A DNA stretch of 64,000 nt from a virus (Duplodnaviria > Heunggongvirae > Uroviricota > Caudoviricetes). Below are positions 1 to 64,000 of the stretch, in pieces (position 1 is the stretch's first letter; each line of letters begins with the position of its first letter). The DNA lies in the IMG/VR virus record IMGVR_UViG_3300023174_000099, positions 1-64,000 of that record. One strand, written 5' to 3'. The notes below the pieces were generated by a model. The model searched no databases. It was not told the origin of the DNA and was given only the letters and a program-made list of their open reading frames with translations. Position numbers and translations under genes: made by a program.

Positions 1-20
1 GGGGGGGGGGGGGCGGGGGA
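1..20. repeat. Poly-G run at window start; likely contig-end/assembly or terminus artifact
   Basis: 19 of the first 20 bases are G, in an otherwise AT-rich genome. Confidence 0.5.
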
Positions 21-30
21 GGGCCGAAAA

Positions 31-226
31 TCCTTATTGATAATGCGTCGCAATAGCAGCAATGGCTGGGCCCGATATAATGCATTATGTTCAATAGATT
101 TATCCCAATGAATCCAATGGGTTAGGTCGCTCCCACATGATAAAGCGTATTATGTTCAATGGCCAAAAATCCGAATGATACAATATATCCTATCACGAGC
201 CTTATTGATAATGATTCGCAATAGCA
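31..226. repeat. Two copies of direct repeat CCTTATTGATAATGnnTCGCAATAGCA (31-58, 199-226) in a non-coding terminal region
   Basis: Direct comparison of the sequence at 31-58 and 199-226; no ORF in 1-370. Confidence 0.6.
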
Positions 227-374
227 TGATACAATATCTCATAACATCCCCTATAGCCTGCTGCGCCAGTGCAAAAGTAGTAATATAATAATGTTACGTG
301 TATATTGCGCCAAAACGAGTAGTAGTTCAATAACTATTATTTTCCGCGTGGGAGGGTAGCAAAAATTTAGTGCT

Positions 375-403
375 TGACATTATGTCTCTTTTTTGGTATT
401 ATG
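375..403 (+). promoter_or_regulatory. sigma70-type promoter: TTGACA-17-TATTAT, start codon near the TSS
   Basis: TTGACA 375-380, TATTAT 398-403; ATG at 410. Confidence 0.55.
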
Positions 404-409
404 TATATT

Positions 410-1159
410 ATGAAGAAATGGACCTACGAGGAAAACGAGCTTATAACATCAAACAAGGCTAATGGTAAATCCTATGCCGAGATTACTAAATTACTACCTG
501 AGCGCAGCTATACTGCTGTAAGACTTCAAGGCTTTAAATTGCTTGGAGGGATAAACAAGAAAACGCCTTGGACATACAAAGAAGAAGAAGAGCTTCTTAC
601 TTTACGAGGGCTAGACTATACTTACCCTGAAATTGGTGAGTTGATGAATAGAACCAAAGATTCTATAGCTGTCAAAGTTCAAAACCTAGTAAAAGAGGGT
701 AGAACTCAACCGAAACTTCCTAATTCATATACTAAAGAAGAATTAATAGATATAGTTAAACAGTACAAAAAAGTCACACTATGTCCATATGATAAACTAT
801 ATCATATAAAGAAACAATTTGGTAGCTGGACTAATGCAGCAGCAGAGGCCGGTATAGCTTTTAGTGGGCTAGACCCTTCTATAAATACTACACTATATTT
901 ACTGGACTTCGGTAAATTTTATAAGATTGGAATAACTCAGCAAGGTATAAAACATAGATTTTATGGTGTACAGCTAGAGTACCGGGTAGTGGACTTACTA
1001 GACACTACCCTACTAGAAGCTAAGCAGATGGAAAAAGAGGTTCTTAAACATATTATTAAATATTCGTATCGGCCAGAGAAATTAAAAGGTAACGGGTCAA
1101 CGGAGTGCTTTATTCCTCCACGGCCAATTCAAAGCCTGGAGGAAATCTTCGACCTATAA
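410..1159 (+). CDS. T5orf172/MUG113 (GIY-YIG-like) domain protein with N-terminal Myb/SANT-like HTH repeats (paralog 1 of 5)
   Basis: ORF track 374..1159. Start moved to ATG 410 (MKKWTYEE) because of the promoter position. WTxEE..L repeats at N-terminus. C-terminal YLLDFGKFYKIGIT...ECFI motif matches T5orf172. Confidence 0.7.
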   Translation: MKKWTYEENELITSNKANGKSYAEITKLLPERSYTAVRLQGFKLLGGINKKTPWTYKEEEELLTLRGLDYTYPEIGELMNRTKDSIAVKVQNLVKEGRTQPKLPNSYTKEELIDIVKQYKKVTLCPYDKLYHIKKQFGSWTNAAAEAGIAFSGLDPSINTTLYLLDFGKFYKIGITQQGIKHRFYGVQLEYRVVDLLDTTLLEAKQMEKEVLKHIIKYSYRPEKLKGNGSTECFIPPRPIQSLEEIFDL

Positions 1160-1176
1160 AAGCGCGCCTGCGCCAA

Positions 1177-1205
1177 ATTATAGCAGAGTGCGAAACCAAT
1201 GTCAA
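1177..1205 (-). promoter_or_regulatory. Minus-strand sigma70 promoter: TTGACA-17-TATAAT, antisense to the upstream plus-strand gene
   Basis: Reverse complement of 1177-1205 reads TTGACAttggtttcgcactctgcTATAAT. Confidence 0.5.
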
Positions 1206-1248
1206 GCGATTTTTTCAGCTGCCGTCCCACATTACGCGAATTTAAGAG

Positions 1249-1277
1249 TTGACTTTCTCAGCCCGATCCCCTATATT
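1249..1277 (+). promoter_or_regulatory. sigma70 promoter: TTGACT-17-TATATT
   Basis: TTGACT 1249-1254, TATATT 1272-1277. Confidence 0.5.
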
Positions 1278-1339
1278 ATTTATATCGAGAGGGCGGACGA
1301 GCCGATGAGCGCAGACCCCGCCTCTCCCGAAAAAAGTAG

Positions 1340-1368
1340 TTGACTGGGCCTGCTCAGTTTGCTATAAA
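1340..1368 (+). promoter_or_regulatory. sigma70 promoter: TTGACT-17-TATAAA with upstream A-tract
   Basis: aaaaaagtagTTGACTgggcctgctcagtttgcTATAAA. Confidence 0.55.
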
Positions 1369-1393
1369 GAATGGGACAGAAAGGAAGAAGGAA

Positions 1394-1795
1394 ATGAGTT
1401 TTATTTCAACTCTCAAAAAATTCTTCTTGACTGTCCAATCCCAACCGGCTATAATGGCCATCTCAACTGACGGAGAGAAGAACATGACTAAGACCATCGA
1501 AAAGAACTACACTGAAGCTCAGGAAGCCGAAATGCTCGCTCTGGGTACCATCGACAACGCTACCGCGACCATGCTTGCCACCAAGTTCGGCAAGAATGTT
1601 GCCAGCATCCGTGCCAAGGCCGTGCGTCTTGGCGTGTACCAGGCGAAGGAACGTGTTTCCAAGTCTGGTGCTGCTATCGAGCGCAAGCAAGCCATCGTGG
1701 CTGAAATCGCCTCGCTGGTCGGTCGCAACATGGAGGGCCTCGAAAAGGCTCCCAAGCAGGCTCTCGTGGCGATCCGCGCTGCGCTGAGTGCCTGA
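1394..1795 (+). CDS. Hypothetical protein with conserved HTH-like module (YTE..L...G.N.ASIRAKAVRLGVY); member of a 4-paralog family
   Basis: ORF track 1340..1795. Start chosen at ATG 1394 after RBS gaaaggaagaaggaa. Motif shared with 11751..12092, 34773..35129 and 38888..39604. Confidence 0.55.
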   Translation: MSFISTLKKFFLTVQSQPAIMAISTDGEKNMTKTIEKNYTEAQEAEMLALGTIDNATATMLATKFGKNVASIRAKAVRLGVYQAKERVSKSGAAIERKQAIVAEIASLVGRNMEGLEKAPKQALVAIRAALSA

Positions 1796-1894
1796 TTAAT
1801 GGGGAAGCGAGTGGGTAACTAACTCACATACCTTCCCGTCAGGAAGCGGGGACAGTTGGAAATCAACTGTCCCCAACCTTCTAAAAAATTGTTC

Positions 1895-1923
1895 TTGACT
1901 TGTAGTGCCAAATTTGCTATATT
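1895..1923 (+). promoter_or_regulatory. sigma70 promoter: aaaattgttcTTGACT-17-TATATT (copy 1 of a duplicated 45-bp promoter)
   Basis: Identical over about 45 bp to the promoter at 2055-2083. Confidence 0.6.
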
Positions 1924-2054
1924 GTTTAAGTAATGGGACGCCGTCTACAAGTAGAGTCCGGTGTTTAAATCAAGAGATAAACTCGTGTGCTGAAACGCTA
2001 CATCTGATAGCAATATAGTAAGACGAAAACTCTTGGCCCAGCTTAAAATTGTTC

Positions 2055-2083
2055 TTGACTTGTAGTGCCAAATTTGCTAATAT
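2055..2083 (+). promoter_or_regulatory. sigma70 promoter: aaaattgttcTTGACT-17-TAATAT (copy 2 of the duplicated promoter)
   Basis: Sequence identity with 1884-1923. Confidence 0.6.
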
Positions 2084-2092
2084 AAGGAATAG

Positions 2093-2692
2093 ATTGATGG
2101 CCCATCCATCAATCTAGGGGCAGCCAAAAGCGATGGCTTTAAAGACAGGTTCCCACGTGGTCTAACCGATCAACCTGTCGCCCATTTTTGTTTTGACCTA
2201 GATACGACTTGGGTTCTACCAAGCGTGAGAATGCTAGGACAGGAAGCGACAATCTGGTGCTTCAGTTCTACCTAGATACCGCGTACTTTCGAGTACAACG
2301 TGATAATGCTAGGAGACATTCGGCCCGACTCTGAGGGCCAGCACTCTACTAGTATGAGTTAGATTACTAGTGCTCAACCTACCAGTGAGCTTAATTTGTG
2401 GGGGGTCTGCCTGCGGAGGTGATTCGCAGGCAGTAACTTGGACATTGAGAGTGGCTAATCAATGTCGCGAAGTTTTGCCACGAAGATGGCAGGTGCCATG
2501 CACGAAGTACTTCTAGCTAGAGTACATCTTCAACGACGACGAAGGGTTGGGTCGCTCCCACCTATGACTAGACTGTGGCTTGCGCTAGCTAGTCTGAGAT
2601 AAGTCGAGGTTAAGCAAGTGGAGACCTTCGCGGGGACCCTCCAGTATAACACCTAGAGCGCATCAGTGGTCGAAAGACTGCTGGTGCGCTTT
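2093..2692 (+). ncRNA. Candidate promoter-driven noncoding RNA of about 600 nt, GC-rich and structured, with internal direct repeats
   Basis: No plus-strand ORF of 60 aa or more. Only a 6-codon ORF follows the promoter. Ends at a hairpin plus T-tract (2651-2697). Internal repeats ctagatac...gataatgctagga occur twice. Confidence 0.3.
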
Positions 2693-2697
2693 TTGCT
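2651..2697 (+). terminator. Rho-independent terminator-like hairpin followed by TTTTTGCT
   Basis: gcgcatcag...ctggtgcgc stem followed by tttttgct. Confidence 0.45.
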
Positions 2698-2704
2698 GCG
2701 CCAA

Positions 2705-2733
2705 ATTTTAGCAGAAATCTAGTGCGGAGTCAA
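2705..2733 (-). promoter_or_regulatory. Minus-strand sigma70 promoter: TTGACT-17-TAAAAT
   Basis: Reverse complement reads TTGACTccgcactagatttctgcTAAAAT. Confidence 0.45.
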
Positions 2734-2798
2734 CACAAATTTTTAGGGTGCTGCCAGATTTTTCTTAAAAAAATACCCCGCCGAAGCGAGGTACTTTC

Positions 2799-3120
2799 TT
2801 AACCATTACCAAACAGGTTCCCATCGGCACCCCGCTTGAAGAAGCCCGCCTGAATAGCGAGCTGCTCCAGCCGCGGCATCTTGGTCTTCGTGAACGCATA
2901 CGACGACAGCTTGGGACGCTTCCGCAAGAGGTCGCTACGGCGAAGACCGTCCAGCTTTGCTAGGACAGCAAGCTGGCGCCCGAACTCGTACCCGGCAGTT
3001 GCCGTGTCGTAGTCGAAGGGCTCGTCGCTGTAGACGCTCATGAAGCCCCGAGCCTTTTCGGGGTACTTATTCAACCACGTCTCGAAGCTAACGGTTCGGC
3101 TGCTCTTAGAAAAATTGCTC
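2799..3120 (-). CDS. Hypothetical protein (107 aa)
   Basis: Minus ORF 2799..3248, trimmed to the internal Met (MSNFSKSS) which has RBS GGAGAGAAG and two upstream minus promoters. Confidence 0.5.
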
Positions 3121-3146
3121 ATTGCTTCTCTCCCTTTGACTTTCAT

Positions 3147-3175
3147 AATATAGCGCAAGGGCTCGAACAAGTCAA
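3147..3175 (-). promoter_or_regulatory. Minus-strand sigma70 promoter: TTGACT-17-TATATT
   Basis: Reverse complement reads TTGACTtgttcgagcccttgcgcTATATT. Confidence 0.55.
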
Positions 3176-3213
3176 CACCTATTTTAAGCAGGCTTAAAAC
3201 ACGCGCTTGCGCC

Positions 3214-3242
3214 AAAATTATAGTGCAAATTCTACGTGGTGT
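3214..3242 (-). promoter_or_regulatory. Minus-strand consensus sigma70 promoter: TTGACA-17-TATAAT, in tandem with the previous one
   Basis: Reverse complement reads TTGACAccacgtagaatttgcacTATAAT. Confidence 0.55.
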
Positions 3243-3314
3243 CAACACAAATTTTAAGCCATGCTAGGAAACTTCGTTTCCAAAGTTGCTTTCCTGCTTT
3301 GCTTTTTATTTGTG

Positions 3315-3343
3315 TTGACTTGAAGCCCAACTTAGTCTATATT
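3315..3343 (+). promoter_or_regulatory. sigma70 promoter: TTGACT-17-TATATT
   Basis: gtgTTGACTtgaagcccaacttagtcTATATT. Confidence 0.55.
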
Positions 3344-3367
3344 CAATTATCAACTGAGGAGAGAAGC

Positions 3368-3607
3368 ATGATTTACGTTCGTGAACACATTGAAAACCTT
3401 CTGGCCGCTTTAATCGGGGAGCGCCTGCAAGCTGAGATCTTTGACCATAACCCGCAGTGGCTAGGATTTAGCCTTGACATCGACATGCCGGAAGGCGACG
3501 AATTGTTTCGGTTTGATGTTCTAGTGGAAGATGGAGACGAGGGTCTCCTAGTTGTTGCTGATGGGGTGGTTGACCACAATTTTGATTTGATTTTGAACAT
3601 TCTGTGA
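3368..3607 (+). CDS. Small highly acidic hypothetical protein (79 aa)
   Basis: ATG 3368 follows RBS gaggagagaag. D/E-rich C-terminal half. Followed by a terminator. Confidence 0.5.
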   Translation: MIYVREHIENLLAALIGERLQAEIFDHNPQWLGFSLDIDMPEGDELFRFDVLVEDGDEGLLVVADGVVDHNFDLILNIL

Positions 3608-3610
3608 GAT

Positions 3611-3645
3611 TAGCCCGCTTAGTTAAGTCTAAGCGGGCTTTTTCG
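3611..3645 (+). terminator. Rho-independent terminator: agcccgcttag...ctaagcgggct + TTTTT
   Basis: Perfect 11-bp stem followed by a T-run. The TTTTTCGTACCTG tail is shared with the terminator at 18614. Confidence 0.7.
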
Positions 3646-3756
3646 TACCTGTGCCCGGTTAATGCGGTTTTAATGTACTTTATTCTAGCTGCGCCCAACG
3701 CAGAAGCGCCAAAAATTGATAGCTGGAGTGGCACTTTGAAGCAAATCTGGCGATTG

Positions 3757-4150
3757 AAGCTAGGTCAGCGAACTTCGTTCGCAAGCTACTGTGCGTGCGC
3801 AGCTAGTGCTAAGCTAATGTAAGCTAGTGATAATCTAACGCAGACAAAGAAAAAGCCCCACCCAGTAGGGCAGAGCTTGAAGCTAGGCTTGCGAACTTCG
3901 TTCGCCAGCTAGGGCTAGAATTATGCTAGGATAGATTGAACGAGATTGACGCGATGAGTTCGGCTTTGGTAAAGATTGAATACCAAAAAGCCCGTTGAAT
4001 CCACTTAAAATTTTTTAAATTCAATAAACGGATTTCGACTCTTGCTGATTTGTAGCTCGCTTTATTAGGTTGTAATAATGCCGTTAGCTTCGCTAACAAG
4101 CCATCGAACTTCGTTCGTCTCTTTATTAAGAGCTTCGAACTTCGTTCGAT
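3757..4150. repeat. Cluster of palindromic hairpin repeats GCGAACTTCGTTCGC (4 copies) in a convergent strand-switch region
   Basis: CGAACTTCGTTCG at about 3771, 3892, 4104 and 4133. Two copies lie inside a 35-bp direct repeat TTGAAGCTAGGnnnGCGAACTTCGTTCGCnAGCTA. Confidence 0.6.
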
Positions 4151-4360
4151 GACTTAATTCATGTTATTCTCAAGCTTAGAGTAACTTTCCCCTAGTCTGC
4201 CTTCCGACGTCCGCCTAAATGCAATGCTGCCGGACGGATCGTACTGGGGCCCCTACCCCAACCGCCGTCGTCATCATCGCGGCAAGGCCGCCAGAAGATC
4301 ATCCCAGGGATATCTTCTCTCTTACTTATGTTAGTATTATACATGAGTATAGTTTGAAAG

Positions 4361-4666
4361 TCAAGCACTATTTTTCCCAGGTTCGGTAGATCTGCGTAGA
4401 ACATTTAGCATCGAAGCTACGGTTCCTACGGAACAATCGAATTGACGGGATAATGCTTTGTTAGATGCTCCTTCATCTTTAAGACGAAGAAGTAGTTCTT
4501 TATCTTCCGTAGACCATTTGCGGTTCTTTTTAAGCCCGAGCTTATAAATCCTTGACTTTACAGCACTCTCGCTCCTGCCGGGCATTCGTACTGTGATCTC
4601 TCTAGCCGTGAAACCCTCCATCCACAGCTTGGAGATTAGTTCTTCTTCAATTTCTGTCCAGCGCAT
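4361..4666 (-). CDS. Myb/SANT-like HTH repeat protein (two WTxEE..L repeats)
   Basis: MRWTEIEEELISKLW... and RKWSTEDKELLLRLKDEG. Confidence 0.55.
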   Translation of the reverse strand: MRWTEIEEELISKLWMEGFTAREITVRMPGRSESAVKSRIYKLGLKKNRKWSTEDKELLLRLKDEGASNKALSRQFDCSVGTVASMLNVLRRSTEPGKNSA

Positions 4667-5225
4667 TTAGAATTGCCTCCGCCTCTTCTGAAGTAAGATT
4701 ACTTGTAAGCTTTCTAATTGTCTCTTTAGCATACATCTCTTGAGAACCAGTCTTAGCGGATAGTGCATTAATTAATGTTTTAGTCAGCTCCTGTGTATTA
4801 CCTGGAAGTTGAGCCTTACTAGAGAACATCCATGCAACTACATGCCCTTCATACAAAATAGTGGAATGATCGAACTTAAATCCCGTTTTTTGGGATATTT
4901 CGGCTCTAATTTCATTTTTCTTTTCAATAGTAGGAACGTTACTGATCTCTTTAGTAGAACCTGGATAAATAAGCTCGATAATAGCTAGCTTATCAAGAAG
5001 TTCTGGACTTAAGTCTACTTGAACTTTTTTCTCTACAATTTTAGTGCCATCAGCAAACCGAAGCCTTCCATCCTCAGCTAGACGACGTGCTTTTCGTGAA
5101 ACTCTATCCCAACTAGATGTTGCGTGTACTAGTGCCTCAGTAATATCATCTTTAGCCGCTCTGATAGATGGGTGCTTTGAGCAGATTTTAATTAGTGTAT
5201 CTTCTTCTTCTTTAGTCCAGCCCAT
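4647..5225 (-). CDS. Hypothetical protein with N-terminal Myb/SANT-like HTH (MGWTKEEEDTLI)
   Basis: ORF track; start overlaps the upstream gene. Confidence 0.55.
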   Translation of the reverse strand: MGWTKEEEDTLIKICSKHPSIRAAKDDITEALVHATSSWDRVSRKARRLAEDGRLRFADGTKIVEKKVQVDLSPELLDKLAIIELIYPGSTKEISNVPTIEKKNEIRAEISQKTGFKFDHSTILYEGHVVAWMFSSKAQLPGNTQELTKTLINALSAKTGSQEMYAKETIRKLTSNLTSEEAEAILNALDRN

Positions 5226-5694
5226 AATGTCCTCCTAGTATATCTTTAACTTTTTGTATATTTGATTCATTTACTAGCTTCTTAAAAAACTGAAAGCCAG
5301 CTGGGTTAATTGGATCAACTACTTCTAACTCATCCGCTAGGTCATACCAACGGTTGCGGTAAGCTTCTACTTTAATACGAGCAATATCTCTTTTTAAAAC
5401 TCTAGAGTCGGTTTGCTTAGCTTTATTCCAAATTTCATCGAGAGTCTGGCCTTGTAATGAATAGTCTAGCACTAGTCTCTCAATATCCCGCCTATTGTAT
5501 TCGCTGAATAGCTTTTGAAATCTATTATTATCTAGCTCACGTTCTACCAGAATAACAGCCATATCAGTTATATAATCTTCAGACGTATCTATCATTATGC
5601 CACCGTAGTCTTCTACAATAGCTTGTTCTACAGTAGTTATATTATTTCTTTTTAAGTATTTTCTAAGTTTATTTATATCTTTTTTAGTTAACAT
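5212..5694 (-). CDS. Hypothetical protein (160 aa); first gene of a minus-strand operon
   Basis: RBS GAAAGGAGG before ATG at 5694; promoter at 5733-5761. Confidence 0.55.
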   Translation of the reverse strand: MLTKKDINKLRKYLKRNNITTVEQAIVEDYGGIMIDTSEDYITDMAVILVERELDNNRFQKLFSEYNRRDIERLVLDYSLQGQTLDEIWNKAKQTDSRVLKRDIARIKVEAYRNRWYDLADELEVVDPINPAGFQFFKKLVNESNIQKVKDILGGHYGLD

Positions 5695-5732
5695 TTAATC
5701 CTCCTTTCTTTTCTCGTATTGAGAATATACAT

Positions 5733-5761
5733 ATATTACAACTTTTTGATTAAAAAGTCAA
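5733..5761 (-). promoter_or_regulatory. Minus-strand sigma70 promoter: aatagttcTTGACT-17-TAATAT
   Basis: Reverse complement of 5733-5770. Confidence 0.55.
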
Positions 5762-5806
5762 GAACTATTTTCTCCCAACCCCTCAAAGGCAACACCGCTG
5801 AATTTA

Positions 5807-5835
5807 GTTCTTGACCAACCGAGGGGTTTGTGTTA
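5807..5835 (+). promoter_or_regulatory. sigma70 promoter: TTGACC-17-TATATT, duplicated at 6557-6590
   Basis: Promoter plus leader with RBS ataaggagagaa is repeated before the 6616 gene. Confidence 0.5.
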
Positions 5836-5859
5836 TATTAAATCATAAGGAGAGAAGTA

Positions 5860-6552
5860 ATGCTTTATATTGAAAACAAGAATAACGTATCTGGCGATGC
5901 TTGGGTCTCTGGCAATGCTTGGGTCTCTGGCAATGCTGAGGTCTATGGCGATGCTAAGGTCTTTGGCAGTGCTGAGGTCTATGGCGATGCTATGGTCTCT
6001 GGCAATGCTGAGGTCTATGGCGATGCTAAGGTCTTTGGCAATGCTATGGTCTCTGGCAATGCTGAGGTCTCTGGCAATGCTATGGTCTCTGGCAATGCTG
6101 AGGTCTATGGCGATGCTTGGGTCTCTGGCAATGCTGAGGTCTATGGCGATGCTTGGGTCTCTGGCAATGCTTGGGTCTCTGGCAATGCTGAGGTCTATGG
6201 CGATGCTAAGGTCTTTGGCAATGCTAAGGTCTTTGGCAATGCTAAGGTCTATGGCGATGCTGAGGTCTATGGCGATGCTTGGGTCTCTGGCAATGCTGAT
6301 ATTCAATGTAATAACGATTGGTTCACAATTACACATAATGGTAATACTATTACCGGCTATCGTTCACGCAATGATCTAGGTTATGAGTTGAATATTGATG
6401 GTGTGGCTACTGAGCTTTCAGAACTTGGCGGCTCTACATACATCGCATCTCTTATCGCTAAGTTCACTACATTAAAGACTGAGTTAGACATTCGTATTGA
6501 AAATCTCGAATTTGAACTTGCAGAACTCAAAGCAATCAGAAAAGCTAACTGA
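5860..6552 (+). CDS. Hexapeptide-repeat (left-handed beta-helix type) protein with C-terminal coiled coil
   Basis: About 23 repeats of V-x-G-[ND]-A-x (VSGNAE/VYGDAK/VFGNAM). Strong RBS. C-terminus LKTELDIRIENLEFELAELKAIRKAN. Confidence 0.65.
   Translation: MLYIENKNNVSGDAWVSGNAWVSGNAEVYGDAKVFGSAEVYGDAMVSGNAEVYGDAKVFGNAMVSGNAEVSGNAMVSGNAEVYGDAWVSGNAEVYGDAWVSGNAWVSGNAEVYGDAKVFGNAKVFGNAKVYGDAEVYGDAWVSGNADIQCNNDWFTITHNGNTITGYRSRNDLGYELNIDGVATELSELGGSTYIASLIAKFTTLKTELDIRIENLEFELAELKAIRKAN
5886..6300 (+). repeat. Tandem 18-bp DNA repeats (about 23 units, e.g. ggcaatgctgaggtctat) encoding the hexapeptide repeats
   Basis: Visible periodicity. It creates artefactual long ORFs in other frames and on the other strand (5833..6336 minus, 5870..6379 plus). 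Confidence 0.8.
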
Positions 6553-6615
6553 AGCCAATATAGTTCTTGATTGGTTGACGGGTTTGTATTATATTAAGTC
6601 ATAAGGAGAGAACTA

Positions 6616-6798
6616 ATGAGTATTCATTATCTAGACAAAGACAGTGTGGAGTTTATTATGCAGCTTCGCTCGGTCTCAAAAGAGATCGCGCTATGGGCCA
6701 GTGAAGAACTACTTCGAGGAACTCCACTAGAGGAGGTAAAGTTGCGTATGAATACCATGGTTACTGAACTCGAAAAGCAGAGGAAAACCAATGTTTGA
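6616..6798 (+). CDS. Hypothetical protein (60 aa)
   Basis: RBS aaggagagaac; promoter/leader duplicated from the 5860 gene. Confidence 0.45.
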   Translation: MSIHYLDKDSVEFIMQLRSVSKEIALWASEELLRGTPLEEVKLRMNTMVTELEKQRKTNV

Positions 6799-6973
6799 TG
6801 TAATTGTTGATATTGACGAAGCGATCGCTCAGGAACTGTCGGATTGGTGCGATTTCAATCTCGATGGCTTCATGGGCTATGTGACTCATGGTAAGGGTCA
6901 TAAGTTCTATTTTGAGGATAAGACTGCCGCGAAGGCTTTTGAGATTCTTGTGCAGAGTGAGGAGTGGAACTAA
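6791..6973 (+). CDS. Hypothetical protein (60 aa)
   Basis: Start overlaps the upstream stop. Confidence 0.4.
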   Translation: MFDVIVDIDEAIAQELSDWCDFNLDGFMGYVTHGKGHKFYFEDKTAAKAFEILVQSEEWN

Positions 6974-7525
6974 TGAGTCCTGATGATATTGATGACATTG
7001 CGCTAGATGTATTTGATTTACTGGCTGACCTAGGCTGCGATCTAGGAGATGATGACTACGATCAACTTTCGTCTCTGCTTCATGACAAGCTGGGGCCTTT
7101 TGTAACTCGTGAGAGGAACTATAACTAGTGGTCTTCATAGTTCTCACTCTGAGGGACGGCTCTGTGCTAGTAGACTCCGTCTACAGGACGCTCGCCGAGG
7201 CCCAAGCCTGCGTAAGTTCAAAGTCAATCGAAACCGTCTGGATAGTAAGGAAACTAATCAAATGAATAAGTATGAACGCTGTATTACCTTTTTCGCCCTG
7301 TCGTTTCTAGTCTCCTCAACCTCCTCAGGTATTTGGAGTGCTATTGTGGCAATCATTCTAATTGTTTATGGCATCTGGACTCACTTTCGATGAGAATAGC
7401 AGTCTACCTTCTGTATGAGAAATCGTACCGAGATGAGAACGTTCGAGTCTTCTCTAGCCTAGAGAAACTTCAGGCCACACGTCGCAAGCGAGGGTATACA
7501 TATACCTATGAAAGAGTGATAGTCG

Positions 7526-8062
7526 ATGAAGTATAAAATCATCAAGAATGAAACCTTCGACGGCCAAGACTTTCGAGAAGTTTCGTTTCTAGGTGCCGAG
7601 CTAGAAAACTCCGTTTTCATGAACTGTAACTTCGGTGAGGCTCTTCTCACCGGAGTTATTTTCACATCCTGCGAGTTCTACGGGTGCAACTTCGATCTAG
7701 CGTATATCTTTCGCAGCCAGTTCAAGAACTGTCAGATAACCGATTGTAGCTTCACACAGAGTACACTCATGTCGACGGTTGACTTTCCCGGCACAACTTT
7801 CGTGGACGTCGTATACAATGATCTGCCTATTGGCCGACCACCACTTATCATCGACGGCATTGAATATCCCATCATCGCGCTAGACAATGGCTATATGCAA
7901 GTCGGGTGCGAGTTCAATACCTATGAGTGGTTTTATAATACTGACGAGAAGCACAGTGCCAGAATGGAAGGCTTGAAGGCCCGAAGGTTCTGGAAGAAGA
8001 ATAAGAAGTGGATTTTTAATATGCTAGAAGCAAGGGGGCTTTATGTACGTACTAATGACTAA
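7526..8062 (+). CDS. Pentapeptide-repeat protein
   Basis: Repeated A(D/N)LxG/F-type pentapeptides, e.g. NCNFGEALLTGVIFTSCEFYGCNFDLAYIFRSQFKNCQITDCSFTQSTL. Confidence 0.65.
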   Translation: MKYKIIKNETFDGQDFREVSFLGAELENSVFMNCNFGEALLTGVIFTSCEFYGCNFDLAYIFRSQFKNCQITDCSFTQSTLMSTVDFPGTTFVDVVYNDLPIGRPPLIIDGIEYPIIALDNGYMQVGCEFNTYEWFYNTDEKHSARMEGLKARRFWKKNKKWIFNMLEARGLYVRTND

Positions 8063-8160
8063 ACGTCCAGATAGACCAGGTTTTGATTATGTTGCACTGT
8101 TTGATACCTATCAAGAAGCAGCTTTAGCTGCTTTGAACCACAAAGAAGAAACTCTTATCT

Positions 8161-8367
8161 TTGAGGAGCCATCACTTGTACGACCCAAATGAAGATCAGA
8201 GCCTCCAGAGGCTTTTAGACATTGCAACCCACGAGCAGCTCAAGCAACTGTTCACTAAGCTTTATGCTGAACATCAAAAAAACTGTGCTGATTATGATAA
8301 ACTAAAAACTGACGTAGCGTGGGAAAAGTCTGCTCGACACGCTGAAAGGAGCGGAGGATGGATGTAA
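8161..8367 (+). CDS. Hypothetical protein
   Basis: ORF track only. Confidence 0.3.
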   Translation: MRSHHLYDPNEDQSLQRLLDIATHEQLKQLFTKLYAEHQKNCADYDKLKTDVAWEKSARHAERSGGWM

Positions 8368-8546
8368 GATTCTTGGGTGAGTCCAAAACTTATTACTTCA
8401 CTTGCTCTAGTGAGTACTGGGAAGATTGGCGTACTACGGATGGTGAAACTTGGGAAAATCTAATGGGTGACAGTTGGGAAACAATGTACACTGTTCCCAA
8501 GGAACTTCAGGACTACTGGGACAACGAGTTCAAAGATAACTCTTGA
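8358..8546 (+). CDS. Hypothetical protein (W/D/E-rich)
   Basis: ORF track only. Confidence 0.35.
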   Translation: MDVRFLGESKTYYFTCSSEYWEDWRTTDGETWENLMGDSWETMYTVPKELQDYWDNEFKDNS

Positions 8547-9454
8547 TCTTAGCGGTTTATTTTGCTATATTAAGATGAAAGGAATAAATAGTGTTTTTTC
8601 TATCAGTACCAAGTGAATATATGCACGCTTTGCAACAGGTTCAGTGTGAGTTTCCAACGAAGATCACGATGAATCAGTTTGAAGACGTGCTTGATATTAC
8701 GGTTGATGAACCCGGACTGCTGATTCTGCTAGCAGCCACTATCGCAAAGGCATCCTAATGTTCTGTGCAGACTGTTCTAACTCAACGCTCTTTAATGGGC
8801 ATTTTCTTTGCACTAGGTTTTATAAGACAGAAATCAATCTAGTGACAGGCGAAACGAATACTCGCGGCGCGCTGACTTCATGTGACTATGAACGAAGTGC
8901 TAGATCAACGCGAACCTGCGGCCCAGAGGGCAAGTTCTTTCAAGGAATAGATAATGTTTAGTGCTTTCACATGGTTCTGGATTATCTACTTCTCTATTGG
9001 TGTGTTGATTATGATGGAACCTCTAGCGACCGTACTGGATAATCCAAAATACTATGAACTTAGTATGCTAACAAAAATAGTTGCCGCCTTCACATCTATT
9101 ATTGTGTGGCCACTAGTGTTCTTCGTTAGTTAAAATAGTTCTTGACTTTGCAGGCCCATTCTAGTATTATATCTAAGTTGAGAGGGAGGACTTATGCGCT
9201 ACATTATCTACGTTCAATTAATCACTGGTGAGGTTATTCGTGCGTTCACGTGGCTGGGTCTTCCTGCTATGGGCATTATCCGTGCGCATCAGGTCGCGCA
9301 GGATCGTGGCTACGAAGGTGTAATGAAGGTTTGGGCTACTCGTTTGGAGGATTTTGAATGAGTTTAGAAGAACGCTATCTTAAATGCTTTATAGCTATGC
9401 AGCGAGCACAGAACCCAAGCTTTAAGAAGATTTGGCTTACCAAGATGAGATACT

Positions 9455-9670
9455 TTGAAAGGAAAATTCTTAATGCTATCTCGTGAGATTCTAGAGAAGC
9501 TTACTCATAAGCAGCTCATTGATGCTTATATTGGTCTAGCCTTTAAGTATAAAAAGCTAGAGCAGGATCTTAGTAAGTCGAGTTCAGATTTGTCTTGGAT
9601 TAGAAATCCTGATCGCAGCGGCGGTCAATTCACGGATGAAGAAATCGAAAGGTCTCGAAATGGATACTAA
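9455..9670 (+). CDS. Hypothetical protein
   Basis: ORF track; promoter at 9131-9170 upstream. Confidence 0.4.
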   Translation: MKGKFLMLSREILEKLTHKQLIDAYIGLAFKYKKLEQDLSKSSSDLSWIRNPDRSGGQFTDEEIERSRNGY

Positions 9671-9699
9671 GTTCTATCTACATATTAAGGAGCGTCTCC

Positions 9700-10023
9700 A
9701 TGTATGATCCAGACTATTGGTGTGTGATTAAGATTAACTCTAAAGACCCACACTATCGAGTGTTTGGGTCGTGGGCTAGTAGCTATGCTACTGGATCATC
9801 TTGGCGCTTGAATAGCGGTATTACTAAAGTGGAAGAGAAGGATGACTGTTTTCTCTTTCATGGCAGTACTGGCTCTATTTATCGCTGCCACAAGGAAATG
9901 TATGGCTGCCATCATGGTAGTCAGGGACAGTTGAATTACTACATGAGCCAACCAGAAGTAGCAGTCGTAGACCTTCTTCCGGAGGACACTAACTGGCTAG
10001 AAATAGATTGGATTATTCAATAA
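9700..10023 (+). CDS. Hypothetical protein (107 aa)
   Basis: RBS aaggagcg before ATG. Confidence 0.45.
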   Translation: MYDPDYWCVIKINSKDPHYRVFGSWASSYATGSSWRLNSGITKVEEKDDCFLFHGSTGSIYRCHKEMYGCHHGSQGQLNYYMSQPEVAVVDLLPEDTNWLEIDWIIQ

Positions 10024-10037
10024 AGGTAATATGACTA

Positions 10038-10265
10038 ATGAATATCGAGATTAATTGGCTCAGCGATTCTTCTGATTGCGATCAAGCAGGCTGCTCTGGC
10101 GGTTACAGTGAGGGCGCAGTCGTAAAGGTCGATGGCAAGACCATCCTAGAACTTATTCCAGTTGCTCATTGCTTTGGCGGAGATAGCTGGGATCGCGATC
10201 AGGTCTGGGCTATGATTCTAGACAAGTTGATTGGTAATGTAACTGTGGAGCAGTGGTATGGATGA
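10038..10265 (+). CDS. Hypothetical protein
   Basis: ORF track. Confidence 0.4.
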   Translation: MNIEINWLSDSSDCDQAGCSGGYSEGAVVKVDGKTILELIPVAHCFGGDSWDRDQVWAMILDKLIGNVTVEQWYG

Positions 10266-10901
10266 TATTATTTTATTTGTTGTCTCTCTAGTAGTGTTAT
10301 TTCTTATTATGGTAGGACTTGCACTTTATAGCTTAGAATCTACTCGTAACTGTAGAATGGAAGCCGCTGCTAAGGGCTATAACGTCAAGGAGATTTGCGA
10401 ATGATTCCAGATATGCGAAAGAAGGAAGAGCTTACTTACGAGGAGGCTCTTCATCATCTGTGGCGACTTCTCAACGCTGATACCTACCGTAAGATTACGA
10501 AGGCAATCAACGCTGAGATCGCTAAAAATAATCCTTGACTTTCCCAGCCCAAGCTAGTATAGTGTTTATCTAATGGGAGATAGACATGAAGAACTTTGTT
10601 GCAAAAAACGCTTGGAAATTCAATCGCGCTAAGGTCGTGCCTTCCAAGAAGCTGTACTCCAGGAAGAAGGTGAAGCATGATTACTAGCCTAGTAATCGCG
10701 TATCTAATGATACCCGGCTCAATAATTCTGCCTGCAAGCGGAGTGTTATTTCTATGGAGGAAATATGGCAAAAGAGTTCACTAATCTAGAATGTACCCAT
10801 GCTTCATTGCAAAAGTACATGGATAATAATTATCCCTATCTAAACTATAAGATTAAGTATTTTGACGGCAAACTGTCAATTCCGATGAAAGGATTAAAGA
10901 A

Positions 10902-11288
10902 ATGAAGACTGTAAGTGTAGTATTCCAGAGCGACAACTATGATCGTGGAGTGGGTGGTAACTCTTACGACTATCTAGTGGCTGACGATGTGGCCGTAGAA
11001 GCTGGCGACTTTGCAGTCGCACATAATGGCACTAAGTATGCTATTGTTCGGGTAGTAAGTGTAAGCATGGAAATCAGCCAGAACGCTACTAAGTCCCTAG
11101 TACTTATGCTAAACAAGCAGGTTTTTACAGACTATGAAAAGCAGAATGAAGCTGTAAACGAGCAGAAGCGCATGTTCGTGCGTCTTCAGCAGCTCATGGA
11201 ACAGGAATACGAGAAGAACAAGTATCGTGTGCTTGCCCAGAGCAATGCCGAAGCCGCTGAACTAGCCAATAAGCTCGGCCTAGTTTGA
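10902..11288 (+). CDS. Hypothetical protein (128 aa)
   Basis: RBS aaagaaATG. Confidence 0.45.
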   Translation: MKTVSVVFQSDNYDRGVGGNSYDYLVADDVAVEAGDFAVAHNGTKYAIVRVVSVSMEISQNATKSLVLMLNKQVFTDYEKQNEAVNEQKRMFVRLQQLMEQEYEKNKYRVLAQSNAEAAELANKLGLV

Positions 11289-11355
11289 TCTGGTTTGGGG
11301 GTGACAAAAAATAGTTCTTGACAGTCACCCCCAAATCCTATATATTAGGACTTCA

Positions 11356-11754
11356 ATGACGGATTTCTTACACGCTCTTGAGTTCTATTGTAACGAGTTA
11401 GATATTGACTCAAGTAAAATCATCCTGTTTCTTAGCGAAGCGGATGATATGGATGTGGCTGGATACTGTGATAGGTTGGACGATTCATACATAGTTAAAC
11501 TCGTTCGAACTCAATTAGAGCATAACGCACCTCCACTAGCCATTCTAGCACATGAACTTATTCATGTTATGCAATACGAATCGGGTCTTCTAGAAGACTT
11601 ACCTGATGGCCTCTGTCGTTGGAAGGGCAAGATATATCTTGATCCCTGCATATTTTTATGTGAAAATATTTACTACAATGCTCCTTGGGAGCATCAGGCC
11701 TATGCGTTACAAGATAGGCTATACTATAAATACTTGAGGAGTTTAGGTCAATGA
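11356..11754 (+). CDS. Hypothetical protein with HExxH motif (possible zinc metallopeptidase-like)
   Basis: LAILAHELIHVMQYE; promoter at 11318-11345. Confidence 0.4.
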   Translation: MTDFLHALEFYCNELDIDSSKIILFLSEADDMDVAGYCDRLDDSYIVKLVRTQLEHNAPPLAILAHELIHVMQYESGLLEDLPDGLCRWKGKIYLDPCIFLCENIYYNAPWEHQAYALQDRLYYKYLRSLGQ

Positions 11755-12092
11755 GTTATACGGAAGAACTCACTACACTTATTGTAGCTGAATACTCTAA
11801 CGATCCCACTAGAGAGACTGTTGACCGGCTCGCTGAGGAGCATGGAAAGAGTGCTCGCTCTATTATTGCAAAGCTAAGCAGCTCAGGAGTCTATAAAGCT
11901 CCTGAACGAGTAACCAAGAGTGGCGAACCTATCGTTCGCAAAGAGGAACTCGCTAAGGATATAGGAAACTGGTTCGGACTAGAACTTCCTACACTAGCAA
12001 AGGCAGCCAAGCTGGAACTAATTAGTCTCCACAAGGCCCTTTCTAACCCTGACTATATTCGTGCTCATTTAGTGGATCTACAAGATGATTGA
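11751..12092 (+). CDS. HTH-like module protein (paralog family: GKSARSIIAKLSSSGVYKAPERVTKSG)
   Basis: Motif shared with 1394..1795, 34773..35129 and 38888..39604. Confidence 0.5.
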   Translation: MSYTEELTTLIVAEYSNDPTRETVDRLAEEHGKSARSIIAKLSSSGVYKAPERVTKSGEPIVRKEELAKDIGNWFGLELPTLAKAAKLELISLHKALSNPDYIRAHLVDLQDD

Positions 12093-12247
12093 TCTTATCG
12101 ACGTCCATGTATTCTCTCCCCGGCTAGTCAATGACTATCTACGGTTTGACGAGTTCACTTGGTATATTCACGATAAGATTTCGGATAGCTATAATCGTAT
12201 TTACGATACAGAAGCACTAGAACGTGCGTTTCAACAGGAGAAAGAAA

Positions 12248-12421
12248 ATGGGAAATCGAATTAAGGCAGCACTAGCTGCTACACTAATTACTTTTGGTGG
12301 ACTATGTATCATAGCCTGCGCTCCAGAAGCTCCAGGTGGTGTTGAAGCTCCTGCTGACCCAGCTCTACCCCCATGTCGGGAAAATGCTGGCGGTGAAACA
12401 CCTGAATGTCAACCTCAGTAA
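12248..12421 (+). CDS. Putative small lipoprotein
   Basis: ORF track 12224..12421, trimmed to the downstream ATG 12248. MGNRIKAALAATLITFGGLCIIAC is a signal peptide with lipobox-like LCIIAC. Confidence 0.35.
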   Translation: MGNRIKAALAATLITFGGLCIIACAPEAPGGVEAPADPALPPCRENAGGETPECQPQ

Positions 12422-12430
12422 AAATTGTTC

Positions 12431-12459
12431 TTGACTTCCTAGGCCAGATTTGGTAATAT
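12431..12459 (+). promoter_or_regulatory. sigma70 promoter: aaaattgttcTTGACT-17-TAATAT, followed by a perfect 9-bp GAAA-tetraloop hairpin and a 360-nt structured leader
   Basis: catcagttgGAAAcaactgatg at 12464-12485; ggacggtg...caccgtcc at 12706-12733. Confidence 0.5.
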
Positions 12460-12823
12460 GTTTCATCAGTTGGAAACAACTGATGTTCTGGAACTTGAGA
12501 ATATGTCCAGCACTACGTAAGTAGTGGGTTAACCTCTCTAATGCCTGGTTGGGTTTCTTAGAGACTCCGAAGCGGCCTTTCTGACGGCGATTGTGCCTAA
12601 CAATAGTTCCGTTCCGGCGGCGTATTTGTCGTTACATGATTACGCGTTCAACACTGTCACGAACTACGGGCCTTCTTCATAGAGAGATGAGCGACAGATA
12701 AGGCTTTGGACGGTGTGCCTTAAAACACCGTCCATTCTGGTGGTTCCATGCAACCAGCGTGGACTTTATAGATTAGATTTTTACATACGAGCACGGCTTG
12801 TGTTTGTGTGGAACCACCTGAAT

Positions 12824-12906
12824 GGCTGGGTAGAGGAGTTTGGTTATCTCGCCGCGCTCATAACGCGGGCTTTTACACGCCGGTTCAAATCCGGCCCCAG
12901 CAACCA
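12824..12906 (+). tRNA. tRNA-like gene, anticodon CAT (Met/initiator-like); irregular (G1-A72 mismatch, 10-nt variable region)
   Basis: T-arm gccggTTCAAATccggc, anticodon stem ccgcg/cgcgg with loop cuCAUaa, 3' CCA. The minus-strand ORF translation here contains the GFEP signature. Confidence 0.4.
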
Positions 12907-13065
12907 TAATAATCGGCGGCACAGCTAGGCCAGCTAGTGTCTCATCTGCGAATCTTGTCTGGGCGTGCGCAGACCCTAGGCCACCTGTGGAGGTGGTAAT
13001 GAGGAAGGGACAAGAGCCGAATATAAATACAATAAATAAACCTAATATTAGGTTAAGAATTTGCC

Positions 13066-13085
13066 GAAAAGGGTAGCTCCCCTGA
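13066..13085 (+). promoter_or_regulatory. Conserved homing-endonuclease leader motif GAAAAGGGTAGCTCCCCTG (copy 1 of 4)
   Basis: Near-identical copies at about 27667, 28634 and 32660, each 40-70 nt upstream of an HNH or GIY-YIG gene. Confidence 0.6.
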
Positions 13086-13128
13086 CTTCTCCCTTGAAGA
13101 AGTCTAGGCAATTAGTTTCAAGGGAACA

Positions 13129-13800
13129 ATGAAAACAACAGGTATAATATATAGAATTTGGAATATAAAAAGTGGTAAATCGTATATAGGTAAAACATAT
13201 AGATGCTTTTATATACGAATAGATGAACATATAAAACAACGATATAGACCCGTACATAAAAATAGACCTATTTATAGAGCTTTAAATAAATATGGGTTAG
13301 AAGCGTTCTCAGCAGAAATATTAGGCACTTTTTGCTCATCTATACTAGACGAGCAAGAACAATATTTTATAAAATTATATAACTCATTTGGGTCTACAGG
13401 GTATAATGCTACCCAGGGTGGCGAAGGTACAAAACTTTTATCAGTTGACACCGAACTCTTAATGGATACCTACAATAAATATGGCAATATAGCCGCAACG
13501 GCCAGATATTTAAAAATTGATGATGGAACGTGCACTAGACTTCTAAAATCAATACCTGAGTTTAAAGCTAGAACAAGAAATGATATTTTTAGAATGGGTA
13601 TAAAACCTGTTTTACTAGAAGACTTAGAATTTACTTTTAATGATGTTTATGAGTGTGCTAATTTCTTAATACAATCAGATGTATCTAATATTACTAATGA
13701 GGTACAAGTTGCTAAATCAATTAGAAAAGTTTGTACGGGGCATTTAAAAACATATCTAGGATTAAAGTTTTCATATACAGATACTGCGGACGTGGTATAA
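13129..13800 (+). CDS. GIY-YIG homing endonuclease
   Basis: N-terminal IYRIWNIKSGKSYIGKT...R...H motif (GIY-YIG). C-terminal region conserved with the ORF at 32723. Confidence 0.75.
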   Translation: MKTTGIIYRIWNIKSGKSYIGKTYRCFYIRIDEHIKQRYRPVHKNRPIYRALNKYGLEAFSAEILGTFCSSILDEQEQYFIKLYNSFGSTGYNATQGGEGTKLLSVDTELLMDTYNKYGNIAATARYLKIDDGTCTRLLKSIPEFKARTRNDIFRMGIKPVLLEDLEFTFNDVYECANFLIQSDVSNITNEVQVAKSIRKVCTGHLKTYLGLKFSYTDTADVV

Positions 13801-14203
13801 ATAGATGTGCCATAGCTTTCCAAGCTATAGATGCCCGCGCGATACGGGTCGTCCGCTCCAGAATATGCCGCTCTAAGGAGATAATAGCTGCTATGCATTT
13901 ATGCGCAGATAGCCGGTGTTCTAGCCCCTTATGGGGATAAACCAGCAAAACTAGCGATATGCTAGGCTAGGCTGCTGCGGTTAGTCCACGCGTTGTATGG
14001 ATTACGTGTACCTAGAAGGTCTTATCGAACCTACCACGTAAAATCCAGCATGATATACTGGCGTCACTGTTTACGCAATACAGTCGGTAACGCATTCAGC
14101 CGTTAGTGTGAATGACTGCGTTTTTGTTAGTTTAACGCAAATAAGAGAAAACAATACTGACCACCCGGAACAGTCGGGTAGTCCCACTAGCGCGGTGGGC
14201 GGC

Positions 14204-14240
14204 TAGGCCCGATCATCTTCGTGATGGTCGGGCCTTTTGC
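14204..14240 (+). terminator. Rho-independent terminator: ggcccgatcatc...gatggtcgggcc + TTTTGC
   Basis: 12-bp stem plus T-tract. Confidence 0.6.
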
Positions 14241-14304
14241 TTAAAAAGTTCTTGACATTCATCCCAATTTTTGTTATATTACTAAAACTAGAGAAGGAGA
14301 ATTT

Positions 14305-14640
14305 ATGTTTTGGTTCCGCGAGAAGAATAACCTGACCCTTGCTTTTCGTTATGCGAAGCAAGCAACGACTGACAATATGGTAAAGAAGTATGGCGGCAGT
14401 CTAGTCGCCAGCCCCAAGATGCCCGAAAATGCACCTAATGGCGATATTATGTCAGTTCTTACTAACTCAGAACCCCAAACAGAAGCTGCTGCCATTACCT
14501 CTGGAGACTTCAAGGTCATAGTTCAGACAGCAGACGGCTCCTGGACCGAGCACAGTAGTTCAGCTACTATTAGTGAAGCCAATACAACGGCAAAAGAGAT
14601 TATTAAGTTTTACAGCGCAGTAGTAGTTGTAAAACAATAA
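14305..14640 (+). CDS. Hypothetical protein (111 aa)
   Basis: Promoter at 14250-14280; RBS gaaggagaa. Confidence 0.5.
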   Translation: MFWFREKNNLTLAFRYAKQATTDNMVKKYGGSLVASPKMPENAPNGDIMSVLTNSEPQTEAAAITSGDFKVIVQTADGSWTEHSSSATISEANTTAKEIIKFYSAVVVVKQ

Positions 14641-14823
14641 TTAGAGAAGTAATTTGGACTACGATCAACTTAAGCAAGCAGTAGAACTACTTGCCGACTC
14701 ATTCTGCCAACTAGCAGAGCGTGCTTCTGACATAGCTTACGCACGTCGTGAACTATACGAAGCATACCTACTAGAAGGTTTCACCCCAGAGCAAGCCCTG
14801 GAGCTATGTAAGGTACTATAACA

Positions 14824-15078
14824 ATGCAAATTAATATCAACACAAAGGGCTTCGGCCTAGTAGACTACACTATGAATACTAGTTTTTCTACAGAGGGTAC
14901 TGTGACTGTAACCGCTCCAGAAGCTGAACAGGACACACTATCTCCGCTAGATGAAATTCAGGAATATCTAAGCGCTATCAAGGAAGTATTCCTTTCTCCT
15001 GAGTATGACGATGAGACAATGGGCTGTATAGTCGAGGATTATATTATCGCCATTCAAGAGGTTCTAGATGCTAACTGA
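14824..15078 (+). CDS. Small acidic hypothetical protein
   Basis: ORF track; D/E-rich. Confidence 0.4.
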   Translation: MQININTKGFGLVDYTMNTSFSTEGTVTVTAPEAEQDTLSPLDEIQEYLSAIKEVFLSPEYDDETMGCIVEDYIIAIQEVLDAN

Positions 15079-15394
15079 TTTTGAGTATTCTCAAATCATA
15101 GAGTTACTAGTTTTAGAAGACAGATCCTTTGAAGAGGTTCAACAAATGCTAAACTTAACCGAAGATCAAATGGACGAGGCTTTGTCTAAGATGGAAGAGG
15201 ATGGGTATATTCAAACCCATACAATCCATTGAGTTGCGCTGCCTGTAAATATGGTGAGATGCTAGTAAGTAAGGGTAGTACCTTTAGTATGCTAAATCCA
15301 GTCGGAGACGAGGTAACTCGTATTCATGAAGAAACAGTATTGATCTGTCGAGCAATGCCTCCAATATCAGGTTCTTTTCCACAAGTAACAGAGG

Positions 15395-15622
15395 ATGATT
15401 GGTGTGGACAATTTAGCCCAACCCCCGAAAATGGCTGATTATCGCTTTGGCGAACTAATCAAAGCTGAAAACTATGCATATGCTCGCGGACTCATGGTAA
15501 GTCCAGTTCATCTTCCGGGAGCACTAGACGCAATGCTGGCAGATGGCTGGGAGCTAATGAGTATTTTTGGCGAGACAAACTCAGAAAAGATTGGGTTTAT
15601 CTTCAAAAAAGTCTTGAAATAA
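15395..15622 (+). CDS. Hypothetical protein
   Basis: ORF track. Confidence 0.35.
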   Translation: MIGVDNLAQPPKMADYRFGELIKAENYAYARGLMVSPVHLPGALDAMLADGWELMSIFGETNSEKIGFIFKKVLK

Positions 15623-15648
15623 CTGTTAGAAGGGCTTATATTAGAACC

Positions 15649-15987
15649 ATGACAGACAAATTCACACAAGAGTTTAATGATTATAACAAGCTGATGCGTC
15701 GGCTTGGTTCTAAGCAGATGAGCCTGTTCGAGTACAAAAAGTACCGTGCAGGCCGTATGCGTGTGTCTAAACATGGGGTAAAAAAGGCCCCAATGCATGC
15801 CGAGTCGCTTCGCCGCGAGTCTCCTAAGATTCCTAGCGGTGACGGTATTGCATATACTCCTATGAGCGAGGCCCCTAAAGAATACACAGGTACATTTGTC
15901 AAGGGCATTGGCACAATGCACAAGAGTAACAGTGTGCCAGTAACCAACGACGAAGATGCTCTAGCTATTGCAAGGATGAGACGATGA
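15649..15987 (+). CDS. Hypothetical protein (112 aa)
   Basis: ORF track. Confidence 0.4.
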   Translation: MTDKFTQEFNDYNKLMRRLGSKQMSLFEYKKYRAGRMRVSKHGVKKAPMHAESLRRESPKIPSGDGIAYTPMSEAPKEYTGTFVKGIGTMHKSNSVPVTNDEDALAIARMRR

Positions 15988-16634
15988 AAGTATATATCGG
16001 ACCCTACTCAAGTTACCTTGTCACTTTTCGTAATCTAGAACACAAGTACGAAGCCTATCGGGCAGAGAAGCTTGGTATTCCCTTCTATAGCTACGAACCC
16101 GTAACCAAGGTAGATAAGGCTTTTGGAAAATCAGTAGACTTTCTAGAACGCTTCTTCTTGCCAGTAAACCGCTACTGGAACTCTCGTAAGCGCAGGATCA
16201 ATGTACAGATTCATGACTATGATGTTTGGGGCGTCGATCATACTCTAGCTCTCATTATTGTTCCTATGCTTGAAAAACTAAGAGAGAAGAAGCACGGCTC
16301 ACCTCATGTCGATCTAGATGATGTTCCAGAACATCTTCGAAATGAAGAAGACTTTCATGAGCGTTGGGATTGGGTTCTAGACGAAATGATCTGGGCCTTT
16401 GAACAACATCGGAAAGAAAATTGGGAAGATCAGTACTGCCACAATGTTGACCAACTCGATGTTACTTTTAAGAGTATCCCGAACTCAACGAACTCGGAGC
16501 TTCTAGTAAATCGGCAAAAGGACGTTAATAAACCCAAGTACTGGTATGACCAAGATGGTGCTAAAGCCCATTCTGATCGTATGGATAACGGACGTAGACT
16601 GTTTGCTAAGTATTATAACTGTCTCTGGGATTAA
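15984..16634 (+). CDS. Hypothetical protein (216 aa)
   Basis: Start overlaps the upstream stop. Confidence 0.5.
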   Translation: MKVYIGPYSSYLVTFRNLEHKYEAYRAEKLGIPFYSYEPVTKVDKAFGKSVDFLERFFLPVNRYWNSRKRRINVQIHDYDVWGVDHTLALIIVPMLEKLREKKHGSPHVDLDDVPEHLRNEEDFHERWDWVLDEMIWAFEQHRKENWEDQYCHNVDQLDVTFKSIPNSTNSELLVNRQKDVNKPKYWYDQDGAKAHSDRMDNGRRLFAKYYNCLWD

Positions 16635-16654
16635 GGCTTGACTTTGCTTGGCCA

Positions 16655-16984
16655 TTGATGTATTATAACAACATGGCGAAGAAAGAGCAGAACATCACGG
16701 CGATTATCTATGATAAGAAGGGCCGTGTCCTTTCTGTAGGTAAGAACTCATATATTAAGACCCACCCCAAGCAGGCTAAGCTCGCGCAAAAAGCTGGCCT
16801 GCCAATGAAGGAGTTTCTCCATGCGGAAGTCGCTAGTATCATTCGCTGCAAAGACTTGTCTAAGGCGTACAGAATTGTAGTGTACCGGAATAATAAGGCA
16901 GGCTTTGCAAATGCGGAACCCTGTCCAATCTGTAAACTTGCGATTAAAGAAACCGGCATCAAACAAGTGGAGTGGACCAAATGA
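16655..16984 (+). CDS. Cytidine/dCMP deaminase-like zinc-binding protein
   Basis: HAE...PCxxC signature (LHAEVASII ... PCPICKLAI); promoter at 16638. Confidence 0.55.
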   Translation: MMYYNNMAKKEQNITAIIYDKKGRVLSVGKNSYIKTHPKQAKLAQKAGLPMKEFLHAEVASIIRCKDLSKAYRIVVYRNNKAGFANAEPCPICKLAIKETGIKQVEWTK

Positions 16985-17190
16985 ACTTTCGTGAAATCCT
17001 AGAAGCTAAGACCCGCGAAGCTCTTGAAGCGTCAGCCTATTGCTCAGGGGGTGATGACTACCTACAGGGTATGTTCTATCTTAATCCCTTCGATGAAGGC
17101 ACAAAGGCTCATTTAGACTACTTCATTGGGTATGAAGATATGCGCTTCCTCCAGACTATGGAAAGGTTTGAACATCGTGTTACAGCTTGA
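16972..17190 (+). CDS. Hypothetical protein
   Basis: ORF track. Confidence 0.35.
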   Translation: MDQMNFREILEAKTREALEASAYCSGGDDYLQGMFYLNPFDEGTKAHLDYFIGYEDMRFLQTMERFEHRVTA

Positions 17191-17423
17191 AGAATATGAG
17201 GGCGAACTTGCAGAACTGCGAAAGCTAAAGGCAGTCATTCGCCACAATGTCCTAGCCGAAAAGCTAGGAAATATTTTCTTTATTTGCGGAGAGACCGGAA
17301 GTAAAGACGATAATGGGCTACCAGAGAATATTCTAGTATGCCCTGCATACGGATGTGACTGGTTTCAAGTCTATAAAAGGACTGAAAAGACCCATGGCCC
17401 ACAATATTAATAAGGAATCAAAA

Positions 17424-17681
17424 ATGCCACGCTATCTAGTTGAAACAGTATCAAGTTTTCGTATCTCATATTGGGTTGAGGCATCTGAACCCGAACATGC
17501 CGCTGATGAAGTTATAATGCATGATGCAACTGAGTTTACTCAAAGGCATCTAGATGAAGTGATCTTTAATGTTCGTGAGATTTCAAATGAGGATGCAGAA
17601 ACAGAATTCTTTGAAGAGCATCCCTATCTTGCTGACACGAATGTAGACATTCTAGAATACCTTCACAAAATCAAGTATTAA
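17424..17681 (+). CDS. Small acidic hypothetical protein
   Basis: ORF 17355..17681 trimmed to the ATG after RBS taaggaatcaaaa. Confidence 0.4.
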   Translation: MPRYLVETVSSFRISYWVEASEPEHAADEVIMHDATEFTQRHLDEVIFNVREISNEDAETEFFEEHPYLADTNVDILEYLHKIKY

Positions 17682-17746
17682 CATAAATCCTCCATTGAGC
17701 TGTAATATAGCCCAATGGAGGATTTTTCGTGCAAGGAGAATATTAA

Positions 17747-18057
17747 TGATTTCGGATAATTTTAAGCCTCTAGATACTTTTTTATTAGAATTGAGACAAA
17801 TATATAGAGAAAGTGCCGACTTATACAAATTGGAAGCCAATACCTTCTGGGATGGCTTATCTGAGGATGATAAGCTTAAAGCTTTCTATTCAGTAGTGAG
17901 CCGTATTTACAAAGGTGAAATTAAAGACAAGGGATCTTATCGCTATGTTCTTTATGATGTATTTGGATTTGGTCCTGAAGCCTATGGACTTGGTATGGAA
18001 TGTGGGTATCTGTACTTACATAATGCCATCATAGATGGAGAAAAAACTAATGAATGA
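17747..18057 (+). CDS. Hypothetical protein
   Basis: ORF 17695..18057 trimmed to the ATG after RBS caaggagaa. Confidence 0.45.
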
Positions 18058-18192
18058 AGCAAAAATAAAACAAGCGTTTGAGAAGGTTTTTCCAAAAGTT
18101 TACGAGCGCCCTGGAATCTATCCATTCAAAACTGATATTTATAAAATTGTACAAGACACAATTGAGGCACTTCTACCTTCTAGTACTATGCC

Positions 18193-18423
18193 ATGGGACA
18201 AGGAACTTTGATTACAGCAGAGTTACTAGCATATTGTGCTAAAGAGGTCGAGTTTGGTGATGAACCAATTGACCTGGGCATGACACCTCTTGACATTGAT
18301 GAAATCTATAGACTCATGTCTATCACCGTAGCCGAAATGGAAGCTGATGAGCTGGTTCTACGAGCGTCCGTAGTAAAGCTCCTAGTAGAGAACTTCGTTC
18401 TCAATTACAGGCTTATGACATGA
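18193..18423 (+). CDS. Hypothetical protein
   Basis: ORF track. Confidence 0.35.
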   Translation: MGQGTLITAELLAYCAKEVEFGDEPIDLGMTPLDIDEIYRLMSITVAEMEADELVLRASVVKLLVENFVLNYRLMT

Positions 18424-18620
18424 AGTATTATACTTATCAAGACCCGGATGGTACGCATACTTTCTCTACAAGTCAAATCTTTGATCAGTATTGGCCCTAC
18501 TGGTACTCAAAGATGGTCAAGAAGTACGGCCCAGACAGTCCTCTAGTCAACTGGGAAAGTTGCCTAGACGACTGGATAACGGTACATTGGGCTTACGAAG
18601 AGCGTCCTACTGAAAAGTAG
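18420..18620 (+). CDS. Hypothetical protein
   Basis: ORF track; ends at the terminator. Confidence 0.4.
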   Translation: MKYYTYQDPDGTHTFSTSQIFDQYWPYWYSKMVKKYGPDSPLVNWESCLDDWITVHWAYEERPTEK

Positions 18621-18650
18621 GGCGCTTTTTTCGTACCTGCGCCAAACGGC
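18614..18650. terminator. Bidirectional terminator region (cctact GAAA agtagg + GCGC TTTTTT) between convergent blocks
   Basis: Hairpin plus T-run; a second hairpin ggcccgctgaaattaatcagcgggcc lies at 18685-18712 for the minus block. Confidence 0.6.
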
Positions 18651-18718
18651 AACGATTTCTCACCTAATGTTACGTGTACGTAAAAAGGCCCGCTGAAATT
18701 AATCAGCGGGCCTTCATT

Positions 18719-19054
18719 TTATACAGAATAGAAAATATGACTACCGTATCTCAGTGTCACTTTAAGCTCTCTAATCCAATATGGCTTAACACTTCTGTTG
18801 TGGAAGTACACAGCCCCCTTAGTAATATCTCTACCAGGGTTCTTTACTAGTGTTTTGGCTAACTGCCAAATTGGGTCGCCGGGTTTGTATAGCCCTTTGG
18901 CAAACTGACCTCGCTGCTTTACAACGTGGCACGCTGGCTTATGCTGCTTCTTGGATCTATTGAGAATAACGTGAAGAACTCCACGCATACCCTTCTCACT
19001 CTCACCTCTAGCCTCAGCATACAATACACTAGTTACAGTATTTACACATTCCAT
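18719..19054 (-). CDS. Cell wall hydrolase, SleB-like (candidate endolysin)
   Basis: VLYAEARGESEKGMRGVLHVILNR ... GAVYFHNRSVKPYW motifs. Confidence 0.6.
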   Translation of the reverse strand: MECVNTVTSVLYAEARGESEKGMRGVLHVILNRSKKQHKPACHVVKQRGQFAKGLYKPGDPIWQLAKTLVKNPGRDITKGAVYFHNRSVKPYWIRELKVTLRYGSHIFYSV

Positions 19055-19062
19055 AATATAGA

Positions 19063-19257
19063 TTAAGACTCTTCTTGAGCCCTCCCTCTACGTCTCTCCC
19101 TGACAACAGCAGCGCGCTTTAGCCTACGCCTTTTATCGCTTGGCTTTTCATAAAAGCGCCGCTCCTGAATTTCTCTAAACACGCCTTCTTCAATAAGCTT
19201 CCGCTTTAATAGCTGCAAAGCCCTGTTTAGGTTGCCGTTTCTAACTTCTACTCTCAT
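19063..19257 (-). CDS. rpsU: Ribosomal protein bS21 homologue
   Basis: MRVEVRNGNLNRALQLLKRKLIEEGVFREIQERRFYEKPSDKRRRLKR matches the bS21 FYEKP core and basic tail. Confidence 0.7.
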   Translation of the reverse strand: MRVEVRNGNLNRALQLLKRKLIEEGVFREIQERRFYEKPSDKRRRLKRAAVVRERRRGRAQEES

Positions 19258-19664
19258 AGTCCTGTCGATCCAAATCCGTTGTCTTCTCTAGTATTATCTA
19301 GTAATAGTTCCTGCTCAATGTGAACGGGCGCTAATACTAGCTGCGCGATTCTGTCTCCGGTCTTAACATAGAAAGCTTCCTTGCCCGCATTAAAGAGAAT
19401 GATTTTAATCTCACCTCGATAATCCGAGTCAATTGTGCCAGGGCTATTAAGAACAAAAACACTGTTTTTTGCTGCTAGGCCTGAGCGAGAACGAACTTGC
19501 CCCTCGAAGCCCTCTGGTAAATTAATGCGAAGACCGGTTCCGATCAATGCACTATCACCGGGCAAAATAACAGTTGCTTCAATACTATGAAGATCTAAAC
19601 CTACAGAGCCTTTAGTTTGATAGCGAGGAATGATTGCATCCTCACGAAGTCGCTCAATTATCAT
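19254..19664 (-). CDS. dut: dUTP diphosphatase
   Basis: dUTPase motifs SVGLDL, RSG, GTIDSDYRGEI. Confidence 0.8.
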   Translation of the reverse strand: MIIERLREDAIIPRYQTKGSVGLDLHSIEATVILPGDSALIGTGLRINLPEGFEGQVRSRSGLAAKNSVFVLNSPGTIDSDYRGEIKIILFNAGKEAFYVKTGDRIAQLVLAPVHIEQELLLDNTREDNGFGSTGL

Positions 19665-19887
19665 TACTTAGTAACATCCCTTGCATACAGGCCATAATGC
19701 CTGCTGCGTTTAGCTTGAAAAGCATGCAATCAACATCAATTTCATTTTCCACAGCCCAAGGAATCAGAGCTGCTTCAATAAAGTCCTCGACCGGATCGAA
19801 GTCCGACTCTTCGGGAGCCTTGCCTGGAAATTGAATTACATTATCCACGTGCTTTTCCTTGTGTACAAACCCTGATGTACAGGGCAC
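19654..19887 (-). CDS. Hypothetical protein (77 aa)
   Basis: ORF in operon with dut. Confidence 0.4.
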   Translation of the reverse strand: MPCTSGFVHKEKHVDNVIQFPGKAPEESDFDPVEDFIEAALIPWAVENEIDVDCMLFKLNAAGIMACMQGMLLSNDN

Positions 19888-20065
19888 TTTTGTTGTCTTT
19901 GTCTGGATTACGAATGGTTTCGCAGACTCGCTTACCAGCTGCTCTAGCCTCCGCCTTAAAGATAAGGCGGTCTATCAGAGACCAAGTATCAAACTTATGC
20001 TTCTTGGCTACATTACTATGCAAGCCCTTAGAAGTTTTCTTTGATCTAGTACGCTTTTTACCCAA
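19841..20065 (-). CDS. Small basic hypothetical protein
   Basis: RBS aaaggaa; minus promoter upstream. Confidence 0.45.
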   Translation of the reverse strand: MGKKRTRSKKTSKGLHSNVAKKHKFDTWSLIDRLIFKAEARAAGKRVCETIRNPDKDNKSALYIRVCTQGKARG

Positions 20066-20108
20066 TTTTAGTTCCTTTCTAACTTAGGCATCTTCGTGCC
20101 TAGTTAGT

Positions 20109-20137
20109 ATAGTAACCTATTTACGATCGAAAGTCAA
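20109..20137 (-). promoter_or_regulatory. Minus-strand sigma70 promoter: TTGACT-17-TACTAT
   Basis: Reverse complement of 20109-20137; divergent from the plus promoter at 20170. Confidence 0.5.
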
Positions 20138-20169
20138 GTATTATTTTTGGTCAAGCTATAAAAAAATAC

Positions 20170-20198
20170 TTGACTTTTTAGTTAAATTTAGCTATAAT
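20170..20198 (+). promoter_or_regulatory. sigma70 promoter: TTGACT-17-TATAAT; leaderless-type start
   Basis: aaaaaatacTTGACTttttagttaaatttagcTATAATaaaatATG. Confidence 0.6.
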
Positions 20199-20203
20199 AA
20201 AAT

Positions 20204-20980
20204 ATGGCTGAAAAATGGACAATAGAAGAAGACAACATTATAATAGACTTAAGAAGTCAGGGAATACCTTATAAAGTAATTCATAAGGATCATTTATTTA
20301 ATAGAAGTTTAAGAAGTGTACAAGTAAGGGGCTCCCTATTAATAAATAGGGGTAAAATAAATACTAATAAAAAGTTTAAACAAATATCTTGGACTGACAA
20401 AGAATGTGAAGAGTTAATTAAGTATAAAGTACTAGGATTTTCAACTGCAGAAATATCTAGTAAATTAAAAAAGACGGAGAGTTCTATTGCGAATAAAATA
20501 AGTATACTATCTTCTGGTATATCCAGTAAAAAAGCTTTTATTGAAGAAATAAGGGGTATAGTTAATCAATATAGGACAGAGGAAGAGTACCTATTAAGAT
20601 TTTATCATAGTAGAGATATACCTGAATTAGAAGCATTATTAGATATATTTTCTGATTATGAAGAAGCTAGAGTGATTTTATTAAATGATTCCAGCGTTTC
20701 ATATCTTTACTATGTAAAAATACAATCACTGGATAACAGATACTTCTATAAAATAGGCATAACATCAAAAGATGCTACAAGCAGATTTAAATATGAAAAA
20801 ATAAACTACTTAAAAGTTATAAAAACATGGGAATTTTCTACGTTAAAAGAAGCGAGAGAAAGAGAAAAAGAAATTTTAAGAAAATATAAAGATAAAAGGT
20901 TAACTTCAGATAACGTAATTCTATCAAAGGGTGGAAATACAGAGTTATTCAATGAAGATATCTTGGGTTTGGATGCTTAA
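20204..20980 (+). CDS. T5orf172/MUG113 domain protein with N-terminal Myb/SANT-like repeats (paralog 2)
   Basis: MAEKWTIEEDNII.., SWTDKECEELI..; C-terminal YFYKIGIT...GGNTELF. Confidence 0.7.
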   Translation: MAEKWTIEEDNIIIDLRSQGIPYKVIHKDHLFNRSLRSVQVRGSLLINRGKINTNKKFKQISWTDKECEELIKYKVLGFSTAEISSKLKKTESSIANKISILSSGISSKKAFIEEIRGIVNQYRTEEEYLLRFYHSRDIPELEALLDIFSDYEEARVILLNDSSVSYLYYVKIQSLDNRYFYKIGITSKDATSRFKYEKINYLKVIKTWEFSTLKEAREREKEILRKYKDKRLTSDNVILSKGGNTELFNEDILGLDA

Positions 20981-21040
20981 TTTTTTACTTGACTCTGAAG
21001 CTTAAACCTCGTAATATGAGACATAGATAGGAGACGCATA

Positions 21041-21247
21041 ATGAAGACGCCTGAACAAATTGCAGAAAAGCTAATTCCTATGGAACGTGAATGGCTAACA
21101 GGGTGGGCAGGCCCTCCTGGTGCAGCATATAACGTAATTGGATCTTATATGGCTAGGATTGGTCTCACCAGATCTTACACAGATTGGAATTTAAATGAGC
21201 GAGGCTTAGCTGTCCGCGATTATATATTGGAGCAAACTAATGATTGA
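21041..21247 (+). CDS. Hypothetical protein
   Basis: ORF track; RBS taggagacgc; promoter at 20985. Confidence 0.45.
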   Translation: MKTPEQIAEKLIPMEREWLTGWAGPPGAAYNVIGSYMARIGLTRSYTDWNLNERGLAVRDYILEQTND

Positions 21248-21452
21248 AGGAATGACTATCCACAAAGACTTTATCAGTGGAAATTTATTTGTTTTTATAG
21301 TAGACTACAAGCTGGGCCAAAAACAGTACTCCGTACAAATCTGGGCCGAGTCTATGGAAGATGCCGAGAGGCACGTGAAAGCTATCCGCGATACTGCGAT
21401 AGTAGCTGGTCAACTATATCAGTCTGAACCCGTTCTTGGCGGGATTCACTAA
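21240..21452 (+). CDS. Hypothetical protein
   Basis: ORF track; overlapping start. Confidence 0.4.
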   Translation: MIEGMTIHKDFISGNLFVFIVDYKLGQKQYSVQIWAESMEDAERHVKAIRDTAIVAGQLYQSEPVLGGIH

Positions 21453-21462
21453 AATATATCTT

Positions 21463-21491
21463 GACTTTTCGAGCATAATTTGTTATAACAA
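21463..21491 (+). promoter_or_regulatory. sigma70 promoter: TTGACT-17-TATAAC
   Basis: aaatatatcTTGACTtttcgagcataatttgtTATAAC. Confidence 0.45.
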
Positions 21492-21532
21492 ATGCATAGT
21501 CGCTGACGATTTGTAATAAAAATGGACAGCAC

Positions 21533-21560
21533 GCGAGTTCGACTCTCGCCGTCTCCACCA
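21533..21560 (+). other. tRNA 3'-half-like element (T-arm gcgagTTCGACTctcgc + 7-nt acceptor strand + A + CCA) with no recognisable 5' half
   Basis: Matches canonical T-arm, acceptor and CCA geometry. No complementary 5' acceptor strand found within 90 nt upstream. Confidence 0.35.
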
Positions 21561-21875
21561 TTTACGGGGACGACTTGGAAATCGACTGACATTACATAGA
21601 CCTTTCCGAGACTATTGACTGGCAAAGTGCCATAATTAACTGCAAACGATAACGTTGCATTCGCGCTAGCTGCATAAGCTAGACGACAGGCGGTGGGAGC
21701 CTTGGAACAGAATCCCACACTCAAAGGAGAGATATGCGTAACATTTGGACAATACCTTTTAATAATAATTATTATATTTGCTGGAAAGACAAACAAGGTA
21801 AGACCCAGCATCGTCCAATGACTGATGCAGAAGATCGTGCCTACTTTACCTCCAAAGACCCTGAAAGAACCCTAA

Positions 21876-22163
21876 ATGAACTACTTGATAACCGATGAAG
21901 TCCCAGAATACTGGGAATCTCTTTTAGACTCTTTCATTACAATGGTACAGTGGGAAGAGGAGTTCAACAACGGACCTCCTGTAGACGCTGTGGAAGCAAG
22001 AGTCCACAAGGGCCTTCTTCATCTTATCTATGAGGGTGGGGATCATACCACAGACTCTATGGCAAGATTTGCTAGACAACACTCTAGCAAGATTTGCTTT
22101 AGTTGTGGTGCTCCTGCAAGTAGATTTGTATTTCAATATCCAAAATGTGAAGCATGTGACTAG
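21876..22163 (+). CDS. Hypothetical protein with C-terminal CxxC...CxxC zinc ribbon
   Basis: CFSCG...KCEAC. Confidence 0.45.
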   Translation: MNYLITDEVPEYWESLLDSFITMVQWEEEFNNGPPVDAVEARVHKGLLHLIYEGGDHTTDSMARFARQHSSKICFSCGAPASRFVFQYPKCEACD

Positions 22164-22186
22164 GGGCTTAACGGCCCCTATTTGCA

Positions 22187-22594
22187 TTGGAGAAACGAAT
22201 GGAATTCATCCTAAGTATAATAGGGTTCGGAAAAGCTGCCGTTAAGTGGGCCTTTGACAACTGGCGAATAACAATTCCGATTCTAGCTATTGTAATAACT
22301 TTTCTTTGGACAAAGGAACATTATTACATCCAGGGTCGGGAAGACTGTCGCGTAGAGTGGGAAGCTAAAGTAACTGCTGAGACCCTAAAGAACGAGAAAC
22401 TTAGTAAAAAACTAATTGATAACTCGATCAAGTTTGGTGAGCATACAGACAAAGACAATAACGAGCGCAAAGAGAAGGAGACTTCTATTCAGACTCGTAT
22501 TGAAACAATCGTCGAAAAGCCCATCTATCAGGAGTGCAAGGTCGATGCCGAAGTCGTAACAGACCAGAATAAACTGAAGGAGGCACTAAAGTGA
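22187..22594 (+). CDS. Putative i-spanin (N-terminal TM + coiled coil)
   Basis: TM segment ITIPILAIVITFLW then a charged coiled-coil region; the o-spanin gene overlaps at its 3' end. Confidence 0.45.
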   Translation: MEKRMEFILSIIGFGKAAVKWAFDNWRITIPILAIVITFLWTKEHYYIQGREDCRVEWEAKVTAETLKNEKLSKKLIDNSIKFGEHTDKDNNERKEKETSIQTRIETIVEKPIYQECKVDAEVVTDQNKLKEALK

Positions 22595-22869
22595 GAATTC
22601 TATTAGTAGCACTTCTATTAGTCGGATGCGCAGAATCACAGACTGGTCTAGGTACGTACCATAAAGTGCCTCCAGTACCTGAGCAACTTAACGACAAGGT
22701 GGGCCCCTTGCCACCTAATTCTGATCTAACAATGGCTGGACAGATTAGAGACAATAACCGAAGCATCCGAGCCTACAACGAAACGGGCTTTAAATATAAT
22801 CGTCTTCTAGAATACTATAACTGTGTTCGAGAAGCTATCAATGAGAGAAAAGAACCTAAATGTCAGTAG
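22591..22869 (+). CDS. Putative o-spanin lipoprotein
   Basis: MRILLVALLLVGC lipobox; start overlaps the upstream stop (ATGA). Confidence 0.5.
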   Translation: MRILLVALLLVGCAESQTGLGTYHKVPPVPEQLNDKVGPLPPNSDLTMAGQIRDNNRSIRAYNETGFKYNRLLEYYNCVREAINERKEPKCQ

Positions 22870-23135
22870 AAGACACACTAGAAGAACGAGGCTTACGGTA
22901 CGGAGCTTTTGAAGAGCACGCTACTATAGCTCAGGCTATTCAGGATGCTTACCGAATTAGACCTGAGCGTTGGGAGAAACTTCCCCCCGTATTAAAACAA
23001 GGTCTTACCACTATCGCAGATAAGATTGCTCGTATGTTAAATGGCGATCATATGTACGAAGATAATATACATGACATTGTTGGCTACGGAAAGCTTATGG
23101 AAAATTGGGTTCGTAAAGAAAATAATACCAAGTAA
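22860..23135 (+). CDS. Hypothetical protein
   Basis: ORF track. Confidence 0.4.
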   Translation: MSVEDTLEERGLRYGAFEEHATIAQAIQDAYRIRPERWEKLPPVLKQGLTTIADKIARMLNGDHMYEDNIHDIVGYGKLMENWVRKENNTK

Positions 23136-23200
23136 AATTTAATTTACCAACTAATAAAAAGTTCTTGACATATGTAGGTATTTATGCTAAAGTATATATT

Positions 23201-23884
23201 ATGAATAAATATATATTTACAAAAATGCTTGTAGAAGCATACAATAGAAACCCAACAGATATAGTAAAAAGGAAAAGAGGACATGTTCCTGAGATAACAT
23301 TTGACGACTTATGCTATAAAATTTTTGAACTAGAAAATATTACTTTAGTATCCAAAAGTTTTGGTATAACGCATAAAACGTTAAAGTCAGCTTTAGTGGA
23401 TGCATTTCCAGATATTGCTGAAGTAAAAGATAAAAGTACAGTTTGGAGAGTAGAATTACTTTTAAAACTAGGGTATAGAAGATGTGTAACCTGTAAAGAA
23501 GATAAAGCTTTGGAAGAATTCTATAATAGTAAGTCTGTAAAAGCTGGAAAGAGTTATGACTGTAAAGACTGTTCTAAGGAGGCTAACAAGCAACAAAGGA
23601 TTCATAGACCAGAAATAATTAGAGCCTCTAATGCTAAAAGGAAAGCAATAATAAAAGGTGCTTCTTTGAATGGAGCTAACTTAGACTTAATAAAAAAGAT
23701 TTATAAAGAATGTCCTGAAGGGTACCAGGTAGACCACATTTACCCATTGTCTAAGGGAGGAGACCATCATGAATCAAATCTATGTTACCTTCCTGCTCAG
23801 TTAAATCTACAAAAACAAGCTAAGTCACCAGAGGAAGTTCCTGAAATTATGAAATATGCAATTTATCCGGATCTAAGCCAATGA
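23201..23884 (+). CDS. HNH homing endonuclease with zinc-finger region
   Basis: ORF 23165..23884; start probably ATG 23201 after the promoter at 23161. YQVDHIYPLSKGGDHHESNLCYLP is an HNH motif; Cys cluster CVTC...CKDC. Confidence 0.75.
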   Translation: MNKYIFTKMLVEAYNRNPTDIVKRKRGHVPEITFDDLCYKIFELENITLVSKSFGITHKTLKSALVDAFPDIAEVKDKSTVWRVELLLKLGYRRCVTCKEDKALEEFYNSKSVKAGKSYDCKDCSKEANKQQRIHRPEIIRASNAKRKAIIKGASLNGANLDLIKKIYKECPEGYQVDHIYPLSKGGDHHESNLCYLPAQLNLQKQAKSPEEVPEIMKYAIYPDLSQ

Positions 23885-24480
23885 ATTTATTTTTTTTAGA
23901 TAGAGATCTTGATCGTTGTGCTGAATATCATATAGATAAACACGTAACCAAAATGGTCCTCGAAGCAGCCCAGCTACTTACAACTACAGTTTGGATTGAT
24001 AAACTATTTGGTTATGTACCAGAAAAACTATCTTCTGAACAATTAAAGGAACTTAACCATGCTAAGTCTAAAGAACCTTCTATTGAGGAGCGTACTTTTA
24101 CTAGATACCTTCCAACTCACGTTTCACATCCCAGTGCTGTGTGGGTTCGCTCAAGTATTGAACACTATTACTGGACAGTTAACTATGCTAATGCTTTAAC
24201 AGAAGAAGCAGTTTATCGCGGATTTAAACGACATGCTTCTTGTACTGAAGTTAATAGACTTCCAGACTTAAAGCACCTACCCGACGTTGGTTGGACAGAC
24301 CCTACACTAGCAATGCCTGAACATCTAAAAGGCCCCGATCACATCCAAGCATATCGTATGTTTTACATGCTTGACAAATGGCCCTTTGCTAGCTGGAAGG
24401 TACGAGGTAAACCGCATTGGTGGGATGATGAACTTGTAGAAGCCCAGAAAGAAAAAGGTGGGAGAGTGAGTGGACGATAA
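23881..24480 (+). CDS. Hypothetical protein (199 aa)
   Basis: ORF track; overlaps the upstream stop. Confidence 0.5.
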   Translation: MNLFFLDRDLDRCAEYHIDKHVTKMVLEAAQLLTTTVWIDKLFGYVPEKLSSEQLKELNHAKSKEPSIEERTFTRYLPTHVSHPSAVWVRSSIEHYYWTVNYANALTEEAVYRGFKRHASCTEVNRLPDLKHLPDVGWTDPTLAMPEHLKGPDHIQAYRMFYMLDKWPFASWKVRGKPHWWDDELVEAQKEKGGRVSGR

Positions 24481-24603
24481 TGGATTTCTTAGGTGATTTT
24501 CTAACTATTTGTTTTGTGTTATTATTAATAGCCTTGCTAATTGTAGCACTACCAGCTTGGATTTGGTTCCTTGTAGCACTATTCTTAATAAGTATGTTCA
24601 TAT

Positions 24604-24816
24604 TTGGAGATAAAAATGAAAAATGAAATCATAGAGGCACTAGAGGCGCATTTTGAAGGCAATATTAAAAAGCATAGAATGAATATTCTGATTATGCTGG
24701 CTAATCCAATGGCTATTCACGATCATACTGATCTTCTAGGAGCTATAGAAACAGAACTAGGTCACATTGCCGAGTATCACGATAAGTTAGAAGCACTAAA
24801 CGAGGTTCTTTCGTGA
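24604..24816 (+). CDS. Hypothetical protein
   Basis: ORF track. Confidence 0.4.
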   Translation: MEIKMKNEIIEALEAHFEGNIKKHRMNILIMLANPMAIHDHTDLLGAIETELGHIAEYHDKLEALNEVLS

Positions 24817-25484
24817 GTCAAGTAAACTTAGTATGCTTATCTAAGCCCAGTGCTTACACCGAGTGCCTTAGTGCCGAGGAACTAGTCGCTTGGTGCGCTA
24901 GAGTATCCAATCCGGATAACCAGAACAACACAAAGACTGCTGCAAAGCTAGTCAAGTATCTTATTTCTAATCAGCATTGGTCTCCTCTAGAAATGGTTCA
25001 CATGAGCCTAGAGATCAAGACTACACGCGATATTGCGAGACAGATTCTTCGGCATCGTAGTTTTGCGTTTCAGGAATACAGTCAGCGGTACGCTGATCCA
25101 ACAAAGACACTAGGATTTGAGGCTAGGGAAGCCCGCCTCCAGGACCCAAAGAATCGTCAAAATTCTGTAGAACTATCAAAAACTGATAGTCGTATTCAAG
25201 AAGATTGGAATATGATTCAATGGGAAGTTATCTCAAGGTCTCAAAAAGCATATAACTGGGCTATAGAGAACGGTATTGCTAAAGAGCAAGCAAGAGCGGT
25301 ATTACCAGAAGGCAATACTGAATCAACTGTAATCATGGCGGGAACTCTACGTTCTTGGGTACATTTCTGTCTACTAAGGATGGATAATGGCACTCAGAAA
25401 GAGCACCGCATAGTGGCTGAACAATGCTGGGAAATAGTAAAACAACATTTCCCTTCGGTAGTAGAAGCCTGCACGGAGAAATAA
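24813..25484 (+). CDS. thyX: Flavin-dependent thymidylate synthase
   Basis: ThyX motif RHRSFAFQEYSQRY (RHRxxxxxxS). Confidence 0.8.
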   Translation: MSQVNLVCLSKPSAYTECLSAEELVAWCARVSNPDNQNNTKTAAKLVKYLISNQHWSPLEMVHMSLEIKTTRDIARQILRHRSFAFQEYSQRYADPTKTLGFEAREARLQDPKNRQNSVELSKTDSRIQEDWNMIQWEVISRSQKAYNWAIENGIAKEQARAVLPEGNTESTVIMAGTLRSWVHFCLLRMDNGTQKEHRIVAEQCWEIVKQHFPSVVEACTEK

Positions 25485-25677
25485 AAGTGGAACTAGAATA
25501 TAATGAAGAACTGGACGAACATTTTGTCACCATTCCAGAAAGTATGTTACGCAATCTAGACTGGAATGAAGGTGACATGTTAGACTATGAAGTGTCTGAT
25601 GGTATTCTAACAATCTTCAAAATTTAAGTTGACATTATCGGTTAAACAAGCTATATTTCTGCTTTAAGGAGGGCTTA

Positions 25678-26385
25678 ATGACTAAATCTAAGATTAAAGT
25701 CAAAGAACACGAAAATCTAAGTGAAGCTAACATCAAGCGAGTTATTGAACTCCTTGAAGCAGAAAAGCCTATTCCAAAGAAGGATGCCTACGCAATCCTT
25801 AATATTTCTCCTAATCCTACTCGATTGGCTAAGATAATCGAGAACTATAAGGAGGAAAAGGCAGAGCTAGAGCGTCGTCGCGCTCAAAATCGTGGCAAAC
25901 CCGCAGAAGCTCATGAGATTCAAACGTGTATTGAAGGCTATCTAGATGGAGATTCCATTTCAGAAATTGCACAGCGTTTGTATCGTAGTGTGGGTTTTGT
26001 AAAGGAAATCGTCGAACAAGTCGGCGTACCTTCACGAGTTGTTGGTGCTAATTACAGTAACCCAGGTATTATTCCAGAACCATGCATCCGAGAATCCTTC
26101 GAAGTCGGAGAGATAGTTTGGCACGCTAAGGAACACGCCATGGCTATTATCGTCAAAGAGCTAGATCAAGTAAAAGATAAGTCGGCAAAGTACTACAGAA
26201 CTTTTGTTATTGAGGCTCTGGAGGATGACAGTCGCTTTTTCTTAAAACAGCAAAACTACGCTGGACGTTACGTAGGGGCCTATTCGTATGATTTAGGTTC
26301 ACTAGAACATCTAAAACAATATGGAGTGGACGTTTATCGTCCGTATAGGCATGACTTCGCAAGTTTTAGCCTAAAGGAAAATTAA
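25678..26385 (+). CDS. Hypothetical protein (235 aa)
   Basis: RBS aaggagggc. Confidence 0.5.
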   Translation: MTKSKIKVKEHENLSEANIKRVIELLEAEKPIPKKDAYAILNISPNPTRLAKIIENYKEEKAELERRRAQNRGKPAEAHEIQTCIEGYLDGDSISEIAQRLYRSVGFVKEIVEQVGVPSRVVGANYSNPGIIPEPCIRESFEVGEIVWHAKEHAMAIIVKELDQVKDKSAKYYRTFVIEALEDDSRFFLKQQNYAGRYVGAYSYDLGSLEHLKQYGVDVYRPYRHDFASFSLKEN

Positions 26386-26750
26386 TGCTAGTACATCATC
26401 TTCTTGTAGTAAACGCAAGAGTCAATAAACCACCTGTAGATCCTGTATTCATCAATGCTTGGAAAAAGCAATTGATTGAGAATATTGGAATGAAGCTTCT
26501 TATGGGGCCATTCAGTACCTATCATGATATGCCAGGTAACAGGGGTTTAACCTCTGTGAGTGTTATCGAGACCTCACACATCGCTCTTCATGTATGGGAT
26601 GAGGAATCTCCAGGTAATCTAAGACTAGACGTGTACTCTTGTGCCGAGTTTGATATTGATACTATCATATCAGCTCTGAAACCTTTTGATCCTACCTATG
26701 TAGATTACAAGTTTCTAGACCGCACAGGCGATGATATAGTAGCCTCGTAA
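26385..26750 (+). CDS. speD: S-adenosylmethionine decarboxylase proenzyme (SpeD, class 1B-like)
   Basis: ETSHIALHVWDEESPGNLRLDVYSC matches the SpeD ESH(L/I)xIHTWPE processing site and downstream cysteine. Confidence 0.6.
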   Translation: MLVHHLLVVNARVNKPPVDPVFINAWKKQLIENIGMKLLMGPFSTYHDMPGNRGLTSVSVIETSHIALHVWDEESPGNLRLDVYSCAEFDIDTIISALKPFDPTYVDYKFLDRTGDDIVAS

Positions 26751-26767
26751 AACTTTTTGGAGTATAA

Positions 26768-26983
26768 ATGCTAAACAATATTTTCTTAACCTTTGGTGTA
26801 GCCGGTGTAGTTTTGTTGGTATTAGCTATATTTGCTATAGGCCCTTTCCTTAGTATTCTAGCTGTTAATCAACTGTTTGGAACAACTATTACTTTCACTT
26901 TTTGGAATTGGTTAGCAACATTCTGGTTACACCTAGTTGTTGCAAGTGCAACAAAAAGTAACATTGCCTCAAAAAGTTCTTGA
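26768..26983 (+). CDS. Small membrane protein (2 TM)
   Basis: Hydrophobic LTFGVAGVVLLVLAIFAIGPF. Confidence 0.4.
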   Translation: MLNNIFLTFGVAGVVLLVLAIFAIGPFLSILAVNQLFGTTITFTFWNWLATFWLHLVVASATKSNIASKSS

Positions 26984-27009
26984 CTTTTAAGATAATCTGG
27001 GATATACTT
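26981..27009 (+). promoter_or_regulatory. sigma70 promoter: aaaagttcTTGACT-17-TATACT, positioned to start transcription 4 nt before tRNA-Leu
   Basis: TTGACT 26981-86, TATACT 27004-09. Confidence 0.55.
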
Positions 27010-27019
27010 TGTAAGTAAT

Positions 27020-27106
27020 GAGGGCGTGGCGAAACTGGTTATACGCGCGAGACTTAAAATCTCGTGGATTGATTCCGTGTGGGTTCGAGTCCCACCGCCC
27101 TCACCA
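27020..27106 (+). tRNA. tRNA-Leu (anticodon TAA), type II with long variable arm
   Basis: Acceptor gagggcg/cgccctc, anticodon loop cuUAAaa, T-arm gtgggTTCGAGTcccac, CCA. Confidence 0.75.
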
Positions 27107-27296
27107 GATCTAGGAGAACACAATGCGAGTAATTATTCAATCAGTTTATCGTCTTCGCGATAAATTCATTACAGCTTATTATGCGTATCCTCAGTTCTCT
27201 CTAGAGATTGAGGACAAGATGGCCAGTGAACTTACATTTCTGCAAAGGCTGAAAGTGCCTTTTACACTGGAAATGAAGGTCGAGCAAAAATAATCC

Positions 27297-27325
27297 TTGA
27301 CTTTGTTGCCCAATTTGTCTATATT
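27297..27325 (+). promoter_or_regulatory. sigma70 promoter: aataatccTTGACT-17-TATATT
   Basis: Sequence. Confidence 0.5.
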
Positions 27326-27344
27326 ACATTGAAAGGAAACGGGA

Positions 27345-27620
27345 ATGACTATTGATGAGATTCGCGATCAACTTCGGCAGGGAACCCTAGAGGTTCACTT
27401 CAAGAAGAAGGACGGCTCAGTTCGTCGTATGATCTGCACTACACACACTGATGTGCTTGGTGATTCCTCAGAAAGCACTCGTAGCGCTCCCGTTTTTCAG
27501 AATGAGATTGTAACCGTATGGGACATGGAAGCCGATGCTTGGCGTTCCTTCCGGTTTGATAGTATTATTAATTTTGGACCTGTATCGCCCCCGCCTTCTA
27601 AGCGGTCGTTAAAAGCGTAA
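27345..27620 (+). CDS. Hypothetical protein; 3' end runs into a degenerate tRNA-like element
   Basis: RBS aaaggaaacgggaATG. Confidence 0.45.
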   Translation: MTIDEIRDQLRQGTLEVHFKKKDGSVRRMICTTHTDVLGDSSESTRSAPVFQNEIVTVWDMEADAWRSFRFDSIINFGPVSPPPSKRSLKA

Positions 27621-27657
27621 TTGGAGTATGCAGGTTCGAGTCCTGCTAGGTTCACCA
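27577..27657 (+). other. Degenerate tRNA-like element (good T-arm gcaggTTCGAGTcctgc, acceptor, ACCA; no foldable anticodon arm)
   Basis: ggacctg/taggttc acceptor pairing with wobbles; the internal region does not fold into D or anticodon arms. Confidence 0.3.
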
Positions 27658-27727
27658 GTTTGCCGAAAAGGGTAGCTCCCCTGTTAGTGCCTATACACTA
27701 ACTAGGCAAAGTCTTATAGGAGACAAA

Positions 27728-28306
27728 ATGTACAGAGAAATTAAAGAAAATGAACTAAGAATAGATAGCTCACTAAAGTATGCTTACTTTCTAGATAAGA
27801 ATCATCCACTAGCAACTGGTAACTCATATAGGGTTTACTACCATAGGCATATAATGTCAATGAAGCTAGGCAGATGGGTTACTTCAGAAGAAGTTGTTCA
27901 TCACAAAGATGAAAACCGTTCCAATAACTCAATAGATAATCTAGAATTAACAACTAATAGTGAACATGCTAGGCTACATCAAACTATATTAGTAGATATA
28001 ACCTGTCAATGTTGTAATACCATGTTTAAACCAAAAGACTCAGATCAGATTTATTGCAGTCAAAAATGTGCTTCCTTAGCTAGACAGAAAAAGAGTCATA
28101 ACTCTTTTGATAAAAGCTTATTGGAAAAACAAATTTGGGAGCTTGGATTTACACAGACAGGTAAAATATATGGCTACTCAGATACTGGTATTAAAAAGTT
28201 AGCCAAAAAGTTAAATTGTGCTTTACCTCCTCCATATTTTCATAATAAAATACGAAGTTCCGAGGAAAGACTAAATTCATATTATTCGGATGTAGCTCAG
28301 CGGTAG
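27728..28306 (+). CDS. HNH homing endonuclease with C-terminal zinc ribbon; 3' end overlaps tRNA-Asn
   Basis: HHKDENRSNNSIDNLELTTNSEHARLH is an HNH motif; CQCCN...CSQKC; leader motif GGGTAGCTCCCCTG upstream. Confidence 0.75.
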   Translation: MYREIKENELRIDSSLKYAYFLDKNHPLATGNSYRVYYHRHIMSMKLGRWVTSEEVVHHKDENRSNNSIDNLELTTNSEHARLHQTILVDITCQCCNTMFKPKDSDQIYCSQKCASLARQKKSHNSFDKSLLEKQIWELGFTQTGKIYGYSDTGIKKLAKKLNCALPPPYFHNKIRSSEERLNSYYSDVAQR

Positions 28307-28361
28307 TAGCTCTTGTCTGTTAAACAAGTGGTCGCAGGTTCGATCCCTGCCATCCGAGCCA
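28286..28361 (+). tRNA. tRNA-Asn (GTT)
   Basis: Acceptor tcggatg/catccga, loop cuGUUaa, T-arm gcaggTTCGATCcctgc, CCA. Confidence 0.75.
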
Positions 28362-28377
28362 GTTTTTGGAGATAACC

Positions 28378-28545
28378 ATGCTAGAAATAGCTATTGCACT
28401 ATACGTAATTGTCGGAATCATTACGTTTCTAACGGCGATCTCCGATAAATATGTTAAGTTAAACTCTAAACTAACAACTATTTTTGGTTTACTTAGTTTC
28501 GTTTGGCCCATCCTTTGGCTAGTTTATCTAGTCGATGAGCTATAA
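28378..28545 (+). CDS. Small membrane protein (55 aa, below the ORF-track cutoff)
   Basis: ATG after RBS tggagataacc; two hydrophobic segments. Confidence 0.35.
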   Translation: MLEIAIALYVIVGIITFLTAISDKYVKLNSKLTTIFGLLSFVWPILWLVYLVDEL

Positions 28546-28573
28546 AATATTGTGGGCCTGTATTTCAAAGGTA

Positions 28574-28648
28574 GAAAATGCTCCTCATAAGAGCTAAGAT
28601 GGGAGTTCGAGTCTCTCCGGGCCTACCAAGATAGCTGAAAAGGGTAGC
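28574..28648 (+). tRNA. tRNA-Met (CAT)
   Basis: Acceptor gggcctg/cgggcct (2 GU), loop cuCAUaa, T-arm gggagTTCGAGTctctc, CCA. Confidence 0.6.
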
Positions 28649-28701
28649 TCCCCTGTTAGTACCTATATGCTAACTAGGCTAATGCCTTATAGGAGGCTAA
28701 A

Positions 28702-29295
28702 ATGTTAATTTCAGAGAAAGAAGAACTTATAGCTTTAATATTAAGTGACTTAGATACAAGTATCTTACATAGATATAATATAAACTTTACTATTTTTTGT
28801 AATGCCATAGCTAGTGGTGAAAATCTCCACTCCAAGTTGGGTGTAAGTTACAATAGTTTAAGTAAAATAATTAAGGACTTGTTTCCCAATAAAAATAAAG
28901 GTAAACTCCTAAATTATGTATTATCTTTAGTAGATCACAAAGTTTGTACTAGTTGCGAAAAATTCTTGCATACAGAAGATTTTAGATTAAACTCAAGCAA
29001 TGCTGATGGTCTTAATGCACATTGCAAAATGTGCCATGCTGTAGTTACTTATAAAACACAAAATTATAGACAATCAAACTATAATGCTAGAAAGGCTCAG
29101 AGAACTCCCAAATGGGCGAACCTTGAGACAATAAAAGAGTTTTATTCTAAGTGCCCAGAAGGCTACCATGTAGATCATATAATACCTTTGAACGGGGAAT
29201 TAGTATGCGGATTACATGTTGAGAATAACCTTCAATATCTAACAGCGCAAGAAAATATTCAAAAGAGCAATAAGTTTGTGCCTTATAGTATATGA
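28702..29295 (+). CDS. HNH homing endonuclease with zinc-finger region
   Basis: EGYHVDHIIPLNGELVCGLHVENNLQYLTAQEN is an HNH motif; CTSC..CKMCH; conserved leader motif upstream. Confidence 0.75.
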   Translation: MLISEKEELIALILSDLDTSILHRYNINFTIFCNAIASGENLHSKLGVSYNSLSKIIKDLFPNKNKGKLLNYVLSLVDHKVCTSCEKFLHTEDFRLNSSNADGLNAHCKMCHAVVTYKTQNYRQSNYNARKAQRTPKWANLETIKEFYSKCPEGYHVDHIIPLNGELVCGLHVENNLQYLTAQENIQKSNKFVPYSI

Positions 29296-29858
29296 CAACA
29301 ATTCTTGCACTAGACATGTCGGGAACTCCTCGTGCATGGATCAATTGCGACGAAGCCATTAGCTATCATGCTAAAGACCTCGTCGCATGGTCACTTGGCG
29401 AAACTGTCGCTGAGTATCACGGAGGGTTCAATCGTATAACCGGAAAGCAGAGCAAGCTTGAAACTAGCAGTATTATTGCTATTAAAGGCTCCGAGTTCCA
29501 TAAACATACTAAAGTTCTTCTAACAAATCCTACCCTTTTTGCTAGAGACAGGCATTTATGTGCTTATTGTGGGTTTACCCATACCAATCATAGATTTTTT
29601 AGCCGCGATCATATTGTGCCACGTTCGCGTGGTGGTAAAGACGAGTGGACTAATGTGGTTACAGCCTGCGTGCCTTGTAATCAAGAGAAAGGCGCTAAGA
29701 CTCTTAATGAGTCTGATATGAGTCTTATTTATGTTCCCTATGCTCCTAATCACTATGAGAATATGATTCTTAAGAACAAACGTATTCTAGCAGATCAAAT
29801 GGAATATCTCCTAGCAGGAGTTCCAAAACACAGTAGGGTGTGGTGGCCGACCGTTTAG
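29292..29858 (+). CDS. HNH endonuclease (McrA-like)
   Basis: CAYCG...DHIVPRSRGGKDEWTNVVTACVPCNQEK. Confidence 0.75.
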   Translation: MTTILALDMSGTPRAWINCDEAISYHAKDLVAWSLGETVAEYHGGFNRITGKQSKLETSSIIAIKGSEFHKHTKVLLTNPTLFARDRHLCAYCGFTHTNHRFFSRDHIVPRSRGGKDEWTNVVTACVPCNQEKGAKTLNESDMSLIYVPYAPNHYENMILKNKRILADQMEYLLAGVPKHSRVWWPTV

Positions 29859-29913
29859 GCATCTGATTGCAACCCAGATTCAAGCAGGTTAAATTCCTGT
29901 CCACACCTCCAAT

Positions 29914-29987
29914 GCCGGTATAGTTAAGTGATATAACAGTTGCCTTGTAAGCATCAGTTCAGAGTTTGATTCTCTGTTCCGGCACCA
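29914..29987 (+). tRNA. tRNA-Thr (TGT)
   Basis: Acceptor gccggta/ttccggc (1 mismatch), loop cuUGUaa, T-arm cagagTTTGATTctctg, CCA. Confidence 0.6.
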
Positions 29988-29988
29988 C

Positions 29989-30064
29989 GTACCCTTAGCT
30001 CAATGGTTAGAGCGACCGCCTTTTAAGCGGTAGGTTCCGGGTTCAAGTCCCGGAGGGTTCACCA
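29989..30064 (+). tRNA. tRNA-Lys (TTT)
   Basis: D-arm gctcaatggttagagc, loop cuUUUaa, T-arm ccgggTTCAAGTcccgg, CCA. Confidence 0.7.
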
Positions 30065-30071
30065 TAATTAC

Positions 30072-30145
30072 GTCGGTGAAGTGTTACGGTAGCACGGCGG
30101 TCTCCAAAACTGCAAGCCAGAGTTCGACTCTCTGCACCCTCGCCA
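30072..30145 (+). tRNA. tRNA-Trp (CCA) with two adjacent acceptor-stem mismatches (2-71 U-U, 3-70 C-C)
   Basis: Anticodon stem gcggt/actgc with loop cuCCAaa, T-arm cagagTTCGACTctctg, CCA. Confidence 0.5.
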
Positions 30146-30146
30146 T

Positions 30147-30220
30147 TTCCCGTTCGTCTAAAGGTAGGACCCTAGACTTTGAATCTGGTTATCGTGGTTC
30201 GAATCCACGGCGGGAAACCA
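30147..30220 (+). tRNA. tRNA-Gln (TTG)
   Basis: Acceptor tttcccg/cgggaaa, loop cuUUGaa, T-arm cgtggTTCGAATccacg, CCA. Confidence 0.7.
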
Positions 30221-30410
30221 ATTAGGAGATTATTGTGCTTCTTAGTACTTACGAACAAAATAATAGAATTGCTAAAATTCATAGAGAAGACGAAACTTTC
30301 GTCGTCTATATGTATGAAGATAATATTTTAAAAGAGCGCAGACCTCTTATTGGTTATTCTGAGCAATATGCTGAGAACTGCGCTGAAAACTGGATTACAG
30401 GAATTATTTA

Positions 30411-30620
30411 ATGTTTCTAAAAGCAATTTGGTCAGAAGGTTGCCCCAAGCGGGAATATACAGCGGGTCACATGGGCGACGCTCGTGGTGAAACGCTAGAA
30501 GAAGTTTGTAATGATCTAGCCTCTCGTAAGGAATGGTTCGCGCGCAAGTATAAAAACTTGCGATATGATGGGATGCGACTATTTCTTAGCGAGGAAGAAG
30601 CTAGAGAAAGTTTTGGGTGA
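30411..30620 (+). CDS. Hypothetical protein (69 aa); 3' end abuts tRNA-Ser
   Basis: ORF track. Confidence 0.4.
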   Translation: MFLKAIWSEGCPKREYTAGHMGDARGETLEEVCNDLASRKEWFARKYKNLRYDGMRLFLSEEEARESFG

Positions 30621-30703
30621 GTTGGCTGAGCGGTCTAAAGCGACAGTTTGCTAAATTGTTGTACTTAACGGTACCGAGGGTTCGAATCCCTCACTCACCT
30701 CCA
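30616..30703 (+). tRNA. tRNA-Ser (GCT), type II
   Basis: Acceptor ggtgagt/actcacc, loop uuGCUaa, long variable arm gtacttaacggtac, T-arm gagggTTCGAATccctc, CCA. Confidence 0.7.
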
Positions 30704-30718
30704 TTAAAATAGATGTTG

Positions 30719-30747
30719 ACTTGTCACCCTAACTAGGGTATATTACG
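30719..30747 (+). promoter_or_regulatory. sigma70 promoter: TTGACT-17-TATATT with CCTAACTAGG-like spacer
   Basis: TTGACTtgtcaccctaactagggTATATT; spacer motif shared with the promoter at 32381. Confidence 0.5.
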
Positions 30748-30773
30748 TTATTCTCTTTAAGAAAGGTTAATTT

Positions 30774-31565
30774 ATGAATTTTAAGATTATCGCCGTATCA
30801 GCCCTAGCTCTTACTCTAGCTGCTTGCTCGCGTGTTGAGACTGGCCAGTCAGCTATCCGCGTCAACTTTGATAAGACCATTGAAAAGGAAGAACTACTTC
30901 CAGGTTCGTTTAATCAAACTCTATTTGGGGATGTTCTTCTGTTTCCCGTCAAGGACGTTTCTGTATCTGTAGAGGATCTAACTCCTCTAGCGTCGGATAA
31001 CAGCACTGTTGCAGACTTTGACGTATCAATCATCTACAACATTAATCCAAGCTCAGTAGCTGATATCTACACAACTAAGAGCCGTTCATTCCATGCTACG
31101 GACGACGAAGGCCACACCTATTTGATGTTCAATTATATGCATCAGGTTGGTCGCAATGCGGTCTATAAGATCGCTCGCCGGTACGAATCGCTGAAGATGA
31201 ATGATAGCCGAGCTGAGATTGAGAACTCTATTCGTGAAGAAGTTGTTCGTTCGCTTCAGGAAGAAAAGCTTGATACCTCAATTAATATCTCGCAGGTTCT
31301 AGTCAAGCAGATTATTCCTGCTAAAAACATCGTTCAGTCAGCTAACCTTCTGGTTCAGGCTCAGAACGAGCGTAAGCGTAAGGCTGTTGAAGTCGATACT
31401 GCTAAGCTAGAAGCTGAACGTATTGCGGCTCTGAATGCTAACGCTGGTGCGACCAAGTACATGGAAGCTACTGCTATCGTTACGATTGCGGAAGCGGTTG
31501 CTGCTGGTAAGGTTAACACGATCGTAATTCCATATGACTTCAAGGGCATTGTGAACGTAAAATGA
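30774..31565 (+). CDS. SPFH/band-7 (prohibitin/HflK-like) domain lipoprotein
   Basis: Signal plus lipobox LTLAAC; C-terminal Ala/Glu-rich coiled region typical of SPFH proteins. Confidence 0.5.
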   Translation: MNFKIIAVSALALTLAACSRVETGQSAIRVNFDKTIEKEELLPGSFNQTLFGDVLLFPVKDVSVSVEDLTPLASDNSTVADFDVSIIYNINPSSVADIYTTKSRSFHATDDEGHTYLMFNYMHQVGRNAVYKIARRYESLKMNDSRAEIENSIREEVVRSLQEEKLDTSINISQVLVKQIIPAKNIVQSANLLVQAQNERKRKAVEVDTAKLEAERIAALNANAGATKYMEATAIVTIAEAVAAGKVNTIVIPYDFKGIVNVK

Positions 31566-31819
31566 TTATTTGGCTTATCGGATTCCTAGCGTTTATCTTT
31601 TATCGGACTTTTAAGGCCGGTATGAAGTCAGATAGTCTATTCTACATGGATAGAATGGAATATACTACTGACTATACTAAGAAAGTACTAGTACGTAAAT
31701 TTGATGGAGATAAGTTATTTTTCTACGGTATTACAACTATTGTCGTAGGACTCTCATGGCCTATCTCGTTACCCTGCATTGGCATTTACCTACTAGGCAA
31801 GCGATTCACTGCTAAGTGA
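31562..31819 (+). CDS. Small membrane protein (2 TM), translationally coupled to the SPFH gene
   Basis: ATGA overlap; hydrophobic IIWLIGFLAFIF and ITTIVVGLSWPISLPCIGIYLLG. Confidence 0.45.
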   Translation: MIIWLIGFLAFIFYRTFKAGMKSDSLFYMDRMEYTTDYTKKVLVRKFDGDKLFFYGITTIVVGLSWPISLPCIGIYLLGKRFTAK

Positions 31820-31831
31820 TTTATAGGAGGC

Positions 31832-32224
31832 GTGAGTATGAGACTATTCTTCAAGTCTAAAGATGGCGGTCCAGATAGCTCTGTAACAGGCTACTGGCTT
31901 ATCGAGTCAAAGAAGCTCTTTTCTATTGTGCTTCTCAAATTTGACGGTCGTAGCCGTGAAGCTTATCATACTCACGCCTTCAATGCATGGAGTTGGATTC
32001 TTCCTAGTGGACTCGGCATGACGGAACATCTAGAAGATGGGTCTAGAAAGTTTCTCAAGCCTGATTCCTTTGTGTTTACTCCTCGTGATCGGATGCACAA
32101 AGTAGACAGTAATGGCACTACTTGGGTTCTGTCTTTTAGAGGCCCTTGGTTGGACAATTGGAAAGAAATTAACGAGCATGGTCATCAAACGCTGACACAT
32201 GGTCGCAAAGTTATGGACACTTAG
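31832..32224 (+). CDS. Hypothetical protein (130 aa)
   Basis: RBS ataggaggcgtgagtATG. Confidence 0.5.
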   Translation: MSMRLFFKSKDGGPDSSVTGYWLIESKKLFSIVLLKFDGRSREAYHTHAFNAWSWILPSGLGMTEHLEDGSRKFLKPDSFVFTPRDRMHKVDSNGTTWVLSFRGPWLDNWKEINEHGHQTLTHGRKVMDT

Positions 32225-32289
32225 CTCAGTAGGTAGAGCGCAGCCCTCTTAAGGCTTAGGTCACAGGTTCGATCCCTGTAGTGTCTACC
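32215..32289 (+). tRNA. tRNA-Lys (CTT)
   Basis: D-arm gctcagtaggtagagc, loop cuCUUaa, T-arm acaggTTCGATCcctgt, CCA. Confidence 0.55.
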
Positions 32290-32290
32290 A

Positions 32291-32368
32291 TATGCCCGTA
32301 GCTCAACTGGAATAGAGCGTCTGATTACGAATCAGAAGGTTGAGGGTTCGAGTCCTTCCGGGCATACC
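32291..32368 (+). tRNA. tRNA-Arg (ACG)
   Basis: Acceptor atgcccg/cgggcat, loop uuACGaa, T-arm gagggTTCGAGTccttc, CCA. Confidence 0.7.
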
Positions 32369-32380
32369 ATAAAATACATA

Positions 32381-32409
32381 TTGACTTAGTAGCCTAACTA
32401 GGCTATATT
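32381..32409 (+). promoter_or_regulatory. sigma70 promoter inside the tRNA array: TTGACT-17-TATATT, TSS about 3 nt before tRNA-Ile
   Basis: TTGACTtagtagcctaactaggcTATATT. Confidence 0.55.
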
Positions 32410-32418
32410 ACATAAATG

Positions 32419-32504
32419 ATGTTCCATAGCTCAGCTGGTAGAGCGCGACACTGATAATGTCGAGGTCACTGGTTCGAACCCAGTTGGAACAACCATGGGG
32501 ATGT
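32419..32504 (+). tRNA. tRNA-Ile (GAT)
   Basis: Acceptor tgttcca/tggaaca, D-arm gctcagctggtagagc, loop cuGAUaa, T-arm actggTTCGAACccagt, CCA. Confidence 0.75.
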
Positions 32505-32505
32505 A

Positions 32506-32571
32506 GCTCACCGGGGAGAGCGTCTGATTTGCATTCAGAAGGTAGCAGGTTCGAGTCCTGTCATCTCCACC
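32506..32571 (+). tRNA. tRNA-Ala (TGC)
   Basis: Acceptor ggggatg/catctcc, loop uuUGCau, T-arm gcaggTTCGAGTcctgt, CCA. Confidence 0.7.
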
Positions 32572-32575
32572 ATTT

Positions 32576-32650
32576 TCTAGATGTGGCCTAATGGTAAGGC
32601 ACCGCGTTTGGGGCGCGGGGACTGGGAGTTCGAGTCTCTCCATCTAGACC
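32576..32650 (+). tRNA. tRNA-Pro (TGG)
   Basis: Acceptor ctagatg/catctag, anticodon stem ccgcg/cgcgg with loop uuUGGgg, T-arm gggagTTCGAGTctctc, CCA. Confidence 0.7.
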
Positions 32651-32722
32651 AGTTTTTGCTGAAAGGGTAGCTCCCCTGTCTGTCCTCCTACGACAGAATA
32701 AGCAATTCAAGTAGGAGTTAAA

Positions 32723-33223
32723 ATGAATGGTACTTTATACAGAATTATAAATATGAAAAATGATAAGTCGTATATTGGTAAGACTTATCAAGATATGCAC
32801 ACTAGACTATCTCAACACATACGTGACGCTAATAAGTTTCCCTATAGACCCCTTTATGCTGCTATGAACAAGTACGGACTAGATTCTTTCTCTATGGAAA
32901 TCATTGGAGAATTTCCAGAAGGTATCCTGGAGCATAAAGAAATAGAATATATAGAAATATACAATTCTTACGGCCAGAGAGGCTATAACGCCACAAAAGG
33001 TGGGGATGGAGTTAGATACCTAGACCTCCCAGAAGAAGAAATAGTAAATCTATATAAATCAAATACTATAAAATACATAGCTAATTTCTATAGCGTAGAT
33101 CATAGTACTATACGAAAAATACTACTAAATCAAGGTATCTCCCTAAGAAATCATAAGGAAGATAGTATTTTTGCGGAAAGTAAAAGAAAAAATGCATCTA
33201 AAATACTTTTAGCACATTCATAA
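32723..33223 (+). CDS. GIY-YIG homing endonuclease, interrupted: in-frame TAA at 33221 separates the catalytic domain from a conserved C-terminal domain (33224-33378)
   Basis: LYRIINMKNDKSYIGKTY is a GIY-YIG motif. After the stop the same frame reads VYENTYECAKDLIEIG...VCTGNRKSYKGLIFKYDI, homologous to the C-terminus of the 13129 gene. Confidence 0.7.
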   Translation: MNGTLYRIINMKNDKSYIGKTYQDMHTRLSQHIRDANKFPYRPLYAAMNKYGLDSFSMEIIGEFPEGILEHKEIEYIEIYNSYGQRGYNATKGGDGVRYLDLPEEEIVNLYKSNTIKYIANFYSVDHSTIRKILLNQGISLRNHKEDSIFAESKRKNASKILLAHS

Positions 33224-33251
33224 GTATATGAAAATACTTATGAATGTGCTA
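33205..33251. repeat. Perfect 17-bp inverted repeat (agcacattcataagtat / atacttatgaatgtgct) flanking the in-frame TAA of the GIY-YIG gene
   Basis: Direct reading of the sequence; loop atgaaa. Confidence 0.7.
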
Positions 33252-33384
33252 AAGATCTTATTGAAATAGGTATAATTAGTCCAACACTGTCTATTAAGTC
33301 AATACAGCATGGTATAAGAAATGTATGCACAGGTAATAGAAAGTCCTATAAAGGCTTAATATTTAAATACGATATTTAGTAGAT

Positions 33385-33460
33385 AGACTAGTAGCTCAGT
33401 GGTAGTAGCGCTGCTTTTACACAGCAGAGGTCATAGGTTCGAAACCTATCTAGTCTACCA
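33385..33460 (+). tRNA. tRNA-Val (TAC)
   Basis: Acceptor agactag/ctagtct, anticodon stem ctgct/agcag with loop uuUACac, T-arm ataggTTCGAAAcctat, CCA. Confidence 0.7.
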
Positions 33461-33462
33461 GT

Positions 33463-33536
33463 TCCCCCTTCGTCTAACGGTAGGATAGCAGACTCTGACT
33501 CTGTATGTGGTGGTTCGAATCCATCAGGGGGATCCA
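33463..33536 (+). tRNA. tRNA-Gln (CTG)
   Basis: Acceptor tccccct/aggggga, loop cuCUGac, T-arm ggtggTTCGAATccatc, CCA. Confidence 0.6.
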
Positions 33537-33537
33537 T

Positions 33538-33612
33538 GACGGCGTAGTGTAGTTGGTAACACGCAGGCTTGTGGTGCCTGAGTCACGGGTTCGAATCCCG
33601 TCGTCGCGACCA
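33538..33612 (+). tRNA. tRNA-His (GTG) with mismatched top of acceptor stem (1-72 G-G, 2-71 A-C) and no encoded G-1
   Basis: Perfect anticodon stem caggc/gcctg with loop uuGUGgu, D-arm gtgtagttggtaacac, T-arm acgggTTCGAATcccgt, CCA. Confidence 0.5.
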
Positions 33613-33621
33613 GAGTTAAAT

Positions 33622-33706
33622 GCGGATGTGGCGGAATTGGTAGACGCCCTGGTTTTAGGTACCAGTATCGAAAGGTGTGGGGGTTCGAGTCCCTTCATCC
33701 GCACCA
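33622..33706 (+). tRNA. tRNA-Leu (TAG), type II
   Basis: Acceptor gcggatg/catccgc, loop uuUAGgu, long variable arm, T-arm gggggTTCGAGTccctt, CCA. Confidence 0.7.
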
Positions 33707-33707
33707 T

Positions 33708-33793
33708 GGGAGCGCGGCTTGAGTTGGAGAGCAGCGGCTGACTGTAAATCAGTTCCTTCGGGTGAGTAGGTTCGAATCCTTCCGCTCCCACCA
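33708..33793 (+). tRNA. tRNA-Tyr (GTA), type II
   Basis: Acceptor gggagcg/cgctccc, loop cuGUAaa, variable arm tccttcgggtga, CCA. Confidence 0.65.
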
Positions 33794-33798
33794 TATTT

Positions 33799-33873
33799 GG
33801 CCCGGTCGTCTAGTGGCTAGGATACTTGGTTTTCACCCAAGAGAAGCGGGATCGAAACCCGTTCGGGCTACCA
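33799..33873 (+). tRNA. tRNA-Glu (TTC)
   Basis: D-arm gtctagtggctaggat (Glu-like), anticodon stem cttgg/ccaag with loop uuUUCac, T-arm gcgggATCGAAAcccgt, CCA. Confidence 0.7.
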
Positions 33874-33934
33874 AAAATAACAGACTGGGATAGTGGTTAA
33901 CACTGTCCCAGTTTCTATTTCAGGAGAAACGATG

Positions 33935-34303
33935 GATTGTGTAATTATAGGTGATTCCATTGCCAAAGGTATGGGCCAGCTAGCGCAAAATTGTGCTACA
34001 CATGCAAAAGAAGGCGCAACGTCTTCCTATATTAAGCGATTTAAGCAGCAGGGTAATGTGACCATCATATCAGCAGGGTCCAACGATCCTAACAGCGCCG
34101 AACTGCCCGAAAATTTATGCAAAATTAGACAAAGAATTTCCGGGCATGTAGTCTGGATTCTACCCTACAACAGAATAGCCGCCGCTAAGGTGCGAAAAGC
34201 CGCAAAACCGGGTGATGTTCTAGTGAACCTTAAGTACTGCCCCACGAGAGACAGAATTCACCCAACCAGTTACAAATGCCCATGGAGATTAATAAATGGA
34301 TAA
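33935..34303 (+). CDS. SGNH/GDSL-like hydrolase (small)
   Basis: ORF 33893..34303 trimmed to ATG 33935 after RBS caggagaaacg; motifs VIIGDSIAKG and SAGSNDP. Confidence 0.45.
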   Translation, partial: DCVIIGDSIAKGMGQLAQNCATHAKEGATSSYIKRFKQQGNVTIISAGSNDPNSAELPENLCKIRQRISGHVVWILPYNRIAAAKVRKAAKPGDVLVNLKYCPTRDRIHPTSYKCPWRLING

Positions 34304-34550
34304 AACCCTAGTACCCTGTTTCGTGTGTGGAAAAGAGCTAGAGAATATTGGGAGAAATCAGCCCCTAGAAGGAACCGAGTTCAGTACCTATGGTCACTAT
34401 GGCTCAGGAGTTTTTGACCCTATGGACGGCTCAGAACTAGCTATTAATATTTGCAACACTTGTCTTTTAGACGGTGTAAAGAAGGGACGAGCCCTTCACA
34501 TGAGAGTCACTGCATTCAATGACTCATTGGAGATTTTCAAATGCCAGTAG
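34296..34550 (+). CDS. Zinc-ribbon hypothetical protein
   Basis: CFVCG...CNTC. Confidence 0.4.
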   Translation: MDKTLVPCFVCGKELENIGRNQPLEGTEFSTYGHYGSGVFDPMDGSELAINICNTCLLDGVKKGRALHMRVTAFNDSLEIFKCQ

Positions 34551-34691
34551 AACCACGTAAAAATGAAACAAAAGAAGAATTCGTTTCCAGATGTATTGCT
34601 CAGGAAGTAGCCAGTGGCTATGAGCAGGGTCAAGCTGTGGCTATATGTTACAGCAAATGGAAAGAACGAAAAGAATATTCAAAAAATAATT

Positions 34692-34720
34692 CTTGACTTT
34701 TCAATTCAATAAATCTATAA
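34692..34720 (+). promoter_or_regulatory. sigma70 promoter: aataattcTTGACT-17-TATAAT
   Basis: TTGACTtttcaattcaataaatcTATAAT. Confidence 0.55.
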
Positions 34721-34772
34721 TACATTCATCAACTAAGAAGTTGATGTTTTAACTTTTAAGGAGCTTATTAAT

Positions 34773-35129
34773 ATGCCATGGACAGATGAGAGCAAGGCAC
34801 AGGCCATTGAAATGTATGAGAAGGCCGAGCCTACTCCAGAAAACTCAATGGACATTGTAGCCGAAATTGCCGAGCAACTCGGTGAGTCAGTAAACGGTGT
34901 ACGTATGATTCTTAGCAAGGCTGGTGTCTACGTAAAGAAGGAAGCCGCTAAGTCAGGTGGCAGCAGTGCCTCTAAGACTACAAAGTCAGCGTCTACTCGC
35001 GTAAGCAAGGAAGATGCTCAGGCTCAGCTTATCGCTGCGCTAGAAGAGGCCGGTAAGACTGTTGATAATGATATTATCAGCAAGCTAACTGGTAAGGCGG
35101 CTGTTTATTTCGCCGGACTCTTTGCCTAA
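34773..35129 (+). CDS. HTH-like module protein (paralog family; WTDESKAQAIEMY...VNGVRMILSKAGVYV)
   Basis: Shared motif with 1394, 11751 and 38888 genes; RBS aaggagc. Confidence 0.5.
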   Translation: MPWTDESKAQAIEMYEKAEPTPENSMDIVAEIAEQLGESVNGVRMILSKAGVYVKKEAAKSGGSSASKTTKSASTRVSKEDAQAQLIAALEEAGKTVDNDIISKLTGKAAVYFAGLFA

Positions 35130-35174
35130 TCTAACTCGTGTCAGCAAGTATGCCAACCTGCCGACAAGAGGATT

Positions 35175-35447
35175 ATGACAAAAGACGAATTAATTAACGC
35201 AGTAAAAGAGTTTGGAGATGCAACTATCACGTATAGAAGCTTAGAGTCAAATAAGCTGAAGTACAATGTTTGCACTCTAGATTTTTCCACCCCATACATT
35301 CAAGATAAGTCTAATAGAGCCAGGGAAACAGAAGATACAGTTCTTATGTTCTGCTGGGATGCTGACTCCTTTAGGCTTATCAGACCCTCTAGTGTAACTA
35401 GTGTAGCCCCTTTAGCGGCCTCGCTAAAGGAAAGGTCACATGGATGA
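35175..35447 (+). CDS. Hypothetical protein
   Basis: ORF track. Confidence 0.4.
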   Translation: MTKDELINAVKEFGDATITYRSLESNKLKYNVCTLDFSTPYIQDKSNRARETEDTVLMFCWDADSFRLIRPSSVTSVAPLAASLKERSHG

Positions 35448-35724
35448 TGAAGAAATCTATTCACGAATAATTCACTGCACTGATGATTTTCAGGTTCGCC
35501 TGACAATCAACAGATTCAGAGGCGTCGAGTACCTTCATGTTAGAAAGTACTTTTTAGACTTCTCTGAGGAGTGGATGCCGTCTAAAGAAGGAGTTGCTAT
35601 GCCACTAGATCTAAATAACTCAAAAGAGCTATTTATCGGCTTAGTTGAAATCTTGTCTTTAGCTGAGTCTAAAGATGTGATAGTATCAAACTTCAAAGAA
35701 CTTTTACAGGATATTTATCAATGA
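35440..35724 (+). CDS. Hypothetical protein
   Basis: ORF track. Confidence 0.4.
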   Translation: MDDEEIYSRIIHCTDDFQVRLTINRFRGVEYLHVRKYFLDFSEEWMPSKEGVAMPLDLNNSKELFIGLVEILSLAESKDVIVSNFKELLQDIYQ

Positions 35725-36665
35725 AGAACTTCCTAGATTATGCGAGTGCCAAATATTACGCGGGTGATCCAATCATCAGCGATGAGGAATTCGATAAGCT
35801 AGCGGAGTACTACGGATATCAAGGCGTGGGGGCTCCAGTCGTTGGCGACAGGATTCCTCACGCCTTTCCTATGTGGAGTCTACAGAAGTGTTATGATGAC
35901 GAACCGCTTATTGATCTAGGTGGCGAAGTGGTTGTAACTCCGAAGCTTGATGGAGCTGCTGTAGCTCTTTACTACGCGGAAGGTAGATTTGTTCTAGCCC
36001 TTACTCGTGGCGACGGTAAGGAGGGTCTAGATATTACAGACAAGATGGCTACTCTAGTTCCAAATGAACTTGAGCACTGGATCAATCCATTCTTGCAAAT
36101 TACAGGTGAGATTGTAGCTCCTAAGACGATTGAGAATGCTCGCAACTATGCTGCTGGCGCTCTGAACCTAAAGTTAGTAGACGAGTTTCAATCTAGGAAC
36201 TTGACCTTTGTTGCTTATGGGGTTACGCCCTTTGTAGATAATGAACATTGGTCTACAGATATGTTGTATCTAAGTATTGAGGGCTTCAATACTGCAACTA
36301 ATAAATCAAAAGACTGGTACGATCAGTTCCCTCAGGATGGCCTAGTGTATAGGCTTAACAAGCACAATGAGTTCCAAGCTCTAGGGTATACTTCCAAGCA
36401 TCCTCGTGGTGCCTTTGCTCTTAAGGAGCGAAAGGGCGGAGTAGTTACTAAACTTCTAGCAGTAGAATGGCAGGTTGGCCGTAGCGGTGTAGTTAGTCCA
36501 GTAGCAATCTTGGAACCCGTTAACATTGGTGGCGCTGTAGTCTCTAGGGCTACACTACACAATGCTAAGTATATCCAAGAACTAAATTTAGAGTTGCATT
36601 GCTTAGTAGAAGTTATACGAGCAGGTGAGATTATTCCTAGAGTTGTAAGGAGAGTATATGAATAA
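35721..36665 (+). CDS. ligA: NAD-dependent DNA ligase, N-terminal part (Ia, adenylation and OB domains); gene is split
   Basis: AKYYAGDPIISDEEFDKL (domain Ia), KLDGAAVALYYAEGRFVLALTRGDGKEGLDIT (KxDG adenylation motif), EGLVYR, RAGEIIPRV at the end of the OB fold. Confidence 0.7.
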   Translation: MKNFLDYASAKYYAGDPIISDEEFDKLAEYYGYQGVGAPVVGDRIPHAFPMWSLQKCYDDEPLIDLGGEVVVTPKLDGAAVALYYAEGRFVLALTRGDGKEGLDITDKMATLVPNELEHWINPFLQITGEIVAPKTIENARNYAAGALNLKLVDEFQSRNLTFVAYGVTPFVDNEHWSTDMLYLSIEGFNTATNKSKDWYDQFPQDGLVYRLNKHNEFQALGYTSKHPRGAFALKERKGGVVTKLLAVEWQVGRSGVVSPVAILEPVNIGGAVVSRATLHNAKYIQELNLELHCLVEVIRAGEIIPRVVRRVYE

Positions 36666-36906
36666 ACTAATTATTTTCTCAGCTTCTTGGTGTAGTCCTT
36701 GTAAGAGACTTAAAAATACTTTAGAGTCTCTAAATGATTACTCGAATATCAAAGTGTATGATATTGATATTAACGTAGAGAAAGCTATAGAATGGAGAGT
36801 GGATGCGGTACCCACTATTATATTAGTGAATGATCAAGGGGAGGAGCTTAAGAGGACACTGGGTGTCTTACCCAAAGAAAAGCTCCTAGAACTTCTAAAT
36901 GCTTAA
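36658..36906 (+). CDS. trx: Thioredoxin
   Basis: WCSPC active site; size 82 aa. Confidence 0.65.
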   Translation: MNKLIIFSASWCSPCKRLKNTLESLNDYSNIKVYDIDINVEKAIEWRVDAVPTIILVNDQGEELKRTLGVLPKEKLLELLNA

Positions 36907-38065
36907 TAAGGCTACTTTAGTAGTAGCTCTACTATTGAGTGCTACCGCCGCATGGTACTCAATATCGGGGCTTACTGCCATATTTGCCGCAGCTATCGTT
37001 CCCATAATTATTATGGGAATAGTATTAGAAACAGCAAAAATAGTTACTAGCCTATGGCTGCATAAATACTGGGATACATGTGGTTGGCAGCTTAAACTAT
37101 ACTTAGTCCCAGCAGTAATAATTCTAGCATTTATTACTAGTATGGGTATTTTTGGATTTCTGTCGAAAGCTCACAGCGACCAAGCTTTAGTATCTAGTAA
37201 TGTATTAGCTAAGCTAGAAGTATTTGATACTAAGCTGGATAACGCGAAAGCTATTATACAATCTAATAGACAGAGCCTAATACAAATGGACGCACAAGTA
37301 GATCAACTACTAGTAAGGTCCGATGACGCTAACGGAGCTATGATAGCAGCTAGGCTGAGAAATAGACAAAAGGCTGAAAGAACTCAGCTGCTAAATAGCA
37401 TATCTAATAACCAAGATACTATTTCTGAAATAAACGAAAAGTCCGCACCTCTTAGAGCCGAAGCTAGACAACTTGAGGCTGAGGTAGGACCAATTAAGTA
37501 TATTGCTGCGCTTATTTACGGCACTGATCTCAATCAAACCATGCTTGAAAGTGCTGTAAGAGCAATCATCATACTACTTGTAGTAGTATTTGACCCACTA
37601 GCCTTAGCCCTTATTATTGCTGCCCAAAAGGCACCAGTAGAGCCAGTAGCAGTTCCTCAGCCTAAAGAGGAAGTAGAGGAAGAAGAAGAGCCTATGAGTA
37701 AGGGAATCTATAATCCTAAGTATTTTGAGAACCATCCAGATGAAGCTAACTTAGACGCAATTCTATATGTAGTAGTTCTAGTAAATCAGACTACTAATTT
37801 ACGAGAATGCGTTAAGATAGGAATTACGAAGGGTCGCAATTGGAAGGATGCTATCAAGAGAGCTGGTGGTTTCAAGGGATACGACATTCGTATTCAGAAG
37901 ATCATTCCGGGTAAACTAGAAGAAATTTATTATCTAGAAGAGTATCTGCATGAACTATGGATCGACCATAGATATCACGGAGCCTCTAAGTTTGGGGGTT
38001 GGACTGAACTATTCTCCATAGATAAACTATCTGAGATTCTAGCAAGTATTCCCCCTAAGCTATAA
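36899..38065 (+). CDS. T5orf172/MUG113 domain protein with N-terminal TM segments and coiled coil (paralog 3), inserted between the two halves of ligA
   Basis: C-terminal LYVVVLVNQTTNLRECVKIGITKGRNWKDAIKR...GGWTELFSI. Confidence 0.65.
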   Translation: MLNKATLVVALLLSATAAWYSISGLTAIFAAAIVPIIIMGIVLETAKIVTSLWLHKYWDTCGWQLKLYLVPAVIILAFITSMGIFGFLSKAHSDQALVSSNVLAKLEVFDTKLDNAKAIIQSNRQSLIQMDAQVDQLLVRSDDANGAMIAARLRNRQKAERTQLLNSISNNQDTISEINEKSAPLRAEARQLEAEVGPIKYIAALIYGTDLNQTMLESAVRAIIILLVVVFDPLALALIIAAQKAPVEPVAVPQPKEEVEEEEEPMSKGIYNPKYFENHPDEANLDAILYVVVLVNQTTNLRECVKIGITKGRNWKDAIKRAGGFKGYDIRIQKIIPGKLEEIYYLEEYLHELWIDHRYHGASKFGGWTELFSIDKLSEILASIPPKL

Positions 38066-38072
38066 AAAAATA

Positions 38073-38101
38073 ATCCTTGACATTTACCCCTAACATGGGT
38101 A
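38073..38101 (+). promoter_or_regulatory. sigma70 promoter: aataatccTTGACA-17-TATAAT
   Basis: TTGACAtttacccctaacatgggTATAAT. Confidence 0.55.
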
Positions 38102-38131
38102 TAATGGCTGTATCAAGAGCAGAGAGATAGT

Positions 38132-38884
38132 ATGCAAATAGAAATACCAAACAATTGTCCTTCTTGCAATAGCTCTCTAGCTCTTGTTAATGATATTCTT
38201 TATTGTAAGAATCCAGATTGTGGCTCCATGAGCCGTAAGCGTGTTGAGCATTTTGCCACGACGCTAAAGATTAAAGGTCTAGGACCTTCTTCAATTGAGA
38301 AGTTAGAGTTATCGCATCCTCTCGATATTTATTCCATGAGCCTAGAGGAAATTACAGAGGCTCTTAATTCAGAGAAAGTAGCAACTAAGCTTTTTGATGA
38401 GATTGAGCAATCTAAGTCTAAAAATCTTAACGATCTGCTACCTGCTCTAGGTATTCCACTCATTGGTCAGACAGCCACAGATAAACTTGCAAAAGCCTGT
38501 AAGGCTCTTGAAGAAATTACAGATGAAGTCTGTAAGTCTGCTGGCTTAGGCCCAAAAGCTACTGAAAACCTTCTAACGTGGCTACATGAAAACGACTGGT
38601 ATTTACTATTACCTCAAAACCTAGCTTTTGAAAATACTGTGTCTTCAGGTCAGCAAGTTAAAGGTATTGTCTGTATTACAGGCAAACTAGATAGCTACAA
38701 AACTAAGGCGGAAGCCCAAGTCGAACTAGAACGATTAGGATATGTAGTGAAGTCATCCCTAACGAAAGACGTCACTATTCTAGTAAATGAGAGCGGAAAA
38801 GAAACCGCGAAAACCTCAAAAGCCAGAGACGCTGGCGTTTTGATTGTAGAAAACCTAAGACAATATATAACGGAGAATAATTAA
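38132..38884 (+). CDS. ligA: NAD-dependent DNA ligase, C-terminal part (Zn-finger, HhH, BRCT domains)
   Basis: CPSCNSSL...CKNPDC zinc finger, GLGPSSIEKL HhH, C-terminal BRCT-like KGIVCITGKLDSYKTKAEAQVELERLGYVV. Confidence 0.65.
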   Translation: MQIEIPNNCPSCNSSLALVNDILYCKNPDCGSMSRKRVEHFATTLKIKGLGPSSIEKLELSHPLDIYSMSLEEITEALNSEKVATKLFDEIEQSKSKNLNDLLPALGIPLIGQTATDKLAKACKALEEITDEVCKSAGLGPKATENLLTWLHENDWYLLLPQNLAFENTVSSGQQVKGIVCITGKLDSYKTKAEAQVELERLGYVVKSSLTKDVTILVNESGKETAKTSKARDAGVLIVENLRQYITENN

Positions 38885-38887
38885 TTT

Positions 38888-39604
38888 ATGACTACCCTAA
38901 AGTGGACCGAAGATCGTACTGCCCAGCTAGTAAACGGCGTTGCCGATGAAACCCCTGTTTCACGCGCTACTGTAGCCACCCTAGCCGAAGATCTAGAAAC
39001 AAGTACTCGGTCAATCTCTTCCAAGCTTCGTAAGCTTGGTTACGACGTAGAACTAGCTACAGCAGCCCCAAAGGCATTCTCTGACGAAGTAACAGCAGAA
39101 CTTCGTCAATTTGTTACTGAGAATAGCCGTGAGTTCACATACGCTGAAATCGCTGAGCAGTTCCCCGGTGGCTACACAGCCAAGGCTATTCAGGGCAAGA
39201 TCCTTTCAATGGAACTAACCCAGCACGTTAAGGAAGCTCCAAAGCCAGAGAGCACAAAGACCTACACTGCTGATGAAGAAGCCGTAGTTCTTCGCATGAT
39301 TCGTGCTGGTAACTTCGTTGAAGAAATTTCCGAAGCTGTTGGCAAGAGCGTTCAGTCAGTTCGTGGTAAGGCTCTAAGCCTACAGCGCGCTGGTGAGATC
39401 GACGCTATGCCAAAGCAGCGTGATCTAAAGGGAGCTGCTGCTGATCCACTAGAAGCCATCAGTGATATCGCTAATATGACTGTTGCCCAGATTGCTGAAG
39501 CTATTGGTAAGACCGAGCGTGGTGTTAAGACCATGCTAACGCGTCGTGGTCTAGTAGCTTCTGACTATGATGGTGCAGCTAAGCGTGAGAAAGCTGCTGC
39601 TTAA
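38888..39604 (+). CDS. Protein with four tandem HTH-like modules (paralog family)
   Basis: WTEDRTAQL..., STRSISSKLRKLGYDV, GKSVQSVRGKALSLQRAGEI, GKTERGVKTMLTRRGLV. Confidence 0.5.
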   Translation: MTTLKWTEDRTAQLVNGVADETPVSRATVATLAEDLETSTRSISSKLRKLGYDVELATAAPKAFSDEVTAELRQFVTENSREFTYAEIAEQFPGGYTAKAIQGKILSMELTQHVKEAPKPESTKTYTADEEAVVLRMIRAGNFVEEISEAVGKSVQSVRGKALSLQRAGEIDAMPKQRDLKGAAADPLEAISDIANMTVAQIAEAIGKTERGVKTMLTRRGLVASDYDGAAKREKAAA

Positions 39605-39611
39605 GTTTTCT

Positions 39612-39650
39612 CTTTGAAAGTGAAAGCCGGAGCAGCTTCTAGCTGCTCCG
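39612..39650 (+). terminator. Rho-independent terminator: agccggagcagc..gctgctccggct
   Basis: 12-bp perfect stem, loop ttct, followed by aaacttgtttt. Confidence 0.6.
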
Positions 39651-39676
39651 GCTAAACTTGTTTTAAGGAGACGACT

Positions 39677-41059
39677 TTGAACCTTGCATCCGCATTATTT
39701 AAGAGGCTCCTTGAGGAAGGGGACTTTGATACTTGGGCGAACTTAAGAAAGCATTATCTGCCCGGTGAATATGACCGCGTTTACGATGCAATTGAAAAGC
39801 ACGTCGAAAATTATCACAAGTTACCTAACTTAGATGAGTTAAAGTTATCCATCAAGGATACCCCTACTCTAGAAAAAGTATATGCTATTGAGGTAGTAGA
39901 AGTCGATGCTGAGCCTTTTCTTCTTCTTGACTATCTAAAAAACGAATTCGCTCAGAAGGAAACACTATTTCAGCTTCAGAAGTATGTTGAAAATACCATT
40001 TCCTTTGAAACAGCGGAAGAAACTATTGAGTCTCTATACTCCATTATTTCTAAGATCGAAGACAAGGTTGATCTAAAGCCAGAAGAAGAAAATCTAGAAA
40101 AGCTAAGTCTATTCTACAGTGATGAAGAAATCGCTGACTATATTCCTCTAGGTCTTAACGCTGAGTTTGACGAGCGAGTACGATTCAAACGTAGTGATTA
40201 CATTCTTATGGGTGGTCAGAGAGGTTCAGGTAAGTCAATTACTTGCTCTAACCTTGCCAACACAGTATATAATCAAGGTAAATCGGTACTTTACTTTAGT
40301 GTCGAAATGCCTATCAGAGAAATTCTCCAAAGACAATGTTCTATTGGGGCTAATGTATCTCACTCCAAGGTCAAGTATAAAACACTAGACAATATGGAGT
40401 GGTTAAAGGTAGCTAATTGGTGGGCCAATAGGTATGAGAATGGGCAGGAACACCTGGAAGCTTACAAGACTCATAGAGACTTTGATAAGTTTCACAAGGC
40501 TATCCAGAAGGAGGGCCTAAATCCTGTTCAGATTGATATTATATATGATCCTTCTTTAACGCTACCAAAGCTAAAAGCTGAAATCATCAAACGAGTTCGT
40601 AAGCTTGGTAACGTTGGTCTGATTATTATCGACTACGTTAACCAGATTAAGAAGACTTCTGGAACAACTGACAAGTTCGACTGGAAAGACCAAATTGATG
40701 TTAGTACCGCTCTAAAGGAAATCGCAGGTGTTTTACAGATTCCTGTATTCTCACCTTATCAGATTGACTCTAGTGGTGAAGCACGCTTTGCGAAGGGTAT
40801 TCTCGACTCAGCAGATGCGGCTTTCATTCTAAAAGCTGGCGATGGGTCAATATCCTTCACCTGTACCAAGATGAGAGGAGATGCTAAGATTGACTTTATA
40901 TCTAAGGTAGATTGGAACAGTCTTACTATTGGGCCTGAGAATGGCGAAGTAGTAGAGGAAAAAGATCCAGAGGAAGAGAAGCCTAAAAAGCGGAAAGGCT
41001 TTAAGCAGGAACCTGATAAAGCCATAATGGATGAAATATGGGATTCTCCACCATTTTAA
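39677..41059 (+). CDS. Replicative DNA helicase, DnaB-like (T7 gp4 helicase-domain type)
   Basis: Walker A LMGGQRGSGKS; RecA-fold layout. Confidence 0.7.
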   Translation: MNLASALFKRLLEEGDFDTWANLRKHYLPGEYDRVYDAIEKHVENYHKLPNLDELKLSIKDTPTLEKVYAIEVVEVDAEPFLLLDYLKNEFAQKETLFQLQKYVENTISFETAEETIESLYSIISKIEDKVDLKPEEENLEKLSLFYSDEEIADYIPLGLNAEFDERVRFKRSDYILMGGQRGSGKSITCSNLANTVYNQGKSVLYFSVEMPIREILQRQCSIGANVSHSKVKYKTLDNMEWLKVANWWANRYENGQEHLEAYKTHRDFDKFHKAIQKEGLNPVQIDIIYDPSLTLPKLKAEIIKRVRKLGNVGLIIIDYVNQIKKTSGTTDKFDWKDQIDVSTALKEIAGVLQIPVFSPYQIDSSGEARFAKGILDSADAAFILKAGDGSISFTCTKMRGDAKIDFISKVDWNSLTIGPENGEVVEEKDPEEEKPKKRKGFKQEPDKAIMDEIWDSPPF

Positions 41060-41068
41060 GGAATTACT

Positions 41069-41896
41069 ATGACAGTAGATGAGCTATTAACAAAAGAGAA
41101 CATATACTTTCGTTCCAGTGGAAAAGACCATGTAGTATGCTGTTTAAATCCAGATCACGAGGATAAAAACCCCAGTATGAGAATCGACAAGATTACTGGG
41201 GTTTTTAACTGTATGTCTTGTGGATTCTCTGGTAATATATTCGAGCACTTTGGTGGAAAACCTAATTGGCTTGGTATTCAGAGAGAGCGATTTAAAAGTC
41301 TAGTACAGAATAAACTAAAGGAGACGGTAGGTCTAGAGATTCCAGAAAATGCTACTCCCTTCGATCAGGAGTGGCGAGGTATCTCTAAAGAGACTTTCCG
41401 TAAATTTAGAGCCTTCCAGCATCCAGACTATGTTAATAGAGTGGTGTTTCCTATCACTGATATGTCTGGTAAGATCAGAGTGTTTTGTGGTAGAGACTTA
41501 GCGAACAACACACCCAAGTATATGTTCTATCCCGCAGAAACACACATACCTTTGTTTCCTATGGTAAAACCCTATAATGGCGATATTATTCTAGTAGAAG
41601 GCATCTTTGATATGCTAAACTTACACGACAAAGGTTTAACCAATGTTTGTTGTATGTTTGGTGTTAATAAGGGAAGCATTGACAAGCTCAAGCTTCTAAA
41701 AGTACAGAACATAAGCTCGGTAACTCTAATGCTAGATTCGGATGAAGCAGGGCAGCGCGGAGCTGAAAAGCTTAAAGCAGAGTTAGAGGGCCTACACGTA
41801 AGCGTAAACAACTTTGTATTACAAACAGTAAAAGATCCAGGTGAATTGACAGCCTCTAAAGTGATCAAATTAAAGGAGACCCTATACGGTGGCTAA
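41069..41896 (+). CDS. DNA primase (zinc-binding + TOPRIM)
   Basis: CCLNPDHEDKNPSM...CMSCG zinc ribbon; TOPRIM VEGIFDMLNLHD ... DSDEAG. Confidence 0.7.
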   Translation: MTVDELLTKENIYFRSSGKDHVVCCLNPDHEDKNPSMRIDKITGVFNCMSCGFSGNIFEHFGGKPNWLGIQRERFKSLVQNKLKETVGLEIPENATPFDQEWRGISKETFRKFRAFQHPDYVNRVVFPITDMSGKIRVFCGRDLANNTPKYMFYPAETHIPLFPMVKPYNGDIILVEGIFDMLNLHDKGLTNVCCMFGVNKGSIDKLKLLKVQNISSVTLMLDSDEAGQRGAEKLKAELEGLHVSVNNFVLQTVKDPGELTASKVIKLKETLYGG

Positions 41897-43634
41897 TGTA
41901 GCATTAATTGAGACTAAACCAAGCAGAACAAACTTCTTCAGTGAATTTGATGAAGCCTTTGAATTTGATAGGTTTGCCCTATGTTCTGACCCAACAATTA
42001 AAAAGGTCCTAAAGAAAAACGTAGATATTGAGTTCAATCCAGATAACTACGAATGGGTAATTCTAGTAGGTGCTGACACAGTAAAGTACTTTACTAAGGC
42101 ATCAGTAACAGACCATAGTGGCAAGATTGTTGATGAGAAGTTTCTCCCGGTAATCAATCCAGCTATGGTATCGTTCAAGCCTGAGTCTGCTAGAACTTGG
42201 GAAGAATCCAAAAAGAATATCGTCGGGTATATCACTGGGTCTAAGAAAGTAGTAAAGTATGCTACTGACAAGATCTATGGTATTCGTGACAGCGAGCAGC
42301 TTAAGAAGTTCTTGCAGGCTGCCATTGATAGTCCAAATTCTTTCATCGGTCTAGACTCTGAAACTTCCGGACTGTATCCTAGAGACGGTTACATTCTAGG
42401 TGTTAGTGTTTGTTATGAACGCGATCATGGCGTTTATATTGACTCAGACTGCATTGACGAAGAAGCATCATGGCTTTTTCAGGAACTATTCAACAAGAAG
42501 ATCGTAGTACTACACAACGCTAAGTTCGATATTCCCTTCTTCAAGTTCCATATGGGATGGGAGTTTCCTCGGTATGAAGATACAATGCTTCTTCACTACT
42601 GCATTGATGAAAATCCCGGTACCCACGGACTTAAGCAACTAGCTCTTCAGTTTACAGAATACGGTGACTATGAACAGCCAATGTATGACTGGATTGCTGA
42701 TTACTGTAAGCGTAACAGTGTTCTAAAGGAAGACTTCACCTTCGAAGCTATTCCTTTTGAAGTTATTCAGCCATACGCTGCTATTGACGCTATTGTAACT
42801 TTTCTTATCTACGCCAAGCTAAAGCCCTCCGTTCAGAAGAACAAGAAGCTAGACAAGGTATACAATGAGATCTTGATTCCAGCATCTGACTTTCTAATTG
42901 ACGTTCAGGACAATGGAGTTCCGTTCGATATGGATCGCCTAAAGTTTGGTCAGCTAGAAATGCAGAAGAGCATCGACGAGTCAGTTGCAGAGTTGTACTT
43001 AGAGCCTAAGATCAAAGAGTTTGAAGAATTTCAGGGTAAGCAGTTCAATCCTAATAGTGTCATGCAGCTACGCACGCTATTGTTTGATTTCTTAAAACTT
43101 TCCCCTACAGGTAAAAAGACTGGTACTGGTTCCAATTCAACTGATGCCGAAGTGCTTCAGGAACTAGCAGGACAACACCCCGTACCTCAGTTAATCCTTA
43201 ACATCCGTCAAAAGAGTAAGATTAAGAATACTTATCTGGACAAGATTATCCCACAGCTAGATAGGGATGGTAGACTTCGTACTAGCTTTAATATTCACGG
43301 CACTACTAGCGGACGACTAAGCTCTAGTGGTAAACTGAATATGCAGCAGCTACCACGAGATAACCCCGTTGTCAAGGGAGCCATCAAGGCAAAGCCTGGC
43401 CACAAGATCATCTCGATGGACTTGACCACTGCGGAAGTTTACGTAGCCGCAGTATTATCCAAAGATCCAGCACTTCAAGATGTGTTTAGAACTGGCCAAG
43501 ATTTTCACTCTACAGTAGCTCACCAGGTATTTAAGCTGGATTGCGAAGTAAGCGAAGTTAAAAAACTATATCCGCTTATGCGGCAAGCTGCTAAAAGCAC
43601 TACATTCGGGGTTAGTAACATAGCCCTCCTATAA
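41889..43634 (+). CDS. polA: DNA polymerase I family (family A), N-terminal part: 3'-5' exonuclease + palm up to motif B; truncated inside motif B
   Basis: Exo I FIGLDSETSGL; ends ...MRQAAKSTTFGVSNIALL* where RQAAKxxxFG is motif B. Confidence 0.75.
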   Translation: MANVALIETKPSRTNFFSEFDEAFEFDRFALCSDPTIKKVLKKNVDIEFNPDNYEWVILVGADTVKYFTKASVTDHSGKIVDEKFLPVINPAMVSFKPESARTWEESKKNIVGYITGSKKVVKYATDKIYGIRDSEQLKKFLQAAIDSPNSFIGLDSETSGLYPRDGYILGVSVCYERDHGVYIDSDCIDEEASWLFQELFNKKIVVLHNAKFDIPFFKFHMGWEFPRYEDTMLLHYCIDENPGTHGLKQLALQFTEYGDYEQPMYDWIADYCKRNSVLKEDFTFEAIPFEVIQPYAAIDAIVTFLIYAKLKPSVQKNKKLDKVYNEILIPASDFLIDVQDNGVPFDMDRLKFGQLEMQKSIDESVAELYLEPKIKEFEEFQGKQFNPNSVMQLRTLLFDFLKLSPTGKKTGTGSNSTDAEVLQELAGQHPVPQLILNIRQKSKIKNTYLDKIIPQLDRDGRLRTSFNIHGTTSGRLSSSGKLNMQQLPRDNPVVKGAIKAKPGHKIISMDLTTAEVYVAAVLSKDPALQDVFRTGQDFHSTVAHQVFKLDCEVSEVKKLYPLMRQAAKSTTFGVSNIALL

Positions 43635-43967
43635 AGTAATTTATAGGTAATAAACCTGCTCAATTGCTGGAAGCCTAAGTCTAAAATTAGATATGGTAAT
43701 CAGCAGCCAGAGGCGATAGGGATATCGTCAAATGGTTCAGAGACTCACAGAATTTCTAGAACAGAAGTTGCTGGGGTAATAAATTTTATATCTTGACTTT
43801 TTTTGGTCGAAATATAGTACCATCTTAATATTAAAAATTAATTTGGTGTTTATTACAAAAGGCAGGTATCTACGTATGGAATTAAATTTAGAAAACTATA
43901 CTAACAAATGGTAGAAAACGTAGATAAAGGTATAGTCCGTGCCCTACTAAAGTAGGGACTAACATGT
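43635..43967 (+). other. 333-nt in-frame non-coding insert splitting polA (candidate ORF-less group I intron or true split-gene junction); contains a TTGACT promoter-like element and hairpin ccctactAAagtaggg
   Basis: No ORF. Length is a multiple of 3. Flanks reconstitute motif B as FG-x-x-YQAG. Confidence 0.4.
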
Positions 43968-44528
43968 ATGTATCAGGCTGGTGCTCCTACTGTAGCCGAT
44001 CAGATCAATAAAGAAGCCCGCAGTAATAATATGGATTACAGATTCTCCCTACAGGAAGCTCAAGATGTTATTGACCAGTACTTCAAGACCTTCAAAGGAC
44101 TTAAGAGCTGGATTGATGTAAACAAGGAGTTCATTTCCAAGAATGGTTACATCTATTCTTTCTTTGGTCGTAAGCGCAGACTACCAAATGTTCTATCTAG
44201 CGATGGTGGCATCCGTAGTCATGCTGTAAGATCTGGTCTAAACTTCCTCGTGCAGTCTCCTAGCTCAGATGTTAACTTGCTAGGTGGCATTGATATGAAT
44301 AAGTTCATTAAGGACAACAAGATGAAGACTCGGATCTTCGCTCTAGTTCATGACTCTATTCTAGCAGAAGTACCAGAAGACGAGATCGAGTTGTATACCA
44401 CTACCCTTAAGAAGTTCATTCAAAAGGATCGTGGGCTTTCGATTCTTGGATGCCCTATCGGATGCGATTTCGAAATGGGTGATGACTACTCTCTAGGTAA
44501 GTTTGAGAAACAGTATGGAATACTATGA
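43968..44528 (+). CDS. polA: DNA polymerase I family, C-terminal part (rest of motif B through motif C)
   Basis: MYQAGAPTVADQIN..., LVHDSILAEVPEDE (motif C). Confidence 0.7.
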   Translation: MYQAGAPTVADQINKEARSNNMDYRFSLQEAQDVIDQYFKTFKGLKSWIDVNKEFISKNGYIYSFFGRKRRLPNVLSSDGGIRSHAVRSGLNFLVQSPSSDVNLLGGIDMNKFIKDNKMKTRIFALVHDSILAEVPEDEIELYTTTLKKFIQKDRGLSILGCPIGCDFEMGDDYSLGKFEKQYGIL

Positions 44529-45036
44529 GTATAGAAATGAGATTCCTTTAAATACTCTGAAGGCGTGGCGAGACCAAGTTCTCGCCACAGCCAACTTCCA
44601 ACCTATTGGCTGGACTGGATTACCTAAGGAACCTTATAGACACTGGGCCGCTTATCCGAAGAATGATGAGCTTTATAAGTCTATATTTGATTGTATGAAT
44701 TATTCTTTCAAGGAAGATGGTTTTAATCTCAAGCCTGAAAGAACAATCGTAAATATGTACAACCACGGAGATAGTTCATGGTTGCATACAGATTCTGAAG
44801 AAGGTATTTGCTGGACTGCTATTCTATTTATGAATGAGTACTGGAACAGCAATTGGGGTGGGGACTTCGTTATGGTAGACTCCGATGGGGAGATACTACA
44901 CGCAGCTGCCCCTACTCCCGGTAAGTTTATTCTATTCCGTGGTGATATTCTTCACGGTGCTAGACCAGTATCTAGAGAAGCCCAGTTCGCCAGAATGGGA
45001 GTTGCGTTTCAGTGTATAAACGATTTGAAGATGTAA
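44503..45036 (+). CDS. 2OG-Fe(II) oxygenase (prolyl 4-hydroxylase-like)
   Basis: HxD...H triad: WLHTDSEE ... ILHGARPV. Confidence 0.55.
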   Translation: MRNSMEYYEYRNEIPLNTLKAWRDQVLATANFQPIGWTGLPKEPYRHWAAYPKNDELYKSIFDCMNYSFKEDGFNLKPERTIVNMYNHGDSSWLHTDSEEGICWTAILFMNEYWNSNWGGDFVMVDSDGEILHAAAPTPGKFILFRGDILHGARPVSREAQFARMGVAFQCINDLKM

Positions 45037-45509
45037 AAAATATACGATTCCCAGTATATCCGCTACCCTCTAATGACTGGTATCGTCAAGATGGAATGTT
45101 ATTTATTAATAATGGAAAAGTCTTAGATGATAAAAATATGCCTGGAGCTAGTCTAGGTGTAAGGCGTTTACAATGCGGAAGAACGGATTTACAAAGCCTA
45201 AGAAGAGCCTATCCAGACTTTTTAAGTATGCTACAAAGTAAGAATAAAATCTTTATAGATAGCAATGGAGTTCCTTTCATATATGAAAGAACTATAAATG
45301 CTCCCCTTATACATCACAGGGTCAAACGAATGGAACAGAAAGAAGGTGTAACAGTTATTCAGCTAGAACGAATAACTTCCTTTTTCTCTGTGCCTAGGCC
45401 TCCCTACGGGGATGCCAGATACGCAAGGGTACTTTATTATAGAGGGTATCCTTGGCTAATTTATGACTTTACGCTCGAAAAGGGCAAGGACTCTTTTAGA
45501 AGAGTATGA
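45012..45509 (+). CDS. Hypothetical protein (165 aa)
   Basis: ORF track. Confidence 0.45.
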   Translation: MYKRFEDVKNIRFPVYPLPSNDWYRQDGMLFINNGKVLDDKNMPGASLGVRRLQCGRTDLQSLRRAYPDFLSMLQSKNKIFIDSNGVPFIYERTINAPLIHHRVKRMEQKEGVTVIQLERITSFFSVPRPPYGDARYARVLYYRGYPWLIYDFTLEKGKDSFRRV

Positions 45510-45515
45510 GTAATC

Positions 45516-46193
45516 ATGGGTAACAGAAAAAGAAGTGGTGCGCCAAAGCAACAAGAATTTCACTTGAAGTACGTGCAGCCACTTACTGATAACCAAGCCC
45601 TAGTGCTTGGTAGTAATAAGAGCCAGGTTCTAATGGGGTACGCCGGTACAGGTAAAACTTTGTTAGCATCTTATTTAGCATATAAAGCTATCTTTGAAGA
45701 TAGAGAGTTTGATAAACTTATCTATATGAGAAGTGCCGTACCAACTAGAAATATTGGATTTCTACCAGGTACGGACAAAGAAAAGATTGCCGTTTATGAA
45801 GCCCCCTATGTCGACACAGCTAATAAGCTGCTGGGTCGAGGTGACGCATACGAAATTCTGAAAGCAAAGGGAGTGGTTCATTTTAGTTCTACTTCGTTTG
45901 TTAGAGGTATTAATCTAGACAATACCATTCTAATCGTTGATGAGTGCCAGAATATGAGCTATCATGAACTAGATTCTATTATTACCCGACTTGAGGAAAA
46001 TTGTAGAGTATATTTCTGCGGTGACATGAGACAGGCCGATCTAGCTAATAATGGACTTAAAGACTTTTTCAAGGTGCTTAAGTCCATGGGCGAATTCGAT
46101 TTCACAGAGTTTCAAAAAGAAGATATTGTCCGCAGTCAATTAGTTAAAAACTATATTATTAAAAAGGAAGAGGTCTTAGGACGTCTTAGCTAA
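45516..46193 (+). CDS. phoH: PhoH-like ATPase
   Basis: Walker A GYAGTGKTLLA, LIVDECQN. Confidence 0.7.
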   Translation: MGNRKRSGAPKQQEFHLKYVQPLTDNQALVLGSNKSQVLMGYAGTGKTLLASYLAYKAIFEDREFDKLIYMRSAVPTRNIGFLPGTDKEKIAVYEAPYVDTANKLLGRGDAYEILKAKGVVHFSSTSFVRGINLDNTILIVDECQNMSYHELDSIITRLEENCRVYFCGDMRQADLANNGLKDFFKVLKSMGEFDFTEFQKEDIVRSQLVKNYIIKKEEVLGRLS

Positions 46194-46224
46194 GAGGGTA
46201 GTACGACTACCTATTTGAGGTTTT

Positions 46225-47529
46225 ATGAAAGCAATTATAAGTAATAAAATCTATATGGTAGTAGAGCCAGCTTTGCATCGGGCATTAGAGAAGGAACTTA
46301 CGTACAAAGTTCCTTCTTACAACGCACCTGATCAATTTACGATTATTAAAAATCTAAAGGTAATCAATTTCAATATCGCCGGAGGAAAGATGCTAGTAGC
46401 CTTTCCAGTTGGTAGAACCGATTTAATTCCTAAAGGTTATTCAGTCGAAGATAAGCGGTCATACAATCAAATAGAAGATTTTCCAAAGTTCCAATTCGAA
46501 CTGAGGCCAAGCCAAAAAGAGATAGTGTACGATATGCAGGATAACTGCATCATCAACGCTAAGGTGGGTTTTGGTAAAACATTCTGCGGGCTTGCTCTTG
46601 CAGCGAGACTAAAAGAGAAAACACTGGTCGTGACACATACTGTTGCCCTTAGAAACCAGTGGGAGAAAGAAGTAGTAAAGACACTAGGTATCAAGCCCGG
46701 TATTATTGGTAGTGGTAAATTTAATATTGATAGCCCAATTGTGGTATCTAATATTCAATCACTAGTTAAATATATACCACAGCTTAATAGGGAGTTTGGT
46801 TTGCTAATCGTGGACGAAATGCACCACGTTAGTAGTCCTACTTTTACCAAAGTAGTGGATGCTATGTTCTCTAGATACAAGGTCGGACTCTCGGGTACAA
46901 TTGAGAGAAAAGATCAGAAGCACGTAGTATTCAAAGATTACTTTGGCTCTAAAATTTATAGACCAGAACGAGAGAATACGATGACACCAACTGTTGATGT
47001 TATCAATAGTGGGGTAGCTTTCTCGAATACTAATGCCTCCTGGGCTGAAAAAGTTAATGTGCTAAAAGAATCATATCTTTATAAGAATCTCGTAGTTCGT
47101 CTAGCAGATCACTATTCCTCTCTAGGACATAAGGTTCTTATTGTATCGGACAGAGTAGAGTTTCTTAAAGAATGTTCTGAGTTATCCGAGTATCCCTCAG
47201 AAGTTCTTATTGGTGCGCTAAAGGAAGATCAAAGAGAAGAAGTCATAAATAAGATTTCCTCTGGTGAAGTAAAGCAACTGTGGTCTACACAGAGCTTAGT
47301 CTCAGAAGGTATTTCTATTAACCCTCTAAGCTGTATTATTCTAGGGACTCCCCTAAATAATATGCCGCTGTTAGAGCAGCTTATAGGTCGTATTCAGCGA
47401 CAGGCAGAGGGTAAGCTCGATCCAGTAGTAGTTGATATTAAACTAGAGGGCTGGACCGTAAATAATCAGTTTAATAACAGGCTTGGGCATTACATGAAAC
47501 AGGGCTATGAAATTAATTTCATAAAATAG
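46225..47529 (+). CDS. SF2 DNA helicase (DEAH box; UvsW/RecG-like)
   Basis: Walker A AKVGFGKTF, DEMHH box, motif VI QLIGRIQRQ. Confidence 0.65.
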   Translation: MKAIISNKIYMVVEPALHRALEKELTYKVPSYNAPDQFTIIKNLKVINFNIAGGKMLVAFPVGRTDLIPKGYSVEDKRSYNQIEDFPKFQFELRPSQKEIVYDMQDNCIINAKVGFGKTFCGLALAARLKEKTLVVTHTVALRNQWEKEVVKTLGIKPGIIGSGKFNIDSPIVVSNIQSLVKYIPQLNREFGLLIVDEMHHVSSPTFTKVVDAMFSRYKVGLSGTIERKDQKHVVFKDYFGSKIYRPERENTMTPTVDVINSGVAFSNTNASWAEKVNVLKESYLYKNLVVRLADHYSSLGHKVLIVSDRVEFLKECSELSEYPSEVLIGALKEDQREEVINKISSGEVKQLWSTQSLVSEGISINPLSCIILGTPLNNMPLLEQLIGRIQRQAEGKLDPVVVDIKLEGWTVNNQFNNRLGHYMKQGYEINFIK

Positions 47530-47530
47530 T

Positions 47531-47559
47531 TCTTGACATGACGCTCAATTTTTGGTAAT
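47531..47559 (+). promoter_or_regulatory. sigma70 promoter: atagttcTTGACA-17-TAATAT
   Basis: TTGACAtgacgctcaatttttggTAATAT. Confidence 0.55.
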
Positions 47560-47605
47560 ATGTTACTCTATAGTTGGAAGAAGATATATAGAAAGTCAGG
47601 AGGTA

Positions 47606-47955
47606 TGTCTTCTAGGATAATACTTATTCTAAAGACAATGCTAAACACGACTATTCCTAAAAACAGATGGGATCCAACTTATAAATACTTTTATGAGGAC
47701 TTCTCCGGGACTAGTTTCCTGATAAATCCTTATGATCTCCTACAAAACAGTTTCCGATGGACAAAAAAAGAAATCGGTGACTATGTAGGATTAGCGAGCT
47801 TTCGTAGCTTAGGGGAATACAGAGCTACAGGAAAGAAAACCTTAGACCTAGCCCATAGCCCCATTGGGATAGACGCTATAAACAAAAACAGACTACTTCG
47901 GGTAGAAAACGGTGAGATCCACTTCTACTACGAAGATTACACAAAGGAGAAATAA
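47606..47955 (+). CDS. Hypothetical protein
   Basis: ORF 47560..47955 trimmed to ATG 47606 after RBS caggaggt. Confidence 0.45.
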
Positions 47956-47956
47956 C

Positions 47957-48598
47957 ATGGCAGGTATCGGTTTTGGTTCAGTTAAGGGTTCAGCAAAGAA
48001 AGAAAAGGCTGACCAGTATAAGTATGTAGACGGCGACAACTCAGTTCGTCTTTTCGGGAATATTCTTCCACGGTACGTCTACTGGATTAAGGGAACCAAT
48101 GGTAAAAACCTACCTTTTGAATGTCTAGAGTTCAATCGTGAAACAGAGTCTTTTGACAAGGCTGAGAAGGATTGGGTAAAGGAATACTTCCCAGACCTTA
48201 AGTGCAGCTGGTCGTATTCTATGATGGGTCTAGACAAAGACAACAAGCCTGTTGTCTTTAACTTCAAGAAAAAGCTATTCGATCAGATCATGTCTAACAT
48301 TGACGATCTTGGCGATCCAACTGATCCAGAAAATGGTTGGGTTCTAAAGTTCAACAAGAAGAAGACTGGTCCCCTACCAATTAACGTAGAGTATACTCTT
48401 CAAACTGTTAAGTGCCTCAATTCAAAGGGTCCACTTAAAGCAGCTGAGGTTGAAGCAATTGCTTCAGCTAAGCCAATCGAAGAAGTTATTCCTCGTGCTA
48501 CACCACAGGCACAAAAGGAGCTTCTAGAGAAGATTGTCAACGGTGACGGAAACGAAAACGTTGATGAAAGCGTTGAAGAAGAACTAAACGCTATCTAA
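47957..48598 (+). CDS. Single-stranded DNA-binding protein (T7 gp2.5-like, acidic C-terminal tail)
   Basis: Start after RBS aaaggagaaataac; acidic tail NVDESVEEELNAI; position in the replication module. Confidence 0.5.
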   Translation: MAGIGFGSVKGSAKKEKADQYKYVDGDNSVRLFGNILPRYVYWIKGTNGKNLPFECLEFNRETESFDKAEKDWVKEYFPDLKCSWSYSMMGLDKDNKPVVFNFKKKLFDQIMSNIDDLGDPTDPENGWVLKFNKKKTGPLPINVEYTLQTVKCLNSKGPLKAAEVEAIASAKPIEEVIPRATPQAQKELLEKIVNGDGNENVDESVEEELNAI

Positions 48599-48602
48599 AA
48601 AG

Positions 48603-48640
48603 TAAGCCCAGGGCGCATAAAGTGTCCTGGGCTTCTTATT
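48603..48640 (+). terminator. Rho-independent terminator: gcccagg...cctgggc + TTCTT
   Basis: Hairpin plus T-rich tail. Confidence 0.55.
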
Positions 48641-48649
48641 CGGAGTATT

Positions 48650-49615
48650 ATGAAAACATTACTAATTGCTGATGTACATATAAAGCTAGGGCAAAAGAAT
48701 GTTCCAAAAGAGTGGGCGTATAACAGATACGAGCTATTCTTTAAACAAGTTGCCGAGGTTGAAAAACAGGTTGATCAAATTATCATTCCCGGAGATATAT
48801 TTGATCGTATGCCTAATCTAGATGAGCTAAAACTTTACTTTAAGTTTATTGCTCAGCGAAAGAAGCGTACAATAATCTCAACGGGAAATCACGAGTCTAC
48901 AAAGAAAGGAAAGAGTTTCTTTACGGAGCTTAAAGAAGTCTCAGAAAGTCTCAATCCTTTAGTAGAAGTGGTAGTAGATTATATATTCAAACACGATGAG
49001 TTTTATGTAGTTCCATATGAATACGTAAAGCACGAAACAACATGGCAAGATCTCGATCCTAGACCAGTGTTTACTCACGTTAGAGCAGAAATACTACCAC
49101 ACGTTAAATCTGAAATTCCACTAGAGTGGCTGGATAAGTTTCCTGTAGTTTTTGCAGGCGACTTACACTCACACTCTAATACTCAGAGAAATATCGTCTA
49201 TCCGGGTAGCCCAATGACTACATCCTTTCACAGGAACGAAGTAGACACTGGATATATCATAATTGATAGTGATAATGATTGGGATTGGACTTGGCATGCC
49301 TTTGATTTACCCCAGCTTATTCGTAAGACGGTATCGTCTCCTGATGAAATGGTTCCAACGGACTTTCATCATACGATCTATGAGTTAGAAGGTAGCATCA
49401 AGGACTTAGCGAAGATAGACAACACTGAGCTTCTGGACAAGAAGATTGTGAAGCGCAAGAGTGATACGGCGCTAGTTCTGGATAAGAAGATGACTATTCC
49501 AGAAGAACTGGCTGAGTACTTGCGATATATTCAAGAGTTACCAGAAGATCAAGTTGAATCTATAATGGGAGTATTTAATGAGTACGGTAGTACTACAATC
49601 AATAGAGTGGGATAA
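48650..49615 (+). CDS. sbcD: SbcD/Mre11-like nuclease
   Basis: Metallophosphoesterase motifs ADVHI, PGDIFD, GNHE. Confidence 0.7.
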   Translation: MKTLLIADVHIKLGQKNVPKEWAYNRYELFFKQVAEVEKQVDQIIIPGDIFDRMPNLDELKLYFKFIAQRKKRTIISTGNHESTKKGKSFFTELKEVSESLNPLVEVVVDYIFKHDEFYVVPYEYVKHETTWQDLDPRPVFTHVRAEILPHVKSEIPLEWLDKFPVVFAGDLHSHSNTQRNIVYPGSPMTTSFHRNEVDTGYIIIDSDNDWDWTWHAFDLPQLIRKTVSSPDEMVPTDFHHTIYELEGSIKDLAKIDNTELLDKKIVKRKSDTALVLDKKMTIPEELAEYLRYIQELPEDQVESIMGVFNEYGSTTINRVG

Positions 49616-51380
49616 GTGCTTTAGCTTTGGCGACAATAATAAAGTCGATCTAAGCAAAGAAGCAGTTACTCAGATTATTGCTCCTAATGGGTTTGGAAAG
49701 TCTTCTATTCCACTTATCATGGAAGAAGCCCTTTATAATAAGAACTCAAAGGGAGCTAAGAAAGCAGACATTCCAAACAGACTATTGGATGGAAGCTACA
49801 ATATTAAACTAGTATTCTCGATTGATAGTCAAGAATACACGGTGGATATCGCTAGAAAAAGTGGTGCCATCAAGATTAAGCTTTCGAATGAAGGCACTGA
49901 TATTAGCAGTCACACAGCTACTAATACATTCAAGCAGATAGAAGAACTTCTTGGAATGGATTTCAAAACATTCCAGCAATTGATTTATCAATCGACAAAT
50001 TCTTCTCTCGCATTTTTGACTGCTACAGACACAGCCCGAAAAAAATTCTTGATCGATCTATTTGACCTCGAAGACTATACGAAGTTGTTTGAGGTTTTTA
50101 AGGAGGCCGCGAAGTCCCTAGGGACGGAAGTGACCTCACTCGACTCTCGAATCGAGACTATCAATAAGTGGCTATCTAATAACTCTAAGCTAGATTTGGA
50201 ATTAAAAGATATTGAGGAATTACCAGAACGACCAGATTTTAGCTCTGAAGTTGGTAATTTGAACTCAAAATTATCTAATATAAAATCTCACAACGATTCG
50301 ATTAAGAAAAATAATACGGTTCGTAAACTTATAGATGCCATTGATATTGAAGAACTTAGAAATGTCAATGTTACGAAAGAATCATACGATGATATTCAGG
50401 GTGACATTGGACAGTTAAAATCTGCAAAGCAATCTGCTGACGCTGTAGTGCAAAAGCTAAAGGGTCTAAAGGATAAGTGTCCTACGTGTCTACAGGACAT
50501 TGATAAAGAATTCTATGATGGTCTACTTAATAGTAATACTACTAACTCTAATGAATATACGGCTCGCATTAAAGAACTAGAAGCAGAGGTAGATCGGATC
50601 AAAAAGAATAATCGTCTTTTTGATATGACTCAGGAACAGATAAAGGAATGGGAGCAACTGAACGCGTCTCTCAATCCCAATCTTAGTTCTAGCTTACTCA
50701 GTGCTTCTGATATTGAAGACGAGCTAGTCGTAATAAAGAATACACTAGCTAAAGTAGACGCCGAAATTTCTAAGGTAACGGCTCTCAACAATGAGGCGCT
50801 AAAGCATAACTCTAAGATAAACGTATATCTAGAGCAGAATGAGAAGTTTTCTGAAGAGCTAAAGGAAGCTAGGGAACAACTAGTATCTTTAACTGACAAG
50901 TATAAAAACTTAGAGGTTCTTAAGAAGGCATTTAGCACTAATGGTCTGATCGCCTATAAGCTAGAGAATCTAGTCAAGGACTTAGAAGTTCATACTAACG
51001 AGTACCTAGCGGAGTTATCGGATGGAAGATTTACAATCGAGTTCTCAATTAGTTCTGACAAACTTAACGTCATTGTCACAGATGAGGGGAAAGAGATCAG
51101 TATCTCTGCTCCATCATCAGGGGAAATGGCAAGAATTAATATTTCTACCTTACTCGCCATCAGAAAGCTCATGTCTAGTATCTCGAAGAATACAATTAAC
51201 GTATTGTTCCTTGACGAAGTCATTAGTGTGCTCGATGACTATGGACGAGAAAGATTAGTAGAAGTCCTACTGCAAGAAGAAGGACTCAATACTTTCCTAG
51301 TCAGTCATGGCTGGCAGCACCCCCTACTTACTAAGTTAATCATAACCAAAAAAGACGGTATAAGCCGTATAGAGACGTAA
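49578..51380 (+). CDS. sbcC: SbcC/Rad50-like ATPase
   Basis: Walker A APNGFGKSS, long coiled coil with CPTC zinc hook, signature/Walker B SGEM...LFLDEV. Confidence 0.7.
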   Translation: MSTVVLQSIEWDKCFSFGDNNKVDLSKEAVTQIIAPNGFGKSSIPLIMEEALYNKNSKGAKKADIPNRLLDGSYNIKLVFSIDSQEYTVDIARKSGAIKIKLSNEGTDISSHTATNTFKQIEELLGMDFKTFQQLIYQSTNSSLAFLTATDTARKKFLIDLFDLEDYTKLFEVFKEAAKSLGTEVTSLDSRIETINKWLSNNSKLDLELKDIEELPERPDFSSEVGNLNSKLSNIKSHNDSIKKNNTVRKLIDAIDIEELRNVNVTKESYDDIQGDIGQLKSAKQSADAVVQKLKGLKDKCPTCLQDIDKEFYDGLLNSNTTNSNEYTARIKELEAEVDRIKKNNRLFDMTQEQIKEWEQLNASLNPNLSSSLLSASDIEDELVVIKNTLAKVDAEISKVTALNNEALKHNSKINVYLEQNEKFSEELKEAREQLVSLTDKYKNLEVLKKAFSTNGLIAYKLENLVKDLEVHTNEYLAELSDGRFTIEFSISSDKLNVIVTDEGKEISISAPSSGEMARINISTLLAIRKLMSSISKNTINVLFLDEVISVLDDYGRERLVEVLLQEEGLNTFLVSHGWQHPLLTKLIITKKDGISRIET

Positions 51381-51381
51381 C

Positions 51382-52167
51382 ATGCCGAAAAGGTGGACAG
51401 ATAAAGAAAAAGAGTTATTAGACAATAACTACTCAGAACTAGGCCCCAAAGGCTGTGCTAAATTATTAGACAGGCCGGAAGACTCTGTTAAAAGTATAGC
51501 CAACAAACGGGGACTTAAATACGATAATAAAAGTACTTGGAAGCCTCATGAGATTGAATTCTTAATAGAAGAACTAAATAATGGAAATACCCATGAGGCC
51601 ATAGGAGTTTTATTAAATAGAACAAAAAGCTCTGTTATGCACAAAGTGCAAAGATTAAGTCTATCTAGTTTAGGCAACTCCTGGGCGCATTTATCTGATA
51701 AAGAATTACTAGAATTAGTAGTAAAGTATAAAACAGCAGAAGAATTCGATAATAACATACATCTACCCAGTTATAAAACAATAGTTAAACGTTTCAAAGT
51801 GTCATGCTGGAACGATGTCAAGGCCTTAGCAGGCCTACCTATACATAAAAATACTGGTAGATACGATTACACTAAAGACGCTGTATTTTATATTCTGGAA
51901 TTTATAGATATAGATGGAACTTTTTTTAAGAAATATGGAGTAACTCAAAGATCTATAGAGCTAAGATATAAAGGAAGAAAAAACTTCAATATAATATATG
52001 AAAAAAGTTTTAGCTTACAAGAATCCCTAGATAAAGAGATAGAACTAGCTGAATCAACTAATAAATATATTCCTAAGGATCCTAAGTTTACTAAAGAGGG
52101 CCACGGTGGTTATACGGAGTGCTTTATAGACTACGCAACTAAGCCTAGCTGGATCGAAAATGATTAA
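51382..52167 (+). CDS. T5orf172/MUG113 domain protein with N-terminal Myb/SANT-like repeats (paralog 4)
   Basis: MPKRWTDKEKELL, WKPHEIEFLIEE; C-terminus ...GGYTECFI. Confidence 0.6.
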   Translation: MPKRWTDKEKELLDNNYSELGPKGCAKLLDRPEDSVKSIANKRGLKYDNKSTWKPHEIEFLIEELNNGNTHEAIGVLLNRTKSSVMHKVQRLSLSSLGNSWAHLSDKELLELVVKYKTAEEFDNNIHLPSYKTIVKRFKVSCWNDVKALAGLPIHKNTGRYDYTKDAVFYILEFIDIDGTFFKKYGVTQRSIELRYKGRKNFNIIYEKSFSLQESLDKEIELAESTNKYIPKDPKFTKEGHGGYTECFIDYATKPSWIEND

Positions 52168-52600
52168 TCCTCGCCAAAAAGGTAAAGTAGGTGAGAAGTT
52201 AGTTAAGGAGTTTCTTGAAAAGGAAACTCCTCATACTTTTGACTATACTCCCGGATCAGGTAGTGGCACTATAAAGGGGGATCTCATGATACCTCAGTAT
52301 AGAAATGTATTCTGCATCGAAGTAAAAAACTATGCAGAGTCTCCCATATCGGATAAGATTCTAACGAGTAAAACAAATGACTTCGTTCAGTGGTGGACTA
52401 AACTACAGAAACAAGCAAAGCCGCTCAGCCCTCTGTTATTCTTTAAGTATAACAGATCAAAGCTATTTGTAAGTACAGACATAAAGCCAGCGAACGTTGA
52501 GAAATATCTTGACATTCCGTGGCTAAACTGCTATATTATGGAAGCTAGTGAATGGATAAAGAAAGAAAATATAACATGGCTACATTTACCCAAGAAGTAA
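52160..52600 (+). CDS. VRR-NUC / PD-(D/E)xK nuclease
   Basis: GDLMIP...CIEVKNY...QWW pattern. Confidence 0.5.
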   Translation: MINPRQKGKVGEKLVKEFLEKETPHTFDYTPGSGSGTIKGDLMIPQYRNVFCIEVKNYAESPISDKILTSKTNDFVQWWTKLQKQAKPLSPLLFFKYNRSKLFVSTDIKPANVEKYLDIPWLNCYIMEASEWIKKENITWLHLPKK

Positions 52601-53418
52601 AACCAGACAGCAACATGATGATTGTTGACTGCATGAACGTTGCCTTTCGCTGGAAGCATTCAGGCGCTAGCAAGTTTGTAGACGAGTATATCGCTACAGT
52701 AATGTCCCTAGCTAAATCCTACAATGCTGGCACTATTATTGCCGCAGCAGACTGGGGTGGTTCCTCTTACCGTAAAACTCTTTTTCCAGAGTACAAAGCT
52801 AATCGCAAGGAACTTGTCGAGAAGCAGACCTCAGAAGAAAAAGAAGCATCTAGAAAGTTTTTTGATGAATATGAAAGAGTACTCGAAGCCCTTGACAAGC
52901 ATCCTCGAATTCAGCTCTTTAGATACCAAGGTGTCGAAGCCGACGATATTGCAGCGTATCTCGTATCTCGGCTACATGACTATGGCTTCGATCAAGCTTG
53001 GCTTATCAGTTCTGATCGTGACTGGGATCTGCTTGTTGGTCCTCATGTATCGCGGTTTTCTACGGTTACTCGGAAAGAAGTAACTCTAGATACTTGGGAT
53101 TATCCTGTGACTCCAGAGCAGTACATTTCCTACAAGGTTCTAATTGGAGATACTTCTGACAATATTCCTGGCATTCCAGGAGTAGGACCAAAGCGTGCTG
53201 CCGCTCTTATTGAAGAATATGGCTCCGCTTTGGACATATATGATGCGTGTCCATTACCCGGCAAACAAAAGTTTATTCAAGCAATAAATGAAAACAAAGA
53301 AACTATACCAACAAATTATGAATTGATGGATCTAGTTTCTTTTTGCCAAGAAGCCGTAGGTCATAATAATATTAATGATATCGGCAGGAGACTAGTATAT
53401 GGCAGCAAGAATAACTGA
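52576..53418 (+). CDS. 5'-3' exonuclease / flap endonuclease (T4 RNaseH-like)
   Basis: MMIVDCMNVAFRW, VEADDIAAYL, GDTSDNIPGIPGVGPKRAAALI (H3TH). Confidence 0.7.
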   Translation: MATFTQEVKPDSNMMIVDCMNVAFRWKHSGASKFVDEYIATVMSLAKSYNAGTIIAAADWGGSSYRKTLFPEYKANRKELVEKQTSEEKEASRKFFDEYERVLEALDKHPRIQLFRYQGVEADDIAAYLVSRLHDYGFDQAWLISSDRDWDLLVGPHVSRFSTVTRKEVTLDTWDYPVTPEQYISYKVLIGDTSDNIPGIPGVGPKRAAALIEEYGSALDIYDACPLPGKQKFIQAINENKETIPTNYELMDLVSFCQEAVGHNNINDIGRRLVYGSKNN

Positions 53419-54142
53419 TGAAGAAATAAACTCTAGACTATCTAACAAAAGGAATAGTGAATACCTGTTAGATGGACCTAGTAAGGGCATAAAAACTAAG
53501 ACAAGAGTTAAACACATTACATGTGGTGACTCATGGGAAGTAATTCCTCATGATGTTATCAGAGGTGTTAGCACTTGTCCAAAATGTGCTGTAGCTAAAA
53601 GGCGTACTATAGAAGAAGCTAACGTACAAATGAATGAGCTAACTTCAGGTGAGTATGAAATTGTAGGAAAATACTCAGGTGTTAAGACAAAAGCAGAAAT
53701 AAGACATAAATCTTGTGGGTATACCTGGGACACCCTACCACACGATATTAATCGTGGCGCTAGTAGATGTTTGAACTGTACTCCAAGTAAGGATTCAGGA
53801 TTTGATAAAACTAAACCCGCTAGTTTATATTTTCTATCTTTTACCGTAGACAGTGAACCCTACTTTAAAATAGGAATTACAAATAGAACAGTAGAAGCTA
53901 GATATTCCAATGAGCCTTATCCCTTTGATATTATTTGGCAGTTGAATTTTGATAAAGGTATTGTAGCATTAGAGCTAGAAAAGCACTTTTTAAATAAGTA
54001 CAAAAGCTATCTAGTTAATACTAAGGCTTTAATATCTGGTAATTATGAAACAATTAGTAAGTTCATAGAACTTAAAGAGGCTACTGAACAAGCCAGTATA
54101 GTTATGGAGAAATTAAATAATGCTAAAAGTAACAAAGCGTGA
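53399..54142 (+). CDS. T5orf172/MUG113 domain protein with two N-terminal zinc-ribbon repeats (paralog 5)
   Basis: CGDSWEV..CPKC and CGYTWDT..CLNC; C-terminal LYFLSFTVDSEPYFKIGIT. Confidence 0.6.
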   Translation: MAARITDEEINSRLSNKRNSEYLLDGPSKGIKTKTRVKHITCGDSWEVIPHDVIRGVSTCPKCAVAKRRTIEEANVQMNELTSGEYEIVGKYSGVKTKAEIRHKSCGYTWDTLPHDINRGASRCLNCTPSKDSGFDKTKPASLYFLSFTVDSEPYFKIGITNRTVEARYSNEPYPFDIIWQLNFDKGIVALELEKHFLNKYKSYLVNTKALISGNYETISKFIELKEATEQASIVMEKLNNAKSNKA

Positions 54143-56372
54143 TGGACGCCTAGAAGAACTAAACGTTGACAAGATCCACACTGTGCTTGAATGGGCTTGT
54201 GAGGGTCTAGACAGCGTTTCGGTGAGTGCTATTGAAATGGCCTCACACATTCAGTTTTATGATGGTATCCAAACTAGGGACATTCATGAAACTATGATTA
54301 AGGCGACAGCAGACCTGATCTCGGAGGAGTCTCCTGATTATCAGTATGTAGCTGGTCGCTTAATCAACTATCAGCTTCGTAAGGAAGTCTATGGGGATTA
54401 TAACCCACCGGAGTTAGTTGATCACCTTCGTAAGGTAGTTGATCTAGGGTTCTATGACCCAACGCTTCTAAAGCGTTATTCCGAAAAGGACTGGAAGATC
54501 CTAGGTGATTATATTGATCACGAGAGGGACAGTAAACTAACATACGCTGCTATGGAGCAGCTACGTGGTAAGTATCTAGTAAAGAATCGTGCCACTGGTG
54601 AGATCTTCGAGACCCCTCAGATGGCTAATATGCTCATTGCAGCTACCCTCTTTGTTAGCTACAAGAAGGAGCGGCTAAAGTGGGTAAAGGAGCTTTATGA
54701 TGCTCTGTCAAACTTTGATCTTAGCTTCCCTACGCCAATCATGGCTGGGGCAAGAACGCCACAGCGTCAGTTCAGCTCGTGCGTGCTTATCGAAGCCGCA
54801 GACAGTTTAGATTCAATCTCTGCAACTGGCTCTGCGATTATGAAGTATGTATCACAGAAGGCTGGTATCGGAATTGGTGCAGGATCTATTCGTGCTCTCA
54901 AGTCTCCAGTTCGTACTGGTGACACGGCACATACGGGTGTTATTCCCTTCTATCGGTTCTTCCAGTCTTCTGTAAAGAGCTGCTCACAGGGTGGCGTTCG
55001 TGGTGGTGCAGCTACCCTTCACTATCCCATGTGGCATCTAGAAGTAGAAGACCTACTAGTTCTCAAGAACAACAAGGGTACTGAGGACAACCGAGTTCGT
55101 CACCTAGACTACTCTGTTCAACTTAATAAGCTAATGTACGAGCGTCTGCTACAAGGTGGAGTAATTACTTTATTCAGTCCTAGTGATGTTCCCGGACTCT
55201 ATGATGCGTTCTTTAGCAGCAATGACGAGTTCCAGAAGCTGTATGAAGAAGCCGAAGCTAATCCTACTATTCGCAAGAAGCAGGTATCAGCACTAGAGCT
55301 ATTCTCTAGCCTGATGCAGGAGCGCAAGGACACTGGCCGTATCTACATCATGAATGTGGATCATGCTAATACACATAGCTCGTTCACAGTTCCTGTTCGA
55401 ATGAGTAATCTGTGCCAAGAGATTACTCTGCCAACCACTCCGATTGATAACCTTTGGGACGATCAGGGCGAGATTGCACTTTGTATTCTAGCCGCGATTA
55501 ACTGGGGTAACATCCAGAAGCCTGAAGACTTTCAGCGTCCCTGCGAACTAGCAGTACGAGCACTCAATGCTCTTATTGACACGCAGGAGTATCGTATTCT
55601 AGCAGCTGAACTAGCCACGCTAAACCGCAGACCACTAGGTATTGGTATCGTTAACTTTGCCTATTGGCTTGCTAAGAACGGCTCGAACTACTCTGATCCT
55701 AATCTGGACTTAGTGCATGAGTACGCAGAGGCTTGGTCTTACTACATGATTAAGGCATCGGCTGATCTAGCCGTAGAGTTTGGAGCTTGTCCAAAGTCTG
55801 ATGAGACTAAGTATGAATACGGTGTTCTACCGATTGATACTTACAAAAAGGCTGTAGACGAACTGGTTGCTCCGAACTACAAGATGGATTGGGACTCGTT
55901 ACGTGACCAGTTGTATGAGAATGGCATCTATAACTCCACTCTTATGGCGCTCATGCCCTCGGAAACATCCTCACAGATTAGCAACTCTACAAACGGTATT
56001 GAACCTCCTCGCAGTCTAGTATCAGTTAAACAGTCTAAAGACGGAGTTCTTAAGCAAGTTGTTCCTGATATTGGCAATGTTCAATACGAACTTCTCTGGG
56101 ATCAAAAGTCTCCAGAAGGTTACATCAAGATTATGGCTGTTCTGCAAAAGTTCATTGACCAGTCTATCTCGACAAATACGTCGTACAATCCGGCATTTTA
56201 TCCAGAAGATAAACTGCCCATGTCTGTTCTTATAAGTCACTTATTAATGACTTACAAGTACGGTTTAAAGACTCTGTACTATTTCAATACGAATGATGGT
56301 GCAGGAGAAGAAGTTAACATGCCATCTACAACAGTTGTAGAGGAAGAGGATTGTGATTCCTGTAAGGTATAA
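54120..56372 (+). CDS. nrdA: Ribonucleotide reductase class Ia alpha subunit
   Basis: N-terminal ATP cone (VTKRDGRLEELNVDKI), catalytic NLCQEI, C-terminal CxxC. Confidence 0.85.
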   Translation: MLKVTKRDGRLEELNVDKIHTVLEWACEGLDSVSVSAIEMASHIQFYDGIQTRDIHETMIKATADLISEESPDYQYVAGRLINYQLRKEVYGDYNPPELVDHLRKVVDLGFYDPTLLKRYSEKDWKILGDYIDHERDSKLTYAAMEQLRGKYLVKNRATGEIFETPQMANMLIAATLFVSYKKERLKWVKELYDALSNFDLSFPTPIMAGARTPQRQFSSCVLIEAADSLDSISATGSAIMKYVSQKAGIGIGAGSIRALKSPVRTGDTAHTGVIPFYRFFQSSVKSCSQGGVRGGAATLHYPMWHLEVEDLLVLKNNKGTEDNRVRHLDYSVQLNKLMYERLLQGGVITLFSPSDVPGLYDAFFSSNDEFQKLYEEAEANPTIRKKQVSALELFSSLMQERKDTGRIYIMNVDHANTHSSFTVPVRMSNLCQEITLPTTPIDNLWDDQGEIALCILAAINWGNIQKPEDFQRPCELAVRALNALIDTQEYRILAAELATLNRRPLGIGIVNFAYWLAKNGSNYSDPNLDLVHEYAEAWSYYMIKASADLAVEFGACPKSDETKYEYGVLPIDTYKKAVDELVAPNYKMDWDSLRDQLYENGIYNSTLMALMPSETSSQISNSTNGIEPPRSLVSVKQSKDGVLKQVVPDIGNVQYELLWDQKSPEGYIKIMAVLQKFIDQSISTNTSYNPAFYPEDKLPMSVLISHLLMTYKYGLKTLYYFNTNDGAGEEVNMPSTTVVEEEDCDSCKV

Positions 56373-56374
56373 AG

Positions 56375-57469
56375 ATGACAGTATTTAACACGGACAATAA
56401 GTCCCACCTAGACAAGACAGCGTTCTTTGACGGACAACTAGATATTGCACGTTATGACGTTATGAAGTATCCACAGTTTGACAAGCTAACAGAAAAGCAG
56501 CTAGGGTTCTTTTGGAGACCCCAAGAGGTTGAACTAGGGAAGGATAGTGGGGACTTTAAGACACTGTCACCTCATGAGAAGCATATCTTCACTAGCAATC
56601 TAAAAAGACAGATTCTACTAGACTCAGTACAGGGTAGGGCGCCATCAGTTGCGCTTCTACCTATCTGTTCACTTCCAGAGCTAGAGAACTGGATTCAAAC
56701 CTGGGCCTTCTTTGAAACGATTCACTCCAAGTCCTACACTTGGATTATCAAGAACGTTTATCCAGATCCTTCTATCGTATTCGATGAGATTATGAATATC
56801 AAGGAGATTGTGGATTGTGCTGGCGATATTAGTAAGTACTATGATGAACTTATTGAACTCAATGAGTTCATGAGTAATCCTAAATACACGCAGTTCAATA
56901 TGCAGGCAGCGCACAAAGAAGCACTCTGGATGTGTCTCAATGCCGTGAATTTCCTAGAGGGTATTCGTTTTTACGTTTCCTTTGCGTGTTCTTGGGCTTT
57001 CGCTGAGCTTAAAAAGATGGAGGGTAATGCCAAGATCATTAAGTTCATTGCTAGAGACGAGAACATTCACTTGGGTTCGACTCAGCAGCTATTGAAGATT
57101 CTTCCAACGGATGATCCTGATTTCGCTGCTATTCGCACTAAGCTTCGTCCGGAAGTTATGGAACTCGTTAAGACTGTAGTAGATCAAGAAAAGGCGTGGG
57201 CCAGCTATCTGTTTAAGGATGGCTCGGTTATTGGACTTAACGAAAAGCTTCTATGCAACTATGTCGAGTGGATTGCCGACAAGCGACTAGTCGCACTAGG
57301 ATACCCGCCAGTATACGGCACAAAGAGTAATCCTCTGCCTTGGACACAAAAGTGGATTGCTGGTTCTGATGTTCAGGTAGCTCCACAAGAGACAGAGATT
57401 ACGTCTTACATTGTGGGCGGAGTGGACAAAGATGTATCAGCAGATATGTTTAAGGAGTTTAAGCTATGA
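56375..57469 (+). CDS. nrdB: Ribonucleotide reductase beta subunit
   Basis: Di-iron ligands EENIH; R2 fold. Confidence 0.8.
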   Translation: MTVFNTDNKSHLDKTAFFDGQLDIARYDVMKYPQFDKLTEKQLGFFWRPQEVELGKDSGDFKTLSPHEKHIFTSNLKRQILLDSVQGRAPSVALLPICSLPELENWIQTWAFFETIHSKSYTWIIKNVYPDPSIVFDEIMNIKEIVDCAGDISKYYDELIELNEFMSNPKYTQFNMQAAHKEALWMCLNAVNFLEGIRFYVSFACSWAFAELKKMEGNAKIIKFIARDENIHLGSTQQLLKILPTDDPDFAAIRTKLRPEVMELVKTVVDQEKAWASYLFKDGSVIGLNEKLLCNYVEWIADKRLVALGYPPVYGTKSNPLPWTQKWIAGSDVQVAPQETEITSYIVGGVDKDVSADMFKEFKL

Positions 57470-57684
57470 ATAAGGTATACTCTAAAGACAACTGTCCTTA
57501 CTGCGTTAAAGCAAAAAATCTACTAAACGCACGTGGTATTGAGTTTACGGAAATTAAAATCGGAGTAGATATTACACGAGATGAGTTTCTGGAGACTTTT
57601 CCAGACGCTCGGACTGTTCCACAGATTATTTTAGGGGGTGAACATGTTGGTGGATACGATATGCTTGCTATAAAATTAGCATAA
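57466..57684 (+). CDS. Glutaredoxin (NrdH/Grx-like)
   Basis: CPYC active site, 72 aa, directly after nrdB. Confidence 0.7.
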   Translation: MNKVYSKDNCPYCVKAKNLLNARGIEFTEIKIGVDITRDEFLETFPDARTVPQIILGGEHVGGYDMLAIKLA

Positions 57685-57689
57685 AAGAA

Positions 57690-57722
57690 GCCCCGCTAGA
57701 TGCTCTAGCGGGGCTATTTTTT
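57690..57722. terminator. Bidirectional rho-independent terminator: ccccgctagatgctctagcgggg flanked by A- and T-runs
   Basis: Hairpin between convergent nrd/grx and tail-fibre genes. Confidence 0.7.
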
Positions 57723-60513
57723 ATTCGGTCGAACCTACACTAATATTTTGAGTTAGATTGTTGGTGGTTAAATTACCACCTGCAATTGTAGGTAATGTAC
57801 GAGTGGTTATTCTGCCCCTCAATAGCATTGATCCAGCCGCTGTGGTATTAGTTACAGTTGTGGACCCCGCTGCTGCATAGTCATAATAATCTGTATAAAT
57901 AGGCTCAGCTTCAGTACCACTAGTTTCAGTGCTTACAGACCTTGTAGTTTCACTAGGCGTTAGAGTAGTTATTGTAGTCCATGTTGAGCCACCATTAGTA
58001 GACTTCTCTAGTATTACAGAAATACTTAGGCTTCCTGTAATACTAACACTAAATCCGTCTCCAGTACCTGATCTATTATAGCTGTATGAAAGCGTAATAG
58101 TTTGTACGTTACCATTAGTGCTATAAGGACCGAGAACTATTTGAGCGTTAGCCGCAGTATCGGTGGTTTGAGCTGAGTTTCTGATAATACCAACAGCAAG
58201 GGTTCCTCCGAAGTAAGCATTGCCTTGGTTAGTTAAGAAGTATATTGCATCGATTGCTGTACACAGGGATGGATCTACAATTCCACCAGTTAACTTAATA
58301 GGACCGTACCACTCAATAAATTGACTAGTACCCGGACCATCTCCAAATGGAACTCCACTTACTTTCATAAAGGAGCCACTTACTACGATCTGTCTTCCAG
58401 AATCCAAATTAATATTATAAGTATTAGCTGTATTTCTAATAGTACCAGCAGTTAAATCCCCTACGTTAGCAGTAATTGAGGATAGTTGAGTAACACTAAT
58501 CTTAGCTGCTGTAACAGCCCCCGCATTAATTTTATTTGCTGTAACAGCATTAGCAGCAATTTGTGTTTCTGATATTTGTCCTGTTAGATCAGTAGTAGGT
58601 ACTGATGCAACCCAATTTGCAGTATCAAAACGATAGAGTTTATCATCTGTCGTCAAAAAGACAATAGAACCTTCAAAGCGTCTTGGGTCTCCTACTCCTG
58701 GAAGGCTTGATACGATTTCATATCCTCCCTTTGTTTTTGCAAGTGAGAATACTTTGTCTACAGTTACACCGGCCCAAGCTCCAGATCCTGTAGCTCTGAT
58801 AGTAAGACTTGCCGTGTCTTCATTAGCATCAAATCCTGCAGAAACTGCATAGACTCTATTTGTATATGTAACTGTTAGAGCCTGAGGATTAGCTACTGTA
58901 CTCAGGGTAAAGTTTGTGCTTATATCTGTGGTGCCACTTAAAATTACGAACGATCCGGTGGCTGGAGTATAAGAAGTAACAACTCCATTAGCATAAGCAA
59001 ATACCGAAACGGATTCTCTAGTTAAGTATCCACTGACTGCAGGGGCTCCATTAGTTCCATTGGTGCCATTAGTTCCGTTAGTACCATTTTGAGCTAGCAC
59101 TCTTGCTGTAGCCCATTCAGTATTTGCAATCGTATCAGTAGCAGTATTGGATACTGCTGTAGCGGTTGTAACATATAAAGGATCAGTTCCAGCAGGAACA
59201 GCCTGAGTCCAGCTACCCAGTGTACCACTTAAAACCCCTGTAGCAAATGTATAGGTTAGTGTAATAGTAGGAAGTGCAGGAGCTGAGGCGGCTCTTTGAT
59301 ACAGAAATACTGTAGCGGAGTTAAGGCCATCAGTCCCATTAGTTCCATTAGTTCCGTTAGTCCCATCAGCCACTAAAGTTACAGGACTAGAGAACTCCGC
59401 AGCAGCAATAGTATCTGTAGCTGTGCTAGCGCTAGCTGTAGCTGCTATAACCCATAATGGATTACCATTTGTAGCTGGAATAGCCTGAGTCCAGCTACCT
59501 GGCGTGCCACCGCTAAGAACGCCTGTAGCAAATGTATAAGTAAAAGTACCTGAAGGTGCTGCAGGTGCTGTAGCAGCTCTCTGATATAGATATACTATAG
59601 CATTATTAGCTCCAGCAGCTCCATTAGCTCCATTAGCTCCATTCTGAGCTAGTACTCTTGCTGTAGCCCATTCAGTTGTTAGAATGGTATCAGTAGCTGT
59701 AGTTGCTGCAGCGGTAGCTGTAGTTACATAGAGCGGATCTGTACCTGCTGGAACTGTTTGAGTCCAGCTCTCAAGTGCTCCGGCTAATACTCCTGTAGCA
59801 AATGTATAAGTGGTAGTTGTACTAGGAACTGTAGGTGTTGTAGCGGATCTTTTATATAGAAATACTGTGGCTGAGTTAAGGCCTGCTGCACCTGCTGCTC
59901 CATCAGCCACTAAAGTTACAGGACTAGAGAACTCCGCAGCAGCAATAGTATCTGTAGCTGTGCTAGCGCTAGCTGTAGCTGCTATAACCCATAATGGGTT
60001 ACCATTTGTAGCTGGAATAGCCTGAGTCCAGCTACCTGGCGTGCCACCGCTAAGAACGCCTGTAGCAAATGTATAAGTAAAAGTACCTGAAGGTGCTGCA
60101 GGTGCTGTAGCAGCTCTCTGATATAGATATACTATAGCATTATTAGCTCCAGCAGCTCCATTAGCTCCATTAGCTCCATTCTGAGCTAATATAACAGGAG
60201 TTGACCATTCTCCAGTAGTGATGGTTACAGTAGGATTATCACTAGCTACTGTTATAATTACTGCGTATAACGGATCACTTCCTGCTGGAATAGTACTTGT
60301 CCATCCATTGCTAACTCCTGTTAGGTTAATACCAGGAGGATCAAATGTATAAGTTGTAGTAGCATTTGGCTTATCACCTGCTGTTAAAGCAGTAGCCGAT
60401 CTACGGTATAAATATATAACCGCAGTATTTAATGCAGAACCCGCGAAAGCAGCGGAACCTTTGGCTCCGCTGCTCTCTGCTGGGTGGAATGTTGAATAGT
60501 AAGTTGTACTCAT
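57721..60513 (-). CDS. Tail fibre protein with collagen-like G-x-N triplet runs and an internal duplicated module of about 96 aa
   Basis: GANGANGAAGAN / GTNGTNGTNGTDG runs; protein segment AIVYLYQRAATAPAAPSGTFTYTF...VTLVADG occurs twice. Confidence 0.65.
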   Translation of the reverse strand: MSTTYYSTFHPAESSGAKGSAAFAGSALNTAVIYLYRRSATALTAGDKPNATTTYTFDPPGINLTGVSNGWTSTIPAGSDPLYAVIITVASDNPTVTITTGEWSTPVILAQNGANGANGAAGANNAIVYLYQRAATAPAAPSGTFTYTFATGVLSGGTPGSWTQAIPATNGNPLWVIAATASASTATDTIAAAEFSSPVTLVADGAAGAAGLNSATVFLYKRSATTPTVPSTTTTYTFATGVLAGALESWTQTVPAGTDPLYVTTATAAATTATDTILTTEWATARVLAQNGANGANGAAGANNAIVYLYQRAATAPAAPSGTFTYTFATGVLSGGTPGSWTQAIPATNGNPLWVIAATASASTATDTIAAAEFSSPVTLVADGTNGTNGTNGTDGLNSATVFLYQRAASAPALPTITLTYTFATGVLSGTLGSWTQAVPAGTDPLYVTTATAVSNTATDTIANTEWATARVLAQNGTNGTNGTNGTNGAPAVSGYLTRESVSVFAYANGVVTSYTPATGSFVILSGTTDISTNFTLSTVANPQALTVTYTNRVYAVSAGFDANEDTASLTIRATGSGAWAGVTVDKVFSLAKTKGGYEIVSSLPGVGDPRRFEGSIVFLTTDDKLYRFDTANWVASVPTTDLTGQISETQIAANAVTANKINAGAVTAAKISVTQLSSITANVGDLTAGTIRNTANTYNINLDSGRQIVVSGSFMKVSGVPFGDGPGTSQFIEWYGPIKLTGGIVDPSLCTAIDAIYFLTNQGNAYFGGTLAVGIIRNSAQTTDTAANAQIVLGPYSTNGNVQTITLSYSYNRSGTGDGFSVSITGSLSISVILEKSTNGGSTWTTITTLTPSETTRSVSTETSGTEAEPIYTDYYDYAAAGSTTVTNTTAAGSMLLRGRITTRTLPTIAGGNLTTNNLTQNISVGSTE
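59373..60190. repeat. Intragenic direct repeat of about 290 bp (two copies, about 59373-59660 and 59903-60190) in the tail fibre gene
   Basis: Near-identical DNA blocks; approximate boundaries. Confidence 0.55.
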
Positions 60514-63500
60514 GTTCTTATCACCTTATGTCTTAGCCAGTAGTATTTTTCTACGGTACCAGATACGTCATTAGCTATAGTGTCCATATAAGATCTAGTA
60601 GGTACAGCTAGCGATGCTAATAGTGTAGCGGTTCTTATCTTAATACTTAAACCAGTTCCATTCGTTATCGTAGCATTAGTACCATTTCTAGTCTCTGATA
60701 ATGTAAAAGTATTATTAGAGGGCGTAGAAGTAACGAAGTATACCTTAGCTTCATCCAATCCATTAGCACTAGACTCAATATAAACTGGCATACCTATTGT
60801 TAAACCATGTGCGTTACTAGTAAGAACATTAGTAGCTATACTAGTTACAGTTATAAATAGCTTCTGTGCCATTCCTCCATATACTTCAGTAAATACGTTC
60901 GGGCTATCTACAATATCAGGATCATTATTCCAGAACAGTTCTACCCCATTAATAAGTTCATCTGCATTATCTGCACTAGTAACAACTAAACCAGTGGGAC
61001 TTCCAGGAACACTTGTTACAGGAGAAGATCCAGCAGTTATATTAGCACTAGAACTGCCACCAGACAGATTACTGGCCCCATAGAAGCTATCATCGTATTC
61101 CTTAGCAACTACATCAACCAGACCGTCGACTTGGTAAGTTAGACTTTCGATTCTAAAACGCTTCCCAGGAGATTCCCAGTTACTTCCGTATCTTGGATAA
61201 ACTACCTGAATAATTGATCCAGCTAGTAGTAGAATACCATGATATCTCATAGTGAAACTGATCGTTAGACCAAATCTACTCTTGTTGAGAAGTCCATCAG
61301 CTAGAATTCGAGTATTATAGTAATTGGTACTTCCAGGAACACTTAGGTTTCCCTTCTTCGGAACATTACGATCAATACGTAGGTACTCGGAGTTAAAGAA
61401 GCTTACATTACGAGCCTCGAATTTATTCGCAGGATCGGCAAATGCGGCTGTTACCGAGTTAAACGCACTTCTCACACCTTCATCTGAAAGCTGAATCTTA
61501 CCGATAATATCGTCCGTAGTTACGATTCTAATAGTATCAGAGGACGAACTTCCAGAAGTGATCGCTACTGGTTCCTCAATATTCAGAAAGTACTGTCCAG
61601 AAGTATAGCGAAGAATCCCGTTATAGTGCTCTAGTAACCCATTTGTATTATCAAACAATGGAACGCTAGTATCAATCTGAAGGTTTGTCTGGTACTTAGT
61701 TACGTAACGTTGTTCATGTCCGTCCCAGCCACAAAGCTTCCAATAATTAATGTCGTCGGAGTCATAGATAGAATATCCTGAGATCTTACGTCCATCTTTT
61801 TCATCGAACACCGGGTTACCCGCAGTTGTAGGTAAAGTTAAAGTAGCTGGTCCAGTTCCTGATACTCTTGTAAGTGTTACTGAAGAGACATAAGTTAGAC
61901 CATTAACACTTCCTGAGGTATGAGTTGGCGCTACAGTTTTAATGCCCGCCGTATCAACAGTATAAACTCTACCTTCATAATATAGAATTGTATCCGCATC
62001 CCAATTCTTCCATGAGTTCCAAAGGTTTGTTAGTTTGCCGATAACATCAGTAAATGTAACTACTCTAGTAGCAAACTTACCAGCAGTATTAGGTGCTAGA
62101 GCAACCTTACCTTGCCATAGAATATTACCAGCAGCAGGATAACGATATACATCAGCTACTACAGATCCCGTAGTACTAGTACCAACAGAAACATCTGATC
62201 TAGTATCGCACTTCTGCGCTGTAGAAATTACGGCTGGTAAATTTACATCTTTACCGATATCTAGTCCTCTTCCGTAAGTCTTGGAAGTAAGGTAATCGGT
62301 AGTTTGAATAGCTGGATTTATGCTTACTCTCTTATCCGCATAACGTGGAGAGATAGTTACAGTATCTCCAGACTTAGGAATAAATGTCCATAGTGTATCA
62401 ATAGTTGCAATTCTAGTGCTGCCCTGATACGCAATAATTTCCGCTGTTTGAACAAAGCTTCTTCCAGTGCTTGAGATAATTCTTACTACTTCAATAGTGT
62501 CACCTACATAAGTGTCATTTGAAGATGAAGCTGCTGCTGGTAGCCTGATAGTATTGGTAGAAGCTAGTAAAGCTCCAGCAGGTACTGTTTGTCCTGTATA
62601 AACAGAAGCTGGATACAATGTAGTTAAGGCTGTTGCAGTAACTGTTCCAGAGAATGCACTCTGAGCAAGTAAAGAACTATCAGTTAGATTGTCCAAGTTC
62701 GCATCAACAACTCTAAAGATAGGACTGTTGTGAGCAGGATCACCTTCTACGGTCATATCCGTATTAGAAGCAAAGCTAAATCCGAGATTTGATCCTACTG
62801 TTGTTGTAGCTAATGTACCTGCTGAGATATTATTTGCTATAGTTCCCGTAAACTCTTTATGATTATATGTAACCATAGTCCAGCGTTGACTGGCTCCATT
62901 CTGCATATAAAACTTTGTAATGGTTGGTACACCATTTACATAGCCTAGTGTTGGAGTAACACTAAAACGGAATCTAGTGTTTGAAGTGCCATCTGGATTA
63001 AAGAATGTCCACTTGTCTATAATCTGCACGTTGGAGTTTATGAGCGCGTCAGTATCAGATCTGTAAAGTGACACTGTAGAACCTAAAGGGAAGTTGGCAG
63101 CATCTTGACCAGCTGTTTTACGATCCTTTAGGTAGCTTCCATCGTAATTATAGCAGTCAATAACTTTACCTCTTACTACCATCTTAAGTTCTGGTAGCGA
63201 GGTATCTCCCTCTGCAATCTTAAACTTTCCAACAACATATGCGGTATCGAGAAGTCTATGGTTTGGTCCCCAATACTCTGTTGTATCAGATCCAGTCCAG
63301 TAATCGTTCTGCACTTTGAATTGCTTGTTTTTAGCAATATCTACAAGTTGCGACGCTGCTTTTTGTCCAGGCTTACCAGAGAAGAAGTCAAGAGTAAATT
63401 GTAGTGGAGAAGACAATGTTAAGCTTTGGCCATCAATAATTCCTGTACCTGGTGTATACTGCTGAGCCGGAGGTAGTTCCGCTGGAATATCATATTGTAT

Positions 63501-63947
63501 GTATCTACCTTCTGAAATATAATTTTCTCTAACAAATAGAGAATCAAACTCTAGTCCAGCAGCAAACATATTTATACTTGCTAGATCATAACGTAATCCA
63601 CTGGATCCACCTAAAACATCCCCACGATCTGAGCGACCTCGACAAAAGATTTCGATTGCTTCTGAGGCATCCGGTGTTCTAGCAACTTCATCCGATCTAG
63701 CATCAAAGTCTGCTTTGTCTGTGCAGATAAGACTTTGTCCATCTACATAAATATCATAGAGTCCTCCGATTTCACCCTCTGAGATAGCCGAAATGGCATA
63801 CACAGTGGAGCTGTCAGTATTAAGTGTATCTGCAAATACTCCGATACCTTCGGTGACTCTTACTCCATAGACAATCGGAATACTCTTGGCGGCCAACTGA
63901 AAATCAAGATCTGTGAATCGGTCTTCTGTTACCGTTTTCTTTGTCAT
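60510..63947 (-). CDS. Large tail fibre / host-recognition protein (1145 aa)
   Basis: Long Ser/Thr/Gly/Asn-rich beta-type protein in the same operon as the collagen-like fibre. Confidence 0.55.
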   Translation of the reverse strand: MTKKTVTEDRFTDLDFQLAAKSIPIVYGVRVTEGIGVFADTLNTDSSTVYAISAISEGEIGGLYDIYVDGQSLICTDKADFDARSDEVARTPDASEAIEIFCRGRSDRGDVLGGSSGLRYDLASINMFAAGLEFDSLFVRENYISEGRYIQYDIPAELPPAQQYTPGTGIIDGQSLTLSSPLQFTLDFFSGKPGQKAASQLVDIAKNKQFKVQNDYWTGSDTTEYWGPNHRLLDTAYVVGKFKIAEGDTSLPELKMVVRGKVIDCYNYDGSYLKDRKTAGQDAANFPLGSTVSLYRSDTDALINSNVQIIDKWTFFNPDGTSNTRFRFSVTPTLGYVNGVPTITKFYMQNGASQRWTMVTYNHKEFTGTIANNISAGTLATTTVGSNLGFSFASNTDMTVEGDPAHNSPIFRVVDANLDNLTDSSLLAQSAFSGTVTATALTTLYPASVYTGQTVPAGALLASTNTIRLPAAASSSNDTYVGDTIEVVRIISSTGRSFVQTAEIIAYQGSTRIATIDTLWTFIPKSGDTVTISPRYADKRVSINPAIQTTDYLTSKTYGRGLDIGKDVNLPAVISTAQKCDTRSDVSVGTSTTGSVVADVYRYPAAGNILWQGKVALAPNTAGKFATRVVTFTDVIGKLTNLWNSWKNWDADTILYYEGRVYTVDTAGIKTVAPTHTSGSVNGLTYVSSVTLTRVSGTGPATLTLPTTAGNPVFDEKDGRKISGYSIYDSDDINYWKLCGWDGHEQRYVTKYQTNLQIDTSVPLFDNTNGLLEHYNGILRYTSGQYFLNIEEPVAITSGSSSSDTIRIVTTDDIIGKIQLSDEGVRSAFNSVTAAFADPANKFEARNVSFFNSEYLRIDRNVPKKGNLSVPGSTNYYNTRILADGLLNKSRFGLTISFTMRYHGILLLAGSIIQVVYPRYGSNWESPGKRFRIESLTYQVDGLVDVVAKEYDDSFYGASNLSGGSSSANITAGSSPVTSVPGSPTGLVVTSADNADELINGVELFWNNDPDIVDSPNVFTEVYGGMAQKLFITVTSIATNVLTSNAHGLTIGMPVYIESSANGLDEAKVYFVTSTPSNNTFTLSETRNGTNATITNGTGLSIKIRTATLLASLAVPTRSYMDTIANDVSGTVEKYYWLRHKVIRT

Positions 63948-64000
63948 CTTAGTTTTAGCTCCGATACCTAGGAAGCCTTTCTTTGACTTAATGTCATCAA

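Follow-up and report, generated by a model that had tools for sequence, protein, structure and literature searches.

NAD-dependent DNA ligases encoded in two pieces have long been described in T5-like phages, and the locus analysed here adds to them an uncultured lineage, which appears to be aquatic. A second relevant case is nrdA of Aeh1, the split of which is reportedly specific to one lineage and clearly caused by the mobE insert. Its pieces are reported to assemble through interaction domains that stem from the mobile element (Friedrich 2007; Crona 2011, PMC3045599). The split of the T5 ligase was reported with the T5 genome in 2005 (Wang et al., as cited in PMC1684257), and a LigA-type fragment consisting of domain Ia, the nucleotidyltransferase (NTase) domain and the OB fold is capable of self-adenylation but not of ligation (PMC1684257). 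Homing endonucleases of the T5orf172 family are known in ICP1, T5-like phages and Plateaulakeviruses (Barth et al. 2023, PMC10448857), and the canonical ones carry CapR, DUF723 or DUF4379 zinc-finger DNA-binding repeats (PMC10448857).

The window, i.e., the whole stretch of 64,000 nt that was analysed (IMGVR_UViG_3300023174_000099:1-64000), had no megablast match among GenBank phages. The features of the locus were as follows.

35440..35724, + strand: PC4-like ssDNA-binding regulator gene (Pfam PC4, E = 4.5e-9)
35721..36665, + strand: ligA, 314 aa, short putative domain Ia, nucleotidyltransferase and OB fold (Pfam, PHROG and PDB alignments)
36658..36906, + strand: thioredoxin gene, 82 aa (Pfam Thioredoxin, E = 5e-13, above the cut-off; phrog_22)
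36899..38065, + strand: ORF388, 388 aa, two modules and a linker
36899..37633, + strand: N-terminal module of ORF388, residues 1-245, DUF4407-like (hydropathy, homologues)
37634..37693, + strand: linker of ORF388, residues 246-265, acidic and proline-rich, joining both modules in frame
37694..38065, + strand: C-terminal 123 aa of ORF388, T5orf172/GIY-YIG-like (family membership)
38077..38105, + strand: sigma-70 consensus promoter TTGACA-17-TATAAT, directly 5' of ligB (score 12/12)
38132..38884, + strand: ligB, 250 aa, Cys4 zinc finger, HhH and BRCT (PHROG, PDB and LigA alignments)
38888..39604, + strand: D5-like DNA-binding protein gene (tblastn against D5 of T5, pVp-1 and TS3; Pfam Sigma70_r4_2, E = 9e-7)
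39625..39653, no strand assigned: perfect hairpin with a 13-bp stem between D5 and dnaB, reported as terminator-like on both strands

The gene order (PC4-like, ligA, ligB, D5, DnaB, primase and polymerase) was the same as in T5_ev212, pVp-1 and TS3. The stop of the PC4-like gene overlapped the start of ligA (ATGA), and tblastn matches to this gene were located 5' of ligA in T5, pVp-1 and every IMG/VR relative; downstream of ligB, the D5-like gene was a conserved neighbour among T5-like phages. Very probably, the locus belongs to the block of replication genes in an uncultured phage of the T5-like (Demerecviridae) type and encodes a T5-type two-subunit NAD-dependent ligase. The DNA polymerase gene of the window genome contained a genuine group I intron.

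The first-pass annotation had placed the two ligase halves, the thioredoxin gene and ORF388 at these same coordinates. An identical ORF388 was recorded on four contigs, with the order ligA-trx-ORF388-ligB in the one of the four whose neighbourhood was displayed, and the IMG/VR contigs L004 and L005 carried the same arrangement as the window (relatives are referred to by L numbers). Because the arrangement recurs on that contig and on L004 and L005, it is not an assembly artefact.

The ligA product matched Pfam DNA_ligase_aden (E = 1.2e-25) and, in residues 243-312, DNA_ligase_OB (E = 1.5e-26), as well as the subunit-A family phrog_3359 (E = 1.8e-97) and PDB 9hu3_A (E = 5e-66). Residues 203-312 aligned to residues 282-391 of E. 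coli LigA (2owo), and the C-terminal end corresponded approximately to residue 393 of that protein. The lysine of the KLDG motif (K75) was aligned to the KxDG of E. coli and T. filiformis (Tfi) LigA, and TRGDG was conserved. Domain Ia binds NMN and is responsible for NAD+ specificity. The putative domain Ia of the ligA product was shorter than in its bacterial counterparts; residues 2-30 (..YYAGDPIISDEEFDKL..) aligned well to 9hu3_A and weakly to residues 15-41 of Tfi LigA. The Pfam matches and the alignment to E. coli LigA agree with the adenylation and OB domains assigned to this ORF in the first-pass annotation, and residues 2-30 would correspond to the domain Ia named there.

For the ligB product, Pfam alone gave weak or sub-threshold matches (HHH_2, E = 9e-5; ZBD, E = 0.29; BRCT, E = 0.07). 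Its matches to the subunit-B family phrog_3498 (E = 9.5e-61) and to PDB 9hu3_B (E = 3.6e-31) were stronger. Residues 3-241 aligned to residues 402-662 of E. coli LigA and 400-649 of T. filiformis LigA, and cysteines C9, C12, C25 and C30 occupied the zinc-finger position. The earlier assignment of zinc finger, HhH and BRCT domains to this ORF is borne out by the LigA alignments together with phrog_3498 and phrog_3869. The product starts with its own ATG at approximately residue 400 of E. coli LigA. In phrog_3869, the full-length LigA family, the N-half covered positions 14-381 and the C-half positions 388-651. Because the two halves map to consecutive stretches of LigA and phrog_3869, the alignments place the break at the OB|zinc-finger boundary (ca. 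393|400 of E. coli LigA) with no residues added, the position that had been proposed for it.

Both halves were under purifying selection, with dN/dS values of about 0 to 0.2 (ligA, 0.11 vs. L005; ligB, 0.08 vs. L013 and 0-0.08 across close pairs). Given this selection and the retained catalytic motifs, a functional heterodimer appears to be the best reading of both halves. It is extremely improbable that the ligase is dead, i.e., that both ORFs are decaying remnants in a phage that uses host LigA. Such decay would fit the weak Pfam scores that the C-half obtained for its zinc finger, HhH and BRCT, and also the part of the NTase region that pairs with residues 282-391 of E. coli LigA, in which the window reads 'vyrln' (R214) and 9hu3_A 'vrrvn' as opposed to 'vikvn' in E. 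coli, where we take the equivalent position to be K290. However, the crystallised enzyme 9hu3_A has the equivalent Arg, the KLDG and TRGDG motifs are intact, as is the Cys4 finger, both halves have dN/dS values of 0-0.2, and both are kept across ca. 1,070 records that match 80% or more of the concatenated query at a single place.

PDB entries 9hu3 and 9i5i each contain two chains from a relative, one called "DNA ligase (NAD(+))" and the other "DNA ligase subunit B"; we presume, only from the shared entries and the depositors' name 'subunit B', that these chains form one complex. In the proposed mechanism, subunit B (zinc finger, HhH and BRCT) would provide that half of the LigA clamp which binds DNA, and it would be needed because the fragment of Ia, NTase and OB cannot ligate by itself (PMC1684257). 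Subunits A and B would then join non-covalently and seal nicks, as is inferred from relatives. For the window pair, heterodimer formation and NAD+-dependent nick sealing are suggested by the purifying selection, the shared PDB entries and the non-ligating N-terminal fragment. Whether the halves work in trans or the ligase is inactive had seemed unclear in the first-pass annotation; the selection, the retention across T5-like records and the two chains of the relative appear largely to answer this question.

The two products could also have diverged, with A alone acting as an adenylyltransferase or RNA ligase-like enzyme, B as an independent DNA-binding/BRCT scaffold, and no heterodimer being formed. 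Their different promoters, the distance of up to 1.5 kb between them as genes, and a weak RNA_ligase match of subunit A in Pfam (E = 4e-5, below the cut-off) would be in line with this. Nevertheless, ligA and ligB were adjacent in all genomes examined, the chain that the depositors call 'DNA ligase subunit B' shares its entries with the catalytic chain, and the N-terminal LigA fragment does not ligate on its own; we therefore consider such a divergence highly unlikely.

The group I intron in the polymerase gene of the same genome might favour post-transcriptional or post-translational rejoining of the halves into a single-chain LigA (via a group I intron, a split intein or ribosomal bypassing). 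However, an Rfam search of 36400-38400 found no intron-like RNA in the ligA-ligB gap (nothing at E ≤ 1), and this gap contains a promoter and two complete genes under purifying selection. Furthermore, ligB starts with its own ATG, the proteins align end to end with LigA 1-393 and 400-671, so that no space remains for the halves of an intein (the LigA and phrog_3869 alignments contained no unaccounted residues at either end of the break), and the PDB entries list two separate chains. We give rejoining almost no weight, and two separate subunits remain the preferred reading.

The distribution of the split was surveyed in 60 records, taken as a spread sample from the 1,237 GenBank phage records that matched. 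All matches of at least 37% identity, which were T5-like phages, had a two-piece ligase with spans of 1,834-2,884 bp, whereas all whole-length matches of at most 29% identity (Listeria, Acinetobacter, Rhizobium, Pseudomonas and Ralstonia phages) were single ORFs. Thus, the intact ligA that the first-pass annotation had suggested looking for in related phages was absent among the matches of at least 37% identity in this sample and appeared only at 29% or below. The ligase was also split in all 14 metagenomic relatives in which the junction or the insert can be seen, among them L010 and L014 (27% identity). The split occurred with an empty gap, i.e., no gene between the halves, in T5 (202 bp), TS3 and L010 (93 bp); the gap of 1,466 bp in the window was larger than any in the 60 records. 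Since every T5-like genome examined is split, including those with empty gaps, the split predates the insert of the window and appears to be the family-wide ancestral state of T5-like phages, not an event local to the window genome.

This distribution bears on the cause of the split, for which the first-pass annotation had proposed fragmentation driven by a homing endonuclease. In that scenario, a T5orf172-type homing endonuclease would have entered and split an intact ligA, as mobE did in nrdA of Aeh1, and the present gene would be this same element or derived from it. A T5orf172-family gene does lie between the halves throughout the clade, and the copy in L007 has the canonical architecture of a zinc-finger and T5orf172 homing endonuclease (Barth 2023, PMC10448857). 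T5-like phages carry many such endonucleases, which cluster beside essential genes (PMC10448857), and PMC3045599 offers a precedent for genes in pieces. In addition, comparison of the window with L013 revealed a patch of 50%-70% identity around the nuclease gene, the flanks being 90%-98% identical. However, splits with empty gaps in T5, TS3 and L010 indicate that the split long predates the insert, and the 123-aa family had no match in 50,697 GenBank phage records. Moreover, most copies lack a DNA-binding domain and have diverged roughly as their flanks, a pattern more in keeping with a resident gene than with one that invaded recently. Fragmentation by homing is thus unlikely, and an ancestral split that was filled later is the preferred reading.

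In this preferred reading, a cut in the OB-zinc finger linker, ancestral to the whole phage family, would have created an intergenic slot, and this slot, with its own strong early promoter before ligB, would later have been filled by different accessory genes in each lineage. The window contains 13 near-consensus sites (0.8 expected by chance), among them the promoter noted in the first-pass annotation, which was found as a perfect consensus. A perfect promoter occurred at the equivalent place in L005, L010 (which has no insert) and L011, and the T5 gap contained TTGACA-17-TATACT and TTGCTA-17-TATAAT. The ligB-proximal promoter is thus conserved with or without cargo genes. The cargo differed among genomes as follows.

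T5, TS3: none
pVp-1: 73-aa gene and DprA-like gene
Vibrio phages D254 and VspSw_1: two or three small genes
L016: T5orf172-like gene, 72-aa gene and ThyA
L006, L008, L009, L012, L013: thioredoxin and T5orf172-like gene
L007: thioredoxin and zinc-finger T5orf172 homing-endonuclease-like gene
Window, L005, L020: fused form (membrane module and T5orf172-like domain)

The resident cargo in the clade of the window is thioredoxin and a small nuclease-like gene of the T5orf172 family (GIY-YIG type). The thioredoxin gene proposed earlier was confirmed, with the CxxC active site WCSPC at residues 11-15. It overlapped both the ligA stop and the start of the next gene by 8 nt, and its translation is probably coupled to that of its neighbours because of these overlaps. 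The gene was present in L004-L009 and L011-L013 and absent from L010, L016, L020 and T5; between L013 and the window it was only 45% identical, as opposed to 97% in the flanks. Thioredoxin is a lineage-specific cargo. The comparison shows the ligA|ligB junction to be a long-lived cargo slot with its own promoter that gathers genes for nucleotide metabolism and nucleases (thioredoxin, ThyA, DprA-like and T5orf172), exemplifying how a gene split turns into a site of genome plasticity.

The T5orf172 gene of the first-pass annotation stood only in part: the family domain is present as the last 123 aa, but in ORF388 it is fused to a membrane module, and there is no DNA-binding domain (Pfam revealed no CapR, DUF723 or DUF4379 zinc-finger repeats in it). 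ORF388 itself had no significant Pfam match, including none to DUF4407 (PF14362). In the N-terminal module, hydrophobic segments (residues 5-54, 61-91 and 212-247) flanked a long coiled-coil-like stretch in the hydropathy profile, and the module is predicted to be a four-segment membrane and coiled-coil module. It had at least 7,997 metagenome homologues, some with PF14362 (DUF4407); several with 54%-59% identity carried precomputed PF14362, with P0131 marked 'weak'. The module was 44% identical to a hypothetical protein of Pelagibacter phage Mosig and was absent from L006-L013. The linker contained a one-codon in-frame indel in L005.

The C-terminal domain begins at an internal Met266 (MSKGIYN...), which corresponds to the start codon of free-standing 121-123-aa orthologues in sister phages. 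Among 31 aligned family members, 22 matched Pfam T5orf172 (PF10544; best, 1.6e-6); the window copy had nothing at E < 0.01 in Pfam (MUG113, E = 0.15) and matched phrog_681 'endonuclease' at E = 8e-11. Tyr, Arg and Glu were invariant at GIY-YIG-like positions. Most clade members were bare 121-123-aa domains; the L007 orthologue, with two DUF4379 (E = 1.2e-12) and a CapR (5e-6), was the only one with zinc fingers. The gene was near-universal within the clade, absent in L010 and cultured T5-like phages, and diverged roughly in step with the flanking genes. Because no match was found in the GenBank phage records, the 123-aa family seems to be confined to the uncultured clade of the window.

In the lineage of the window, a DUF4407-like membrane/coiled-coil module would have entered the slot and become joined, in frame, with the nuclease-like domain. 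The fusion occurs in this lineage and in L020 (about 65%-78% identical), with both modules under purifying selection. The bare T5orf172 domain next to ligA might be a domesticated nuclease, directed at host or phage, rather than a homing endonuclease; the in-frame fusion to the membrane module supports this idea, which we nonetheless regard as unlikely. One possibility is that ORF388 may act as an inner-membrane-tethered nuclease on incoming or host DNA, e.g., in superinfection exclusion. If true, a membrane-anchored GIY-YIG nuclease would be a new architecture. The three architectures of the T5orf172 domain at one locus (zinc-finger, bare and membrane-anchored) could aid the study of homing-endonuclease domestication.

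Compared with single-chain LigA (E. coli 2owo, phrog_3869 and jumbo-phage LigA), the window pair has the same six domains in order and conserved catalytic motifs, but uses two polypeptides, and its domain Ia and HhH region are shorter than those of E. coli LigA. ORF388 shares with T5orf172 homing endonucleases the family of its C-terminal domain and a location flanked by essential replication genes, where sequence exchange has a boundary, whereas it lacks the zinc-finger repeats of the canonical ones and is fused to a predicted four-segment membrane/coiled-coil module. As in nrdA/mobE of Aeh1, an essential enzyme of nucleotide or DNA metabolism is encoded as two ORFs with a GIY-YIG-superfamily nuclease gene between them, the pieces presumably assembling non-covalently. 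In contrast to Aeh1, the split in the window is family-wide, older than the insert and a clean cut in an interdomain linker with no added interface residues. LigA/LigB of T5 resembles the window pair most fully: Ia, NTase and OB are in one protein and zinc finger, HhH and BRCT in the other, with the same break point. Both loci have a PC4-like gene upstream (the slot upstream of ligA in T5 is occupied by a 'putative ssDNA-binding transcriptional regulator'), D5, DnaB, primase and polymerase downstream, and a promoter in the gap before ligB. The window subunits are 45% and 40% identical to the annotated subunits, and the gap, 202 bp without a gene in T5, spans 1,466 bp with two genes in the window.

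The split NAD-dependent DNA ligase lies in a (+)-strand block of replication genes, in which consecutive ORFs overlap by 4-8 nt from 35440 to 38065 and 66 bp separate ORF388, a 388-aa gene between the two halves, from ligB (ORF map).

Genes of the ligase locus and example promoter sites from a consensus scan allowing at most one mismatch
35440-35724, (+), PC4-like gene (ORF map)
35721-36665, (+), ligA, N-terminal half of the ligase, 314 aa (ORF map, Pfam)
36658-36906, (+), Trx, thioredoxin gene, 82 aa, WCSPC motif (Pfam Thioredoxin, E = 5e-13)
36899-38065, (+), ORF388, 388 aa (ORF map)
38077-38105, (+), promoter upstream of ligB
38132-38884, (+), ligB, C-terminal half of the ligase, 250 aa (ORF map)
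38888-39604, (+), D5-like gene (ORF map), with DnaB-like and primase genes next
1177-1205, (-), promoter site
3217-3245, (-), promoter site

The first-pass annotation had described a ligase divided into an adenylation/OB half and a Zn finger/HhH/BRCT half, and Pfam, PHROG and LigA alignments agreed on this division. The ligA protein matched DNA_ligase_aden (E = 1.2e-25) and DNA_ligase_OB (E = 1.5e-26), its residues 203-312 aligned to residues 282-391 of Escherichia coli LigA (2owo), and the alignment placed K75 of the KLDG motif at the adenylation lysine and showed TRGDG to be kept. Pfam scores for the ligB protein were faint (HHH_2, 9e-5; ZBD, 0.29; BRCT, 0.07); its residues 3-241 aligned to residues 402-662 of E. 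coli LigA and 400-649 of Thermus filiformis LigA, and four of its cysteines fell where the Zn finger is expected. Among PHROGs, phrog_3359 (subunit A) matched the N-half at 1.8e-97 and phrog_3498 (subunit B) the C-half at 9.5e-61; on phrog_3869, the family of full-length enzymes, the N-half covered positions 14-381 and the C-half positions 388-651. The ligase is therefore cut cleanly in the linker between OB fold and Zn finger, as had been proposed. The thioredoxin and the ligB promoter were likewise borne out, the latter as TTGACA-17-TATAAT with a score of 12/12. Across the whole window, 13 sites matched TTGACA-N17-TATAAT with at most one mismatch (three of them perfectly), against 0.8 expected by chance. 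T5 is known for strong consensus early promoters, and this enrichment fits that pattern.

Since megablast of 35400-39100 found no match among GenBank phages, protein-level searches were needed. With tblastn, the N-half matched 1,167 GenBank phage records and the C-half 976, nearly all of them Demerecviridae of Vibrio, Salmonella, Escherichia or Klebsiella, at ca. 45% and 40% identity, respectively. The concatenated halves were then used as a tblastn query, and 60 of the 1,237 matching records were sampled at even steps through the ranking. All sampled records with identity of at least 37% were two-piece, spanning 1,834-2,884 bp, and an intact ligA appeared in this sample only among whole-length matches at 29% identity or lower, all of which were single-piece (Listeria, Acinetobacter, Rhizobium, Pseudomonas and Ralstonia phages). 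These one-piece matches are ordinary single-chain LigA. The 2006 LigN paper (PMC1684257) cites the T5 ligase split. The window locus is thus a T5-type two-subunit ligase, a new, divergent, uncultured member of a group in which the split was already known.

Both subunits are found as separate chains in the PDB entries 9hu3 and 9i5i, named 'DNA ligase (NAD(+))' (339 aa) and 'DNA ligase subunit B' (248 aa), which matched the window proteins at E = 5e-66 (ligA) and 3.6e-31 (ligB). The enzyme in these entries comes from another family member, as it is 54% identical to T5 LigA. A literature search for the paper behind them and for the biochemistry of the split ligase yielded no usable account besides PMC1684257; the ligase mentions in PMC8594841 and PMC12916289 were irrelevant. 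In close pairs, dN/dS was 0.11 for ligA (window versus L005, a metagenome contig of a relative) and ca. 0 and 0.08 for ligB (versus L005 and a second such contig, L013), with values of 0.07-0.2 in more distant pairs. The alignments showed intact catalytic motifs and an intact Zn finger. A LigA-type fragment limited to the Ia, adenylation and OB domains equals the complete enzyme in self-adenylation with NAD+ but has no ligation activity (PMC1684257). Purifying selection, intact motifs and the need for subunit B all say that both halves are functional, as a prediction. In the most likely mechanism, subunit A would form the lysyl-AMP intermediate, A and B would presumably assemble non-covalently on nicked DNA through the native OB/Zn/HhH contacts, and the resulting LigA clamp would complete AMP transfer and sealing.

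Several ways in which the halves might be only apparently separate were rejected. All residues at both break ends are accounted for, leaving none for an intein, and Rfam returned nothing between ligA and ligB even at E <= 1; these results exclude splicing both of the proteins (by an intein in trans) and of the RNA (by an intron). A sequencing frameshift in one continuous ORF, or an assembly artefact, conflicts with the recurrence of the same order in L004, L005 and another contig, and with the purifying selection on the intervening genes.

The content of the ligA-ligB gap varied among the closer relatives found on IMG/VR and other metagenome contigs. The IMG/VR contigs L004 and L005 (LigA 96% identical) have the same arrangement as the window. 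Four recorded contigs carry an ORF388 identical to the window's, and the one whose neighbourhood was examined shows the window arrangement. In L006, L008, L009 and L012 (LigA ca. 72-75% identical) and in L013, the order is ligA, Trx, a free-standing 120-123-aa gene and ligB, the small gene being read as an ORF in L013 only. L011 has two small ORFs in addition, L016 carries a 121-aa gene, a 72-aa gene and thymidylate synthase between the halves, and the gap in L010 is just 93 bp with a perfect promoter inside. At the DNA level, the window and L013 are 90-98% identical over the 3'-terminal part of ligA and again beyond ca. 37930. Identity is 50-70% over Trx and the first two-thirds of the nuclease-like gene, and L013 is without the 790-bp membrane module. 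Thus, the ligA-ligB slot is a site of cassette exchange.

The gene previously labelled T5orf172 is T5orf172-like only in its C-terminal 123 aa; as a whole, the 388-aa gene is a fusion in which a membrane module is followed by an acidic linker and the 123-aa domain. Because Pfam gave nothing significant on ORF388, even at E <= 10, the T5orf172 assignment was made via family members, PHROGs and a fold search. Of the 31 aligned members of the 123-aa family, 22 match Pfam T5orf172, whereas the window copy does not; the family has at least 100 homologues, almost all of 121-123 aa (10 with precomputed PF10544, among the matches listed), and the domain matched the 'endonuclease' family phrog_681 at 8e-11. 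Y25, K41-I-G43, R56, E82, H86 and E105 were invariant in the family alignment, and tblastn of the domain against 50,697 GenBank phage records found no match. In residues 1-245 of ORF388, hydrophobic segments (5-54, 61-91 and 212-247) flank a long stretch that resembles a coiled coil. This module has at least 7,997 metagenome homologues, some with Pfam DUF4407, and its best phage match lies in Pelagibacter phage Mosig, in a protein annotated as hypothetical. The start of the free-standing gene (MSKGIYN...) corresponds exactly to the internal Met266 of ORF388, which identifies ORF388 as a fusion. The fusion also occurs in L020, from a 65-78% identical lineage without Trx, and both modules have dN/dS < 0.1 versus L005; it is therefore real and maintained. 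The same PMSKGIYN junction is present in L005 and in the L020 protein (P0112), so the internal start at Met266 may still be in use.

Three architectures of the T5orf172-like domain at this locus
Window 36899-38065: DUF4407-like membrane fusion, also in L005
L020 800-1951: DUF4407-like membrane fusion
L007 3399-4127: 242 aa, two DUF4379 treble-clef Zn fingers with CapR homology N-terminal to the T5orf172 domain
Most other members of the clade: bare domain of 121-123 aa

The L007 protein has the domain layout that is canonical for T5orf172 homing endonucleases according to Barth et al. 2023 (PMC10448857), who report the genes of such enzymes to be abundant in T5-like phages and to lie next to essential genes. 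A homing-endonuclease-family gene does lie in the split, and the likeness to 'genes in pieces' (PMC3045599) is accordingly fair. The first-pass reading that the inserted nuclease fragmented the ligase fails for the window genome: every T5-like phage examined has the split, even where the gap is empty, the nuclease family is restricted to one uncultured clade, and most copies, the window's included, have no DNA-binding domain. That a homing endonuclease caused the ancestral split is unlikely. The bare and the membrane-fused domains might also be nucleases domesticated for a task other than homing, although this is improbable.

Other elements were observed in the window. Unlike the ligase, the PolA-type DNA polymerase gene (41889-44528, (+)) is truly interrupted, by a group I intron (Rfam RF00028, 76.7 bits, 43603-43967) at ca. 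43613-43966 with no sizeable ORF inside; joining after U43612 and G43966 restores the conserved motif RQAAKSTTFGV-MYQAGAPT in a protein of ca. 761 aa. A perfect, GC-rich hairpin with a 13-bp stem (39625-39653) between the D5-like gene and dnaB was called terminator-like on both strands, without a clear T-run on either side. A permuted two-piece tmRNA gene of alphaproteobacterial type (ca. 21457-21768, (+); RF04321, 83.6 bits; RF01849, 68.7 bits) encodes the tag peptide ANDNVAFALAA (ARAGORN) and hints at an alphaproteobacterial host, in agreement with the Pelagibacter phage match of the ORF388 module. The window also has 19 tRNA genes (27020-33873, (+)), a cluster typical of T5-like phages. Between tRNA sub-clusters, in a patch of GC 0.32, a 166-aa GIY-YIG ORF (32723-33223, Pfam E = 8e-7) suggests a free-standing homing endonuclease. 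L014 (a 126-kb IMG/VR contig) has a very distant LigA (27% and 25% identical to the two halves in the window) that is likewise divided between OB fold and Zn finger, into ORFs of 345 and 262 aa (5956-7909; 127-bp gap), and T5-like D5 or DnaB neighbours were not detected on it. This split could be independent, or very ancient and shared.

The window resembles T5_ev212 in the order of ssDNA-binding regulator, ligA, ligB, D5, DnaB, primase and polymerase, and differs in the ligA-ligB gap, which is 202 bp in T5_ev212 and 1,466 bp in the window, the largest in the sample. In Aeromonas phage TS3, ligA and ligB adjoin, whereas two or three small genes occupy the gap in Vibrio phages D254 and VspSw_1. 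Two genes also separate the halves in Vibrio phage pVp-1; homology to the window cargo was rejected, as they belong to phrog_23191 (unknown function) and the DprA-like phrog_768. Set beside these phages, the window varies a known theme in its cargo, a thioredoxin and a membrane-anchored T5orf172 fusion, and in the length of its gap.

Follow-up and report, generated by a model that had tools for sequence, protein, structure and literature searches.

Evidence for a group I intron, devoid of its homing-endonuclease gene, in motif B of a T5-like phage DNA polymerase gene

Results and discussion

An interrupted DNA polymerase gene

The window analysed here (the whole 64,000-nucleotide stretch of viral DNA) carries a family A (T5-like) DNA polymerase gene that is interrupted within motif B by a stretch without an open reading frame (ORF). 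The parts on either side are read as two ORFs:

41889 to 43634, + strand: ORF1, 581 amino acids, ending in ...RQAAKSTTFGVSNIALL before the stop
43968 to 44528, + strand: ORF2, 186 amino acids, starting with MYQAGAPTVADQ

A preliminary description of this sequence had proposed a polymerase split in motif B, which is confirmed by the ORF list, a single Pfam match and colinear tblastn results: the joined polymerase of 761 amino acids gives one full-length DNA_pol_A match (Pfam, 262 bits) and aligns to T5-like polymerases as a single colinear tblastn piece that spans the junction. Between the ORFs lie 333 nt (43635 to 43967, from the ORF list), in which we looked for + strand ORFs of at least 30 amino acids and found none. 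These 333 nt had been taken for the insert itself; they stand as an ORF-less gap but not as the element, since the actual intron runs from 43613 to 43966 and measures 354 nt. That the gap equals 3 x 111 nt means nothing beyond both ORFs sharing one frame. Megablast of the whole polymerase gene against the phage collection gave no match. The phage has no close cultured relative, and protein and distant searches were therefore needed.

The window stems from a metagenome assembly, a setting in which a chimeric join or a spurious stop might produce such a split, and a resequencing error removing the stop had been named earlier as a possible refutation. However, one ENA contig and three Logan assemblies from different runs contain the same 801 nt spanning the intron without any difference; because four independent assemblies share the identical sequence, the split is not a sequencing error. 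The insert is moreover homologous to introns of cultured phages, and we regard an assembly or sequencing artefact as having a practically negligible chance.

Identification of the intron and its splice sites

The Rfam group I intron model (RF00028) matches the interrupting region from 43603 to 43958 over its full length (positions 1-253 of 253); the 76.7 bits (E-value 1.6e-19) exceed the gathering score of 50. The sole other Rfam match in the same region, to an S. pombe snoRNA model, reaches 18.9 bits against a gathering score of 80 and is due to chance. A small ORF-less group I intron was one of the two candidates put forward originally, together with the Rfam check, and it is the one that holds: the Rfam score is joined by a U.G pair at the 5' splice site, a terminal G, a P10 pairing, covariation and relatives that are 98% identical and lack the intron. 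We conclude that the gap in the polymerase gene is very probably a 354-base self-splicing group I intron whose homing-endonuclease gene has been lost; its excision from the polymerase RNA is what we infer from homology, structure, covariation and junctions. The resulting gene structure is as follows:

41889 to 43612, + strand: DNA polymerase exon 1, encoding the 3'-5' exonuclease domain and, as far as motif B (...RQAAKSTTFG and the GT of a Val codon), the polymerase domain
43613 to 43966, + strand: group I intron, 354 nt, subgroup IA-like, without endonuclease ORF (Rfam, fold, covariation)
43966, + strand: omega-G (terminal G) at the 3' splice site; ...ACUAACAUG/UAUGUA matches ...GUAACAUG/ in Proteus phage PM135 and ...AAUAACAUG/ in the metagenomic relative L039
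43967 to 44528, + strand: DNA polymerase exon 2, the T of the Val codon and then MYQAGAPTV... to the stop, with the end of motif B and motif C (ORF list)

Exon 1 is based on the ORF list and the Pfam matches DNA_pol_A_exo1 and DNA_pol_A, its boundary on P1, the U.G pair and the intron-less alleles. It ends with U43612, which forms with G43623 the wobble at the 5' splice site within P1, while the intron ends with G43966. Moving both splice sites by +1 would yield the same mRNA because T43613 equals T43967; we chose 43612/43613 and 43966/43967 because no other choice gives both a U.G pair at the 5' splice site and an intron ending in G. The V and M codons at the junction are exon, and the tail SNIALL (followed by the stop) is in-frame read-through of the intron. 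The predicted RNA junction is GGGGU/UAUGUA, the predicted spliced sequence ...CATTCGGGGT/TATGTATCAGG... and the predicted ligated protein ...RQAAKSTTFGVMYQAG..., with junction peptide STTFGVMYQAGAPTVADQINK. Exact removal reproduces the intron-less alleles with no codon gained or lost; these alleles match codon for codon, in agreement with the early statement that joining rebuilds motif B with nothing missing. An intein was rejected as a candidate: read in frame, the insert runs into a stop seven codons from its start, and none of its + frames contains a long ORF.

Ribozyme structure and covariation

The pairings P1 to P9 that the preliminary description had suggested looking for, with the U-G pair at the 5' site and the terminal G, were all found:

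43608 to 43627, + strand: P1, exon GGGGU and intron UA (43608-43614) with the internal guide sequence UAGCCCU (43621-43627)
43618 to 43622, + strand: P10 strand of the guide sequence, ACAUA, 5 bp with the exon 2 start UAUGU (43967-43971), read from the sequence
43628 to 43647, + strand: P2 hairpin, CCUAUAAA-GUAA-UUUAUAGG
43655 to 43660, + strand: P3 5' strand CCUGCU, pairs with 43861-43866 (P3 recovered by the MFE fold)
43665 to 43705, + strand: P4-P5 domain, P4 43665-43670 with 43700-43705, P5 43674-75 with 43695-96 plus a distal hairpin
43707 to 43735, + strand: P6 (43707-08 with 43734-35) and P6a (GGCGAUA-GGGA-UAUCGUC, 43712-43729)
43742 to 43745, + strand: P7 5' strand GACU in the conserved GUUCAGAGACU, pairs with AGUC 43934-43937 (matches the Rfam consensus)
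43748 to 43773, + strand: P7.1 hairpin, CAGAAUUUC-UAGAACA-GAAGUUGCUG
43776 to 43856, + strand: P7.2, GUAAUAAA (43776-83) with UUUAUUAC (43849-56), an expansion of about 65 nt assigned by hand from analogy with relatives
43861 to 43866, + strand: P3 3' strand GGCAGG (covariation)
43867 to 43926, + strand: P8, UAUCUACGU (43867-75) with ACGUAGAUA (43918-26), 42-nt loop
43934 to 43937, + strand: P7 3' strand AGUC in GGUAUAGUCC (Rfam and covariation alignment)
43942 to 43957, + strand: P9 hairpin CCCUAC-UAAA-GUAGGG (Rfam and MFE fold)

The MFE fold of the intron recovers P1-P6a, P7.1, P8 and P9 (z-score -5.26). Over 16 homologous introns 89.4% of the cells are paired (against 32-45% for slid-partner controls) and 44 of the 66 pairs change on both sides, values that 0 of 500 shuffles reach. 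P3, P6a, P7.1 and P8 are 89-100% paired with compensatory changes: P3 is 100% paired in the 16 sequences and compensated at 4 of its 6 pairs, P7.1 is 100% paired with five compensated pairs, all seven pairs of P6a (also recovered by the MFE fold) change on both sides and P8 is compensated at 9/9. The same holds for seven of the eight P2 pairs. P4, P6 and P7 are invariant (P4 nearly so, 97.9% paired; the P7 5' strand element in 16/16 family members). Twelve of the 15 family members retain the U.G pair of P1, and the P1 pairs change on both sides along with the exon sequence. The P10 pairing recurs unchanged in the relative L028 and as CAAG/CUUG in PM135.

Two helices need a separate reading. 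The P7.2 stem is absent from the MFE fold, though every relative has a homologous short hairpin at the same place; it was left out of the covariation score because of a one-column MAFFT register shift between two subgroups. P9 scores only 52% paired because the MAFFT register is poor there, and homologous hairpins of different sequence are found in every relative; the hairpin noticed early on near the 3' junction (CCCTAC-TAAA-GTAGGG in the DNA) is this P9. Between P7 and P3' we find both P7.1 (by covariation) and P7.2 (hand-assigned), as in subgroup IA2. As to the peripheral P2 and P9 extensions that set IA2 apart from IA1 and IA3, we found a single P2 hairpin and a single P9 hairpin.

It could be argued that the intron no longer splices, leaving a polymerase pseudogene in a phage genome that is decaying or defective, given that the endonuclease gene and its promoter have decayed (see below), so that no selection for mobility acts. 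Yet every family-invariant column (n = 16) is intact in the window, including those of P4, P6, P7, J6/7 and J8/7, and all helices pair. Both exons are open and, outside the patch described below, 97% identical to functional relatives. The sequence also recurs in several samples, as expected of a replicating phage with apparently only this polymerase, and we consider a dead intron very unlikely.

Intron-less alleles and a divergent exon patch

All 14 related IMG/VR polymerases that cover motif B are uninterrupted and read straight across the predicted ligation point. Among them L009 and L010 encode polymerases that are 98% identical in amino acids and have no intron at exactly the same codon, which we take to be the one after F762-G763 in Klenow numbering. 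The ligated FGVMYQAG compares to FGILYQAG in these two and to FGVMYQAG in L013; the site without the intron is TTCGGTATTCTATATCAGG.

Next to the intron the exons diverge:

43453 to 43612, continuing to 43970 in exon 2, + strand: divergent exon patch adjoining the intron, 164 nt, candidate co-conversion tract

Identity to the intron-less relatives is 71% in this patch and 97% elsewhere; compared with L009 the patch has 47 differences in its 164 nt and the remaining 2122 nt have 61 (Fisher p = 7e-28), and L009, L010 and L011 agree with each other inside the patch. Four candidate donors (L028, L013, L012 and L014) were rejected, none being closer in the patch than elsewhere (62% for L028, 73% for L013). 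Presence/absence polymorphism at a single site and divergent flanking exon sequence, both signs of past homing, are thus seen here together. To judge from these comparisons the patch looks like a scar of homing co-conversion; because no matching donor was found, this is the best reading of the mosaic rather than a demonstrated event.

Remnants of an endonuclease gene and its promoter

In relatives whose intron occupies this site, the P8 loop contains a LAGLIDADG endonuclease gene (Pfam LAGLIDADG_3) and P7.2 a consensus sigma-70 promoter. The endonuclease ORF of these relatives begins immediately behind the 5' strand of P8 (MEINKENYDNLK...), and its end falls within the 3' strand (...NGNRKTR and stop). 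No + strand ORF of at least 30 amino acids, and hence no intact endonuclease ORF, is present in 43613-43966 of the window, where two short remnants are found:

43876 to 43914, + strand: mini-ORF MELNLENYTNKW (followed by a stop) in the P8 loop, LAGLIDADG endonuclease remnant
43904 to 43927, + strand: TNGRKRR (followed by a stop) in another frame, LAGLIDADG endonuclease remnant

They correspond to about 10 N-terminal and about 7 C-terminal endonuclease codons. The similarity of the N-terminal remnant was not matched in 20,000 random-composition trials, while RNA constraint adds to that of the C-terminal remnant owing to its overlap with the 3' strand of P8. About 17 codons in all carry this argument.

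A search of the six-frame translated window (64 kb of a 98.7-kb contig) with an HMM built from six family endonucleases, aimed at a LAGLIDADG gene acting in trans, gave a best E-value of 5.4, which is noise. The two ORFs downstream of the polymerase were rejected as free-standing endonucleases: one encodes a 2OG-Fe(II) oxygenase and the other, of 165 amino acids and conserved in L028, has no Pfam match.

The promoter-like TTGACT of the preliminary description is indeed present (43793-43798, inside the P7.2 expansion) but has no usable -10 hexamer, and no + strand promoter passes a scan of the window. Its TTGAC lines up with the -35 hexamer in L039 (12/12), L037 (11/12) and L028, where the promoter is intact. 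On the strength of this alignment we read TTGACT as a decayed relic of the endonuclease-gene promoter.

These data also bear on the other original candidate, a two-polypeptide polymerase in which ORF1 (581 amino acids) and ORF2 (186 amino acids, translated from ATG 43968 on a transcript initiated at TTGACT) would assemble non-covalently and the intervening RNA would never be removed. ORF2 does start with an ATG, preceded by a weak AGGGA about 9 nt upstream, and GenBank lists split family A polymerases as two coding sequences (CDSs), for example in PM135 and PR1. However, the AGGGA is sequestered within the P9 stem, the ATG simply encodes the Met of FG-V-M-YQAG, a position occupied by Met or Leu in relatives without the interruption, and the 'split' polymerases of GenBank hold the same intron. 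The break would lie within the O-helix, with the catalytic Tyr of motif B following two residues later, and the gap is filled by a complete, covarying ribozyme; nor does the scan or the alignment of TTGACT with the relatives' -35 element provide a promoter. A separately transcribed second half is unnecessary and without support, and we hold this arrangement to be extremely unlikely.

Relationship to known phage introns

The self-splicing intron proposed here belongs to a known kind of element in phage polymerase genes and is not a new way of building a polymerase, nor does it represent a new mechanism. Family A polymerase introns of phages have been described in SPO1, SP82, Bastille and Pf-WMP3 at E. 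coli Pol I site 674 (PMC3428280; PMC11878797 for Bastillevirinae), in phiL7 at site 676 and in phiI and W31 at site 881 (PMC3428280). As in the SPO1 type, a phage IA ribozyme interrupts an essential family A polymerase in a highly conserved segment that matters for catalysis and is tied to a homing endonuclease lineage; the reading frame meets a stop shortly downstream of the 5' splice site. Unlike these, the window's intron lies in the motif B O-helix, at none of the three sites in PMC3428280, and in a T5-like phage; its relatives carry LAGLIDADG instead of HNH endonucleases, and the copy in the window carries none.

Unannotated introns of three Demerecviridae, the Proteus phages PM135 and VTCCBPA139 and the Providencia phage PR1, interrupt the same codon in the same polymerase family; the intron-less sister PL1 independently fixes the junctions in PM135. 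They share with the window a homologous core (blastn 76-80% over about 120-130 nt) and the 3' end ...UAACAUG, but are about 1110 nt long, with an intact 261-aa LAGLIDADG ORF in P8 and without the P7.2 expansion. Their core identity to the window is 55-58%, and the nearest relative is the metagenomic L039 (76%).

Like the T4 td, nrdB and sunY introns (IA2), the window has P7.1 and P7.2 hairpins between P7 and P3', and the endonuclease-bearing relatives express the endonuclease from their own promoter inside the intron. The T4 introns differ in host gene, in endonuclease (GIY-YIG or HNH) and in ORF position (P6a or P9 loops, against P8 here). Introns of the nrdB type with decayed endonuclease genes provide a precedent for endonuclease loss. 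ORF-less introns that derive from, or depend on, an endonuclease encoded elsewhere offer a further parallel. The lysin-gene group I intron of Streptococcus thermophilus phages has given rise to deletion derivatives (Foley et al. 2000, as cited in PMC11878797), and in 'collaborative homing' free-standing endonucleases mobilise ORF-less introns such as that of cyanophage psbA with F-CphI (PMC6083498). In contrast to psbA/F-CphI, no free-standing endonuclease adjoins the polymerase and no LAGLIDADG gene of this family is present in the 64-kb window.

Proposed splicing and history

Following standard group I chemistry, the pre-mRNA would fold into the P1-P9 ribozyme, and exogenous guanosine would attack after U43612, which a U.G wobble with the internal guide sequence holds in P1. 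The 3' OH thereby freed on exon 1 would next attack behind the terminal G43966, while the 5-bp P10 keeps exon 2 aligned. The predicted outcome is one mRNA and a single 761-aa polymerase, while ribosomes on unspliced RNA would stop seven codons into the intron.

As for its origin, the intron is probably a deletion derivative of a mobile intron with a LAGLIDADG endonuclease in the P8 loop and a sigma-70 promoter in P7.2, of which the window keeps only the -35 hexamer and the first (about 10) and last (about 7) endonuclease codons. The 164-nt patch is best read as the scar of homing with exon co-conversion, the intron having been brought from a diverged donor. The probable order is homing first and endonuclease loss later.

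Literature searches for polymerase introns in T5-like phages or Demerecviridae yielded nothing relevant. We tentatively suggest, as a possibility somewhat short of an even chance, that the window intron falls into a phage IA lineage that is undescribed as far as we found: one at the motif B O-helix codon after F-G, with a sister group at the Walker-A region of T5-like helicases, a LAGLIDADG gene in the P8 loop whose start and stop abut the P8 strands, and an expanded P7.2 in which a consensus sigma-70 promoter is embedded. The window copy and the L040/L042 pair would then represent the stage of endonuclease loss, with a datable co-conversion scar, and the ORF-less copy could still spread in mixed infections through the endonuclease of a co-infecting relative.

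The known locations of phage group I introns are thereby extended to T5-like phages and to the O-helix codon of motif B. Together these genomes form a natural series of the homing cycle, from the empty site (L009, L010) through intron with endonuclease and promoter (L039, L037, L028) to the decayed, scarred copy in the window. For annotation, the two 'DNA polymerase' CDSs of the window should become one 761-aa product. The same merge is needed in PM135, VTCCBPA139 and PR1, where the records show the polymerase as two fragments alongside a hypothetical protein.

Intron identity and boundaries

The family A DNA polymerase gene is split within motif B, as noted in the preliminary description, and the 333 nt between its two reading frames contain no plus-strand ORF of at least 30 aa in the ORF list; the sole ORF listed there (47 aa, minus strand) is regarded as spurious. 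The joined protein (...FGV+MYQAG..., 761 aa) yields one DNA_pol_A match (262 bits, Pfam) together with a 3'-5' exonuclease domain, and polymerases of T5-like phages (Demerecviridae) align to it as a single colinear piece at ~42-46% identity. Sequencing or assembly error is ruled out as the cause of the split, since 43400-44200 is identical in the 98.7-kb metagenome contig containing the window and in three independent Logan assemblies.

41889-43634, plus strand: polymerase ORF1, 581 aa, ending ...RQAAKSTTFGVSNIALL*
43608-43614 / 43621-43627, plus strand: P1, exon GGGGU and intron UA pairing with UAGCCCU
43613-43966, plus strand: group I intron, 354 nt, placed from the model alignment and the sequence itself
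43618-22 / 43967-71, plus strand: P10, 5 bp, ACAUA pairing with UAUGU, the first bases of exon 2
43966, plus strand: terminal G, 3' end of the intron
43968-44528, plus strand: polymerase ORF2, 186 aa, starting MYQAGAPTVADQ

Of the two explanations proposed for the split, an ORF-less group I intron spliced at the RNA level is the one supported. The Rfam group I model RF00028 aligns end to end with 43603-43958 (76.7 bits, E 1.6e-19; gathering score 50), with no other intron match in the 64-kb window. The splice-site wobble in P1 (U43612.G43623), the terminal G43966 and P10 place the intron at 43613-43966. Its length is therefore 354 nt; the 333 nt described earlier are merely the spacing between the in-frame stop and the ATG that follows, and SNIALL* at the end of ORF1 is read-through into the intron. 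Boundaries were picked by the U.G and terminal-G rules, and moving both splice sites by one base leaves the mRNA unchanged because T43613 = T43967.

Motif B is uninterrupted at this point in all 14 related IMG/VR polymerases covering it: L009 and L010 (98% amino-acid identity) have TTCGGTATTCTATATCAGGCT (FGILYQAG) at the ligation point and L013 reads FGVMYQAG. Compared with intron-less relatives, the predicted ligation product gains or loses no codon. In Proteus phage PM135 the same codon holds a homologous intron, with junctions (marked by slashes) TTCGGGAU/UAAC...GUAACAUG/CUUGUACGG, fixed by the intron-less sister PL1, against UUCGGGGU/UAGUAAC...CUAACAUG/UAUGUAUC in the window. We consider it very probable that the insert is a splicing-competent group I intron.

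Structure and covariation

The hand model comprises P1, P2, P3, P4-P5, P6-P6a, P7, P7.1, P7.2, P8 and P9; an unconstrained MFE fold (z = -5.26 against shuffles) recovers P1, P2, long-range P3, P4-P5, P6-P6a, P7.1, P8 and P9. The hairpin already reported, found at 43942-43957, is P9. Subgroup IA is typified by two hairpins between P7 and P3' (here P7.1 and P7.2), T4 td and SPO1 being examples.

Related introns were drawn from the phage collection (PM135, PR1), IMG/VR (L026, L028) and one metagenome scan (L032-L049), and 16 distinct sequences were aligned after removal of the P8-loop contents. Standard pairs fill 89.4% of cells, against 32-45% with the 3' partners slid by 1-3 columns; both sides change in 44 of 66 pairs, and the observed covariation values were reached by none of 500 shuffles. 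Compensatory changes are abundant (P3 100% paired, P6a 89%, P7.1 100%, P8 95%), P4, P6 and P7 are invariant, and the 5' splice-site U.G is retained in 12 of 15 sequences. P9 is paired in just 52%, only because MAFFT misaligns its variable hairpins; the same problem kept P7.2 out of the count. The guide sequence follows exon changes across the family (exon/guide: window GGGGU/GCCCU, L028 GGCAU/GUGCU, L026 GGCAU/GUGCC, PM135 GGGAU/GUUCC).

Probable endonuclease loss and exon co-conversion

The intron ORFs of PM135, PR1 and L028 match LAGLIDADG_3 (Pfam); sequence comparison shows those of L032, L037 and L039 to be their homologues, with the two LAGLIDADG-type motifs in common. These endonuclease ORFs (220-261 aa; longest open frame in L037, 294 aa) are located in the P8 loop, with the start codon after the P8 5' strand (immediately so in L039) and the stop overlapping the 3' strand (...NRKTR*, ...NRKIR*). 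The P8 loop of the window has 42 nt. There ATGGAATTAAATTTAGAAAACTATACTAAC... encodes MELNLENYTN against MEINKENYDN in PR1 (7/12 residues identical), an N-terminal protein score reached in 0 of 20,000 random-composition trials (DNA identity: 31 of 20,000). The other frame, ...ACAAATGGTAGAAAACGTAGATAA, reads TNGRKRR* against INGNRKTR*, a likeness partly imposed by P8 pairing. An HMM of six endonucleases found no match elsewhere in the window.

The TTGACT element (43793-43798) is indeed present, within a ~65-nt P7.2 expansion. In the alignment it falls on the -35 hexamer of promoters that are intact in relatives with an endonuclease ORF:

L039, 1700-1728, minus strand: TTGACA-N17-TATAAT, 12/12
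L037, 1909-1937, minus strand: TTGACT-N17-TATAAT, 11/12
L028: TTGACA-N17-TAGAAT, judged by eye

The perfect (L039) and near-perfect (L037) sigma-70 consensus promoters lie inside the P7.2 expansion, upstream of P3', P8 and the endonuclease start, so that endonuclease transcripts would start within the ribozyme. In the window the -10 is decayed, reading TATAGT (spacer 14) or TAGTAC (spacer 16), and a promoter scan found no plus-strand promoter; TTGACT is therefore a relic and does not serve to transcribe the second polymerase half. The alternative of a two-polypeptide polymerase is not supported.

Between the metagenome loci L040 and L042 the extracted ribozyme cores are almost identical, with P8 contents of ~777 nt (endonuclease gene) against 79 nt, and the promoter -10 in L042 has changed from TATAAT to TATAGT; here the endonuclease was lost a second time, independently.

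The window exons are 96.9% (upstream) and 97.7% (downstream) identical to L009 outside a 164-nt patch (-160 to +4 of the junction), where identity falls to 71.3%. The patch holds 47 differences and the remaining 2122 nt hold 61 (Fisher p = 7e-28); it also accounts for 8 of the 12 amino-acid differences of the whole protein. Within it L009, L010 and L011 resemble one another (160/164 and 146/164 identical), which makes the window version the odd one out. GGGGU, the guide-sequence partner, comes from this patch. A divergent tract adjoining an intron is the expected product of exon co-conversion in homing; a donor was not found among L028, L013, L012 and L014. A history of endonuclease loss and exon co-conversion seems likely for the window intron.

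Related introns and novelty of the site

Since the SPO1 case, phage family A polymerase genes have been known to host group I introns. The window site is the codon that follows F762-G763 of the O-helix (Klenow numbering). It is not one of the three sites given in PMC3428280 (674, 676 and 881, numbered as in E. coli Pol I). Polymerase introns are frequent in Bastillevirinae, mostly accompanied by HNH endonucleases (PMC11878797), whereas the lineage described here has a LAGLIDADG endonuclease. Our literature search found no published account of introns in T5-like phages. The unlisted site, the LAGLIDADG lineage and the T5-like host leave the category unchanged: this kind of element is very well known, and the intron adds a new member to it, possibly one from a lineage not yet described.

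GenBank records of PM135 (MG030347.1), PR1 (KY363465.1) and VTCCBPA139 (MN935203.2) show two separate 'DNA polymerase' CDSs with a 'hypothetical protein' between; these are the two exons and, encoded within a group I intron of ~1110 nt, a LAGLIDADG homing endonuclease. The PM135 and PR1 records do not annotate the intron.

Motif B seems to be a hotspot for introns. Metagenome contigs L049 and L041 have related introns 2 nt upstream of the window site, directly after the F-G codons. In Felix-O1-like polymerases (L030, Salmonella phage BPS17L1, Felixounavirus) the intron lies, by our reading, 1 nt upstream; it is 268 nt long and ORF-less, with a free-standing HNH endonuclease gene immediately 3' of polymerase exon 2. 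Seven metagenome contigs (L033, L034, L036, L040, L042, L044, L047) carry same-family introns in a T5-like helicase gene, adjoining the GxGKT Walker-A motif, with exon 2 reading ...KTF..G.A.AAKLG.KTL; no intron interrupts the helicase gene of the window (46225-47529).

Other features of the window

21457-21768, plus strand: two-piece (permuted) tmRNA of alphaproteobacterial type (Rfam RF04321, 83.6 bits; RF01849, 68.7 bits), tag peptide ANDNVAFALAA (ARAGORN)
27020-33873 and 12824-12906, plus strand: ~20 clustered tRNA genes, as in T5-like phages
44503-45036, plus strand: 2OG-Fe(II) oxygenase gene (Pfam 2OG-FeII_Oxy_3, E 8.7e-10), directly 3' of the polymerase and overlapping its end

The tmRNA type hints at an alphaproteobacterial host.
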